Below are positions 1 to 64,000 of a stretch of DNA of 64,000 bases, one piece after another. Positions within the stretch are counted from its first letter, which is position 1. Every line of letters begins with the position of its first letter. Below the pieces are notes generated by a model. The model was not told the DNA's origin. It saw only the letters and a program-made list of their open reading frames with translations, and made no database searches. A program made the position numbers and the translations under genes. The DNA is from Mytilus edulis (taxonomy: Eukaryota), in NCBI RefSeq assembly GCF_963676685.1, contig NC_092355.1, forward strand, positions 8,866,001 through 8,930,000, read 5' to 3'.

Positions 1-395
1 TAATGAAATGAGTTACTTCCCTTATTGTGACCATTTAACGTTTGATCCAGTATAACGAATTACATCCCTTATTGTGACACTTTAACGTTTGATCCAGTGT
101 AACGAGTTACTTCCCTTATCGTGACCATTTAACGTTTGATCCAGTGTAAGAGGTTTCTTCCCTTATCGTGACCCTTTAACGTTTGATCCAGTGTAAGAGG
201 TTTCTTCCCTTATCGTGACCCTTCAACGTTTGATCCAGTAGAACGAGTTACTTCTCTTATCGTGACCCTTTAATGTTTGATCCAGTAAAAGGAGTTACTT
301 CTCTTATCGTGACCCTTAATGTTTGATCCAGTAAAACGAGTTACTTCTCTTATCGTGACCCTTTAACGTTTGATCCAGTAAAACGAGTTATTTCC
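1..395. repeat. 47-bp minisatellite, about 8 copies, in an intron of collagen copy A
   Basis: AACGTTTGATCC recurs at 37, 84, 131, 178 and onward. A single homologous unit sits in copy B at about 36573-36620. Confidence 0.9.
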
Positions 396-1370
396 AGTAG
401 GAGACTTGTAAATATTTTCTTAGAAATTTTATAGCTATTATAAAGACATGTTCATTTTTTCAATCTGTTCTTTTGCATTTTGTCTTTTTCTAACTAATTT
501 CGAAGCTTATAGTTATTTTCTACAGAACTTGTTTTATATTATATTGAATACACCAACTATATCACGACTCTGAAATGGCAGACGAAAGAAATCATTTCAG
601 CTTACTGAAATTGAATTATTCATAATTTATGAAAACGATTTATAGTATATATTCTATAGTATAGTACTTCTGTTACTTTTTATTTGTAAATAACTTCATA
701 CGCGTTCATTACTCCTATACAAAAAGCGTATTTGGTTTTTCATTATTGTTCATGTTATTAAAAAAGATACTATTATTAGGAACGTTCAGCATAAATAAAG
801 TATCATATAAACAACAACCGGTAAATACAGTATCATTCATGTTATTCAATCCAAAGAACAAATAGGGAATAGAAAAACGGCAACGTCTGGTCATCGTCCA
901 GACGGCAATAACACATTTGCCAAAGCTGGGCGTCCGTTTGTTAGTGCAGTATGTTTAAATACGTAGCCACGTCGGGTCATTACAGGAGTGTCAAATTGTG
1001 TAGATAGGGCTCCATGCTTCTTGCAAGTCTTAATCCGGGTGCGGGAGTGTCTAGCTGCACTGAAGACCCATGGTGGACTCGGCTGTTGTATGCTCTTTGA
1101 TTGGGTTGTTTGCTCTTTGACACGTTCCATTCTCAATTTTATTTATGATTGTTCTGTTCCAATTTCCCTGCATTTTTATTTAGTAACATTAACATCACAT
1201 TATTATGACATTCGGCAATCCTCGGTAGAATCCGCTTCTCTCCAGATGAGGGTACGGAATCGGCCGAGTTGAGAAGAATGATTATTATGACATATACATT
1301 ATTGTAAAGGTGACTGCGATGAAGAATAAACCAACATTAAAGTAAATTGTTTTATTGTTTAATTTTACAG

Positions 1371-1391
1371 ATGAACCTTATGAAGTTATTG
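1371..1391 (+). CDS. Collagen-like gene copy A, 21-bp micro-exon (DEPYEVI)
   Basis: ttttacag|ATGAACCTTATGAAGTTATTG|gtaggt, phase 1-1; conserved in copy B at 38038-38058. Confidence 0.8.
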
Positions 1392-1997
1392 GTAGGTTAT
1401 TATCACATCATTTACATACATACAGTACTAACATGTCAATTACTTTGTCGTTTAAAAATCTAATGAATTCTTTGTACTACTTTCAAAGTCCAACAGAACG
1501 TTGTTATTGGTTAACTTATTAAGAATTAATTATTTTGAATTTAACTTACTCTTTTTTCATTATTTTGTTTCAAATTCGTGATAAAAGAAATATGATAATG
1601 ATTTTGAAAGTGACTTATAGACCCAATGGGTCGGTTGTATGTCATTTTTTATGTAATATATTTGTACTTTGTTAAACTGTTATTACACATGTCACTATAA
1701 TAAAAGACAACCTTACTTGAGTTGCCTCGTCTAACATGTCTAAATAATCATTGTAAAGAAATGCCGGTGTTTAATAAACAAGAGAGAAAAGAGGGCAAAA
1801 AATATACAAAAGAGAGTTGTTGTCAGTTTCAAGTCGACAAAGCAGTTTTAAATAATAACTGAATATTATATCAAGACTAATAATATGAAGCGACATGGAT
1901 AAAATGTCAAGCAAGGAACAAATTTCGATGCCTTAAAAATGATAATGTCAATAATTAATATTAGAACACAAAAACAATTTTAATTGTCTATTTTCAG

Positions 1998-2039
1998 AAA
2001 TTGGAGTACCTGGTCCTCCTGGGAAACAGGGTTTAGAAG
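1998..2039 (+). CDS. Collagen-like gene copy A, 42-bp exon (EIGVPGPPGKQGLE), start of Gly-X-Y
   Basis: ttttcag| ... |gtaaga, phase 1-1, in frame with both neighbouring exons. Confidence 0.85.
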
Positions 2040-2672
2040 GTAAGACGTACTGTAGATTCATTGAAAATTAATATGTAATACTGGAAATATGTTTTGTGTA
2101 AAAAGTAAAATTACAAAAATACTGAACTCAGAGGAAAATCTAATCGGAAAGTCCATAATCACATGGCAAAATCAAATGACAAAAACACATCAAAAACGAA
2201 TGGACAAGAAGTGTCATATTCCTGACTTGGTACAGGCATTTTCAAATTTAGAAAATGGTTGATTGAACCTAGTTTTATAGCGCTAAACCTCTCACTTTTA
2301 CAACAGTCTCATCAAATTCCGTTATATTTACAACAATGCGTGAACAAAACAGACAGAATAAATAAAATAGTCAAAATATGGGTACAGTATTCATCATAGA
2401 AAAGACACAAAAAAAAACTATAAAGTGTTTCTTCATATTGAAATAAACAAATATAATCAAACCAGTAAGATGTGTTTCGATTGTTATCTTTATTACGCAA
2501 GTTTAAACTTATATAAATATTTTGAATATCCCCTACCCCATTTTTTAAATAACGTACCGTTCATTCATTGGTGTATTACAAACAATTGTTATCGTAAAAA
2601 TTCAGAATGCTGAATGAATTTCCTAAATCCTTGCTACTGTTTTTCATTCCATTTATGTTTTACATTTTGAAG

Positions 2673-3185
2673 GAAAAAGAGGATCTCCTGGTCGATCTGG
2701 AACTCCTGGATCAAAAGGAGGTAGAGGAAACCCTGGCAAAACCGGACGTGCTGGACCTCGAGGGTTAATGGGATATCCCGGAAAAAATGGTGAAATGGGA
2801 GATCCTGGGAAAACTGGCAATCCTGGTATAACAGGACCTGCTGGACCAACTGGACAAAAAGGAATGGATGGAGTTCCTGGCTTAGACGGAACGGATGGAG
2901 CAAAGGGATCACCAGGTGCTGATGGTATCCCGGGAGAAAAAGGAGATAGAGGATCTGCTGGCGAAACTGGAACCGCAGGAGACATTGGGCCAGAAGGACC
3001 ATCTGGTCCGACTGGAGCTCCCGGATCAAAAGGAGATATGGGATTAATAGGACCAAAGGGAACAAAAGGAAACCCTGGTCCCAAAGGAGATCAAGGAAAA
3101 AGTGGACCTATTGGAGAAAATGGACGAACAGGGCCACCTGGACCCACTGGTCCAAAAGGAGAAACTGGTTCGTCAGGATCAGGGG
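2673..3185 (+). CDS. Collagen-like gene copy A, main Gly-X-Y exon (57 uninterrupted triplets)
   Basis: Acceptor ttttgaag at 2671-2672; 513 bp = 57 x 9; contains ORF 2768-3193. Ends either at phase-1 donor G|gtattt (3186) or reads on to TAA at 3191-3193. Confidence 0.9.
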
Positions 3186-3567
3186 GTATTTAAAATTTTA
3201 AATATTTGTTGTGCTGTAGGCACATGATTTTAAATGTGTGATTATATATAAACTTATTTTATAATCGAATGATAAATCGCAATTAATTTCAATTTTAAAT
3301 TTGTTTAATTTTTTTCTTCCAAGTTTCTGATATTGTTTTAAGAAGTAATTCACTTTGATAGCTTTAACTCTTTCGTAATTATTTTAATATTGGCATTCAA
3401 CAAAAATGTAACTCATTAAGATTATAAAACGTAATAGAAGTCCGAATACTAGTAGCTCGGTTCTACGTAATTTTATTTTAAACGCCAACTTCTCCATATT
3501 GTAACATACGTAGTAAGCTTCTCGCTACTTGTGAAGCACCTGTTCATCACTAAAAAAGTTAAACCAA

Positions 3568-5148
3568 TGGACTTACCGTAATACAATATCATTTCTCAAC
3601 TAGTTTAATCGAATGCTAACGTGCTACAATTGGATTTACCGTATTACAATATCATTTCTCAACCAGTTTAATCGAATGCTAACGTGCTACAATTGGATTT
3701 ACCGTAATACAATATCATATCTCAACTAGTTTAATCGAATGCTAACGTGCTACAATTGGATTTACCGTACTACAATATCATTTTTCAACCAGTTTAATCG
3801 AATGCTGATGTGCTACAGATAGATTTACCGTAATACAAAATCATATCTCAACCAGTTTAATCGAATGCTGATGTGCTACAAATGGATTTACCGTAATACA
3901 AGTACTATATATACCATGGTTTTTACGAGTTAACATATTTAAACAAACGAATCCGAAGGATGAGTTTGCTTAAATATGTTAATGAGTAAGACACATGGTA
4001 TATAAAATTTGTAATATAAATAAAATGATTGACAGCTTCAAGACCTTCAACTAATATTGGAAATTGATCACGTTACAGTTTTATCCAATGAAATGGAAGC
4101 TCGCGCAAGTCACTTTTGCGCTTCGTGTATGATCGTCTGTGTACTTCATGTAATAGAACCCCTGAATTTGCAGAAAGTAAAGAAAATGTCAGATTTTCCC
4201 TGATGTGTTTTTAGTTTTGCGCCCCGTGTATGATTGTAGGCGCAGGTAATTTCATAATGTCATCAGACTGAGGTAAACAAAAATGTCGGATTCCAGCGAC
4301 AAGGATTAAATAATTATTCTAATGACGGTAAGAATTGGTTTTTTTTCAATGTATCATACAAATTAATCATATTTTACAGAATTTTCATCTAATTGAAAAA
4401 TGCTTCTCTTCCGTTATTTTATTAGATTATTTATTAAAACACAATTTTAATGATAAAATAATATTTTAACAGTGGCGGATCCAGGGGCGTAGATAGTGTA
4501 CGTCCCCTATAAATCATGTTTTTTCACAGATATTTGTAGCCGATATTTATTCCTTTTTGTATAGGTACCCCCCTTTTTAAATCGAATTTAAATTGAATTT
4601 TCGCAAAGGAAATGATAGTGTTACATTTTATTTTTTTCAAAACTGAAAAAGAAACATTTAGTAATTGTTTCCAAAATTAAGGGAATTCGTAACAATTCTA
4701 TGTAGTTTGAAAAAGGTTTCTTGAAATGTGGTACACATAATGTATTGCTTTTTCTTATAAAATGAAAACAAATGAAGATCTTGACCTTTTAGTACGTTTT
4801 ACAGTTTCCTAAATATTTTAGAGGCGGATACATTAAAAAAAAAGGTGGAGCTTCAGCCATGGAATAACATGAAAATGAATATGTTATACCATGGCTGAAG
4901 CTCCGCCTTTTTTTCTTTGGATTCTAGTCGAGTTGCATATTTAATTAGCAAAGTATGGTACAACATAAATTTGCATATAATATACCATGGTTTTCCCTCA
5001 CCACACTTTTTAAGCAAATTATTTCATAAAAACATCAAAGGAAAAAATCCAATTTATGTTACAATATCATATATCAACCAGTTTAATCGAATGGATTTAC
5101 CGTAATACAATATCATATCTCAACCAGTTTAATCGAATGCTGACGTGC
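3568..5148. repeat. 63-bp intronic minisatellite (about 5 units at 3568-3900, resuming about 5060-5148), split by an inserted element
   Basis: TGGATTTACC at 3631 and 3694; uninterrupted homologous array of about 3 units in copy B at 42403-42581. Confidence 0.85.
3904..5064. mobile_element. Non-autonomous element with long terminal hairpin and asymmetric sub-terminal inverted repeat
   Basis: Hairpin arms about 3907-3948 / 3964-4004; TTGTAATATAAAT (4009-4021) pairs with ATTTATGTTACAA (5052-5064); absent from the homologous array in copy B. Confidence 0.65.
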
Positions 5149-5261
5149 TTTATTTGTCAATTTCAATTCAATATTAATTTTGTTCCTTTTTTATTGTGTT
5201 TTTATACCGTTATTCATGTTTTTTATTGCCATGTGGCAAAATAACTACTTAAAGAGCTTCT

Positions 5262-5525
5262 TGACTGTTCACCACCCACTTTTTAAGTACGGTCTCGGTA
5301 CTTTACTGTTCACCCCAAACTTCTTAAGTACTGGTTTCTTTATTTTACTGTTCACTACCAACCTTTTAAGTACTGGTTTCTGTACTTTACTGTTCACCAC
5401 AAAAGTACTGGTTTCTGTACTCTACTGTTCACCCCAAACTTCTTAAGTACTGGTTTCTGTAATTTACTGTTTACCGCCAACTTCTTAAGTACTGGTTTCT
5501 GTACTTTACTGTTCACGACCAACTT
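5262..5525. repeat. 42-bp minisatellite (about 6 units; shorter copy at about 7047-7265)
   Basis: Unit TACTTTACTGTTCACCCCAAACTTCTTAAGTACTGGTTTCTG, period 42. Confidence 0.85.
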
Positions 5526-5961
5526 ATAAGTCCTTATTTCGTTACACACGCGCATCTGGTTCACAGAGGAACCAATAATGATGCTTGATTCTAAAACTTG
5601 TTGAGGAAAATATATCACAAAAAGGTAGAAACATTGTGATTCATTACGAAAGTACTTGCGTCCTTTTCAGCTAAATACATCAAACGAATTGATTATTCGA
5701 AATAGTATTTGTGTAACTCATAATAAGTTATTCAGATGATATGAGAATATCAAATGAACAAATACAAAAATAAAGAAATGATACACTTATACACTTAAAC
5801 TTTTATTTGCGATGTTTTTTTTTTATCCGAGTATTTGTACACTTTGTGGAATGTTTTGATTATGCTTGTAATTATAATTTAGTATTCCATCTAATGAAAC
5901 TATCTATGTCTGGTAGCTGAAGATTACAATAATCAAAAAATTTTGTTTTGGTTTTAAACAG

Positions 5962-6027
5962 GTGAAACAACGACAACACGAACAACTGAAGAAACGACAA
6001 CACGTACAACTGGAGCAACGACACCAG
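5962..6027 (+). CDS. Collagen-like gene copy A, probable Thr-rich exon (GETTTTRTTEETTTRTTGATTP)
   Basis: Strong acceptor ttttgttttggttttaaacag; phase 1, in frame after 3185; ends at CCAG|gcaagt (GC donor) or continues to PGK*. Confidence 0.65.
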
Positions 6028-7703
6028 GCAAGTGAAGAAAAGGATGCAAAACCATGAAAGTAGTTCCGAGTTTCTTCTGTCTTTAAAAATAAGTTTACTG
6101 ACAGTATGAATTGATGTACCATGAAAAAAAAAAAAAAACTTTATATGATCTATTTATATTCTGTTTTCCCATTTATACTGATAACAATTGTATCAGTGTC
6201 AAGTCAGTTACAAATAAAGTAAAAGAATACCTGTACAGGCTTGTATGCCACTGGTCTAACTACGCCACATTGTATATGTGCTTGTCCCAAGTCAAAAGCC
6301 TGTAGTTGAGTGATTGCCGTGGGTTTCTGTCAGTCATATTAGTTTTTTCGTAAATTGTTTTCTCATAAATAAGGCCATTGAATTTTCGCAAAGGAAATGA
6401 TAGTGTTACATTTTATTTTTTTCAAAACTGAAAAAGAAACATTTAGTAATTGTTTCCAAAATTAAGGGAATTCGTAACAATTCTATGTAGTTTGAAAAAG
6501 GTTTCTTGAAATGTGGTACACATAATGTATTGCTTTTTCTTATAAAATGAAAACAAATGAAGATCTTGACCTTTTAGTACGTTTTACAGTTTCCTAAATA
6601 TTTTAGAGGCGGATACATTAAAAAAAAAGGTGGAGCTTCAGCCATGGAATAACATGAAAATGAATATGTTATACCATGGCTGAAGCTCCGCCTTTTTTTC
6701 TTTGGATTCTAGTCGAGTTGCATATTTAATTAGCAAAGTATGGTACAACATAAATTTGCATATAATATACCATGGTTTTCCCTCACCACACTTTTTAAGC
6801 AAATTATTTCATAAAAACATCAAAGGAAAAAATCCAATTTATGTTACAATATCATATATCAACCAGTTTAATCGAAAGGATTTACCGTAATACAATATCA
6901 TATCTCAACCAGTTTAATCGAATGCTGACGTGCTTTATTTGTCAATTTCAATTCAATATTAATTTTGTTCCTTTTTTATTGTGTTTTTATACCGTTATTC
7001 ATGTTTTTTATTGCCATGTGGCAAAATAACTACTTAAAGAGCTTCTTGACTGTTCACCACCCACTTTTTAAGTACGGTCTCGGTACTTTACTGTTCACCC
7101 CAAACTTCTTAAGTACTGGTTTCTTTATTTTACTGTTCACTACCAACCTTTTAAGTACTGGTTTCTACTGTTCACCCCAAACTTCTTAAGTACTGGTTTC
7201 TGTAATTTACTGTTTACCGCCAACTTCTTAAGTACTGGTTTCTGTACTTTACTGTTCACGACCAACTTATAAGTCCTTATTTCGTTACACACGCGCATCT
7301 GGTTCACAGAGGAACCAATAATGATGCTTGATTCTAAAACTTGTTGAGGAAAATATATCACAAAAAGGTAGAAACATTGTGATTCATTACGAAAGTACTT
7401 GCGTCCTTTTCAGCTAAATACATCAAACGAATTGATTATTCGAAATAGTATTTGTGTAACTCATAATAAGTTATTCAGATGATATGAGAATATCAAATGA
7501 ACAAATACAAAAATAAAGAAATGATACACTTATACACTTAAACTTTTATTTGCGATGTTTTTTTTTATCCGAGTATTTGTACACTTTGTGGAATGTTTTG
7601 ATTATGCTTGTAATTATAATTTAGTATTCCATCTAATGAAACTATCTATGTCTGGTAGCTGAAGATTACAATAATCAAAAAATTTTGTTTTGGTTTTAAA
7701 CAG

Positions 7704-7769
7704 GTGAAACAACGACAACACGAACAACTGAAGAAACGACAACACGTACAACTGGAGCAACGACACCAG
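7704..7769 (+). CDS. Identical duplicate of the Thr-rich exon
   Basis: Same sequence and splice sites as 5962-6027, offset 1742 bp. Confidence 0.55.
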
Positions 7770-8854
7770 GCAAGTGAAGAAAAGGATGCAAAACCATGAA
7801 AGTAGTTCCGAGTTTCTTCTGTCTTTAAAAATAAGTTTACTGACAGTATGAATTGATGTACCATGAAAAAAAAAATAAACTTTATATGATCTATTTATAT
7901 TCTGTTTTCCCATTTATACTGATAACAATTGTATCAGTGTCAAGTCAGTTACAAATATAGTAAAAGAATACCTGTACAGGCTTGTATGCCACTGGTCTAA
8001 CTACGCCACATTGTATATGTGCTTGTCCCAAGTCAAAAGCCTGTAGTTGAGTGATTGCCGTTAGTTTCTGTCAGTCATATTAGTTTTTTTCGTAAATTGT
8101 TTTCTCATAAATAAGGCCATTAGATTTTGCAATTGAGTGTTTTAATATTTTCTATGTAGAGCCTTTCAAAGCCCACTATACAGTATGGGATTTTTTCAAC
8201 GTTGGAGGTCGTGATTATCCTTAAATTGCCTATACTATCACTTCATTTGAAATTGGTTGATAGTTGTCTCATTGACATTTCTCTATTTTTATAATTCAAT
8301 ACTTTTTATATGTTATACGCTCCGGATTTGGTTTGTGACCAGTAATCGTTTTTTGCTTAATCGATGTATGGCTTATGAACAGCGTTATACTACTGTTGCC
8401 TTCATACACACATGTCATCTAAATAATTTCTCGTCTTTCAATGTATGTTTTCTATGATGTTGTCTGGTCTTACTTTGCATTTCTTTAAAAGCTTTCGGTG
8501 TTGATATTCCTGATGAAATTTAATCCAGGAAAGAGCGTAAGACACACACAGTTTATATTCCTGGCGAATTTACCTAAATATTTCCATACAATGGTCGAGT
8601 ACACTTCATTTAATGGTTATGTAAAATAATTGTTTTTCCGATGCTTCTTTTTTAATCGGTTTATGACAAATCCATTGAAGAAGTTACCATGCATGATTGT
8701 CTGCTGTCTGTTTAAGAATTGACAAAAACACGCGTTTTTCAATAAAATACTACACAATTTACCGCAGATTTCAGTTAAACGATGTTAATATCAGTAAGTT
8801 GCTCACATAAACGAATAATTGTTGCTATTGTAAAAATAAAAGTGGAATTCTCAA

Positions 8855-10227
8855 CACTACAAAAGTCAAAAAGTCTGAAAAGACCAGTTTTTGTCTGAAA
8901 TTGCAAAATAAATTTACTCGACATTCTTAATTTGTCTGAATAATTTTGAAAAATTCTTGACATAGTATGAATTTGTCTAATAAGGTTCTTGATCTTTCTT
9001 GACAAGTGTCTTGACAGTATGAACATTGTTTTAAAATTTCTCGACACTTCCTGTATCATCTTATAAGAGTCTGGATTAGTCTCGACCAATTCTTGACTGT
9101 CTTAAATTTGTCTCGATCTGTCTTGACATATTCTTGACATTCTTAATAATGTCTGAATATGTCTTGACATATTCTTGACATTCTAAATAATATCTGAATA
9201 TGTCTCGACACATTCTTGACAGTCTTAAATATGTCTTGACACTATCTCAGCAGTATAAATTTCGCCTGAAATGTGTAAAGATTTATTCTGCTCTGGTTAT
9301 GACATTCTATTGCTTTTATATACTACTTTTTATTATGGCTTAACTAAACTTTGAAGAATCAAGGATTAATTTGGTATAGTAAGATACCCTTTTGGTGCAA
9401 ATAAATTGGAACATTTAGTAAACTGAATAATCCCCCATATAGTTTAATTTTGATTTAACTGATCAATTGATAAGTTGTATGACTGATTACAGGTAAATCA
9501 GAAATTCTTATTTGACATTCTGTTAAATGAATGATTTGTATATCATCATAATTTGCTATTTATTTAAACCACATTTTTGTACAATAATTATTGACCATAT
9601 TAACATTGAATGTTATGAATGTAGAATGAAATATATCTACAGTATGATTGGTTTTAATCATTTAATTTATAAGATTTAGGAATCAAAATTTGTAATTTTT
9701 TAAAAACCCACATTTAAATTATCTTATACATTAGATTTCATAGCCATATTTGCATTTGTAAAAATATTTAGATACCCAAATTTTCAATTATTTTACATGC
9801 CCAACTTTCATTTTTGTTGTAAGAAGTGAAACTGGAAACAACAGTATATCATATAAAGAGAAATAAAGATTAAAGTTATATCATGAATATCGGTTACGAT
9901 TTGTAAAACTCAGAACTGTCGAGTAAATTTAAGACACAATTCAAAATGTTCAGAATATGTCATACCATATTAAGAAAAAATAAGAATGCCGAGAATATGT
10001 CGAGAAATTTCAAGACAGTATTCAAATGTCAAGAATTTGTCAAGAAATTTTAAGACCATATTCAGAATGTCGAGAATATGTCGAGTAAATTTCATACAAA
10101 TTTAATATAAATGAGAATTTGTCAAGAAAAATTAAGACATAAGTCATAATTTTGGAGAATATCGAGTAAAAGTTCATGCAAATCAAGACAAAAACTGGTC
10201 TTTTCAGACTTTTAGACTTTTGTAGTG
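8855..10227. mobile_element. Non-autonomous CACTA (EnSpm/CMC) DNA transposon
   Basis: TIR CACTACAAAAGTC.AAAAGTCTGAAAAGACCAGTTTTTGTC at both ends; 3-bp TSD CAA (8852-8854 / 10228-10230); sub-terminal TCTTGACA-type repeats in opposite orientations. Confidence 0.9.
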
Positions 10228-10583
10228 CAAACCATTACTATTCTTTAATTATGGATAAATACCAATAAAGTTTTGTTATTCGCTAGCGAAACAGCGGACC
10301 AAAACGATCAGTAGTTGTACTTGCATTCAAATTTCCACAAGTAAAGCTCCTGAACTTTTCAGTTAACTCGTTAACATAATGAGGAAAGCGGTTGTCAAAT
10401 ATCCGTCAACGTGGTAAATGCATTCAAAAATCACTATTATGACACAGAGCATATTACTACGAGTTTGACTATCCCTCTGGTATCTTTCGTCCCTCTTTTA
10501 AGCTGTTTTCTGACCTACTTCTGTCATTACAAATGTCAATATATGGGTCATTGTCATAAAAACTAAAGACAAATACTGCAGAC

Positions 10584-10820
10584 AAAGGAGGAGCGAAAGA
10601 TAGCAAAGGGACATGCAAAACCCATAGATCGAAAATACACTGACAACGCCATGTCCAAAAATGAAAAAGACAAACAGACAAATAATAGTACATAAGACAC
10701 GACATAGAAAACTAAAGCCTGAGCAACATGAACCCAACCATAAACTAGGGGGGAACGCAGGTGCTCCGGAAGGGTAAGTAGATCCTGCTCCATATGTGGC
10801 ACCTGTCGTGTTGCTCGTGT
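10584..10820. mobile_element. Interspersed repeat (related copies at about 31900-32135, 32630-32715, 37660-37890)
   Basis: Shared motif CAGGTGCTCCGGAAGGGTAAGTAGATCCTGCTCC and variants. Confidence 0.6.
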
Positions 10821-10999
10821 TTTGATATTGAATTGTCTCATGGATTGTTTTGTTATTGAGTTGTCTCATGGATTGTTTTCTTATTGAGATGTCTCATGGA
10901 TTGTTTTGATATTAAGTTGTCTTATGGATTGTTTTGTTATTGAGTTGTCTCATGGATTGTTTTCTTATTGAGATGTCTCATGGATTGTTTTGATATTAA
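10820..10999. repeat. Short array (about 6 units) of the 28-bp satellite
   Basis: Same unit as 18737-21684. Confidence 0.85.
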
Positions 11000-11019
11000 A
11001 CCCGGTAAATAGTCTAATT

Positions 11020-12080
11020 CGGTAAAAAGAAAAATCTCAAAAATACTGAACTACGAGGAAAGTTCGACACGGAAAGTCCATCAAATGGCAATATTAAAAA
11101 CTCAAACACATCAACCGAATGGAAAACAACTGTCATATTCCTGACTGGGTACAGGAATTTTCTTAAGTAAAAAATGTTGGGTTGAACCTCGTTGTATAGT
11201 TAGCATAAAATTGCATTATATTAACAAACAATTTGTGAACAAAACAAACAGACATAATCGGTAAAAATGTTGAAATTCGGAATACAGCAGTCAAATTTGT
11301 CAACAAACATTTACGATGGCACAATAAAACAATGACGGAGCCACATCTTATGTAAAAAATAAACATAAAAAGGCATATAGGCACAGCAAAAAAGTAAAAA
11401 CAAAAGATGACAATACAAAAATTATCATAGAACAACATCACAATAACTGGATGTATTAGTACAGAGCCACGTCATATGTAAAAGAGTAAACACGAAAAGG
11501 CGTATAGACAAGACATATAAGAAACGGAAAGACAAGAATACAAAAACTATCATAGAACAATAACGCAACGACGAGATGTATAAGAACAGAGCCACGTCAA
11601 ATGTATACCACCAAAAACAGACTGAACAGTAAAAGAAATATCCCTAAAGACACATTAGAGAATACTGTAACATGTTATTAAGATGATAAACAATGCTGGT
11701 ATCTAGAATCTATACTTCAAGAGTATAGCGTATTATTTGTGACGTTCATATGGAATATTTATCAACAAAATCTTGATACCCTTTGATGGACCTTTTGTAC
11801 GAGACGTTTTTTGACATACCACTGGTTCATCAACTTTCTGCTCAGACACTGGTAACGGTATACAAAGTGTAATTAGATGCTGCAGGCTCTTGAATATCGA
11901 ATAAGATGAGAAATGTATATCCCATTTGCAGGTCAAGTTGGTACATCGCTCCAAAGGTTGGGGAAATTGATGATTCCAAATTTAAATCGTCTCGTTTGTA
12001 ATATATTCTAGTACTGAGATTACCGTATCATTCGTGAAAAGAGAACGGGATTGTAGTTACGACATAAAAATCAACCTGTG
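11020..12080 (-). mobile_element. Degenerate Penelope-like element 3' fragment (RT C-terminal part plus non-coding tail)
   Basis: Minus strand about 12004-11800 reads YYKRDDLNF/GIINFPNLWSDVPT*PANGIYISHLIRYSRACS, matching the PLE YDKRDDFNF..NFP....NIP..PAYG.YISQLIRY.RAC motif. Its tail (11020-11300) recurs at about 2104, 28860, 30530, 35580 and 36320. Confidence 0.75.
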
Positions 12081-12096
12081 GTAAGGATAACATGAT

Positions 12097-15000
12097 TTCT
12101 AGTGTAACTACACACATATAAAATAGCTCATTCTAGTGTTCCAATATAAATTAAATATAACACATTATAGTGTAACCACATGCATTAAGCATAGCACACT
12201 CTAGTGTTACCACATGCATAGAACATAGCACATTCTAGTGTTACCACATGCATAGAACATAGCACACTCTAGTGTTACCACATGCATAGAACATATCACA
12301 TTCTAGTGTTACCACATGCATAGAACATAGCACACTCTAGTGTTACCACATGCATTGAACATAGCACACTCTAGTGTTACCACATGCATAGAACATATCA
12401 CATTCTAGTGTTACCACATGCATAGAACATATCACATTCTAGTGTTACCACATGCATAGAACATAGCACATTCTAGTGTTACCACATGCATAGAACATAG
12501 CACATTCTAGTGTTACCACATGCATAGAACATATCACATTCTAGTGTAACCTAATGCATTGAACATAGCACATTCTAGTGTAACCTAATGCATAGAACAT
12601 AGCACATTCTAGTGTAACCTAATGCATTGAACATAGCACACTCTAGTGTTACCACATGCATAGAACATATCACATTCTAGTGTAACCTAATGCATTGAAC
12701 ATAGCACACTCTAGTGTTACCACATGCATAGAACATAGCACATTCTAGTGTTACCACATGCATAGAACATAGCACATTCTAGTGTTACCACATGCATAGA
12801 ACATATCACATTCTAGTGTAACCTAATGCATTGAACATAGCACATTCTAGTGTAACCTAATGCATAGAACATAGCACATTCTAGTGTAACCTAATGCATT
12901 GAACATAGCACACTCTAGTGTTACCACATGCATAGAACATAGCACATTCTAGTGTTACCACATGCATAGAACATAGCACATTCTAGTGTAACCTAATGCA
13001 TTGAACATAGCACATTCTAGTGTAACCTAATGCATTGAACATAGCACACTCTAGTGTTACCACATGCATAGAACATAGCACATTCTAGTGTTACCACATG
13101 CATAGAACATAGCACATTCTAGTGTTACCACATGCATAGAACATATCACATTCTAGTGTAACCTAATGCATTGAACATATCACATTATAGTGTTACCACA
13201 TGCATAGAACATAGCACACTCTAGTGTTACCACATGCATAGAGCATAGCACACTCTAGTGTTACCACTTGCATAGAACATAGCACATTCTAGTGTTACCA
13301 CTTGCATAGAACATAGCACACTCTAGTGTTACCACTTGCATAGAACATAGCACATTCTAGTGTTACCACTTGCATAGAACATAGCACATTCTAGTGTTAC
13401 CACATGCATTAAGCATAGCACACTCTAGTGTTACCACTTGCATAGAACATAGCACATTCTAGTGTTACCACATGCATTAAGCATAGCACACTCTAGTGTT
13501 ACCACTTGCATAGAACATAGCACATTCTAGTGTTACCACATGCATAGAACATAGCACATTCTAGTGTTACCACATGCATAGAACATAGCACATTCTAGTG
13601 TTACCACATGCATAGAACATAGCAAACTCTAGTGTTACCACATGCATATAACATAGCACACTCTAGTGTTACCACATGCATAGAACATAGCACATTCTAG
13701 AGTTACCACATGCATAGAACATAGCACATTCTAGTGTTACCACATGCATAGAACATAGCACATTCTAGTGTTACCACATGCATAGAACAAAGCACATTCT
13801 AGTGTTACCACATGCATTAAGCATAGCACACTCTAGTGTTACCACTTGCATAGAACATAGCACATTCTAGTGTTACCACATGCATAGAACATAGCACATT
13901 CTAGTGTTACCACATGCATAGAACATAGCACATTCTAGTGTTACCACATGCATAGAACATAGCACACTCTAGTGTTACCACATGCATAGAACATAGCACA
14001 CTCTAGTGTTACCACATGCATAGAACATAGCACATTCTAGAGTTACCACATGCATAGAACATAGCACATTCTAGTGTTACCACATGCATAGAACATAGCA
14101 CATTCTAGTGTTACCACATGCATAGAACATAGCACATTCTAGTGTTACCACATGCATTAAGCATAGCACACTCTAGTGTTACCACTTGCATAGAACATAG
14201 CACATTCTAGTGTTACCACATGCATAGAACATAGCACATTCTAGTGTTACCACATGCATAGAACATAGCACATTCTAGTGTTACCACATGCATAGAACAT
14301 AGCACACTCTAGTGTTACCACATGCATAGAACATAGCACACTCTAGTGTTACCACATGCATAGAACATAGCACATTCTAGAGTTACCACATGCATAGAAC
14401 ATAGCACATTCTAGTGTTACCACATGCATAGAACATAGCACATTCTAGAGTTACCACATTCATTGAACATATCACATTCTAGTGTAACCTAATGCATTGA
14501 ACATATCACATTCTAGTGTTACCAGATGTATTGAATACAGCACATTCTAGTGTTAACACATTCATTGAACAAAGCACATTATATAGTTATGTAGTACATT
14601 CTAGTGTTACCAAATGCATATAACATAGCACATTCTAGTGTTATCACATGCATAGAACATAGCACATTCTAGTGTTACCACATGCATAGAACATAGCACA
14701 TTCTAGTGTTACCACATGCATAGAACATAGCACATTCTAGTGTTACCACATGCATAGAACATAGCACATTCTAGAGTTACCACATTCATTGAACATATCA
14801 CATTCTAGTGTAACCTAATGCATTGAACATATCACATTCTAGTGTTACCACTTGCATAGAACATAGCACACTCTAGTGTTACCACTTGCATAGAACATAG
14901 CACATTCTAGTGTTACCACTTGCATAGAACATAGCACATTCTAGTGTTACCACATGCATTAAGCATAGCACACTCTAGTGTTACCACTTGCATAGAACAT

Positions 15001-18000
15001 AGCACATTCTAGTGTTACCACATGTATTAAGCATAGCACACTCTAGTGTTACCACTTGCATAGAACATAGCACATTCTAGTGTTACCACATGCATAGAAC
15101 ATAGCACATTCTAGTGTTACCACATGCATAGAACATAGCACATTCTAGTGTTACCACATGCATAGAACATAGCACACTCTAGTGTTACCACATGCATAGA
15201 ACATAGCACACTCTAGTGTTACCACATGCATAGAACATAGCACATTCTAGAGTTACCACATGCATAGAACATAGCACATTCTAGTGTTACCACATGCATA
15301 GAACATAGCACATTCTAGTGTTACCACATGCATAGAACATAGCACATTCTAGTGTTACCACATGCATTAAGCATAGCACACTCTAGTGTTACCACTTGCA
15401 TAGAACATAGCACATTCTAGTGTTACCACATGCATAGAACATAGCACATTCTAGTGTTACCACATGCATAGAACATAGCACATTCTAGTGTTACCACATG
15501 CATAGAACATAGCACACTCTAGTGTTACCACATGCATAGAACATAGCACACTCTAGTGTTACCACATGCATAGAACATAGCACATTCTAGAGTTACCACA
15601 TGCATAGAACATAGCACATTCTAGTGTTACCACATGCATAGAACATAGCACATTCTAGTGTTACCACATGCATAGAACATAGCACATTCTAGTGTTACCA
15701 CATGCATTAAGCATAGCACACTCTAGTGTTACCACTTGCATAGAACATAGCACATTCTAGTGTTACCACATGCATAGAACATAGCACATTCTAGTGTTAC
15801 CACATGCATAGAACATAGCACATTCTAGTGTTACCACATGCATAGAACATAGCACACTCTAGTGTTACCACATGCATAGAACATAGCACACTCTAGTGTT
15901 ACCACATGCATAGAACATAGCACATTCTAGAGTTACCACATGCATAGAACATAGCACATTCTAGTGTTACCACATGCATAGAACATAGCACATTCTAGAG
16001 TTACCACATTCATTGAACATATCACATTCTAGTGTAACCTAATGCATTGAACATATCACATTCTAGTGTTACCAGATGTATTGAATACAGCACATTCTAG
16101 TGTTAACACATTCATTGAACAAAGCACATTATATAGTTATGTAGTACATTCTAGTGTTACCAAATGCATATAACATAGCACATTCTAGTGTTATCACATG
16201 CATAGAACATAGCACATTCTAGTGTTACCACATGCATAGAACATAGCACATTCTAGTGTTACCACATGCATAGAACATAGCACATTCTAGTGTTACCACA
16301 TGCATAGAACATAGCACATTCTAGAGTTACCACATTCATTGAACATATCACATTCTAGTGTAACCTAATGCATTGAACATATCACATTCTAGTGTTACCA
16401 GATGTATTGAATACAGCACATTCTAGTGTTAACACATTCATTGAACAAAGCACATTATATAGTTATGTAGTACATTCTAGTGTTACCAAATGCATATAAC
16501 ATAGCACATTCTAGTGTTATCACATGCATAGAACATAGCACATTCTAGTGTTACCTCATGCATAGAACATTGCACATTCTAGTGTTACCACATGCATTGA
16601 ACATATCACATTCTAGTGTTACCAGATGTATAGAACATACCATATTCTAGTGTTACCACATGCTTTGAACATAGCAAATTCTAGTGTTACCAGATGTATT
16701 GAACACAGCACATTCTACTGTTAACACTTTCACTGAACAAAGCACATTATATAGGTTCCACATGCATAGAACATAGCATATTCTAAAGTTGCAAAAGCAT
16801 TGAACATAACACATTCTAGTGTTACCACAAGCATTAAACATAAGCCGTTCTAGAGTTACCAAATGCATTAAACATTACACATTCTAGTCTTACCACGTGC
16901 ATCGAACATAGCACATTCCAGTGTTGCCACATTCGTAGAACACAGCACATTCTAGTGTTACCAAGTGCAATGAACATAGCAAATTCTAGTACTACAACAT
17001 TCATTGAACATAGCACATTCTAGTGTTACCACATGCATTGAACATAGCACATTCTTGTTACCGCATTCATTGAACATAACACATTCTTGTTAACACATGC
17101 ATTGAACATAGCACATTCAATTGTTACAACATTCATTGAACATAGCACATTTTAGTGTGTTCACATGCATTGAACATAGCACATAATAGTGTTACCACAT
17201 GCCTTGAACATATCACATTCAATTGATACCAAATGCATTAAACATATCACATTCTAGTATTACCATATGCATAGAATATAGGACACTCTAGTGTTACCAC
17301 ATGCCTTTAACATAACAAATTCCATTTTTACCACATCCATAGAATATAGCACTTTATTGTGTTACCTCATGTATAGAACATAGCATATTTTCGTGTTACC
17401 ACATGCCTAGAACACAGCTCATTCTAGTGTTACCACATGCAAAGAACATAGCACATTCTCGTGTTACCACATGCATTAAACATGGCACATTCTAGTGTTA
17501 CCACATGCATTGAACATAACATATTCTAGTATTACCACATGCCTTGAACATGGCACATTCTTTTTTAACCACATGCATAGAACATAGTACATTCAAGTGT
17601 TACCGCATACCTTTAACATATCACATACTATTTTAACCACATCCATAGAGCATATCACATTCTAATGTAACCACATGTATTAAACATAGCACATTCTTGT
17701 GTAACCACATGCATTGAACATAGCATATTGTATTTTTACCACATCCATTGTGAATAGCACATATTAGTGTTACTACATGCATTGAGCATAACACATTCTA
17801 ATGTGTATTCCATACAGCACATTCTAGTGTTACCACATGCATTGTGAATAGATCATTCAATTGTTAACACATGCATAGATTATATCACAGTATATTATTA
17901 CCACATACATTGAACATAGCACATTCTGTTACCACATGCAATGAACATAGCAAATTATAGTGTAACCACATCCATTGAACATAGCTCATTTAGTTGTTAC

Positions 18001-18325
18001 CACATGCAATGAACATAGCAAATTCTAGTGTAACCACATCCATTGAACATAGCTCATTTAAATGTTACCACATGCATTAAACATACCACATTCTAGTTTT
18101 ACCAAATGCATTGAACATATCAAATTTTAGTGTTACCACATGCATTTAACATAGCACATTCTGGTTTTACCAAATGCATTGAGCATAGCACATGTTCGTT
18201 ATACCACATGCATTAAACATAGTACACTCTTGTGTTACCCGTAGTCTTGAAAACAGTACCTTTTGGTGTTACCACATGCATTGAAAACAGTAAATTTTGG
18301 TGTTACCATATGCATTGAAAATAGT
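12097..18325. repeat. 34-bp satellite array (about 180 units) with higher-order structure
   Basis: Unit CTAGTGTTACCACATGCATAGAACATAGCACATT; homogeneous centre, diverged right end. Confidence 0.97.
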
Positions 18326-18329
18326 CTTT

Positions 18330-18585
18330 TATCATGCCATGTTCTGTTCAAATCCTGAAACCTTGTCATTTTGTGTGTTTTGTCGTGTCATGTTCCTTTC
18401 AAATCCAAGAACCTTGTCAGTGGATGTCTTTTTCCATGTCATGTGCTGTTCAAATATAGGAAACTTGTCAATGGATACCTTTTGTCATGTTCTGTACAAA
18501 TCCCGGAACCTTGTAATTTTGTGTGTTTTGTCATGTCATGTTCTATTCAAATCCAGGAACCTTGTCAACGGATGTCATTTGTGAT
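18330..18585. repeat. Degenerate ~45-50-bp tandem repeat
   Basis: Recurrent TGTTCAAATCC.GGAACCTTGTCA; related copy at 21690-21790. Confidence 0.6.
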
Positions 18586-18736
18586 GTCTCAAATTTTTTT
18601 TGTAATTTGAAGAATTTGGTTTTGCTGCAAATGACGAGCGGTTGATGTTTTTTTTTTATTATTCACAATTTTTTCTTCAAAAGAGTGGAAATGATTTATT
18701 ACCTGGTATATAGTACAGACAATTACACATTTGTGA

Positions 18737-21684
18737 AGAGTTGTCTCATCGATTGTTTTGTTATTGAGTTGTCTCATGGATGATTTTGTTATTGAGTTGT
18801 CTAATGGATTGTTTTGTTATTGAGTTGTCTCAAAAATTGAGTTGTCTCATTGATTGTTTTGTTATTGAGTTGTCTCATGGATTGTTTTGTTATTGAGTTA
18901 TCTAATGGATTGTTTTGTTATTGGGTTGTCTCATGGATTGTTTTGTTATTGAGTTGTCTCATTGATTGTTTTGTTATTGAGTTGTCTCATTGATTGTTTT
19001 GTTATTGAGTTGTCTCACGGATTGTTTGTTATTGAGTTTTCTGATGGATTGTTTTGTTATTGAGTTGTTTCATGGATTGTTTTGTTATTGAGTTGTCTAA
19101 TGGATTGTTTTGTTATTGGGTTGTCTCATGGATTGTTTTGTTATTGAGTTGTCTCAAAAATTGAGTTGTCTCATTGATTGTTTTGTTATTGAGTTGTCTC
19201 ATGGATTGTTTTGTTATTGGGTTGTCTCATGGATTGTTTTGTTATTGAGTTGTCTCATTGATTGTTTTGTTATTGAGTTGTCTCATGGATTGTTTTGTTA
19301 TTGAGTTGTCTCATTGATTGTTTTGTTATTGAGTTGTCTCATGGATTGTTTTGTTATTGAGTTTTCTGATTGATTGTTTTGTTATTGAGTTGTCTCATAG
19401 ATTGTTTTGTTATTGAGTTGTCTCATGGATTGTTTTGTGATTGAGTTCTCTCATGGATTGTTTTGTTATTGAGTTTTCTGATGGATTGTTTTGTTATTGA
19501 GTTTTCTCATGGATTGTTTTGTTATTGTGTTCTCTCATGGATTGTTTTGTTATTGAGTTTTCTCATGGATTGTTTTGTTATTGAGTTGTCTCATAGATTG
19601 TTCTGTTATTGAGTTCTTTCATGGATTGTTTTGTTATTGAGTTTTCTGATGGATTGTTTTGTTATTGAGTTGTCTCATAGATTGTTTTGTTATTGAGTTG
19701 TCTTATGGATTTTTTGTTATTGAGTTGTCTCATGGATTGTTTTGTTATTGAGTTGTCTAATGGATTGTTTTGCTATTGAGTTGTCTCATGGATTGTTTTG
19801 TTATTGAGTTGTCTCATGGATTGTTTTGTTATTGAGTTGTGTCATAGATTGTTTTGTTATTGAGTTTTCTGATGGATTGTTTTGTTATTGAGTTTTCTGA
19901 TGGATTGTTTTGTTATTGGGTTGTCTCATGGATTGTTTTGTTATTAGGTTGTCTCATTGATTGTTTTGTTATTGAGTTGTCTCATGGATTGTTTTGTTAT
20001 TGAGTTTTCTGATGGATTGTTTTGTTATTGAGTTGTTTCATGGATTGTTTTGTTATTGAGTTGTCTCAAAAAATTGAGTTGTCTCATTGATTGTTTTGTT
20101 ATTGAGTTGTCTCATGGATTGTTTTGTTATTGAGTTGTCTCATGGATTGTTTTGTTATTGAGTTATCTAATGGATTGTTTTGTTATTGGGTTGTCTCATG
20201 GATTGTTTTGTTATTGAGTTGTCTCATTGATTGTTTTGTTATTGAGTTGTCTCATTGATTGTTTTGTTATTGAGTTGTCTCACGGATTGTTTGTTATTGA
20301 GTTTTCTGATGGATTGTTTTGTTATTGAGTTGTTTCATGGATTGTTTTGTTATTTAGTTGTCTAATGGATTGTTTTGTTATTGGGTTGTCTCATGGATTG
20401 TTTTGTTATTGAGTTGTCTAAAAAATTGAGTTGTCTCATTGATTGTTTTGTTATTGAGTTGTCTCATGGATTGTTTTGTTATTGGGTTGTCTCATGGATT
20501 GTTTTGTTATTGAGTTGTCTCATTGATTGTTTTGTTATTGAGTTGTCCCATGGATTGTTTTGTTATTGAGTTGTCTCATGGATTGTTTTGTTATTGGGTT
20601 GTCTCATAGATTGTTTTGTTATTGAGTTGTCTCATTGATTGTTTTGTTATTGAGTTGTCTGAATGATTGTTTTGTTATTGAGTTGTCTCATGGATTGTTT
20701 TGTTATTGGTTTGTCTCATCGAATGTTTTGTTATTGAGTTGTCTCATTGATTGTTTTGTTATTGAGTTTTCTGATGGATTGTTGTGTTATTGAGTTGTCT
20801 CATGGATTGTTTTGTTAATGAGTTTTCTGATTGATTGTTTTGTTATTGAGTTGTCTCATGGATTGTTTTGTTATTGAGTTGTCTCATGGATTGTTTTGTT
20901 ATTGAGTTCTCTCATGGATTGTTTTGTTATTGAGTTTTCTGATGAATTGTTTTGTTATTGAGTTTTCTCATGGATTGTTTTGTTATTGTGTTGTCTCATG
21001 GATTGTCTTGTTATTGAGTTGTCTCATCGATTGTTTTGTTATTGAGTTGTCTAATGGATTGTTTTGTTATTGAGTTATCTCAAGAATTGTTTTGTTATTG
21101 AGTTGTCTCATGGATTGTTTCGTTATTGTGTTGTCTCATGGATTGTTTTGTTATTGTGTTGTCTCATGGATTGTTTTGTCTCATGGATTGTTTTGTTATT
21201 GAGTTGTCTCATGGATTGTTTTGTCTCATGGATTGTTTTGTTATTGAGTTGTCTCATGGATGGTTTTGTTATTGGGTTGTCTCATGGATTGTTTTGTAAT
21301 TGAGTTCTCTCGTGGATTGTTTTGTTATTGTGTTGTCTCATGGATTGTTTTGTTATTGGGTTGTCTCAAGAATTGTTTTGTTATTGAGTTGTCTCATGGA
21401 TTGTTTTGTTATTGAGTTGTCTCATGGATTGTTTTGTTATTGAGTTCTCTCGTGGATTGTTTTGTTATTGGGTTGTCTCATGAATTGTTTTGTTATTGTG
21501 TTGTCTCATGGATTGTTTTGTTATTGTGTTGTCTCATGGATTGTTTTGTCTCATGGATTGTTTTGTTATTGAGTTGTCTCATGGATGGTTTTGTTATTTG
21601 GTTGTATCATGGATTGTTTTGTTATTGAGTTGTCTCATGGATTGTTTTGTTATTGAGTTGTCTCATGGATTGTTTTGTTATTGA
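18737..21684. repeat. 28-bp satellite array (about 105 units)
   Basis: Unit ATGGATTGTTTTGTTATTGAGTTGTCTC, period 28. Confidence 0.97.
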
Positions 21685-22532
21685 ATTGTCATTTGTTATG
21701 TTCTGTTCAAATCTAGAAACCATGTCAGTGGGTGTCTTTTGTCATGTGTCATTCAAATCCAGACATCTTATCAGTTAATGTCTTTCGTCATATCTCAAAG
21801 AGTTTTGTTATTTGGAGAATTTGGTGTTGCTGCAAACTTATAGCATGTTAGATACTCAGTAGTACAGATAATTTTATATTTATGTAAACTTTAGTCTAGA
21901 CAAATTTCTTGTTATTTTGTTTTTAAGTTGTCTTTTCCATTTTAATAGAACGTTGCTTATACATTAATATTGCTGATTCGAAAATCAATATAAAACCAAG
22001 ACCTCCTTTTGAGGTAAAAGAGTAGAAATAGATTTCAAGAGCCGTTATTTTATTACAATCATTTTCGGCTAAAAGGGGAAAATGTATACAATGATACCCG
22101 ATGAAATGTGTGGGACGTTAAACAAATAACCCTGCAGTAAAACTATATCAATGAATAGAAATAAATTCAACTTATGAATAAAAACCAAAGTAAATATATA
22201 GAGATTAATACATGGCCTTTTCCATATCAGCCTGGGTATCATCCCGAGACCCCCATACCAGCCCGAGACGGAGTCGAGGTGCTGATATTGGTCGAGGGAT
22301 GATACCCAGGCTGATATGGAAAAGGCCATGCATTAATCGCTTTATCATATACTTCCGACCATAGTTTTATGAAAGGCAAATAAACTAATGCAATAACTAA
22401 AACAGTCAAACACTTTATAAAGAAAATTAAAATTATGAATCAAATATACTATAGTTGTCCAACAACAGCATAATTAACTCCTTATATATTTATGGTAACA
22501 TTTCCTATAGAGGCATTTTGAAACATTGAAAA

Positions 22533-25500
22533 GGAGAAGGGGCTATAAGGGGCAAAATTGGCCCCACTTCAGAATCTATTGATATTTCTTTCAATTGATC
22601 TCTATGATATGGAGCTTATAAAACACCAAAAATTTTATAGTTATCTCTTGCGGTTTCCTTTTTTTATATATTGTGTACATTTTACAATAGATTACACCTT
22701 AAATAATCAACGTGAATACATTATTACTAGTGAACCATTGTATTGTATTGAACCATTGTATTAATACAATGAAGAACAAAACTGATCTAAAGTTTAACTA
22801 TTTAATATCAATAAAATAGTTGCTATGGTAACAACAAGTTAACATTCGTTCTATGTATGACCAAATTATAGAAATTTTTCACCAGAGAAAATCTACAGTT
22901 ATTGTTTGTATAAAAAAGAAGATGTGGTATGATTGCCATTGAGACAACTGTCCACAAGAGACCAAAATAACACAGACATTAACAACTATAGGTCACCAAA
23001 CGGCCTCCAACAATTAGCAAAGTCCATACCGCATAGTCAGCTATAAAAGGCCCCGACAATGTAAAACAATGAAACGAGAAAACTAACGGCCTTATTTATT
23101 TTTCTTTTAACTTGAATATCCAAAAATGAGTTTGTGTGTACTTTAATGTATTCGGCTGATAAAAACACAAGAAGGTGGGACATATTACGTACTAGTATAC
23201 ATATAACATATGAATAAAGAACGCAATTTCATAAACTATACATTTCAACAATTACCAGCTCAACCTTAATAAAACTGAAATATTGTTAGCACATTTTTTT
23301 TATTTTTTGTTGTTAAACATGTTAAAGTGTCTTTACAATATCATGATAATGTGATTTTAAACGACAAATGTAAAAAAATACGAAACGATGAAAAACAATT
23401 GGATTTGATGGGACTCAAACATACACCACCATACCCAATGCGCAGCGTGTAGGCGAATTGAACCAAATTGACCCAACAACTATTTGAAGTTAATAACTTA
23501 TATTGATCATTTTGATTCATAAACAGTAGGAACCTTTTTTTCATTTCTTTACTTCTTATTCAACTAAATTGTTTATATCAATGATATGGCCATTTCATCA
23601 TTGTTGGTTATATCATGGTCCAAATTATTTTTGTTTTACCAAACAGACGTTAATAGTGCAAAATGGAAACTGATGTTTTCGTCTGGGGCGTGTTGTATTG
23701 GTCTCTTCTGCACATCTCCAGAATGTCTTCTGGTGAAGAGTAAAATAAAAAAAAAAAATTGACGTCGAATATAGCAGATTTTTGTTATGTTGGATGACAT
23801 AAATTAAGTTTTCGATGACTTTTTTTTTTTTTTTTTTTTTTTTTTAGAAAATTAAGATACGTCCCGTAGACATGCATGACTGTAAAAGTGTGCTCTGTTT
23901 GTTACAATTTTCTTTGTGCTTTCCTATATCTCAATTTTTCTAAACAACCCAGGCTTAATCTCCCGCTATTTGATTTTTAAGAATAATCTTAAACTGCACG
24001 AAAAATCGTCAATGTTTGTCTGGAATATGACTGATCAAAAAGTACATCTCAAACTATACATTTTTTTAAAAAGTAACCGAACTGGAATTTTTTGTATAAA
24101 GCTAAGATATCTGGAATTAAGTTCTAAATATCGTTTTTCTATGGTGCACATTGAAGAACATCTTCTGGTCCTAACTATTATTTCTAATGCACAATTCTGA
24201 TGGTCAAAACCTTCAGACTACCATTTGTCAACAACCTTCATTGTATATGGATCTATATGTAAGTATACAAGGTATACCAGACGCTTCTTAATAAATAAAT
24301 CAGTTGGCCCGAGAACACAGTTATTTCGTAGTGCATTTCTTTTAGACAATAAATTCAAATTAAAAAAATCGCACCTGCTCTTTCTCAAAAAGATTTTTAC
24401 AGTGTAGTGTACTACCAGTGAGACAAATAATATCAAAATTATAGAATCTTCTACCAGCTCTAACTCAAAATAATGACAATTCTGTGTTAAGGGGTGTAAA
24501 ATTCAGTTTGACAGCTTCAGACGTGATAAAATTTGATTTTTGAACTGGACCAAATCACTACTTAACATAAAGATTCAGCACCCAATTCTTTTTAACATGT
24601 AAATACATCCCCCTACTTAATATTTCATGCATTTAATATCAAGAAATAAATTGGGAAAGTGTATCAAATAAAACATGCAAGTTATACACTGTTTACACTA
24701 GGGACTATAGACAACAAAAAACAAAGGACGATAACTGTGTCCTTGGACCAGTTGGTTGTGTACTGATTGATACTTCATTCTTGGAGAACAAGATTTATCT
24801 CAGTACTAGTTGCAATTAGTTTTGAACACATTAACAGTAATTGCAAATACTCTTAATTCAATACTCTATTGTCTTATTTCTAGTTTGCTGGGTTTTTTTT
24901 GTGTTTGTCTCGACCGATATTTTGAGTTAATCTAATTGCAACTGATTTGTGCAGGTTGATTTTATATTGTACTGCTACACTACTGTTTCAGTTTCGCGGA
25001 GGGTTGAGGGTTCACAAACATGCTGCTGTGCTGTTAAACCACTGTACTAGGTTAGGGGATGGTTGGGATCCGCGGCTTACATGCTTATCCCCGCCAAATT
25101 ATGTATGTAAAAAACTATATGCTTGTCCCAAGTCAGGAGCGGCGAGGAGCCTGTAAGTCAGTGGTAATTGTTTATTGCTGTGTTACTTACTTGTTTTTCG
25201 TTCATTATTTTGAACATTAATTAGGCTGTTAGTTTTCTTCTAGTGATTTCGGGACCTTTTATAGCTGAGTATGTGAAATGTTGTCTCTTAGACACATTCC
25301 GCATGTCCTTTCTCAATTTTATTATGTTTATTGTTGAAGAGCATATGGTGATATATGGCTGTTAATTTCTGCGTCATTTAGTCTCTCGTGAGAAATTGTC
25401 TCATTGGCAATCATACCACATCTTCGTTTTAATATCAACCCCTGCCATATTCTTTATGAACCTGTCCCAAGTCAGGAGCCTGCAGTTTAGTGGTTGTCGT

Positions 25501-27654
25501 TGGTTCATGTCTCAAGTCATTTTACAGAGAGCCGTGGTGTAGTGGTTAGTGCATCGAACTACTAACACAAAGGTTCCTGGTTCGATTTCAGGGACTTAAT
25601 TTTCGGCTCTCCCTTGACACCATTTGCGAGTATGGTCTTGAGGAAACGATGAAAGTCCGTCGGACGGGGAAGATAAATGGCTGACCCATGTTATGAGAGA
25701 GCCATATCTCTTGCACGTTAAATACACCCTTGTAGATTTCGAAAAAGAGCAGGCTAATGCCGCTACAAGGCAGCACTCGCTCCCGCAAAGTAGAAAGGGA
25801 TTAATATAAGTTGCAAAAACTTGTTTCCCAATCCACTATAAATAAATATGTTTAAACTAAACTCATTTTCGATATTTTTTTAATTGATTTGTTATGTATA
25901 ATTAAACCGTTAGTTTATTCGTTTAAATAGTTTCACACTTTTCATGGACTTTTATAAACGGCTTAACAGTATCCGATTTTGTCATTATTGAAGGCCTTAT
26001 TACGGTTGCCTGTAATTGCTTACATCCACTTCATATTTGAACTCCGGTGGATAGTTGCCATATAATCAATAATCACACATCTCTTCGTTTTTATATTATA
26101 TATATATATTAGATCTGACGTTTAATCTCGTGTTTCCTGAATATGCATGAAATATGTGTCACTGTGCGTTTAAAAAATTAGCATCAATTTAAAGTTGTGT
26201 TAAATAAGAGAAAACCATCTGATATTTAATAACTTCGGTTGGGGTGGGGACAGGAGTATTTCGTATATGAATACGGTTGCCTGGCTGCTAAGAGTTGAAA
26301 AATAGGCATGTTTATCGACATATTAAAATAACTAATAATGCCCTCTTTCCTTCTTCAGACCTCATCTAATGATTTAAACTGACCACTAGCCAAATCATGA
26401 GTGTTGAAAGTAGAGTTTAACACCAATAAATCAAAATCCCTTCCCTAGAATTTCAAATAGTTGGCTCTTAACTGTAATTGTCCGTGTAGTTCTTATATTC
26501 ATCTAGCTTATCATCCTACAGAGATGTCCTACTAAGGCTGTCGTACCATAAAAACATGTATAACACAGATCACATTCTAATATATCGATCTACATTCATA
26601 ATAACATTGAGAAAGGAAAAGGGGAAAGTGTCAAAGCGACAACAACCCGACCATAGAGCAGACAACAGCCGAAGGCTCATAATCTAGTATAATATAAAGC
26701 ATAAACCTTAAGCACGGGGAGGCACACTTTTAAACAACGCCATTTTTGTTTTGTGCCTCTGCCGTCTAAACCACCTGTTTATAAGGAAGAGGTAGATGAG
26801 AGCCAGAAGATCTTCCCAATGCAAAACAAAAAAAAACCCAACAGAAATGGACCTCTTCTGGCTCACTACCAAAGAACAAAAAAACACTCCCCTGCTGTGC
26901 TGTGGAATTTTTTACGTGTTAAGTTATAATATATTAAAAGTTCTTTTAATTCTGTCTGTTAATATCAAGTATTTAACGAATGATACACTGATTTCTATTC
27001 CGCTATAAAAAGCTTCTTAACAACAGAAACCAGTAAAATTCCGTGTGTCAGTTCCGTAATCACTTACAATAAATAATAAAGATGACAAGGGCTAGGCTGT
27101 ACTTGAAAGGCTATGTTATACTTTAATATGAAGAAAAACACTTTATAATTCACTTTCTATAATGAAACTTTATCATTATCAACCATTGACAAATAATATG
27201 TTAAAAAAATACAACTGTTCCTGGTCAACCTTAGTCCGATAACGGTATATATGAAAAACGGACGAACAATTTTGGAACTTTGATGCCTGTTTTGAGCAAG
27301 TTTTTAATTAAAATTCAGTATGAGCGCAGCTTTGCCCCACTGAAATATTTCAACATAAGATGCTTTTTGTTGGTATTATTGCTCTGACAAAATATTTCGT
27401 TGGGGCAAGAATGCGCTGGTACTTTTTTTCGTAAAAAAAGTTAGTGAAAATGAGTAAAAAGTTGTGAAAAGCCAACAAATATGCACGTGAAGTGTTGTCA
27501 AAACACGGCATTATGACGTCATAACTACAAAAAAACATTTTTTTTTTAAAATGAATATGTCTAACGGAAAAAGAAAGCAATACACATACAAATAAGTAGA
27601 ATTTGAAAAATTCTCGAAATTGAGGCCAATTTTGCCCCTTATAGCCCCTTCTCC
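22533..27654. mobile_element. Nested non-autonomous TIR DNA transposon
   Basis: Perfect 31-bp inverted repeat GGAGAAGGGGCTATAAGGGGCAAAATTGGCC (22533-22563 / 27624-27654); no transposase ORF seen. Confidence 0.75.
25524..25862 (+). mobile_element. tRNA-derived SINE (Deu/Nin-domain-like)
   Basis: A box TGGTGTAGTGG (25535), B box GGTTCGATT (25579), central CTTGCACGTTAAA (25710), AAACT tail, 7-bp TSD TCATTTT (25517-25523 / 25863-25869). Confidence 0.8.
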
Positions 27655-30600
27655 AAATTTGGAAGAGTTTTACGATCATTACTACTCCATGTTTGTTGTA
27701 CTATAAAATGATTCATAATTGTCAATGGCATTTGTTAGCAAGTATTAAACTATCCCCATAAGAGTTCCCGTAAATTTTGACGTCGTCATAAAAAACATCT
27801 GACGTCACAATGGAAGAGTAAACAACCGATACCGAAAACACTGGAAGTAACTTGCACGAGAGGCACTATTATGGGTTTTGTGCACGAGATGAACCTGATA
27901 TGGGTTATCAGCCCGGGTGGGAAATTATGGCTTGTGTACTTCCGCTCATTACACATATGCAAAATCTATCATATCAATGCTAAGTATATGATAAAATTTT
28001 TTATTACATTGGTTGCAATGAATTACATTGATTTCCCAGTTAAACAAAAAACCGATAATTTCTCATGTGAAATAAACGTGGTTATTTCACTTTCTGAAGT
28101 CATACAACAATAGTCGTTGTCAAGACATCGATTACGGAGGATCAAAACAAATTGTGAATACGTACAAAAAACATATAGTTCCATACATGTTTTACATTAA
28201 ATTTAAAAAAAAAGCCATTTGCCAATGTAATAAAAAGAATAACTAATTAAAGAATTCAAATATCGAAAAATATTCAGAACAACACGAATTACGCGAATTT
28301 GTGAATTAATGTGTTGTTCAGTCACTCGTTGAATATTTTTGAATATTTTCTATAAACAATGATAAATAGTTCAAAAGTATTAAATGATCCATTAAATAAT
28401 GAAATAACGCTTTGATTGCATATTCATGCATGTTTAACTTGTTTGAATGTTTCAAACAGATGGAATGTCTTTTAAAGTTTAGAAAACAAAACCCAACCTT
28501 TTTCAGTTATGAAAGGTAATATTGGTGATTCGAAAATGAATATAAAAACAAGACCTCCTTTTGAGGTAAAAGATCAGAAATGATATTTCACAAAATTAAC
28601 GAAAATAATAACACAGTGTGGTTTGCTTTTTCTTTTTCTAGTTGTATATAACTGACACAAATGTCCTTTTAAAAAAAATGAATATTTGTATTAAAAGGGT
28701 TATGTCTACAAAAATACTTAAGTGAGTATCTGGGTTATATTTGATGACGACATAGCTGATTTAATTATATATTTTGTCAGTATATTGAATAGAAAAAAAA
28801 TGTTTTAAATTCATTTTTAAGATAGTGTATATTAAAAAAAGAAAAAGAAAAAACTAGTAAAGTAATTCACGAGAAAATTTAAAACGAAAAGTCAAAAATC
28901 AAGAAGTCTCAAATCAAATGGCAAAATTAAAAGCTGAAACACATCAAACGAATGGATAACAACTGTTATATTCCTGACTTGGTTCAGTGATTGTCTTAGG
29001 CAAAATATATTGGAGTAAATTTGGTTTTATAGATAGCGATACCTCTCAATTGTAGTCCATATTACTGTTGGTTCGGGTCTGTCTCGTTTTTTCGTTTATT
29101 GTTTTATTATCCATTTAGAAGATTCATTTTTGGTCTTACTACGATAACGCAGATAACTAATCTTCCTTCAAACCCTCTTGCAATACAGAACGAAATCCCC
29201 CCCCCCAATAAAAAAGAACACACACTTGACAAACATAAAAAGAGAATTATAAAAGTCTGGTTGTTTTTTTGGAAATAATACCACATCTTCTTATTTTACA
29301 GTAAGAAAACACTTTTTATTTTTTTCATCCATCACATAATTTAATTTGTGCAAAAACAGATATGCATTAACAATTATATATATGTCCGCTTTTGTAATCT
29401 TAATGCATTAAGCAATCAGAGCGTTTGAAATTTACAACGAAAGGGTTTAAGGATCCTGTATCGCTTATCTATGTCTATGTGCATGTTGATATATCTTTTT
29501 GTCCCAATGGTGATTGATCTAAAATAAATATCAATGATTTTCTTTATAACCATTGATTCAATTATTAATCGGTAGCTATAATTTGAACTTTTCTCAAAAC
29601 CACTTAAAGGAGGGAATTTTAGTTAAAATCAGTTTCTAACTGTTATCTATATAACAAATGACAAACGAGAAACACTTATAAACCACTTCAACAAACGACA
29701 ACTACTAAACATCAGGTTCCTATCTTATGACAGGTGCAAACAAATGCAGCAGGTTTAAACGTTTAATAGGTATCAACCTTCACCCTTACCTATTGAATCA
29801 TCAATTGAAACTCAATCAAAAGACATATCAACACAAGTGAGCATACACTAAACGAACATATATGATCTTTGACACAATGTAGATAAAAAAAGCAACAAGA
29901 TAAGGGGTGCATAATTAAAGGCAACATTAGTATACCACTGTTTCAACGGACTTTTAAAACAGTAAAACAAGGAATATTGGGTATCCATCAATGATAGAAA
30001 ATAAGAACATGTAAATCAAAAACACACGAAAAGCCACGGAGCATTTGTATTGATGTTCTTCTTCCCAAGTTCTCAATGATTCTTCAACACTGAGCAAAAA
30101 ACTCACACCTCACTGTAGGCTTAAGACGGCCCCTAGCAATGGTCAGAGCGAAATTCTTTACAAAATATTTCCTGCAGACTTTGTAAGATGTAACACTACC
30201 ATATAAATCTCGATAAAAAGAACAAACTGGAAAGTTGAACATAACATGCATAATATAAAAAAAAATTTCCTACGCATAGGTGTAAAATATCAAATGATAT
30301 ATCATATATATATTGACAATGTATGTATCAAATGAAAGTTGGCAGAATGGTGCTCACTGCAGAACACATATTGACTGATAACTTTAAATGATACAAACTT
30401 GTACTAATAAATTGAAATAGGAACGCATATTATGACTGTTTCTCAGATAAGATGCACTTATATTTGTATATTCTGGTAACAAGTACGGTATGATGTTAAT
30501 AAATGGTAGATTAAATATCTTTTACTAAAAAGTAAAATTACAAAAAAGATAAAACTGAAAGGGAAATTCAAAACGGAAAGTCCCCAATCAAATGGCAACA

Positions 30601-31169
30601 TCAAAAGTCCAAAACATCAAACGAATGGAAAACAACTGTCATATTCCTGACTTGGTATAGGCATTTTCTTATGTAGAAATGGTAGATTAAACCTGGTTTT
30701 AAGCTATCTAAACTTAACACTAATATGATAGTCGCATCAAATTCCATTATATACAAAATTTTAATTATCATCAACTTTGCCAGTTTGATACATTCATTAG
30801 GGTGTGGAAGGGGTAGGGTGTTTCTTTATTTATGTATTCTTTCATCTTTTAGTTTGATTTTTCTGAATCAAGTATCAACTTGTTGTCAATTATTCTTTAG
30901 TAATTTTTGTTTTAACACCTCATTATTCTCTTTTCGATATGAAGTTTGCGAATTTTTCTCCATTCTTCATTATTTTGACCATTTGATGCTATAAAATACA
31001 CTCTTTAACCCATCAGACCCCCATTTATTAATGTTATATGTATCCTGACTACGTTAATATGGATTTTTCACAACTTCTAAAGAACAAATTGTTATGAATG
31101 ATGTGAAATGCTTTTCTTGGTTTTAATTTCTTATTGTTTTGACCGGAATGTGACTATTGAGTCGTATGA

Positions 31170-31666
31170 AGAACATGCAGAAGAAACGAACGTACAGCGT
31201 ATTTACTCAAAGGCTGGGTATCTGGAATGACCTTGCTAGAACATGCAGAAGAAACGAACGTACAGCGTATTTACTCAAAGGGCTGGGTATCTGGAATGAC
31301 CTTGCTAGAACATGCAGAAGAAACGAACGTACAGCGTATTTACTTAAAGGCTGTGTATCTGGAATGACCTTGCTAGAACATGCAGAAGAAACGAACGTAC
31401 AGCGTATTTACTCAAAGGCCTGGGTATCTGGAATGACCTTGCTAGAACATGCAGAAGAAACCAACGTACAGCGTATTTACTCAAAGGCTGGGTATCTGGA
31501 ATGACCTTGCTAGAACATGCAGAAGAAACGAACGTACAGCGTATTTACTCAAAGGGCTGGGTATCTAGAATGACCTTGCTAGAACATGCAGAAGAAACGA
31601 ACGTACAGCGTATTTACTCAAAGGCTGGGTATCTGGAATGACCTTGCTAGAACATGCAGAAGAAAC
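31170..31666. repeat. 68-bp minisatellite, about 7 copies
   Basis: GAACATGCAG at 31171, 31239, 31308 and onward. Confidence 0.92.
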
Positions 31667-33228
31667 AATCATCCCTCGTATTTACTACTACACATGTCAA
31701 CACAATGATCAACCTAATATGGAATTTACAAAATACCCATGTCAGCACAAAAATGATACAACTGGCTAAGCTGTTATATGCTTTTAATTTCCAATAGGAA
31801 ACAATGGTTATGACGAAAGGCGCGACGGGTGTAACTAATCATCATCAGGGTTCTTTTCTGAGTCTCATAGAGAAGAAATAAATTGCTGATGGTTTCACGA
31901 GATACCAGAGGGATATTGAAATTAAACAAGTTTAAACTCATAAGTAGACAAATACTGAAAATGCCATGGCTAAAAACGAAACAAAACACTAAAGGACAAA
32001 CAACCAAATACTAAACACAAGATAGAATTTAACTTTATATACTAAGCAACACAAACCCCATCAAAACTAAGGATGATCTCAAGTGCTCCGAAAGGGATAT
32101 CATATCCTCTCCTAAGGTGACACCCGTTGTGTTTAACAAACAATTTCCACTCCACTCGTAAAGGGCTGGTTATTAATTTGAGTCCTAAACCATAATGTTG
32201 GACAATGTAGTTTTGATTAATTCCTTTTAGGTAGGTGATTTATGAGGTCATAAAATGAACACTTTATCATAGAATATCAATACCGCAAATCTGACTATTA
32301 TCGATCACAAATATTTTTTATGATAAGATCAAAAGTTTTACAGAAAACTGATTAGGTTTTCAAAGAATAAATGGGTATAATCCTGCCTGCGGTTTTAGTG
32401 CTTGGTACGTTTGCCCTGTGACTATTATTGTAGTATTCACAGATTTGACGATATTCAATATATTCTTCAGATCATATCAGCTGTCAAATCTACATTGGTA
32501 TCTGTCCATGTCTTAATTTGGACAACGGTTGTTCTATTATGTTTGACACTTAAATTCATGGATAAAGTCATGGACAAAAACCAATAAATTGGTTCCCCAC
32601 AAATAATAGTACTTTCATAGTATATATATACTAAGCAACACGAACTGAAGGATGATCTCAAGTGCTCCGAAATGGTTATCACATCCTCTCCTAAAGTGAC
32701 ACCCGTTGTGTTTAACAAACAATTTCCACTCCACTCAGATAGGGCTGGTTATTAATTTTAGTCCTTAACCATAATGTTGGACAATGTAGTTTTGATAAAT
32801 TGCTATCATCATTCTAAGTCCTTAGTGATAATACACATATGTACAAAATAGTGAAGAGTGTTGGATCTACTTATTTGGAATCTTTCAATCAGCCCACATA
32901 CATTCTTTCTGCATGAAACATCTAAAAACCCACTTAACAACTCAACCACATTAGATAAAACATAATGCATACTTTGATGCCTTTGATTTGTTAACGTGGT
33001 ACCTTTGAATTTTTTTGTTGACATGGTTTAATTTTTCAAGGCTATAACATTATATATTATATGATGAAATTTTATTTATAATTCTTTGAATATTTTCAAA
33101 TGAAAGTTAAGTCGAAAAATGTGTTCATAATGACAAAAATTAAGAGGGCATGTTGCGAAAGACTCCAAAATGATTATTTTTCAAAAGGATCAATTTTTAT
33201 ACAAAAGAATTTTAATGCTTAGAAGAAG

Positions 33229-33236
33229 TATTTAAA
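33229..33236 (+). promoter_or_regulatory. Candidate TATA box (TATTTAAA) of collagen copy B
   Basis: About 55 bp upstream of the signal-peptide ATG; position is plausible but the background is AT-rich. Confidence 0.35.
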
Positions 33237-33290
33237 GGGATTACTTTGGAAGTATTCTGCATAGACTTCAATCACACCAAAAAAAGGTCG

Positions 33291-33369
33291 ATGTATATGT
33301 GTTTTTGGTATTGCCTAGCAGTGCTTGTTGCGCTTCAGACTGATGCTAAATCTACACAAAAGATACTCG
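33291..33369 (+). CDS. Collagen-like gene copy B exon 1, signal peptide (MYMCFWYCLAVLVALQTDA/KSTQKIL)
   Basis: ATG, hydrophobic core, T-D-A cleavage motif, perfect donor G|gtaagt (phase 1). Confidence 0.75.
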
Positions 33370-33953
33370 GTAAGTTCTAACTTTCGGAAATAAATTTTTA
33401 CTCTCATATGATTTATCCTATGTCAACGTTGAATTTTGTGCTGCTTCATTTTTCTGAGTTTTTTTTTTTTGCAGTTGTTTGTATACTGTTGTCTCTTTGG
33501 TCGTTTTTTTATGTTGTTTTTTTTTGCCTTGATGTTGTTGTTCTGTCTTTGGATCATGGAATTTAATTGTCCGAATGTTAATCTTGATCTTGACGGGGTA
33601 GGGATCCCGCTAACATGTTTAAAGCCGCCACATTATAACTGTATGTGTCTGTCCCACGTCAAGATCATGTAACAGTGGTTGCCGTTTGTTGCTGTGTTAC
33701 ATATTCATTAAGTGGGTTTTTTGTACATTAATTATGCTGTTTTCTCGTTAGAACTGTTTTACCTTTGTGATTTCGGGGCCTTTTATAGCGGACTCTGCGG
33801 TATTGGCTCTTGGGGAGATTTGTGTTATTGGCAATGATACCACATCATTTATATTTCTTTGTTGTACATTATTAAACACGGCTTTCAAACTTCATTATTG
33901 GATTGTATCAAAGAAAGAGGCAATGTAACTTTCTATGGTTTTATAATACCTAA

Positions 33954-34223
33954 GGTGGTACCTAACACTACAGGGAGATAACTCTGTAATGTCAGCTAAT
34001 GTTTTAATTACGTTGCGTTGTGAAGGCAATATAAAGCTTCTGAATGATCAAAATTAGTGTTTGTCAAACTGCTATATAACCAGTGTAATTTTTCTGATAA
34101 AACGCTTGGTTCAAATTTTTGAATTTTTTATATTTTTGTAAAAGGGTCAAAGTAAATACTTTGTCAAAATTTTATGAAAATTAAATGAGCCAAATTGTTT
34201 TAGTGTAAGTAATGGGTACCATC
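33954..34223. mobile_element. MITE, Kolobok-like termini
   Basis: GGTGGTACC...GGTACCATC termini flanked by CTAA/TTAA. Confidence 0.6.
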
Positions 34224-34942
34224 TTAACCATGTCAGATCAAGGTTGATAAAACATTGACGAATTTAACTATTTAAGAGATTAAATAACAACATATTTGGT
34301 TGATTTAGTAACGAACGTGCAAAAGACTGGACTTATTTAATCTCAATTTGAATATAGATATTAATCTGTTAAATAAAATATAAATATATAAATTGCATGA
34401 ACATGACAAACTGAAATACAGATATTAAATGACGCCACCATAGGAAACACACAATAGGGATATTATTTGTTTGAATTTCATTAGCTTGTTTTCTACTCTT
34501 TGTCCTGCTTTAATAAGCACGGAATTTAGTAGTTGTTTTTTTTTACTCAGCGGTTCAAATGTAACGCAAAGAATAGAAACTTCAAAACTTGTAAATGGGA
34601 AAATATGGAATTTATTTTAAAGGTACAGCTATTGTTAAGGTGAAACCGATGCATCATCATAAATACAAAAAGAAGATGTGGTATGATTGCCAATTAGACA
34701 CCTCTCAACAAAAATTCCTAAAAGTTTTCTAAGGTAATCTATTTCTGAGGTCGACAAACCGTAGTATTTAAAACAAACACAGTTTTTGTAAACAGTTAAT
34801 TCATGATTATGAACATATCAATAATTACTCAAGTCAACACAGGAGTGTTGATTACTGGGCTGGTGATGCGAGTGCTTACGAATAATTACTGAATTTAGCA
34901 TATCTATAAGATAGTTCATAGTGAAAGTTTTTCAGATAGCAA

Positions 34943-35275
34943 ATAAACTGATCCTGTGATCATAGATACAAGGATTAAAATTTTAGATATACGCCAGACG
35001 CGCGTTTCGACTACAAAAGACTCATCAGTGACGCTCGAATCAAAACATGTTAAAAAGGCCAAATAAAGTACCAAAGGTTGAAGAGCATTGAAAACCGAAA
35101 GTTCCTAAAAGTTTTGCCAAATACAGCTAAGGTAATCTATTCCTGAGGTAGAAAAGCCTGAGTATTTAAAAATTCAAAGTTGTGTAAACAGTTAATTTAT
35201 GATTATGAATTTATCAATGATAGCTCAAGTCAACACTGAACTGTCAGAAGTGCTGACTACTGGGCTGCTGATGCG
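34943..35275 (-). mobile_element. Retrozyme-type repeat unit (partial second copy at 34712-34870)
   Basis: Carries the hammerhead at 34991-35034; its body matches 46010-46127 and 42581-42705. Confidence 0.75.
34991..35034 (-). ncRNA. Minimal type I hammerhead ribozyme (one helix II mismatch)
   Basis: Reverse complement GCGTCA CTGATGA GTC TTTTGTA GTC GAAAC GCGC GTC^TGGCGT. Confidence 0.8.
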
Positions 35276-35403
35276 AGTGCTTACAAATGATAACTGTATT
35301 TAGCATATCTAAAATTTCTAACTATAAGATAGTTCTAGTGAAAGTTTTTCAGATAGCAACATAGACAAATATTGAAGTTCAGAGTTTTGATTTTTTTTTG
35401 CAG

Positions 35404-35435
35404 GTAAACTTACAGAACAACAAGATAAAGATGAG
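35404..35435 (+). CDS. Copy B exon 2 (GKLTEQQDKDE)
   Basis: Strong acceptor t(n)gcag; phase 1-0; weak donor gttgaa; joins exons 1 and 3 in frame. Confidence 0.6.
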
Positions 35436-36188
35436 GTTGAATTTTTCTAAGTTAATCGATCATGTTTGTTTTGTTATATCTTAAGCAATTTCTTCACTTT
35501 TCTATTTGTAACTTTTAACTTCAATTTTACTCAAAGGAAACTTTAATTTGTAATGAAAGCAATACAATTGGTACATAAAAAGTCAAGCCACAAAAAAACT
35601 GAATTCAAAACGGAAAGTCCTTAATCAAATGGCAAAATCAAAAGCTCAAACACATCAGACGAATGGATAACAAATGGCATATACTGTCTTGGTACAGGCA
35701 TTTTTTGTGTGTAAAAATGGTGAATTAAACCTGGTTTTATAGCTACCTAAACCTCTTACTTGTAAGAAAAGAGTACCGTAAAATGGAAATCACTAAAATC
35801 AGACTAAACAGTAAAAGTAATATGCATAATGTAAAATAAAAGAATACTATAAAACGTTTTTAAGATGATAACCAACGTCAGTACCCAGAATCTATACTTC
35901 AAGACCCTCGTGTATAATCTATGAAGTTGATACGGAATATTAATGAACAATTTATTGCATTCTTTGATTCGATCACAGCGTCCTAAATGTTTTAAATTTA
36001 ACAAATAAAGTTATGTTATTTCCATTTTTGGGTACGCACATGGAAATTTATGATTCAACATACATAAGTTTCTAGAGCGGCGAATGAATTCATTGATAGT
36101 ACTTTTTTTAATATTGATTTATACTTAAATTTCTATTTACAAATTTAATTTATATTTATAACATAAAAATATTACATTAAAAACACAG

Positions 36189-36264
36189 CTTGTAGATCGT
36201 GTGAAAAGATATACTGACGACGCAGACTACGTATATTTCGATCTTGGACAAGAGCATAAACAAG
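36189..36264 (+). CDS. Copy B exon 3 (LVDRVKR/YTDDADYVYFDLGQEHKQ), contains R-X-K-R convertase site
   Basis: cacag| ... AAG|gtaaat; phase 0-1; open frame continues into the micro-exon. Confidence 0.7.
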
Positions 36265-38037
36265 GTAAATATTTTCTTTCTCATTAAAAAAAGTGTGAAG
36301 ACAAAATATTGATCTCTGATGAAAAGTCCAAAATCAATGGAAAAATCAAAAGCTCAAACACATCAAATGAATGGATCACAACTGTCATATTCATGACTTG
36401 GTACAGACATTTTATGTTCAGTATTTTTGTGATTTTTTTTCTTATGGATATAGCAAATGGTGGACTATAGCTAGCTTAACTTCTCATTTGTATGGCAGTC
36501 TGATTAAATTCCATTAGTTGACAACGTTTTGTGAAAAAAAACCTTCATAAAAAAAATCATTTTTCCAGTGCCTATTGTGACCCTTTAACGTTTGATTCAT
36601 TAAAACGAGTAATTTCTTATAGGAGAAACTTTAAAGGTTTGTTGGAAAATGAATTGCTATATGAAAGAGAAAATTTATCTGCATTTGAATTTTTGATTTT
36701 GATTTTAATGTTTTTTTCCAATCTGTTTTTCACATTTTATCGTTTTGCTAGCTAACAAAATCAATGTTAGTAGTTATTTTGCATTATAATATGCATAACT
36801 TTATACTGAATATACCAAAAGTATCACGAGTCAGAAATGACCTTATTTCACCTGTATACAAGATCTAGGAACTATATTACCTCAAGTTTACAAAATATTC
36901 CATAGAACCCCCGCCCCCCCCTCCCAAAAAAAATGATTGTGCTTTGAAACACCCAAAACATATGTTTATGACACAGAAATATTTTACTGTAACGAAATGT
37001 AGGATTAGTTACCTACAACTGTCAAATTCAAGGGAATATTTTTTCGACCTATTTTCGTATACAACCGGATGTGACGTACCATCATTTGTTGGTATTACAC
37101 CTATACAAATGCGTATTTTGTATTTTATTATTGATCATGTTATTAAAAAAGTTAATAAAAATTATAATGAGCGTGAAGCATTTTACAATTATCAAATAAA
37201 CAACAATGGTCCATTTTATAGTTTCCATTTCGTATCATTCATGTTATACAAGAGAAAGATCAAATAGGGAAAAATATGGTGACCTCTGGTCATCGTCTGG
37301 ACGGCAATAACAAATTTGTCATAACTGGGCGTCCGTTTGATAGAGCAGTGTCAGGTCATTACGGGAACGTTTAATTGTATAAGTAGGGCGCCATGCATCT
37401 TGCACATTAAAAATACGTTGCAGCTTCTCCATTCCCATTCTCAATTTTATTAATGATTGTTCTGTTCAAATTTTCCCGCACTTTTCAATGACAGTTCAAA
37501 ATATCATCTCGTTGGACGTTCGTCATTGTACATACCTATTGGGCATAAATCAAACAGCAAACAATCACGTGGTTGTTGGACATATATACCAGTAAAAATA
37601 CATCTGAAGTAAAGTGCACCTACCAATGTTCTCTAATTTCAATGTGATAGAATATATGATAAAGAGACGAAAGATAAAAAAAGATGAATTCACACTTATG
37701 AGTATGAAAAAAGACTGACAAATCAATGGAAAAACCAATTAAAAAAGAAAATCACAATTATTCATATTATTCATAACACAATGTAGAAAAACTGAAGACT
37801 ATGCCCCCTCTCCCCAACAAACTCGGTTGATCTCAGCTGCCGAGTAATGATATCCTGCTCCAAATATACACATATTGCACATGTTAGTATAAATTCATTT
37901 ATGAGTCTCATTCGATAGCTCATTTCAATTTCAATTTAGTAACATAAAAACCACATAGAAATGATTAAAAAGGGGACTGCTGTGAATCAAGAAATAAACA
38001 AACATTAAGTGAATTGTATTATTGTTTATTTTTACAG

Positions 38038-38058
38038 ATGAACCATATGAAGTCGTTG
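38038..38058 (+). CDS. Copy B 21-bp micro-exon (DEPYEVV)
   Basis: tttacag| ... |gtgagt; homologous to 1371-1391 with only synonymous or conservative changes. Confidence 0.8.
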
Positions 38059-38878
38059 GTGAGTTATTATAAAACCTTTGTAGTGTACAAACAAACAGTA
38101 CTCACATAGCAATTGATTCGCCGTGTTAGAACTCTAATGAATTCAGGGTACTATTGACAAAAGCGTTCAATAAAACGATGTAATTGGTTAACTATGTTCT
38201 GAACAATAGAAAACCCTACTAATTAAAAAAAATCAATAATTTCATGTATTTCGACTTAATAGACATCTGTTCATTTGGAGTTAGAATTTTTTATATCACG
38301 TCTCATAATTTGTCAAAAAAATATTGCAATTTCAATTACTTATAAGAAACATTATTGAGTTAATGTATTAAACAATACATTAACTTTCCAATAAACATTT
38401 ATTTCATCAAATGTAGATTTAATACCAATCAAGTTTACAAAGAAGTCTTGACTTATAAACAAAAGTAAGTATTCCGCTTGTTAGTAATTAATTCATGAAA
38501 TTGTTAATCCGTGTACAAACACTATTACACATGTCAAATCATTTAGGTATGAGGTCCAACGCAGTGCACTTTCATTATGTTCTTGTTCAGAAACATGATG
38601 ATCTGACAACAACTTCAGATGAAAGTCTGTTTCTAAGTTTTGTTTCAACCAGTCCTGCACTAGACAAAATCTTCTCGGAAGGAACGGACTATGATTGTAT
38701 TGCTAAAACACATTTTCCAAATACAGATAAACCTGAGACAAAGTTACAACACATATTAATCTTAAACTATACGTATTTACGTTGTAAATAGATACATTTT
38801 GTTAGTATTTCGAAGGATTTTGCAAAGGCAACTTACCAACGTGAGTCTTAACTTAATGAGAAATATAATATTTATCAA

Positions 38879-39020
38879 ATCCGAACAAATATCCGAGTAC
38901 TTGGTCATCACAGAGAGTATGTAGTACCATAGTACTCGTGATGCCATCGAATCCGAACAAATATCCGAGTACTTGGTCATCTCAGCGAGTATGTAGTACC
39001 ATAGTACTCGTGATGCCATC
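38879..39020. repeat. 72-bp tandem duplication
   Basis: ATCCGAACAAATATCCGAGTAC at 38879 and 38951. Confidence 0.85.
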
Positions 39021-39250
39021 CAAAATACAAATAGAAGCATACTTTTTTTATAATTTCTCCTTCATTTAAAATTTAAATACGCCCGAAAAAAATCCATTTA
39101 GGGTTAATTTTTTTTGTGGTCTCGTTCAATGCTGGTGGTTATGAATTGTATTTTCGATAAGGCAACCCAACGCTTTTGAATAATAGTTGCTTTATCTCGT
39201 CTAAGGTTCCCAAAAGAACACAAATATAAATTTAAATTGTCTATTTTCAG

Positions 39251-39283
39251 AAATAGGGGTACCTGGTCCTCCTGGTAAACAGG
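39251..39283 (+). CDS. Copy B 33-bp exon (EIGVPGPPGKQ)
   Basis: ttttcag| ... G|gtaaga; exactly one triplet (9 bp) shorter than the copy A exon 1998-2039. Confidence 0.85.
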
Positions 39284-40280
39284 GTAAGACGTACTGTAGG
39301 TTCATTGAGAATTATCACCAGAACCCACAATGTCAAACGAATATACTAATGTTTCTTTCTATAGAAACTAAAGCAAATATAGGTAACAGTAGTATACCGT
39401 CGTTCGAAATTCATAAATCGATAGAGAAAAAACAAATCCGAGTTACAAACTAAAACTGGGGGAAACGCATCAAATATAAGAGAACTACGACACAACAGAA
39501 ACACGACATTAACATTAAACACACACAGAAACGAACTATAATATAACAATGGCCATTGTCCTGACTTGGTACAGGGCATTTTAAGAAAAGAATGGAGGTT
39601 TGAACCTCCCGCTTTAATGGCAATGTTAATTATAACATTAAAATGACAACAATACATGACAGGACTACAATACAAAAAAAAGTAAATATAGGACAGAGAA
39701 ACATACGAATAATCGCCAACGAAAGGTACTAGGTTAAATAAAAAAAATTAATACGCCAGACGTGCGTTACGTACAAATAACGAATCAAACATCATCAACA
39801 CCCATAAATAGTTGCCATGAAAAAAACCCAATCTAAGTTTAGTTTAAACAAATCTTATTATTCAAAATGAGTATTAGATCGCACAAAAGTTTTACAACTT
39901 AGTAACGTCTTCTCCAAAACAACAAAAAATACACATTAATTCATTAACACATCAAATATTCCATACTTACAAATAATTTAGGCACACAGTGCAATAAATG
40001 TATCTATAGACTGTAAATATATGTCTATATTATTTTTAGAATCCACCCTATCCAAAAGATAATCACTAGTTTTTAAGATTTCTGAATGTAAAGTTATATA
40101 TGAGAAAATTTAATGACTAATTTTGAATCATTCGTTCATTTATGTATTATAAATTTGATAGGCTGAATAAAAGTATTCAAATGTCTGTCAATAAAGATAA
40201 ACAAATAAGTCATCCAAGTAACCGGTATTTCCTAAATCCAGGCAAATGTTTTCATTCCATTTATGTTTGAAATTTTGTAG

Positions 40281-42007
40281 GAATGAGAGGATATCCTGGT
40301 CGAACTGGATCTCAAGATTTCAATGGGTCTCCAGGAATAAAAGGTAAAACTGGTGAAAGAGGACCTTCTGGACCAACTGGACAAAAAGGAATGGCTGGAG
40401 CCCGTGGTAATGATGGAATGGATGGAGCAATAGGAGCAACAGGTGGTGATGGTATCCAGGGACAACCAGGACAAATAGGACCTGTTGGACCAACTGGACA
40501 AAAAGGAATGGATGGAGCAATAGGAGCAACAGGTGGTGATGGTATCCAGGGACAACCAGGACAAATAGGACCTGTTGGACCAACTGGACAAAAAGGAATG
40601 GATGGAGCAATAGGAGCAACAGGTGGTGATGGTATCCAGGGACAACCAGGACAAATAGGACCTGTTGGACCAACTGGACAAAAAGGAATGGATGGAGCAA
40701 TAGGAGCAACAGGTGCTGACGGTATCCAGGGACAACCAGGACAAATAGGACCTGTTGGACCAACTTGACAAAAAGGAATGGATGGAGCAATAGGAGCAAC
40801 AGGTGCTGACGGTATCCAGGGACAACCAGGACAAATAGGACCTGTTGGACCAACTGGACAAAAAGGAATGGATGGAGCAATAGGAGCAACAGGTGGTGAT
40901 GGTATCCAGGGACAACCAGGACAAATAGGACCTGTTGGACCAACTGGAAAAAAAGGAATGGATGGAGCAATAGGAGCAACAGGTGGTGATGGTATCCAGG
41001 GACAACCAGGACAAACAGGACCTGTTGGACCAACTGGACAAAAAGGAATGGATGGAGCAATAGGAGCAACAGGTGGTGATGGTATCCAGGGACAACCAGG
41101 ACAAACAGGACCTGTTGGACCAACTGGACAAAAAGGAATGGATAGAGCAATAGGAGCAACAGGTGGTGATGGTATCCAGGGACAACCAGGACAAATAGGA
41201 CCTGTTGGACCAACTTGACAAAAAGGAATGGATGGAGCAATAGGAGCAACAGGTGCTGACGGTATCCAGGGACAACCAGGACAAACAGGACCTGTTGGAC
41301 CAACTGGACAAAAAGGAATGGATGGAGCAATAGGAGCAACAGGTGGTGACGGTATCCAGGGACAACCAGGACAAATAGGACCTGTTGGACCAACTGGACA
41401 AAAAGGAATGGATGGAGCAATAGGAGCAACAGGTGGTGATGGTATCAGGGACAACCAGGACAAACAGGACCTGTTGGACCAACTGGACAAAAAGGAATGG
41501 ATGGAGCAATAGGAGCAACAGGTGGTGATGGTATCCAGGGACAACCAGGACAAATAGGACCTGTTGGACCAACTGGACAAAAAGGAATGGATGGAGCAAT
41601 AGGAGCAACAGGTGGTGATGGTATCCAGGGACAACCAGGACAAATAGGACCTGTTGGACCAACTGGACAAAAAGGAATGGATGGAGCAATAGGAGCAACA
41701 GGTGGTGATGGTATCCAGGGACAACCAGGACAAACAGGACCTGTTGGACCAACTGGACAAAAAGGAATGGATGGAGCAATAGGAGCAACAGGTGGTGATG
41801 GTATCCAGGGACAACCAGGACAAACAGGACCTGTTGGACCAACTGGACAAAAAGGAATGGATGAAGCAATAGGAGCAACAGGTGGTGATGGTATCCAGGG
41901 ACAACCAGGAGCCCGTGGTATTGATGGAATGGATGGTGATACTGGACAAACAGGGCCACCTGGACCAACTGGTCCAAAAGGAGAAACTGGTTCAACAGGA
42001 CATAGGG
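40281..42007 (+). pseudogene. Copy B main Gly-X-Y exon, disrupted
   Basis: 1727 bp = 192 triplets minus 1 nt; GGA>TGA at 40766 and 41216; 1-bp deletion at about 41446; Gly substitutions at 40316 (D), 41144 (R) and 41863 (E). Confidence 0.85.
40418..41910 (+). repeat. 90-bp coding tandem repeat, about 16.6 units (MDGAIGATGGDGIQGQPGQIGPVGPTGQKG)
   Basis: ATG of each unit at 40418 + 90n (shifted by 1 after 41446). Confidence 0.97.
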
Positions 42008-42629
42008 GTATTTAAAATTTTAAATATTTGTTGTGCCGTAGGCACATGCTTTTAAATGTGTGATTATATAAATACTTTGATCCAAATTTTATAATCATAT
42101 GACAAACCACAATTTATCTCTATTTTAAATTTGATTTTTTTTTCTTCCATGTTTCTGATTTTGTTTTAAGAAGTATTCACTTTGATAGTTTTAAGATCTT
42201 TTAACTCCTTCGTCGTTTTGTCAATATTGTCTTTCAACAAAAATGTAACTCATCAAGATTATAAAAATGAATAGAAGTCCGAATACTAGTAGCTAGGTAC
42301 TCAATAACTTTATTTTAAACGCCAACTTCTTCTTATTGTAATATACGTATTAAGCTTCTCACTATTGTTAAGCACCTGTTCATCACTAAAAAAGTGAAAC
42401 AAATGGATTATAAAAATTACAATATCATTTCTCAACCAGTTTAATTGAATGCTAACGTGCTACAATTGGATTTCCGTAATACTATATCATTTCACAACCA
42501 GTTTACTCGAATGCTGACGTGCCACAATTGGATTTACCGTAATACAATATCATATCTTAACCAGTTTAATCGAATGCTGACTCCTCAACTTTCTACTTGT
42601 TTTGGCTTTCGAACTTTTTTTTTATCTGA

Positions 42630-42673
42630 TTGTCACTGATGAGTCTTGTGTAGACGAAACGCGCTTCTGGCGT
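42630..42673 (+). ncRNA. Degenerate minimal type I hammerhead ribozyme
   Basis: TTGTCA CTGATGA GTC TTGTGTA GAC GAAAC GCGC TTC TGGCGT; the cleavage triplet reads UUC, which breaks the C-G pair of helix III. Confidence 0.65.
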
Positions 42674-45600
42674 ATTAAATAATAAGTCTGGTACCTTTGA
42701 TTACTATTATAATCTAGGATTTGTTTAATGAATTGCCCCCCTTCCAAAAGAAAAATCACAAAAAAAACCAACCAACATTATTTTTAGGCAAGGGATGATG
42801 TTTTAACAATATTCTTCATTTATATTGAGACTATTTTCAACAAGTTGTCTCGGATTTTCTACAGAGATATATATAACACATAAAAGAAATGTCTAAATAC
42901 TCAAACATAAAACATGACTAAATGTTAATCAGCAAATATCGACGCAAAGTTATAAAGTCAAAAACTCCTAAATATGCACTTGTATTTGTTATTACAGATG
43001 CGTTTTCTAGACTGCACTGAAGGCAACAAAGACCCCTCCAAATCCATACTGGACGTAGGCGTGGACAATGCATTGTTATTTAGTAGTTTTGATGAGAAAA
43101 TGTTCTTTAAACGCGGAGGAAAATATGTATGGAGTAAAGCGGACTTGAGATTGGAGTGGTGACCATAGAAATTGACTTGACCATTTGAGATTATAAATGT
43201 TTGAGGCAGCATAGCATAGAGAAATGTATTAACCCATCCATTGATAGTATTACACTATTAAAAGATTTTAATTGAATGATATTTGCCTTCCAAAATGCTA
43301 TTCCTGACTTTTTATACGAAAACATATTCAACATGATTTTGTAGAATACAACATTATTTATTGCTTATTTAGTTTGTGCTAATGTTGATATATTATTTTT
43401 TGCAACATACATCGGTTTAGGCTGATCTAAAATAAGTGAGTTTACATGATCGATTTTCCAGTAATTTGCAATTGTTTATTTGAAAATCTTTTCATTTGAA
43501 TAACCGGTATTTGTTATCTAATCATACTGTAATATTAATTTGAAAAAAGGAAATTGTATCATTGATTCATTTTTTTATAATTAATTTTATCAAAGGAAAA
43601 TACTCAAGACTATTCCGTTTTTTAGAGGAATTAACTGTAAATATGTGTTGATATAAAAACGAAAATATGTACGGTGACCAGTTTTTTTTTTTTTTTAAAG
43701 CAAATCACATAAGCTTTGTTCCAATTATTTTGTTGTTATTGTTTTCTATTGTTTTATTACGTTTTCTTTGTTTATACTTTTTAAAGTTCTTTTTTTTTCT
43801 AAACGTATAATCATAAAAAAACTCAATTAGACACAAAGTGTAGCTTGACTTGTTCCGGATGACACATTCTTTTCATGTTTTTTTCATAATAGAACAATAG
43901 AAACGATTTTTTGGCAAAGTACGAACTGATGCTTTTGTCTCGTCTGCGACGGATGTCGCGGCAAGTGTGACATAACAATTGCATTTCCGGCGACGATGAT
44001 GATATAGTCACCAATTGTAAAGTTTTCTGCTAAAGTTAGTTTGTTAGGAACTACTTGCAATAGATCTGCTATTTTTAATAAACATTTGCATAACTATAAA
44101 TACATGTATCAGATTGAAGAGTTTTTTGAGGCCCTGTCGCCAAGGTCATGGTCCTGTGACTTTGGATCAATTTTCAATGTTAAGTTTTCTGTTGAATTAA
44201 TATTAATAAGAGCTCCTTATAATAGACAACAATATTTTCGATAAAGTTGCATTGCTTTTTGTGCATCATGGGTTTTTCGACACTTTTGAGGACCTGTACA
44301 TTAGATCATGGTCTAGTGACTGAATAAATAAACAATATTGCTTTCCATTAGATTATTGTTTTCTGAATTGTATCCCGATAGACAAGACGTATCTATGTGT
44401 CAACAGTTTATCTATTTACACTTTTATCTTCCCTTAACACTATAAAAAGACTCTAACAGAGACATATACTATAAAACACATACTACATGTATCAATTGCA
44501 ATTTCATATTAAAATCATAAAATCATTTCCCTATAACGAATAAAGTTTCATCTAACTGCTGATACATGTAGTAGTCATTCATAATCAAACAAACATATTG
44601 TAAAGGTAGTAGTACATGTATGTCAAGGAGTTTATTATACCTAAATTTTATTGCACACTCATATTTGTATCAGGTCTTTATTAGCTTTTTAATTTCATAA
44701 TTATATTACTATTTTTAAATTTATGGCGGACAATATAAAAACCAAGTGTTATTACACATTAATTAAAATTATGAAATATATTAATGTACATACACATATT
44801 TATTGGTATGAAAAAACCTTTATCATATATGCTTTCTGTGATATATTTACCATTTTATTTTAAGTGTAAATAAAAGGACATCAGAAACAGAGAACATATG
44901 CACTTCTATTTCAATTTCATTTTACCTTTGTATTATTGAAATAAACAGTCAACCAGGGTTTAACTGTAACCCTAGGTCATAAAACCTTTATGTCATATTA
45001 AAATTATCAAAATATTTTGCATATTCTAAAAGTAACTTTATATGTAGGAATCAATTCGTGCCAACTATGTATAATTACTTTCCTGAATTAGTGGTTATAT
45101 ATCATAATTGTATATATATTATTCTAAATCATATTACCTCATTGTACAAAGCGTTTATTTAAATTTGATATTTACTCAATCATTGTTATAAAGAATTTGA
45201 CATAAACTTGTTTTCATGATTATTTGTCTCTTATAAAATAAAAAAACCAATAAAATATGAACACTGAATATGTCTCTCCTTGATTGGAACTCAATACAAA
45301 CATCAACATTGTTCCAAAGGTGAGTCTGATCTAGGGACATTTATTTCCTATCTATGATATGTTCCTGGTCGGATCATGATATAAAATAAAAGCAACAGTA
45401 GTATACCAGTGTTCAAGTCATAAATCGATTGAGACAAAACTAATCCGGGTTACTACCTTAACTTGGTGCATCGACACGACGTCATGAAATTATAATTCAT
45501 ATTCAGTAAAATTAAGAAACAGAATATTATTTAGTTTTTAATATTCATAATAGGAATATGAATAGATAATACAAATGGAAAATGGAAAATGTGTCGAAAC

Positions 45601-46187
45601 AATCCGACCAGAGAGAAAAACACAATCCAATGCCACCAAGATGTTTTACGCGTGGCCAGAACATCCCTCACCTGTAGGCGGGCTTCAGTAAATGTATACT
45701 AGTTCAGTGAAATAGACTCCACACTTATCTCCGAAACATACAAGTCTTGTAATAGTATAAACCATGCCTCTTGATCTCCCCCATCATAGTTGGTAAGGAA
45801 AAAGGTTGAATGTCGTACAGTAAACTTTTAAAAAATGTAGTTAAATGGCCAGTTGCGCGAAACGCGCGTCTGGCGTATATATAAAATTTAGTCCTGGTAT
45901 CTATGATGAGTTTATTTATAAGTACGCTCGGTCAGTGATATTTGTTGCGATTGTATATTGTACCACATTTGCACATTTACACTTTCATATTGATTAATAC
46001 ACTTTTAATTATTCGAAATACTAAAGATTTTCTTATCCCAGGCATAGATTAATTTAGCCGTATTTGGCACAACTTTTTAGAATTTTTTGTTCTCAATGCT
46101 CTTCAAAAATGTTCAACTTTGTACTTGCACAGAGCCTAACTACGGCCAACTTTTTTTTTTCTTATTTCCTAAATTGGAAACAAAATA

Positions 46188-47177
46188 ATGAATTCCGATA
46201 GCTCAAATGAAGAAGCTACAATTGCAGAACCTACCGTTCTTGTAGAAATATTAAAGACACTTACAAAAATGGAGGAAAGAATGGGTAAAATTGAGAGGAA
46301 ATTTGACCAAATAGAACAAATTACCTTCAAGCTAGAAGAAATAGAGAACGCGGTCAAAACTATAAATGAAAGAAACGAACAGACTGAGAACAGTTTTGTA
46401 GGTTTAAGCACAGTGGTGGATGACGTTATCAACCAATGTACCGGGAATAAACAGGAAATTCAAGAGCTGAAATTGGAAATGGAAAAAATAGGATCGGAAG
46501 TGAAAAAATCAAACACCGCAAAAGTCACTGATCAATCTAACGTTATTCAAAAAATGGAAGAAAGTTTGATAGATTTAAAGTGTCGCTCTATGAAAAATAA
46601 TCTGATATTTTCTGGTCTACAATACCAGAAGGATGAGCATGTTGAAGAAAAACTTAGAAATTTCTTACAAAACGAACTTAAAATAAACCATCGAATAGAG
46701 TTCGGAAATGCCCATCGGTTTGGAAAACAGGGCTTTAATGGAACGAGGCCAATAGTTGCAAGGTTTTTGTTCAGAAAAGATTTAGAGATGGTGCTTTCTA
46801 GTGCTTACCACCTTAGAGGAAAACCTTTTGGGATTAAAGAGCAGTTTCCGTTTGAAATTGAACAAGCGCGGAAAAAGCTTTATCCTATCTTAAAGAAAGC
46901 CAAACAGGACGGCAAAATGGCAAGCCTGGTACGGGATAAACTATTTATAAACGGGAAATTATACATGGAAGAGAAAATAAAGACACATTCTCAAACACCG
47001 GCAAAAATGACACAACAGAAAATTGAGGCAACCAACCAGAGCCCGCCAATCCCACCGAGATCAAAACGAGCTAGGACTGAGTCAGATAACAGCCCTATAA
47101 GAAGAAATCTCAGAAACAGTGATTCCATACCTTCTCCATCAACACATGCGAACAACACACAACCAAACCAATATTAG
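46188..47177 (+). CDS. LINE ORF1p (coiled coil + RRM + CTD, L1 ORF1/Transposase_22-like)
   Basis: Heptad-rich N-terminal half, RSMKNNLIFSGL, AHRFGK, RPIVARF, EQFP.EI...RKKL, DKLFING motifs. Confidence 0.85.
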   Translation: MNSDSSNEEATIAEPTVLVEILKTLTKMEERMGKIERKFDQIEQITFKLEEIENAVKTINERNEQTENSFVGLSTVVDDVINQCTGNKQEIQELKLEMEKIGSEVKKSNTAKVTDQSNVIQKMEESLIDLKCRSMKNNLIFSGLQYQKDEHVEEKLRNFLQNELKINHRIEFGNAHRFGKQGFNGTRPIVARFLFRKDLEMVLSSAYHLRGKPFGIKEQFPFEIEQARKKLYPILKKAKQDGKMASLVRDKLFINGKLYMEEKIKTHSQTPAKMTQQKIEATNQSPPIPPRSKRARTESDNSPIRRNLRNSDSIPSPSTHANNTQPNQY

Positions 47178-50100
47178 AGTGGCCACGGAGAACAACCAGC
47201 TAGACAACATACAAAAACGAATATTGAAAATGATTTTAAAAGCAGTAATATATTCTCACTCCCGAATTCAGACATTTATAATGCTTCGACTTCAACCAGT
47301 AGCGATACATGTAACAGTCCTAGAAAAAATATTTCAGCTGGTAGTGATCTAAACATTTTATGCCTGAACTGCTGTGGAATTAAGTCTCGCGTGAATTATC
47401 CAGAATTTAAAGACATTATAGATAATCATGAAATAGTATGTCTTGTAGAAACTAAAACCGATGACATTGATGTGATAAATCTTCCCGGTTACGAATTCAA
47501 AATGAAAAACAGGAAAAAAGTTACGAAAACGAGATCGGGTGGTATTACAGTTGGCTACAAAGAACATTTGAAGACAATGATAGAAATAATAGACACAGAA
47601 TGTAAATATGTAATGTGGTTTCAAGTTAACGGTAAAGCATTTAATTTAGATAAACCCGTTGTTTTTGGAGTCGTTTACATACCTCCGGAATATACTAGGT
47701 ATTCCTCAGATGAAGCTGTTAATGAGATTGAACAAGAATTTCTACGCTTTTCGAACATTTCAAATTACATATGCCTCTTAGGGGATTTTAATGCCAGGAC
47801 AGGTTGTGATGATGATTTTGTAATTATAAATGAAGATGAACATGGTGATAATAACTTGTCTGACTTTATCGAAAACCCTATTAATGCTCTAGAAGCTCTG
47901 TATATTCCCACGAAGAGGGAAAGTATGGATAAAGGAAAAAATAGATATGGCAATATGCTGTTAAATTTTTGCAAAGGCAACGGGGTTTTTATACTAAATG
48001 GAAGATTGGGAAGGGATCAAAATATCGGGCGATTTACTTGTCGTAATGCCAGTGTAGTTGATTATTGTATAAGCACTCCTGAACTTTTGAAAACGTTTAA
48101 GGACTTTGAAGTTTTAGATTCAAGTAAGTTATTGTCAGATGTTCATAACCCACTCTCTATTACTTTTTTCTGTGATAAAAACTTGGCAATTGCCCATGCG
48201 GAAAATGTCGATTATTTTAGTAAAAAGAATACGTTTACGAAGATAAAAAGATGGAATTCTGAAAAGATAAAAGATTTTCAAAATAATATTGATGTAGAAA
48301 AAATAGCAGAATTTGAATACAAACTTACAAATACTGATTTAACTGTAGTGAATAAGAACATCATTAATTCACTTATAGATGATCTGTGTAATTTTTTTGT
48401 CAAGTCTGGGCAGACAACTTTTGGTACTTATACTGTAAAACAGAATAAGAAAAGGGGATATTTTGGAAATAAGAATAAACCCTGGTTTGATGAGGAATGT
48501 AAATTTGCACGTCAAAATTACAGGAAATTAAAAAGACGTTTCAAGTCCAAAAATCATTCTAAAAACAATTCAGACATGTTAAATGCCGAAAAAGCGTATA
48601 AAAACATTCTCGATAGCAAATTTAGAAACTTTAGAAAAGATCTTTCAGATAAAATTCAAAATTTGCGTGGCAAAAATCCGAAAGAATATTGGAAAATTTT
48701 AAATCAGAATAAAAGAAAGAAACAACCAGATATTGACATTGGAAAATTACACGATTTTTTCAAAAATTTAAACGCTGCACCGGAAGATGAAAAAAATGTG
48801 CAATTTCCAGAGATCAATCCCATGCAATGTGAACAGATGAATGAACATATAAATTCGCCTTTTTCAAAAGATGAAATTATCCAGTCTATTAAAAAACTGA
48901 AGAATGACAAAGCTTGTGGTGAAGACGAAATTATAAACGAATACATAAAATCCACATCAAACCAGTTTTTATGCATTTATGAGAAACTTTTTAATATTAT
49001 ATTTGATAAAGGTCTTATTCCACATAGGTGGCTTATAGGTACAATTAAACCAATTTATAAAAACAAAGGAAACTCCAAAGATCCAAAGAATTATAGACCA
49101 ATTACTATCGTTAGCTGTCTGGGAAAACTATTTACAGCAGTTTTGAATAAAAGACTTAATGATTTTTCAGAAGAGTTTACCTTAATACAAGAAAATCAAA
49201 GTGGTTTTCGGCAAAAATATTCTACTACAGATAATATTTTTACCTTGCCTTGTATACTTTTTTTGAATTATTGAAATGTAGGAAAAAGAAATTATATTGT
49301 GCCTTTATAGATTTTGAGAAGGCTTTTGACACTGTATGGCGAGATGGTTTGTTTTATAAAATGTTGTTAAATAATATAAATGGTAAGATGTATAAGGTTA
49401 TATCTAATATGTACTGTGATACTAAATCTCGTAAATCATACAATAATTGTAATTCAGAATACTTTGCTTGTGACAACGGCGTACGACAAGGAGAAAACTT
49501 ATCACCTTTCCTATTTTCTCTATTTTTAAACGATTTAGAAGATTTCTTGGTTAGTACAAATATTACAGGACTTAAAACCTTATCAGAAGACCTTGAAAGA
49601 GAATTAAAAATACATCTAAAACTTTTTATCATATTATACGCAGATGACACGGTGCTGTTGGCCGAAACAGCACAGGATCTGCAGACGCAACTCAATGCCT
49701 TTCATGACTATTGTAAGGTTTGGAAACTGAAAGTAAATGTTGACAAAACTAAAACCCTAGTATTTGGTTTGGGACGTTTGCCAAAAAAATCTCCAATTTA
49801 CTTATAATGGCGTAAGCATTGAGTTAGTAAAGCAGTTTAACTATTTGGGTATTGTTTTTACTAAAACAGGAAATTTTAATATGACTAAAAATATTTATCC
49901 GATAAGGCCTTAAAAGCCATGTACGAAGTCCTGAAAATAGGAAGGATGTATCAGCTTTCTGTTAAATGTCAGCTTGACCTTTTTGACAAAATGATCAAGC
50001 CCATTCTATTGTATGGGTGCGAAATATGGGGCTTTGGTAATAATGATATCCTGGAAAAGATTCATTAAATTTTTTAAAATTCTTTTAAACTTGAAATCCT

Positions 50101-50825
50101 CAACGCCAAATTATATGGTTTACGGGGAACTAGGTCGTCATCCGATCGAAATAGATATTAAAGTTCGAACAGTACTATTCTGGGCAAATTTGATATCCGG
50201 TAAACAAGCAAAGTTTTCCTTCATATTATATCAACTTTCTCGTCATATGAACGAGCACCATAATGTCCAGATAAAATGGATCCTGTTTATACAAAAAATA
50301 TTTCAAGATTGTGGTTTCTCATACATATGGGAGTCACAAAATTTTGTTAATAAAGAATGGTTAAAAACTGTTATAAAGCAGAGATTGTTAGATCAATATA
50401 TTCAGAACTGAAATTCCCTCATTCAAAATTCACCAAAAGGTATTAACTACAAAATTTTTAAGAAAAACTTGGAATTCGAAGAATATTTTAATATTTTGGA
50501 CTTCAAAGACGCTATTGTTTTTTGTCGATTTAGAACGACTAATACTAAGCTGCCGATTGAAACAGGAAGATGGCAAAACGTGATCAGAGAAAACCGCTTT
50601 TGCAGTCTATGTAACAATCGACAAATAGGTGACGAATATCATTTTATATTTGAATGCAATTTTTTCCATCAAAAACGCAAAGAGTTTTTAACTGAATATT
50701 TTACAAAACGGCAAAATACAGTTAAATTCTCTGAACTTATGTCAAGTACAAGAAAACCAGTTCTGAAGAAGCTTTGTTCTTTTATAAAAAATATAAATAC
50801 TAGTGTTTGTACTCCTGGCTTGTAA
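47178..50825 (+). pseudogene. LINE ORF2 (AP endonuclease, reverse transcriptase, C-terminal CCHC), frameshifted
   Basis: LNCCGI, CLVETK, GDFNAR, VVDY, SDVH; NYRPI, QSGFR, FIDFEKAFD, GVRQG.NLSP, YADD; CSLC..DEYHFIFEC. Breaks at about 49250 (CCTTG duplication), about 49790, about 49890, about 50065, and TGA at 50409. Confidence 0.9.
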
Positions 50826-50952
50826 CTTTTGTAACCTCTCTCGCTTGTTTTGTACATATTGTAAATATTTATTGTTGTATCTGTTATCTCTGTACCGATG
50901 TAATGCATTGGCTTTATGAGAATAAAGATATATATACAATTATTTGATCTAA

Positions 50953-50996
50953 GCGTCACTGATGAGTCTTATGTAGACGAAACGCGCGTCTGGCGT
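50953..50996 (+). ncRNA. Intact minimal type I hammerhead ribozyme
   Basis: Helix I GCGUCA/UGGCGU, core CUGAUGA, helix II GUC(UUAUGUA)GAC, GAAA, palindromic helix III AC-GCGC-GU, cleavage GUC^ after 50990. Confidence 0.9.
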
Positions 50997-51145
50997 ACTA
51001 AATTATAAGCCTGGTACCTTTGATAACTACTTAGATATACAAAAGTACGCAAACACCTCCAAGTGAAATCAACAATATATCGGAAAAAAACTACTGTCAA
51101 ATATTAACAAACATAAAAACACCAGGGCTAATCTGTCTCGCTTAG

Positions 51146-51535
51146 GGATGTTCGCTACTCTGTGTCAAAATAACAAGCTTTTTAAAAGAAGGTTATAAAT
51201 TGATAGTATATAAGTAAAGAAACTAGAAAAGCAGAACAAAATTAGGGGTCCGTGTGCTTGTTTTCGAGATATAAGCCATTGAAAATTTGGCGGGAAATAT
51301 TTCTCTCTAGATTTTTCATACAATTAACATTGTCATTATTTGTCTTTCAAAACCAATGAAAAAATAACAAGGATTTTATCAGATTTTCAAATATGACTTA
51401 TAAATCTATATGTAATAAAATTATGAAAAGAAAAATAGGGCTTAATGGGCAAAATTTTTAATGGGCACTAGATGGATAAAACCAGAGGATTTCGAATATC
51501 TGACGAAAATTCAAAAACAAGAGGAGCGAACATCC
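51146..51535. mobile_element. MITE, Kolobok-like termini
   Basis: TIR GGATGTTCGCT / AGCGAACATCC flanked by TTAG/TTAA. Confidence 0.7.
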
Positions 51536-51559
51536 TTAAAGCTGAATTATGTAAAGTTT

Positions 51560-52420
51560 TTGAACATATTATCGGCACCAATATAATCTAACACATAGAA
51601 AGTCACTTAATCCTTATGGATGCTCAACATGGCTTCAGAAAAGAATCCTAACTGATTAGCATCATTCAGAACCTAGAAAAAAACAAAGACAATAAAGAGC
51701 AAAAAGATTATATCTTCTTAGTCTTTTGACAAAAGTCCCTCATTATCAACTATTTTATAAGATCGACAACTATGAAATTAAAGGGACACCAATAAACTAG
51801 CTGATTATCTTTCTGTGTGACATGCAGACCGCAATGTGTACTCCTGCAGTCTGGAGTCTCACAAGTTGGCATGTTTTTTCCGCTGATGTTATTTATTATA
51901 AAAAAAATATCTAAGAATATGTGTCAAAAAGGAACCACAAAAGATGCGAACACCACTCAAAACAACCTAGTTGGACTGCAACAATGGTAGACAAACTGGT
52001 GGATGGAATTTCACCCCCTAAAATTCCAATTTCGATGAGTAACAACAAAGCAAAATACTGTTAAAGTAAACTACAACTTCCATGACTATATCCTAGAAGA
52101 AGTTGACTCGGCAAAATATTTTGGCATATCAATGCACAAATTATTACTGAACAAGTATACATATTTGTATAGGGGTCAGCTTCCATGTGCGGGAGTTTCG
52201 CGCTGCATTGAAGACCAATTGGTGGCCTTCGGCTGTTGTCTGCTCTATTTTCGGGTAGTTGTCTCTTTGACACATTTCACATTTCCACTGTCAATTTTAT
52301 ACAAAACATCAAGCCGGAATCAAAACATTGAACTACTAAGCCAAAATGATGAACGCGTTCTCCAATTGCTTTATATTTCCATGGGATATTGTCCAAGTCA
52401 AACAAAGAGCACATCATATT
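51560..52420 (+). pseudogene. Highly degraded CR1-like reverse transcriptase fragment, interrupted by a short repeat (about 52140-52300)
   Basis: Remnants such as DAQHGFRK, FDK/VPH..LFYKI and W..WWMEFHP.K across frames. Confidence 0.55.
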
Positions 52421-52564
52421 AAATTGTCTTTTATTATTTAATACAAATACATAAAATAGTACACAATAAACAATTTTACTATGATTTTATTCTGTTCGAA
52501 TTCTTATTATATTAAACAAATATATTTAAAAAAAAAAAATATCAACAATAAAGTTCAAACACTA

Positions 52565-52908
52565 TAAGTTATATGGTTCATTACTGACCCCTACGGATCC
52601 ATAGAGGGTTAGTCAAATTCATAGAGGTGAAGCCGGAGGCCGCATCCCCTATGGACTTTATTCACCCTCTATGGATCCGTAGGGAGTCAGTAGTCTAACC
52701 GTACAACGAATTTATCACACGCTGGACTTTTTCTGCTGCGTTTTTTTGAAAAATAAACAATGAAACACAACAAGATTAATAGATGACGTCACCATTAACG
52801 CGTCATGAACCCCCTAGGAAATTTACTAACTCCCTACGGTCTCATAGGGAGTCACCACGTGACGGCGTTAAATCAACCAAAACGTGATAATTTACCCGCG
52901 GTGCGATA
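52565..52908. mobile_element. Short long-hairpin element
   Basis: Arms 52582-52609 / 52664-52692, partial arm copy 52824-52851, weak sub-terminal IR 52713-52725 / 52896-52908. Confidence 0.6.
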
Positions 52909-54339
52909 GTACAAAATGGTAAAAATCAGTGTAAACTGTTACTGAAAATTCTAAATTACAGCATTTTGTTAATACACGGAACCTATTCCTATATATAGAT
53001 TGATTTAGTTATAATAAGATTGTTATAACTGTTACAATGAATGTAATAATACATATTTAATTGCACCAGAAGCTGACAAATAATACATTTAATTTCTACA
53101 GATAAATCACTCTGCAATGTTTCAAATTGTGACAAATGAAAACAAAATCGAAAGAGCAATACTCCTTTTATTCATGGACATTTAAGTATACACATATATT
53201 GCTTACAAACAGTTTTTACAGTAAGATTTTTTTTTAAACAGTCACTTGAATTTTGAAAATTAGTCAAGAGACATACATGATTGAATCCACTGAAATGTTG
53301 GAAGATGCTTCTTGGAAACGTAATGAAATAACTACAAAATGGTAAACGAGATTTGAAAACAAAATCTTCACCTTACAAGGACTTTCATTTAAAATGATAA
53401 AAACTGCTCTTTTTTAAAAATAATTTACTCGACAGTAACATGACTCTAAAATTGGGGAAAATACCATCTTAATGATAACAAAACAATTGAATGCCACACT
53501 TTAATCGTCAAAGCAGGATGATAATACAAAGCAGTCAGTCATTTTTTATGACTTTCAGGAGAGATAACAGAATCCCAAACAAGAATGTACACACTGAAAT
53601 GTCTACTTTTTTACTTTTTATTTTTTATTTTTAGTGCACTTTTGTTTCTGGTCCTTTTTTGAGTATCTCTAATATCCAGCTGGTCTTAGGAGTGAAACAA
53701 ACACAATCAACTAAGTATTATGACTATCATTACTATTTCACCAATGTAACCACTCAAGGTAAACATTTTAAAAAGAGATCCAGAATATTAAAATAAATTT
53801 TATGAAATATAAATTTTGACAATTAATGTATCTACAGAGACTATACTCAAAACAGAATTTAAACCTATTTTATTTATAATATATTTTGCTTATTTGTTAT
53901 TGACTGCTTCAGTCATCAGGCTTCATTTTGAATGTATGACCTGAAGGAAAAATTTAGAGAAAATGAAATGAAAAAGGGGAAAACTGATTTCAAGGTTTCA
54001 AATTATATCATCTCTTTCTTAGATAAACAATGGACTAAAAATGAGGACGCATCGCACACGCCTTTTACGCAAGCGGATATCAATATATATTTTTAAACAT
54101 GACAATTTATTGCAAAACAAATAAACATTCTACGACACATTTGTCCTGTATCTAAAGACTTGATAATCACTGTATTTTCTATAGAAAGTATGGTTATAAT
54201 GTGTAAATTTAATCAGCTGTATTCAGTGCAACGTATCTTGTAAATTGACAGTTCCCGAACATCACATAAAAACAAGAAATAAAGGGTAGGCCACGATAGC
54301 AAAGAGATCTAAGGGAATACATACACAATAGAAAACATG

Positions 54340-56985
54340 AACCAACATAGCAATGAACATAAAATGGTAGTCTGTATCTGTATACAGTATATAAAGTATG
54401 TCATACAATCAGTAACCACCATTGCAATAAACATAAAGGTAAATCATATTTGTATACTGTATTTAAGGTGTGTTATACAATCCATTATCGATATAGCATA
54501 ATCTTAAAATTTAGTCCTTATTTGTATATAGAATTTAATGTATGTCATACAATCAGTTATAACCATAGCAATGAACATAAAATGGTAGTTCATATTTGTA
54601 TACAGTATATAAGGTATGTCATACAATCGTTAAACACCTTAAGCAATACACATACAATGGTATTCTATATTTGTATAAAGTATATTATTTTTTTCGTACA
54701 ATCAATTACCGCTATAGCAATAAACATGAAATGATAGTCAAGATTTATAAACAGTATATAAAGTATGTCATACAAACAGTAACCACCATAGCAATGAACA
54801 TAAAATGGTTGTCTGTATGTGTATAAAGTATGTAAAGTACATTTGTATGCCATACATTTAGTAACCACTATATCAATCAACATAAAATGGTAGTCTATAT
54901 TTGTATACAGTATATGAAATATGTCAAACGAACAGTAATTGCTATACCAATCAACATAATTGGTAGCCAAGATTTATAAAGTATATGAAGTATGTCATAC
55001 ATTTAGTAACCACTATAGCAATCAACATAAAATGGTAGTCAAGATTTGTATACTTTATTATTATGTCATACAATCTATAACCACTAAAGCTATGAACAAA
55101 AAATGGCAGTCTGTATTTTTATATAGATGAGACCGTTGGTTTTCCCGTTTGAATGGTTTTACACTAGTAATTTTGGGGCCCTTTATAGCTTGTTGTTCGG
55201 TGTGAGCCAAGGCTCCGTGTTAAATGCTGTACATTGACCTATAATGGTTTACTTTTTTTTTTTAAATTGTTATTTGGATGGAGAGTTGTCTCATTGGCAC
55301 TCACACCACATCTTTCTATATCTAAATATCTTAATTTTTGTCTACTGTTTACCAGCTTGACCAGTGAAGTGTAAACATTTTCAAAAAAAATATTATAAAG
55401 ATTATTTTGAGTCTCCTCCTTTTTTTTATTGGATACAATCACTTTTTTAAATCTTTTTTTAATTTTTGTACTTCCACTAAAAAGTATGAGTTAGTTCTGT
55501 TTTGAATTAGATAAATACAAAAATTTGAAGACTTGTCAGATAAATATATATTAATATTTGGAATATAATTAAGAAACTACTTTATTTCAAGAAAAAAATC
55601 ACTAAATAACCATAAAATTCAGATTTCACTTGTTGCCTAAAATCATGTTCGGCAATAGGATGAATAATCATCATCAGATGTCAGGTAATAAGCTTAATGC
55701 CTGAAAATTTCAGGCAATAACTTAATGCATAGGCGTTAGATTATTGCCTAAGATTTAAGCTTAATGTCTAATTTCACTTATTGCCGCTAACAAATACATT
55801 ATGTCATACAATCAATGACCAATATAGGAATAAACATTAAATGGTAGTATTTGTATACAGTGTATTAAACATGTCATACAATCAGTAACCAACATAGCAA
55901 TCAACATAAAATGGTATTTGTATACAGTAAATAAGGTGTATCATACAATCAGTAACTACCATAGCAAACACAAATTAGTACTAAGTATATATTTGTATAC
56001 TGTACACACATTTTGTCATACAATCAGTTATCGCCATAGCAATAAATAAAAATAGTCCATATTTGTACACAGTAAGTATGTCATACAATCAGTAACCAAA
56101 ATAGCAGGAAACATTAACTGGTAGTCAATATTTGTATTTATTATTAATTCGTATATTTTAACAAATTTGATTCGTTTAGGGATAAGCTCGTGTTAAACTA
56201 TATTTTCGAAGGTAGAGAGAAAACGGCGGATAGCAAAAAGCATATTGCACAGAGCATATTGCACGGTTATTTTTCGAATATCTAAAAACCGATTTACTTT
56301 GTGACGTCATGTAATGAATTTCAGGATATAGCTAAACGTTTTGAAACAAATGATATCTGTGATCGATTATTTGACAAAAAATCTTCAAAAAAAGATGTCA
56401 AACAAACAAACAAAATTAAATTTAATAGCAACTAATATGTTGTTATTGTTAAGGAGACAATATGCTATCTATAAAATTGAAACAAAATCAAATGACGATT
56501 TTGATACAAATATGCATAATGGTCTGAAATTAATAATATAACAAATATAGCCTTTGTATGAGGTCAATACAGGATATATCGACTTAAAGAAGTATATCGA
56601 CCTCGGACTTCGTCCTTATTCAATATACTTCTTTCAAGTCAATGTATCCTTGTATCGACCTCATACAAAGGCTGTATTTGTATAACATTATATAAGGCGT
56701 GTGATACAATCAATAACCACCATAGCAATATAAATCTATCTTTGTATACAGTATGTTTAGTATGTCATACAATCAGTTACCGCCATAGCAATATTCATAA
56801 ATTGATAATATATATGTGTATGTAGTATACAAAGCTTGACATACAATCATATTACCACCATATTAATATACATAAAATTGTAGGCTATATTTGTATACAG
56901 TATATGAAGTATGTCACTGCTATAGCAGTTAACATAACATGATAATCAAGATTTATAAACAATAAATGAAGTATATCATACAAAA
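54340..56985. repeat. Degenerate ~74-bp satellite interrupted by several insertions (last remnant about 59070-59120)
   Basis: Recurrent CATAGCAAT.AACATAAAATGGTAGTC...GTATGTCATACAATCAGTAACC. Confidence 0.8.
56140..56685. mobile_element. Long-hairpin element in opposite orientation
   Basis: Arms about 56541-56600 / 56621-56682 around CCTCGGACTTCGTCC; inserted in the 74-bp satellite. Confidence 0.6.
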
Positions 56986-57915
56986 ATTAAAAGCCAATTG
57001 TTCAGAGAACAATTGAAGGTCTTTCCACCGGTAAAGATCTATTTTGATATAAAAATATTAAAAATCAGTCTAAAATGTCACTTCCTATGGCTTTATGATG
57101 TATAAATATGAATTTAAAGCAAAGGTCAAAATCTAGAACGTCCTATTAACCAATGACCTTGAGCTCATTTTCAATGTCACAAACCAAGGACCTCAAAACA
57201 AAAGATGCAAGGTCTTATAATATGTATGGACAATGAGTTATATCACTTTATGCATAATTCAAAATATAAGATGGGCGAAAACTCCCATTTATTGTTTACG
57301 CACCCTTTCAACCAAAATTTATAAGTTACGACATGTCGTAACTAACAATTTAGTAAAAATAACATGTCGATATGTTATACAGTTTTTGAAGAAAAGTGAA
57401 AATAAGCCAAAATCAAAATTTATAATATGACCTTGACCTTTGACCTTGACCTAATTTTCATTTTTTTGGACCGAGGACCTTAAATCAAATGACCCTAGGT
57501 CTCTATTACCTATTGTTTACCAGTAAGAAATGCATATTACTAATATCAAATGCAAAAGGGGGAATAACTCTCATATGGAGTGTTCATATCGCTTCGGTTA
57601 AAATAGGACAAATCATGAGAAGGATATAACGAACAATTTTATAAAATAAATTTGTCGCATTTTTCTACGGTTACGGAGGAGATGCACACAGATGATAAAC
57701 AGTGAAAGGGGAGATAACTCTTACAAAGAAAATGGTTCGCCTTAGCAGGGTGAAATTTATAAGCGCATAAACTATACGATACCATATGATAAATATCTAA
57801 GCGACATATTGCGAAACAAACATTTATCGCAAGAACAAAATTTGGCGGAAGAAAAAAAAAATAATAATCAGAACAAATACAATAGGTCTTTCCACAGAAA
57901 AGTGGAAAGACCTAA
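56986..57915 (+). mobile_element. Helitron2/Helentron-like non-autonomous element 1
   Basis: 5' CCAATTGTTCAGAGAACAATTGAAGGTCTTTCCA; 3' hairpin GGTCTTTCCAC-AGAAAA-GTGGAAAGACC; TGACCTTTGACCTTGA motifs. Confidence 0.7.
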
Positions 57916-57920
57916 TAATA

Positions 57921-59070
57921 ATTAAAAACCAATTGTTCAGAGAACAATTGAAGGTCTTTCCATATCAAGAAGATAGTTGTTCATACTGATACGATAAATA
58001 ATGGTTTAATCATATTTTTAAGTGATATAAAGGAGATAATATGCTACTTCCGGTGAAATGAATGTCACTTCCGGTCTAATATGACAGCTTCTTTCACACT
58101 GATTCCAAAAATATATAGTTTCTATATACTTTTGTATTTAGAATGGGAGATACATGGTCACTTCCGGTTTGTTGGAAGTCATTTTTAGTCTTCAGTAATC
58201 AGTTTATGTATCTATATGACAAAATATATGGATTTTGAGTACTTTTATACGAAAAAATTGCAAAGAAGGTTACTTCCGGTTTTCTCAAGGTCACTTCCGG
58301 TAGTCATTTTTCAAGGTCATTTGTCATCCAAACTTTTGCACAAGGTCAAATGCCATTAAAATGGACTTAGTTGAAGTTATAATCAAATAACCTCATATCA
58401 AGACATTTCAGGGGCACTAACTCCTATTAGATGCTATTTAATTGTATCAGACCAAATGTAAAATATCTTAATAACTATATAGCAATCATTTTGCATTTGT
58501 TCTTTAATATATACCTTTTCAAGGGTTGGAGAAAATGCAAAAACATGGAAAATTCCGAATTTAGAACTTGACCTTGACCTTTGACCTTGACCCCATTTTC
58601 TAATAAAGGGCCTAGGGATCTCAAATAAATACATTCCAGGGTTATATGGTTGACGGTTTATTAGTTAATAACACATATTGAGAAAATAATTTTGTAAAGG
58701 TAGATAACTCCTATAAAATTTCATCGCATCGCTTCGATCCAAATAAGCCAAATTTTCCTTAGGATGTAATGAACAATTTGTAAAAAGAATTTTGTCGCTA
58801 TCTTTTTTTGTTACGAAGGAGATGCACTCTGATGATAAACAGTGAATAGGGAGATAACTCTTACAAAGAAAAGTGTTCGGCTTAGCAGGGTGAAATGTAA
58901 AAGCGCATAAACTGTACGATAGAATATGAGAAATATCTAAGCGACATATTGCGAAACAAACATTTGTCGCAATATCAAAATTAGGCGGAAGAAAAAAAAA
59001 AAAAAAAAAAAAATAATAATAATCAGAAGAAATACAATAGGTCTTTCCACAGAAAGGTGGAAAGACCTAA
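57921..59070 (+). mobile_element. Helitron2/Helentron-like non-autonomous element 2 (head-to-tail with element 1)
   Basis: Same termini as 56986-57915, homologous 3' half, different 5' interior. Confidence 0.7.
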
Positions 59071-59635
59071 TTACCACGATAGCAATCTGCATACTATGGT
59101 AGTCCGTTTTTGTATAAGGTCAAATAATCAGCAAAATATAACATTTTATAAAATGAAACAAATAATACAAAAACTGACCCTACTCATCAAGTAAAAATGA
59201 ATGTGACTTAAGAAAACAATGAAGTAATTGCAAACTACTAATCTATGATAAACGTGCAACTGTGTACCAAATGTGACGCAGTTGTAATAATTGAACACAT
59301 ATTTTGTTCTAAATCAAATAGGTTTTTCTGTTCCGGTGATACAACCGAGAAACATTCATGTTATAGAAAGCATTTCATACAAATTATGAACCAAAGAACA
59401 AGATTTCAGGATAAAGTTTTTTCTTAACCATCTGCATGCTATGGTACATATAAAACATCAGCTAACCAAATAATAAGATTTAAGTAAAAAGATTTTCTTG
59501 ACCATCTGTGTGCTATGGTAAAATATTAGGAAAAACAAAGAAAAAGACCAAAGACGATACCACTGACAAAAGAACTTGACGTTTAACAAACATTTCAACA
59601 TCCCTTGCATGTTTTCAACATGTCATAAAGAATCA

Positions 59636-61953
59636 TTACAATACAGAGCAAGGACAAGAAGAAAGAGTGTCCACCATCATGTGTTCTGATACAATCATTA
59701 CTATAGATGTATGTCTATTATCTGTAGCAATCTGTAAAGGGGATTTCCCATCTAGTCTACAAATCTGTGTATCTGCACCTTTATCTAACAATACACGTAC
59801 AATATCCTCATTTCCTACTTCACATGCAAAAAATAATGGAGTTGTTTCGTCTTCGTTTGTCATGTTGATGTTAGCATTGTGGTCTAGAAGACAACGGACT
59901 ACATCTAGCCTATTCATAAAGCATGCCAAGTGTAATGGAGAACAACCAGCCTCCATATTGAAGACGTAGTTTACTGTTTTCGTACTGATATAATCTGCTA
60001 CATATGAGGATGCTTTCTCTATAAGATAATCAAAACAAACCTGTTTTTCTTTTTCTAATGTTTTTGATGAATCACTTTTAATTGTATCTATGAAAGACTG
60101 TTTACTATAGCAACACATATTACAGTCAGCATTGCTCTTTACAAGTAGCTGTGTTATCTCTAGGTTTCCATTCAGTGCACTGAACCTTAAAGCATTACAT
60201 CCCACATAGGTCTGGGCATCAATGTTTGGTTTATGTTTCATTAATAGCTGTACTATACTGGTGTATGAACCTTCACAAGCATTAATGAGTGGTGTGAAAC
60301 CATACTTGTTACATAAATCAACATTAGGATTCTTCTCTAACAGTAACTTTACTATATCAGTATGTCCATTCTGACTTGCCCTGTTCAGAGGACTACAGCT
60401 ATTATTGTCACATAGATCAACATTAGGATTCTTCTCTAACAGTAACTTTACTATATCAGTATGTCCATTATGACTTGCCCTGTTCAGAGGACTAAAGCCA
60501 TTCTTGTCACATAGATCAACATTAGGATTCTTCTCTAACAGTAACTTTACTATATCAGTATGTCCATTCTGACTTGCCATGTACAGTCCAGTAACCATAT
60601 TATTTCTACATTGATCTACATTCACATTATTATGTAACAACCACTGTACAATATCAGTATAACCATCATAACAAGTTAGTATCAGTGGAGTATTACCTGA
60701 TCCATAATTCTCCTTTGGTATCATTATGTCCTTGGTATTGGCTAATGCTACTTGTTCTGATGTTTTTAGTTGTTGTAAGTAATGTAATAACTGTTGTATG
60801 AATGATGATCTCTTCATATTATTGTTGTTTAACACAGCTGTCACATATCCAGATGACCAGTCCTTTATACACCTTTTTAGATATGTTTCTAAATTATTAT
60901 CTGGTATTTCAATGAAGTCTATGTTACTGTTCTCGGCATCTAGTGATTTCTGCCAAATAAAACGTGAATGTACTAATTCACTATCACCATGGTCTATCAG
61001 ACATTCAATTATTTTCTGGCCGAAGTAATGAACAAGGAAGTCAAAAAGTTTATCATGTAGAGATCTATAAACACCATTTTGTTTACAGATAAATGTACCA
61101 TCGAGGGTGTCAAGGGCATGTTGCATTTTTGTCTTGGATATTCGTCTGTCCAATCCACAAGCATTAAATGTGTCTTTTATGATCTGGTTTTGCTCCTTCG
61201 TTACTTTTCCCAAGAACCATTTTTCTTCTAGGTGATTATTAAAAAGAACACATAAAGCAAGACTACATATTCTATATTTCCCTTCATCACCATGTGCACT
61301 TAGATTGTCTAGCTCATTTTTATAGAAAGCAAAAGGATTTTTGAAAAATTCTTCTGCATCTACATTTTTCTTGTCATGATATAAACTACACAACAGTGGA
61401 AAAAAATCATACTTTTGTGATAAGTCATGAAGATCTTTCATGCGTGTGCCAATGTAAGTATTTGCTATCTTTGTTTTCTCTACAGATGTAAGTCCTAACG
61501 TATCTGATATTAAGTTGCATTCATTTGATTTAAAAGTTGATAATATATTAAACTTTTCATCTTTATAGACTTGTAACCTACATGAGACAATAATCTTACA
61601 ACATTTATCTGCAATAATAGTATCAATCACAGGTAACATTTGTTTCCAGTTATCAATATGTTGTTGGTTGGCAGTGAAATTTCCACAAATATCATCTACA
61701 ATGAAGACTGTCTGTTTACCAGGTTGATAATAAGTTCTTACGTCTGTTGGTGAGTAAACTGGTATTATATTGTATCCTTCTTTCTTTAAAAGAAGTGCTG
61801 TGTGTCTTGCAATGAATGATTTTCCAACACCTGATGGGGCGGTTAGAGTCAAACAACTGTTGTCCTGTAAACGTTCCATGATGTAATCACTGGCTCTAGT
61901 AGACACGAACATCTTATCTTTCTTTTCCCAGTCTTCTGTTTGTTTTTTTTTAT
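59636..61953 (-). CDS. Terminal exon of a STAND (nSTAND3-like) P-loop NTPase - ankyrin repeat protein
   Basis: Open 778-aa frame; Walker A APSGVGKS, Walker B VFIVDD, KIIVSCR; about 9 ankyrin repeats; acceptors ttttcag (61959-61961) or tgcag (61954-61955) at its start, so earlier exons lie further right. Confidence 0.9.
60290..60585 (-). repeat. Three near-identical 99-bp ankyrin-coding units
   Basis: GHTDIVKLLLEKNPNVDLC x3; DNA block at 60317, 60416 and 60515. Confidence 0.9.
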
Positions 61954-64000
61954 CTGCACTGAAAATATACAAGAGTAACTAATACAAAACCCAACTATTA
62001 ATATGCCAGCTTTAGCTGTCACTTATGGAGGAAGCATCGTTTTGGAATAAAGAACTATAACTCTCTCTACACGACCCATCTGAAAAGTTTCGTCACTCTA
62101 GTTAAATTTGGTACGATTATTTTTTTTAATGGCTCCCGAATTTGTTTCAACGCGAACTTGAAAAAACGGAACAGATCGGAAAAATTTCGATGTTGAATAC
62201 GACATGAATTATTACTTGTTTACAAAAACAAGAATTCAGAAATTTTGGTAACTTGTGTAGTTTATTTAAATTTATTGTACCGCGGAAATAACAGAAGTTT
62301 GGACAAAAACATCTGACGCCATGTTTCGTCTGCTCATCTTTTCATTAGCAGTGAGGTAAAAACATATTTCCTAAATAATCACAGGTACTTCATTTAAAAG
62401 TCACACAATTATAATTAATGATAACATATTTAGCGTAAAAGTTCAGTCCAACCATGGGAACACAGAAAAAACCTCTGCAAGCAATACATTTCAGATTTTT
62501 TGTTTATAATGGCCATGCGGCATGCGGGAAAAACTCCGGTGCACTGGTTGACCATGACTTCTTATGTTCATCTGCCACATAATTCAACAGTGATAATGAC
62601 GTTGGTTATACTGCTGAATGTGATCACGGTTATTCATGTAGCACATAGACTAATTCAAAACTTAACAAAAGTTTAAAACAAAACAAAATATTCAAATAAA
62701 TCACAATCTTCTAAATTTTTCTGTACTTCTTTGGCAAACTCTCAACAAATCTTTTTACTGATTATGTGGCATATCAGAAATCTACCTTATACAGTCCCAG
62801 GAGATTTTGTTTTCTCTCTCCAAGTTTAATCATGAGGAGACTTGAGTCTGAGTAGTACATTTAACTTTTTTTTAAGTACAGACTGTATATATTGTGTGCT
62901 CCCATATTGTCCAAAATTGGATTTTATGGGAAGATGGAGTTAAAATGATAACCCATGATAATACCATGACTTTGATAGGTATATATACAGGGCATGTTAC
63001 TTGGAAGTATGTAGGCTACATCCTTTAAAATTCCAGCTGCAACTGTCGCCTGTATATTTTGGGCGTCAGTTTAAACCTGATCAAAACATTTTCACTCTAC
63101 CTAGTACTTTATCACTACACCAGGTGCACATTTCAACATTGAGCAGTACACACTTATGGTTTTAAAACATCACAGTACCAAAATTGCACTTAGTAACCAA
63201 ATTGCACCTATTCAACAAAAAAAGCTGCGGAAATCTTACAAGTTTCTTTTCACCATGTGAAGTAATCTGATTATCATCTTTTGAAAATGAGCAAATTAAA
63301 TTTGTTACAAGCATCCTTTTCTTCAATATAATTGTTGAAGCATGGAATAATGTAAAATCGTTCGAAATATTTGAAGAAATAAAACAAAATGTCTGTTTAT
63401 ATTTCAGTTTTAAGGATTTGAAATTAAACATGTAATGATGTATGGAATTTGGGTACTGACTTCATTACAGAATCAATTACAGTTCAAAGCCTTTTTTCTA
63501 TGACTCGACATGGACTCAAAATTAAATTAGTGTAACTATGTTGTAAACAAAGATAGTCTATAAAATAAGCACAGAATGGACTTTTGTCTGGTTCACAAAA
63601 AAAAATTGGTGAAAAAACTGACAATAAAGGTGCAATTTGGGTACTCTCATGTTAGCAACTTCACAACTGCAAATTTATTTTCAGGACGAAAATAAAAAAA
63701 AGTACAATCCTAAAAGGCCATAAAATGCTTCGCCACGCACAGCCTGATACGACCACAGATGTATATTTAGCATATAACACACACCAAATTGTTTATGTCA
63801 GTTGAAATCAAGCATATTTTAATTGTGGGCCCTTCAAACTTCAATATAGACTAATTTGAAAACAGGTATCAGGTGAACCCAAACATTTCTATTCAGCAGC
63901 AGTCTCTAGCTACATATCTCCTTAACTTTATATGATAGTCCTACACAAATATTGAAAATGTGTATTTTCATTTTTTCTAGCTTCTCTCATGGTAAAGCGG

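What the first reader, a model, noticed from the sequence alone, without database searches (positions are those of the whole stretch)
33291..42007. Hidden six-exon secreted pre-pro-collagen reconstructed from micro-exons
Seen: exons of 79, 32, 76, 21, 33 and 1727 bp join with compatible phases into MYMCFWYCLAVLVALQTDA/KSTQKILGKLTEQQDKDELVDRVKR/YTDDADYVYFDLGQEHKQDEPYEVVEI-(GXY)n. None of the first five exons appears in the ORF track. Known: R-X-K-R is a furin/proprotein convertase site. Inference: this is a short non-fibrillar collagen family with a cleaved propeptide. I do not recognise it, and it lacks the His-rich and flank domains of byssal preCols in the part visible here.
Basis: partly seen in the sequence, partly recalled or inferred. 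Interest (0 to 1): 0.7.

Follow-up and report, generated by a model that had tools for sequence, protein, structure and literature searches.

The report
Mussel collagen stalk with swappable heads
These six exons are a likely broken copy of a mussel gene cassette for a predicted secreted collagen rod, which other copies carry in front of a lectin, C1q, mucin or short tail, so mussels likely built look-alikes of vertebrate defence collagens from one reusable stalk.

Summary
The six exons are real: sizes, AG/GT ends and phases match. The cassette occurs at 14 loci, one RNA contig joins exon 2 to exon 3, and Mytilus RefSeq models use the same junctions. First, exon 6 here has two TGA stops, a 1-nt deletion and three Gly substitutions. 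The family's first ATG is lost, and a 90.8-kb tandem-duplication junction at 42581/42582 removes the last exon. This copy is probably a pseudogene, or at most a 242-aa headless collagen. Second, exon 6 ends in a phase-1 donor, and paralogues follow it with different modules: C-type lectin (4 loci), C1q (1), a ~14,000-aa mucin exon (1), an acidic Ser/Glu exon (2), short tails (4), none found (2). Lectin-bearing stalks do not form one clade, which suggests head swapping. Papers call collagen-C1q rare in bivalves and trace collagen-lectins to chordates. Members fail several collectin features, and function is untested. The scan had no note on this family; one note reports a similar theme in another cluster.

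The parts
33285..33369 (+). Exon 1 coding part: predicted signal peptide. Family ATG position (33285) reads AGG here; the next ATG is 33291. Phase-1 donor.
   Evidence: Ala at the predicted -1 position in 13 of 14 exon-1 copies (the other has a 15-nt deletion there); signal peptide judged by eye, no SignalP available
35404..35435 (+). Exon 2 (32 nt), predicted propeptide
   Evidence: joined to exon 3 in an RNA contig of a family member
36189..36264 (+). Exon 3 (76 nt): RVKR site, then an acidic Tyr-rich segment
   Evidence: RVKR in 10 of 11 exon-3 copies
38038..38058 (+). Exon 4 (21-nt micro-exon, phase 1-1; skipped in RefSeq isoform X5 of a paralogue)
39251..39283 (+). Exon 5 (33 nt; 42 nt in most paralogues): start of the Gly-X-Y run
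40281..42007 (+). Exon 6: collagen exon swollen by a 16.6 x 90-bp array; TGA at 40766 and 41216, 1-nt deletion near 41447, three Gly substitutions; ends in the family's donor
42418..42582 (.). 62-bp minisatellite and tandem-duplication junction at 42581/42582; likeness to the sister gene ends here and a copy of DNA from 90.8 kb upstream begins
42998..43159 (+). Exon-like stretch with an AG acceptor, brought in by the duplication; entered in phase 1 it would add about 6 residues and a stop; use not shown
   Evidence: (no Pfam match)
1371..3185 (+). Paralogue A, exons 4-6 (57 unbroken triplets in exon 6); exons 1-3 lie just left of the window
5963..6035 (+). Predicted last exon of paralogue A: 23-residue Thr-rich tail and stop; second copy at 7705. 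The finding's gene has no homologue of it.
   Evidence: translation read by eye

Best explanation
The six exons are a shared front cassette (predicted signal peptide, short propeptide ending in RVKR, acidic Tyr-rich segment, collagen rod) present at 14 loci of this genome, and the window's copy is likely a dead one, cut off from its last exon by a 90.8-kb tandem duplication. Shown: exon structure, lesions, duplication junction, the exon 2-3 splice in a relative's RNA, and different exons behind the same phase-1 donor. Taken from database models: collagen joined to C-type lectin and to C1q. Inferred: intact members are secreted, trimmed at RVKR by a furin-like convertase, and fold as triple-helical rods of about 61 triplets that present three copies of whatever the next exon adds (lectin, C1q head, O-glycosylated mucin, acidic or short tail). 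They most likely act as defence and mucus collagens at body surfaces or in haemolymph. Also inferred: rearrangements in intron 6 swap the ends, because any phase-1 exon reads in frame.
For: Structure and conservation. Gly is in every third place in 9 of 9 tested exon-6 copies (54-57 triplets) while X/Y positions show dN/dS near 1.2. RNA: a 496-nt contig of run X2 (depth 87) lies on 36190-36220 and its loose 5' end is exon-2 sequence. Proteins with the same N-terminus: P0151 and P0180 (Collagen + Lectin_C), P0155 and P0277 (Collagen + C1q). Head exons map directly behind the collagen exon in G000. Mucin and acidic exons have phase-1 acceptors. The M. trossulus lectin-bearing stalk is 84% identical to the C1q-bearing stalk and 75% to the lectin-bearing one; AU test rejects one clade of lectin-bearing stalks, p=0.0002. 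Window copy: lesions, no last-exon or head match in 42008-64000 or up to the next paralogue, junction at 42582 with offset 90,839. The sister copy (C12:8989k; introns 71 mismatches in about 6,650 aligned nt) keeps the ATG, 92 unbroken triplets and a tail exon.
Against: No read or contig shows a junction of this copy, and only the exon 2-3 junction was seen directly, in a member not found in G000. Mucin, acidic and tail joins rest on splice signals alone. Only 5 of 14 loci have a recognition head. The P0151 and P0180 lectin domains lack EPN/QPD and WND. The RefSeq models may be built on this same genome, so their DNA is not independent. The AU test used the simpler LG+G4 model and a group named after seeing a tree, and gene conversion between stalks could give the same pattern. 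Most lesions lie behind the first stop, so they do not prove that the first 242 residues are dead. No tissue or challenge data.
Confidence: 0.6

Rival explanations
1. The window copy is alive as a shorter headless collagen: translation from ATG 33291 to the TGA at 40766 gives 242 residues with 57 triplets, close to the family's normal 58-61. With no later exon junction the transcript would escape nonsense-mediated decay.
For: Stop at residue 243. All splice sites of exons 1-6 are intact. Four of the six exon-6 lesions lie behind that stop. Low RNA depth over exon 6 in runs X2 and X3 (4.7-9.2 at its ends), which cannot be told from the sister copy.
Against: Both exon 1-5 differences from the sister change the protein (loss of the first ATG, one Asn/Asp change), a count in line with the 1.1% intron divergence. 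Gly>Asp at 40316 breaks the helix, whereas 9 of 9 tested paralogues keep every Gly. No transcript with this copy's variants was seen.
Confidence: 0.2
2. The family is structural (byssus, gill, mantle or mucus matrix) and not immune; the lectin and C1q ends serve matrix assembly. This does not conflict with the window copy being dead.
For: Nine of 14 loci have no recognition head. Canonical sugar-binding motifs are missing in the commoner lectin head. A mytilid foot transcriptome lists many highly expressed unnamed collagen-like proteins (PMC5549309, passages; not compared by sequence). C1q-headed short-chain collagens such as type X are structural (recalled).
Against: No preCol flanks and no fibrillar C-propeptide. 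One member has an EPN lectin domain. Repeated duplication, loss and fast X/Y change resemble mussel immune families (inference). One transcript variant is absent from this assembly.
Confidence: 0.25
3. The lesions or the duplication are assembly artefacts, and the window copy is the other allele of the intact sister gene.
For: The two copies differ by about 1.1% in introns, an allele-like level. A 1-nt deletion in a tandem array is a typical read error.
Against: The TGA sits at the same place in two repeat units, each followed by a unit with the same two linked changes, so it was copied with the unit. The left part of the duplicated block is only 83-92% identical, including an 88% nSTAND3-ankyrin gene pair, which is too far for alleles. 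No N run lies at the junction.
Confidence: 0.08

Closest known systems
Collectins (MBL, SP-D, conglutinin, CL-10/11)
   Same: Signal peptide, collagen rod and C-type lectin domain in four paralogues; the 61-triplet rod resembles SP-D.
   Different: No Cys in the mature N-terminal segment, no coiled neck, a conserved RVKR site, EPN only in the divergent C11 member; the window copy has no lectin domain.
C1q-like type I proteins / short-chain collagens VIII and X (collagen + C1q)
   Same: The paralogue at C6:70271k (P0277; P0155 in M. galloprovincialis) has signal peptide, collagen and C1q.
   Different: Its stalk is the same cassette as in the lectin members (79-84% identical). Only 1 of 14 loci has this head. 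The architecture is called extremely rare in bivalves (PMC6835236).
Byssal preCols (P, D, NG)
   Same: Mussel, predicted secreted, Gly-X-Y.
   Different: No flanking domains and no His-rich ends (flanks from PMC12817120; His-rich ends recalled); much shorter rod.
Collagens with convertase-cut propeptides (nematode cuticle collagens, cnidarian minicollagens; recalled, not tested)
   Same: Short collagen behind a signal peptide and a basic cleavage site.
   Different: No Cys-rich flanking motifs were seen; no sequence link was tested.
Automatic RefSeq/GenBank models XP_071141572-76, XP_071180292, XP_063448366, VDI17657
   Different: They carry unrelated automatic names. None found corresponds to the window copy or to the mucin, acidic or tailed members.

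Membership tests
Collectin | Collagen-like region | tested here: met
   Pfam PF01391; 61 triplets in P0151
Collectin | C-terminal C-type lectin domain | tested here: not met
   Absent behind the window copy; present in 4 of 14 loci
Collectin | Cys-containing N-terminal segment for oligomers (PMC5794833) | tested here: not met
   No Cys between the predicted signal cleavage and the first Gly-X-Y in 10 of 10 aligned rows
Collectin | Alpha-helical coiled neck between collagen and lectin (PMC5794833) | tested here: not met
   In P0151 the first lectin Cys follows 2 residues after the last triplet, unlike the SP-D P0210; judged from sequence, as the AlphaFold model was uninformative
Collectin | Ca/sugar site motifs EPN or QPD plus WND | tested here: inconclusive
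   None in P0151 or P0180; EPN without WND in the C11:48738k member
Collectin | Binds glycans, recruits MASP | not testable with these tools
   Needs binding assays
C1q-like type I | Signal peptide + collagen + C1q domain | tested here: not met
   Not in the window copy; met only by paralogue C6:70271k / P0277
Byssal preCol | Non-collagen flank domains on both sides of the collagen | tested here: not met
   27-residue acidic segment in front; no flank-like exon behind
Byssal preCol | Made in the foot core gland | not testable with these tools
   The runs carry no tissue label
Fibrillar procollagen | About 1000-residue helix and COLFI C-propeptide (recalled) | tested here: not met
   58-61 triplets in typical members; no COLFI match
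Furin-processed proprotein | Conserved R-X-K/R-R | tested here: met
   RVKR in 10 of 11 exon-3 copies; absent where exon 3 is missing (C12:8961k, C11:48738k)
Furin-processed proprotein | Cleavage shown | not testable with these tools
   Needs N-terminal proteomics

The most novel reading that the evidence does not exclude
Mussels have their own defence-collagen kit. One collagen cassette with a phase-1 end has repeatedly captured new last exons (two kinds of C-type lectin, C1q, a 14,000-residue mucin, acidic tails) through rearrangements in intron 6, rebuilding collectin-like and C1q-like proteins independently of chordates. The near-equal stalk lengths let chains with different heads form mixed trimers. 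The window copy shows the capture step itself: a duplication junction has placed a foreign acceptor 416 nt behind it.
Probability: 0.3. Interest if true: 0.8.

Novelty: new variant of a known kind. Interest (0 to 1): 0.58.

Why it matters
A genome survey traces collagen-bearing mannose-binding lectins only to chordates (PMC11312191), and collagen-tailed C1q proteins are called extremely rare in bivalves (PMC6835236). One mussel stalk serving both, plus a mucin, would be a compact and recent example of exon shuffling converging on vertebrate defence collagens. It offers concrete candidates for the activators of the bivalve proto-complement system, including an intact-looking EPN lectin-collagen. 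The window copy itself matters mainly as a record of how the 3' ends get cut off or exchanged.

Tried and rejected
My first reading, a headless family ending at an in-frame stop 8 nt past the collagen exon, was dropped when proteins with lectin and C1q heads appeared. That stop follows the donor in 11 of 12 loci and may allow intron-retained headless forms; untested. Sequencing-run search: no RNA holder listed. The first lay of runs X1, X2, X3 and X22 on 33000-42400 was swamped by intronic repeats; no exon-exon joint was among the 15 joints shown, with 51 more not shown. In the second lay 1 of 4 runs had a record; X3, X15 and X21 had none, which is no test. The 30-nt variant from that contig has no match in G000 at 2 mismatches. 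Protein searches: the collagen exon alone gave nothing at 1e-30; the exon-3 frame gave nothing at E<=10; the representative library gave only long generic collagens, 0 of 150 with family motifs; 3 of 120 listed hits are family members. The Atlas returned only generic collagen clusters. AlphaFold of P0151 without an alignment had mean pLDDT 37 and was not used. The trimer prediction was not run (no verdict). A Cys-rich frame conserved behind several collagen exons was rejected as an exon because it resembles a repeat also present in intron 1 (by eye). The stretch at 42998 looked hemopexin-like by eye but has no Pfam match. No head was found for C6:70251k in 14 kb. No further exons were found within 49 kb and 39 kb of the lone exon-1 copies at C6:13159k and C12:32604k. 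Nine paper searches listed no paper whose title or abstract start describes this family; subscription journals are mostly not covered, and no supplements were read.
Full report
OBSERVATION. The collagen exon is not open. It holds a 16.6 x 90-bp array with TGA at 40766 and 41216, one 89-nt unit (deletion near 41447), and Gly changed to Asp (40316), Arg (41144) and Glu (41863). The joined frame stops at residue 243, after 57 triplets.

THE STRUCTURE IS NOT CHANCE. Exon 1 finds 14 places in the own genome. Profiles of each exon plus flanks, run over the fetched loci, give 14 loci with the collagen exon: C12 8862k, 8899k (window), 8961k, 8989k, 9018k, 9084k, 15764k, 15791k, 24114k, 24133k, 37741k; C6 70251k, 70271k; and C11 48738k (the output of 22 was partly cut). 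Eleven have exons 2-5 in order and phase. 8961k lacks exons 2-3 (an in-frame skip), 9018k shows only exons 4-6 and is broken, and C11 has a simpler five-exon form. Exons are better conserved than nearby intron (64-86% against 48-67%; 10 of 10). Over exons 1-5, dN/dS is below 1 in 42 of 42 usable pairs (median 0.46, not independent). In exon 6, 9 of 9 tested loci keep every Gly while X/Y positions give about 1.2 (the window, 8989k, 9018k, 15764k and C11 were left out of that count). RVKR is kept in 10 of 11 exon-3 copies.

TRANSCRIPT EVIDENCE. One 496-nt contig (depth 87) in run X2, guessed to be RNA, lies on 36190-36220 with exon-2 sequence directly before it. It has 125 nt ahead of exon 3, which fits exons 1 and 2. 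It diverges after 36220 and its variant is not in G000, so it is another member or allele. Three other runs gave nothing, and the first lay was swamped by repeats. Some match G000 paralogues letter for letter and may derive from the same genome. No evidence shows that the window copy itself is transcribed.

EXON 6 IS NOT THE END. It closes with a donor in 12 of 12 loci checked, phase 1 where the frame is intact. What follows differs. A four-exon C-type lectin follows at 15764k (stalk frameshifted), 15791k and 37741k. A different two-exon lectin with EPN follows at C11, in an open 358-residue model. One C1q exon follows at C6 70271k. A single open exon of about 14,090 codons (29% Thr, 25% Ser, 21% Pro in the first 11,134) follows at 9084k. 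A 97-residue Ser/Glu/Asp exon follows at 24114k and 24133k. A homologous small exon giving tails of 23, 3, 4 and 17 residues follows at 8862k, 8961k, 8989k and 9018k (three read by eye). Nothing was found for C6 70251k or the window copy. The lectin and C1q joins are backed by database models; the others rest on phase-compatible acceptors only.

HEAD SWAPPING. On the DNA stalk tree the lectin, C1q and C6 70251k stalks form one clade (100/100) apart from the tailed and acidic ones. The lectin-bearing M. trossulus stalk is closer to the C1q-bearing stalk (84%) than to the lectin-bearing 15791k stalk (75%). Forcing the two lectin stalks together is rejected (p-AU 0.0002; LG+G4, group named after seeing a tree, C11 and four repeat-expanded, broken or incomplete rows left out). 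Gene conversion among stalks is an alternative.

HOW THE WINDOW COPY AROSE. It matches the sister at 8989k from window 31170 to 42581 (introns 1.1% apart). The sister keeps the ATG, 92 unbroken triplets and a tail exon. At 42582 the window switches to a copy of DNA that starts 90,839 nt upstream. A tandem duplication therefore ends in intron 6, inside a minisatellite and with a few bases of shared sequence at the join, and the left copy lost its last exon. The left part of the block is 83-92% identical between copies and the right part 94-99%. This argues for an old real duplication with later exchange, not a doubled haplotype. The stops look genomic, because the same TGA with the same linked neighbours occurs in two units. 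The junction places an AG acceptor at 42998, which in phase 1 would add six residues; its use is not shown.

MECHANISM. Shown: cassette, lesions, junction, varied downstream exons. Inferred from established collagen and convertase biology (recalled): secretion, cleavage after RVKR, and triple-helix formation presenting three ends. I favour a defence or mucus role because the identifiable ends are lectin, C1q and mucin and the family turns over fast. The structural rival remains open (0.25), as does a live 242-residue product of this copy (0.2). An artefact is unlikely (0.08). These rivals are not mutually exclusive. Roughly: cassette real 0.97, window copy dead 0.7, defence or mucus role 0.55.

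COMPARISON. The lectin members work like collectins in layout but fail membership on the Cys N-terminus and the neck (definition from PMC5794833, passages). One member fits C1q-like type I. None is a preCol (PMC12817120, passages). PMC6835236 (passages) calls collagen tails extremely rare in bivalve C1q proteins but notes a few such genes. PMC11312191 (passages) finds collagen-bearing MBL only in chordates and collagen C1q also in molluscs. PMC8878817 and PMC9835746 (passages) say coiled coils usually replace collagen in spiralians; I could not see the figure of the latter that marks collagen-bearing forms by taxon. PMC12842671, a 2025 review of bivalve C-type lectins, has no occurrence of 'collagen' in its main text. 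PMC5549309 and PMC11741071 (passages) and PMC10639161 (passages, irrelevant) add no description of the family. A 2019 survey of lectin-pathway proteins in Lophotrochozoa (Gorbushin; recalled, not read) and paper supplements may bear on novelty.

VERDICT. Observation partly confirmed and interpretation partly supported. This is a probably dead copy of an apparently undescribed mussel family in which one collagen cassette carries several kinds of end. New variant of a known kind; interest 0.58.

Noticed in passing
G000:C12:9073318-9031049 minus (L021, L030, L031, L033, L032): A single open exon of about 42 kb (about 14,090 codons) of Thr/Ser/Pro/Gly repeats directly behind a collagen exon: a predicted giant collagen-mucin.
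   Followed up: partly
L015 (G000:C11:48738k minus): Intact-looking five-exon gene for a 358-residue signal peptide + collagen + C-type lectin with EPN; the most MBL-like member.
   Followed up: partly
window 59636-61978 minus: 780-codon ORF with nSTAND3 NTPase and ankyrin repeats; an 88% copy lies at C12:8832k.
   Followed up: no
window 46173-50825 plus: Broken LINE-like element: a 334-codon ORF, then endonuclease and reverse transcriptase in pieces; not in the other copy of the duplicated block.
   Followed up: no
window about 5060-6400 and 6840-8130: Local 1.74-kb duplication that doubles the Thr-rich tail exon of paralogue A.
   Followed up: partly
window 12097-18324 and 18738-21690: Long satellites of 34-bp and 28-bp units with strong strand skew.
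   Followed up: no
L009 and L011 (C12:15764k, 15791k): RefSeq isoform X2 (P0151) appears to take exon 1 from the upstream paralogue and the rest from the downstream one, 27 kb apart.
   Followed up: no
window 42008-42015 and 10 paralogues: An in-frame stop sits two codons into intron 6 in 11 of 12 loci, which would give headless forms on intron retention.
   Followed up: no
L012, L013, L041, L023: Lone exon-1 copies at C6:13159k and C12:32604k and weaker ones at C12:9087.7k and C11:48741k; unrelated C-type lectin exons lie 22-31 kb beyond the C12:32604k copy on the same strand.
   Followed up: partly

What the first reader, a model, noticed from the sequence alone, without database searches (positions are those of the whole stretch)
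50953..50996. Intact minimal hammerhead ribozyme with palindromic helix III
Seen: all core nucleotides are present (CUGAUGA, GAAA, GUC), with a 6-bp helix I, a 3-4-bp helix II and only a 2-bp helix III inside the palindrome ACGCGCGT. Known: such minimal type I hammerheads of Penelope elements and retrozymes cleave mainly as dimers through the palindrome, and tandem copies give circular RNAs. This element is invisible to ORF-based annotation.
Basis: partly seen in the sequence, partly recalled or inferred. Interest (0 to 1): 0.7.

Follow-up and report, generated by a model that had tools for sequence, protein, structure and literature searches.

The report
Retrozyme remnant likely copied by Naiad
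This correctly formed hammerhead (self-cutting RNA) motif is the broken last piece of one of thousands of copies of a small jumping repeat, likely the known mussel retrozyme, and those copies stop at the same point beside the same predicted RNA hairpin as Naiad jumping genes, so Naiad's enzyme likely copies them.

Summary
The hammerhead is real (Rfam Hammerhead_1, 33 bits, E 1.1e-5); the same 44 bases occur 6,073 times in this genome. It is a canonical type I motif, not a 'minimal' Penelope one. It is the 3' end of a ~355-bp repeat that matches the published mussel retrozyme in size, number and two-family make-up (published sequence not seen). This copy is 5'-truncated, likely split by a young broken LINE, has no tandem partner, and no reads cover its own 3' flank, so it cannot give a circle. 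The addition: 80 of 86 copies picked only on the ribozyme core end 36-60 bases past the cut site, just before a covarying hairpin that three Naiad (hammerhead-less Penelope-like) families carry ahead of their ORF; 16 of 16 Naiads end in the same register. Naiad reverse transcriptase likely binds this hairpin and starts internally. A general Penelope link is in print; the Naiad signal was not found in my searches. This scan noted both the fixed end and the Naiad hairpin before on other DNA; I found the fixed end independently, took the Naiad lead from those notes, and re-tested it.

The parts
50953..50996 (+). Canonical type I hammerhead motif; predicted cut after C50990; palindrome 50982-50989
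   Evidence: 6,073 identical copies
50938..51033 (+). 3' piece of a family-1 retrozyme copy; ends 43 bases past the cut site, the family's fixed end, 19 bases before where the Naiad-type hairpin core would start (the hairpin is absent from this copy)
   Evidence: 93-97% to natural array units; ends; no hairpin hit in window
46001..46127 (+). 5' piece of (likely) the same retrozyme copy; family 1, collinear with the 3' piece, 8-12 bases missing at the join
46128..46132 (+). 5 bases matching neither retrozyme nor LINE at the LINE 5' junction
46133..50937 (+). Young, 5'-truncated, broken APE-RT LINE (ORF1 46173-47177; ORF2 in four pieces 47178-50825; AATAAAG + (TA)n tail) lying between the two retrozyme pieces; no target-site duplication
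   Evidence: other copies 97-100% identical
45858..45921 (+). Separate short family-2 retrozyme insertion: starts inside the hammerhead, ends at the family-2 fixed end
42581..42708 (+). Another truncated family-1 copy; helix I and III changed; same 3' end
34956..35272 (-). Older family-2 copy (79% to family 1) with a helix II mismatch; a further decayed piece at 34729-34867

Best explanation
The motif is the hammerhead at the 3' end of one truncated copy of a ~355-bp non-coding repeat, likely the published mussel retrozyme, whose copies were likely written into the genome by the reverse transcriptase of Naiad Penelope-like elements. Shown here: the repeat, its tandem arrays, its fixed 3' end and scattered 5' ends, and a ~70-85-base hairpin module shared with the start of three Naiad families that end in the same register. 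From the literature for the mussel family: self-cleavage and abundant circular RNA. Inferred: array transcripts self-cut after C17 and are ligated to circles; Naiad protein binds the hairpin, nicks AT-rich DNA and starts cDNA about 20 bases upstream of the hairpin core; after about 43 bases it crosses the ribozyme cut site, so the template must be a circle or an uncut multimer; it stops at random, giving truncated monomers to multi-unit arrays. This copy likely ran about 225 bases, was later split by a LINE, lacks the hairpin and a second ribozyme, and is likely a dead end.
For: Repeat: 26 array units of 346-364 bp; 9,462 exact 40-base core matches; two families. Fixed end: 80 of 86 clusters picked on the core alone end at +36 to +60, while 5' extents spread from 35 to 355; 25 of 28 picked on the hairpin instead end at +39 to +51 (the sets partly overlap). 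Naiad identity: N-terminal GIY-YIG, CxC, DKA, RT after. Shared module: retrozyme versus Naiad B 55 of 68 bases identical in register over the hairpin, 9-11 of 40 in flanking blocks; alignment score 82 versus shuffled maximum 27. Covariation: 8 of 20 pairs change on both sides, 97.8% of cells paired, slid controls 33-55%. Register: 16 of 16 scored Naiads end 14-22 bases before the hairpin core, 78 of 86 retrozyme clusters 14-24. Specificity: the hairpin model has no hit in 14 stretches with C-terminal GIY-YIG elements (5 families) or 4 LINE 5' stretches. Precedent: internal RT start downstream of the hammerhead on uncut RNA in an anole Penelope-like element (PMC11167929, parts 1-2 of 4 read).
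Against: No enzyme test. Identity with the published family rests on size, copy number and two families; the supplement was unreadable. Naiad A matches the hairpin weakly in sequence (score 33 versus shuffled maximum 32; model E 0.01-1). The covariation set is 9 related sequences and Naiad B and C were in the model's training set. Hallmarks often seen in Penelope-like insertions are weak here: duplications of 7 or more bases in 4 of 75 versus 1.3% null, adjacent inverted arm in 3 of 86, no second fixed end. 5' completeness of the control elements was not checked one by one. Circle versus uncut multimer is not resolved. The empty (LINE-free) allele was not seen.
Confidence: 0.75

Rival explanations
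1. Same retrozyme, but copied by a hammerhead-bearing canonical Penelope-like element or by a LINE; the Naiad hairpin is an inherited relic.
For: PMC7229834 and the 2026 preprint (10.64898/2026.07.22.740005) tie retrozymes to hammerhead-bearing pLTRs; such elements exist here (a hammerhead 0.8 kb after the ORF in L189).
Against: No hairpin in 5 canonical families or the LINE; retrozyme ends match Naiad ends to within a few bases; no poly(A) or LINE-like tail at retrozyme ends; the hairpin is kept in three retrozyme-like families, one with a different hammerhead.
Confidence: 0.1
2. One reading: a minimal Penelope-type hammerhead that works only as a dimer through the palindrome, at a locus giving circles.
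For: Perfect 8-base palindrome, kept in 173 of 182 sampled motifs (sample partly selected on it); monomer helix III unstable; PMC4209133 describes dimer rescue of such helices.
Against: Architecture is the canonical one; no Penelope ORF beside it; no tandem partner; mussel repeat reported to cleave at about 0.1/min (PMC7229834).
Confidence: 0.07
3. The hammerhead serves the LINE, as a 3'-end processing signal or a specific target site.
For: It starts 15 bases after the LINE tail, same strand; one other copy of this LINE also interrupts a retrozyme (L038).
Against: 1 of 30 LINE 3' ends (this one) is followed by the hammerhead; L038 is at a different position; retrozyme DNA is 0.6% of control loci, so one more hit in 29 is within chance.
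Confidence: 0.02
4. The 3' piece is a separate, later 95-base retrozyme insertion into the LINE's TA tail, not half of a split copy. This changes the history of the locus only.
For: An 8-base direct repeat (50932-50939 and 51035-51042) flanks the piece; Naiads favour (TA)n targets (PMC8557442).
Against: The 5' piece is same-family, same-strand and collinear to within 8-12 bases; the retrozyme pieces are more diverged (90-97%) than the LINE (97-100%); part of the repeat fits the retrozyme's own sequence; the family rarely shows duplications.
Confidence: 0.12

Closest known systems
Mytilus galloprovincialis non-LTR retrozyme (Cervera and de la Pena 2020, PMC7229834; read: abstract, passages, sections 14 and 17; supplement unreadable; passages of preprint 10.1101/721605)
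   Same: Type I hammerhead in ~350-390-bp repeats, thousands of copies, two related families, low GC, expressed; Penelope-like helper proposed.
   Different: That text gives no fixed 3' end, no shared hairpin and no named helper clade. Sequence identity to the cloned repeat could not be checked.
Vertebrate retrozymes as non-autonomous Penelope-like elements (Li, Clavereau, Pollet 2026, bioRxiv 10.64898/2026.07.22.740005; read parts 1-3 of 5, the main text; supplements closed)
   Same: Retrozymes depend on Penelope-like elements.
   Different: There retrozymes resemble hammerhead-bearing pLTRs, no mollusc is sampled and no initiation signal is described. Here the likely helper lacks a hammerhead and shares only a ~70-85-base module that lies downstream of the element's 3' end.
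Naiad Penelope-like elements (Craig et al. 2021, PMC8557442; read passages and section 6)
   Same: N-terminal GIY-YIG, CxC, DKA; fixed 3' end with 5' truncation; partial tandems; present in Mytilus; no hammerhead.
   Different: The retrozyme encodes no protein and adds a hammerhead. The conserved 5' hairpin was not mentioned in the parts I read; the optional 30-40-bp tail was not seen as a second end.
Anole Poseidon (PAc) internal RT initiation (Frangieh et al. 2024, PMC11167929; read parts 1-2 of 4)
   Same: cDNA starts inside the RNA, downstream of the hammerhead, near the ORF start; uncut RNA is the substrate; AT-rich targets.
   Different: Different clade, two start sites about 30-40 bases apart and 85-92 bases past the cut; here one zone 39-52 bases past the cut, in a non-coding parasite.
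Minimal hammerheads of Penelope-like elements (Cervera and de la Pena 2014, PMC4209133; read parts 1-2 of 4)
   Same: Type I topology, palindromic helix III region.
   Different: Minimal forms lack helix III and have a long helix II with a bulge; this motif has the canonical 6/4/2-bp layout.

Membership tests
Hammerhead ribozyme type I (Rfam RF00163) | Core CUGANGA, GAAA, NUH and three helices in type I order | tested here: met
Hammerhead ribozyme type I (Rfam RF00163) | Score at or above the family's gathering cut-off (34 bits) | tested here: not met
   33 bits, E 1.1e-5, full model length; a one-bit miss on a curator threshold
Hammerhead ribozyme type I (Rfam RF00163) | Self-cleavage after N17 | not testable with these tools
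   Indirect hint only: 5' ends of short insertions at the cut site
Minimal Penelope-type hammerhead (PMC4209133) | No helix III, helix II 7-8 bp, extra base between positions 9 and 10.1 | tested here: not met
   2-bp helix III, 4-bp helix II, no extra base
Minimal Penelope-type hammerhead (PMC4209133) | Located in the pLTR of a Penelope-like ORF | tested here: not met
   Neighbouring ORFs are an APE-RT LINE
Metazoan non-LTR retrozyme (PMC7229834) | One type I hammerhead per 150-450-bp unit, in tandem and dispersed copies | tested here: met
   Family level: 346-364-bp units, arrays of up to at least 6, 20 of 86 clusters with two or more motifs. This copy is a truncated monomer.
Metazoan non-LTR retrozyme (PMC7229834) | No protein, low GC, no LTR/PBS/PPT | tested here: inconclusive
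   Unit sequence read is AT-rich and has no LTR; PBS, PPT and coding capacity were not scanned
Metazoan non-LTR retrozyme (PMC7229834) | Transcribed | tested here: met
   Family level: depth about 2,900-4,700 over the motif in 3 RNA-seq runs of one study; not shown for this locus
Metazoan non-LTR retrozyme (PMC7229834) | Circular RNA form | not testable with these tools
   Reads crossing the cut site fit circles and uncut multimers alike
M. galloprovincialis retrozyme family | Sequence identity with the cloned Mg repeat | not testable with these tools
   Supplement too large to read
Naiad clade (for the proposed helper) | GIY-YIG N-terminal to RT | tested here: met
   Pfam GIY-YIG at 179-269, RT at 801-904 of 1053 aa; same order in 3 families
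Naiad clade (for the proposed helper) | CxC motif, DKA motif, Zn-finger-like motif before GIY-YIG | tested here: met
Naiad clade (for the proposed helper) | No canonical hammerhead | tested here: inconclusive
   Simple core-pattern scan of 6 stretches found no credible element-borne motif
Naiad clade (for the proposed helper) | RT phylogeny and insertion-in-fingers domain | not tested
   No tree built

The most novel reading that the evidence does not exclude
Mussel retrozymes are RNA-circle parasites of hammerhead-less Naiad elements: they carry a captured Naiad initiation hairpin, the Naiad RT starts about 20 bases upstream of it and rolls round the circle through the re-ligated ribozyme junction. 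The hairpin would be the first defined cis-signal for a Naiad RT and a portable ~85-base tag that makes any RNA a template.
Probability: 0.5. Interest if true: 0.7.

Novelty: new variant of a known kind. Interest (0 to 1): 0.5.

Why it matters
The ribozyme and its repeat are very likely already published, and this copy is a remnant. What matters is the footprint. Which enzyme moves animal retrozymes has been open since 2020, and the Naiad mechanism has no biochemistry in the papers I read. A shared, covarying hairpin with a matching end register names one enzyme class, one RNA signal and one start position, which a single in vitro priming assay can test. It also departs from the view that retrozymes derive from hammerhead-bearing pLTRs, since the likely helper has no hammerhead.

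Tried and rejected
Rfam gathering scan: nothing. Free folding does not give the hammerhead, alone or in the circular monomer; not evidence against activity. LINE target specificity: rejected. Target-site duplications at retrozyme ends: 4 of 75 at 7 bases, null 1.3%, none longer; LINE copies: 1 clear case among 17 truncated within view. Two-armed insertions with two fixed ends, as noted by this scan in other genomes: adjacent inverted arm in 3 of 86, second end not seen. Canonical Penelope-like helper sharing the hammerhead or tail: BLAST of 46 GIY-YIG stretches gave only embedded retrozyme copies. Run search: no RNA holder listed. Locus expression: depth 0 at 51053-51110 in 4 RNA runs, of which 6-13% was read; absence there is weak. 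No pile-up of read ends at C50990 was listed. Empty allele: joints from 46049-46106 to 50943 in DNA contigs can come from any retrozyme copy, so inconclusive; the 3' junction 51004-51221 is present unchanged in runs X16 and X19. In vivo cleavage fossils: insertions starting exactly at the cut site were 5-6 of 30 loci drawn from 352 matches, versus 2 of 30 from 141 at the next base; about a four-fold excess but small numbers, suggestive only. Literature searches for the Naiad link: 2 papers, neither reports it; none; 1; subscription papers and supplements were not visible.

Full report
Observation. The 44 bases at 50953-50996 hold a complete type I hammerhead: 6-bp helix I with two G.U pairs, CUGAUGA, 4-bp helix II, GAAA, the palindrome ACGCGCGT and C17 at 50990. 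Rfam Hammerhead_1 covers it end to end at 33 bits, E 1.1e-5, one bit under the curators' cut-off. It is not chance: 3 core matches in the window against 0.19 expected and 6,073 exact copies in the 1.37-Gb genome. The active fold is not the predicted lowest-energy fold.

What it belongs to. Genomic matches lie in head-to-tail units of 346-364 bp (26 units), in two related families, with 9,462 exact matches to a 40-base core. This fits the mussel retrozyme of PMC7229834 (about 5,000 motifs, two families, 350-390-bp repeats, kobs about 0.1/min, abundant circles). I could not read that supplement, so family identity and the host being a mussel are inferred. By PMC4209133 this layout is the canonical metazoan hammerhead; the minimal Penelope form lacks helix III. 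The family is transcribed: depth about 2,900-4,700 over the motif in three RNA-seq runs of one study, with many reads running on into the repeat body.

This copy. Only 50938-51033 matches the repeat. Directly upstream lies a 4.8-kb APE-RT LINE, 46133-50937, 5'-truncated, with ORF2 in four pieces and 97-100% identical to other copies. On its far side, 46001-46127 is family-1 retrozyme body, collinear with the 3' piece to within 8-12 bases. The simplest history is a ~225-base retrozyme copy later split by the LINE. The LINE does not target the repeat: 1 of 30 3' ends is followed by the hammerhead. A later insertion into the LINE tail remains possible because an 8-base repeat flanks the piece; the empty allele was not seen. 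With one ribozyme, no tandem partner and no reads on its own 3' flank (partial reading of runs), this locus should not yield a circle.

The fixed end. I took the first 100 genomic matches to the core pattern, merged them to 86 clusters (4 duplicate loci dropped, array neighbours fetched together) and mapped their ends. 80 of 86 end 36-60 bases past the cut site (family 1 mostly 41-43, family 2 46-52), 2 end at 18-19 and 4 run on into a further unit; 5' extents spread from 35 to 355. A second sample anchored on a different part of the unit gave 25 of 28 ends at +39 to +51 (2 duplicates dropped, partly the same loci). The window copy ends at +43. A fixed 3' end with scattered 5' ends is the mark of reverse transcription from a set start. 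That start lies near the 5' end of the self-cut linear RNA, so long copies need a circle or an uncut multimer (inference). In the anole element PAc, RT starts internally, downstream of the hammerhead, on uncut RNA (PMC11167929).

The likely helper. Earlier notes of this scan pointed to Naiad elements; I tested that. A GIY-YIG search gave one N-terminal-endonuclease ORF among 16 stretches fetched, and a protein search widened it to three families 56-63% identical, each with the Zn-finger-like motif, CxC and DKA of Naiads (features from PMC8557442). Just ahead of each ORF sits the hairpin that follows the fixed end in the retrozyme. Retrozyme and Naiad B share 55 of 68 bases there and 9-11 of 40 in flanking blocks. 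Over 9 sequences, 8 of 20 pairs change on both sides and 97.8% of cells pair, against 33-55% for slid controls (related sequences, so not a probability). Of 20 Naiad stretches, 4 were cut short before the hairpin and dropped; the other 16 end 14-22 bases before the hairpin core (family A after subtracting its 24-base extra arm), as do 78 of 86 retrozyme clusters at 14-24. A model of the hairpin found no hit in 14 stretches holding five C-terminal-endonuclease families, in 4 LINE 5' stretches or in the window; Naiad A, left out of training, scored weakly (E 0.01-1). A third repeat with a different hammerhead-like motif carries the same hairpin and end.

Against this reading: no enzyme data; weak sequence match for Naiad A; target duplications near chance; inverted arms in only 3 of 86; no second 'tail' end; circle versus uncut multimer unresolved. 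A search for insertions beginning exactly at the cut site gave 5-6 of 30 versus 2 of 30 at the next base, a hint of cleavage in vivo and no more.

Against what is known. The element is very likely the published mussel retrozyme. A Penelope-like helper was proposed in 2020 and supported for vertebrates by pLTR similarity in a 2026 preprint that samples no mollusc and describes no initiation signal. My searches found no report of the fixed end or the Naiad hairpin; closed journals and supplements could hold one. This scan has noted both before on other pieces of this and other genomes.

Verdict. Observation confirmed; interpretation partly supported. The feature is an ordinary remnant of a known family. 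The family-level footprint names a testable helper, signal and start site: new variant of a known kind, interest 0.5.

Noticed in passing
L271:5198-5530: A third retrozyme-like unit with the Naiad-type hairpin, a different hammerhead-like core, and a 3' end again about 40 bases past the predicted cut.
   Followed up: partly
L192 (minus, 4094), L194 (plus, 3104), L185:189-235: Another repeated hammerhead-like motif with no helix III (CUGAAGA ... GAAAUC), in a different abundant repeat; closer to the minimal Penelope type.
   Followed up: no
L189:5942: Well-formed hammerhead about 0.8 kb after the ORF of a C-terminal GIY-YIG Penelope-like element.
   Followed up: no
L073, L123, L282 (3' flanks): Retrozyme arrays end next to or near sequence like the Naiad A terminal repeat, a possible shared target preference; not counted against background.
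   Followed up: no
L313-L372: Variants at the cut site: C17A is about as common as C17T, and about 6 of 30 loci lack one base at the junction; could be ligation or RT scars, or selection for active variants.
   Followed up: partly
L038: A second copy of the same LINE interrupts a retrozyme at another position, with a small target deletion.
   Followed up: partly
window 59636-61978 (-): Intronless 780-aa frame with an NTPase-like N-terminal part and ankyrin repeats (labels by eye, not scanned).
   Followed up: no
window 40271-42015 (+): Collagen-like 90-bp repeat, 16.6 copies at 98% identity, broken by in-frame stops and a frame change; pseudogene or assembly error.
   Followed up: no
window 12097-18324 and 18738-21690: Long 34-bp and 28-bp minisatellite arrays with strong strand skew.
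   Followed up: no
window 51140-51400: Another expressed, high-copy repeat just downstream of the retrozyme end.
   Followed up: no
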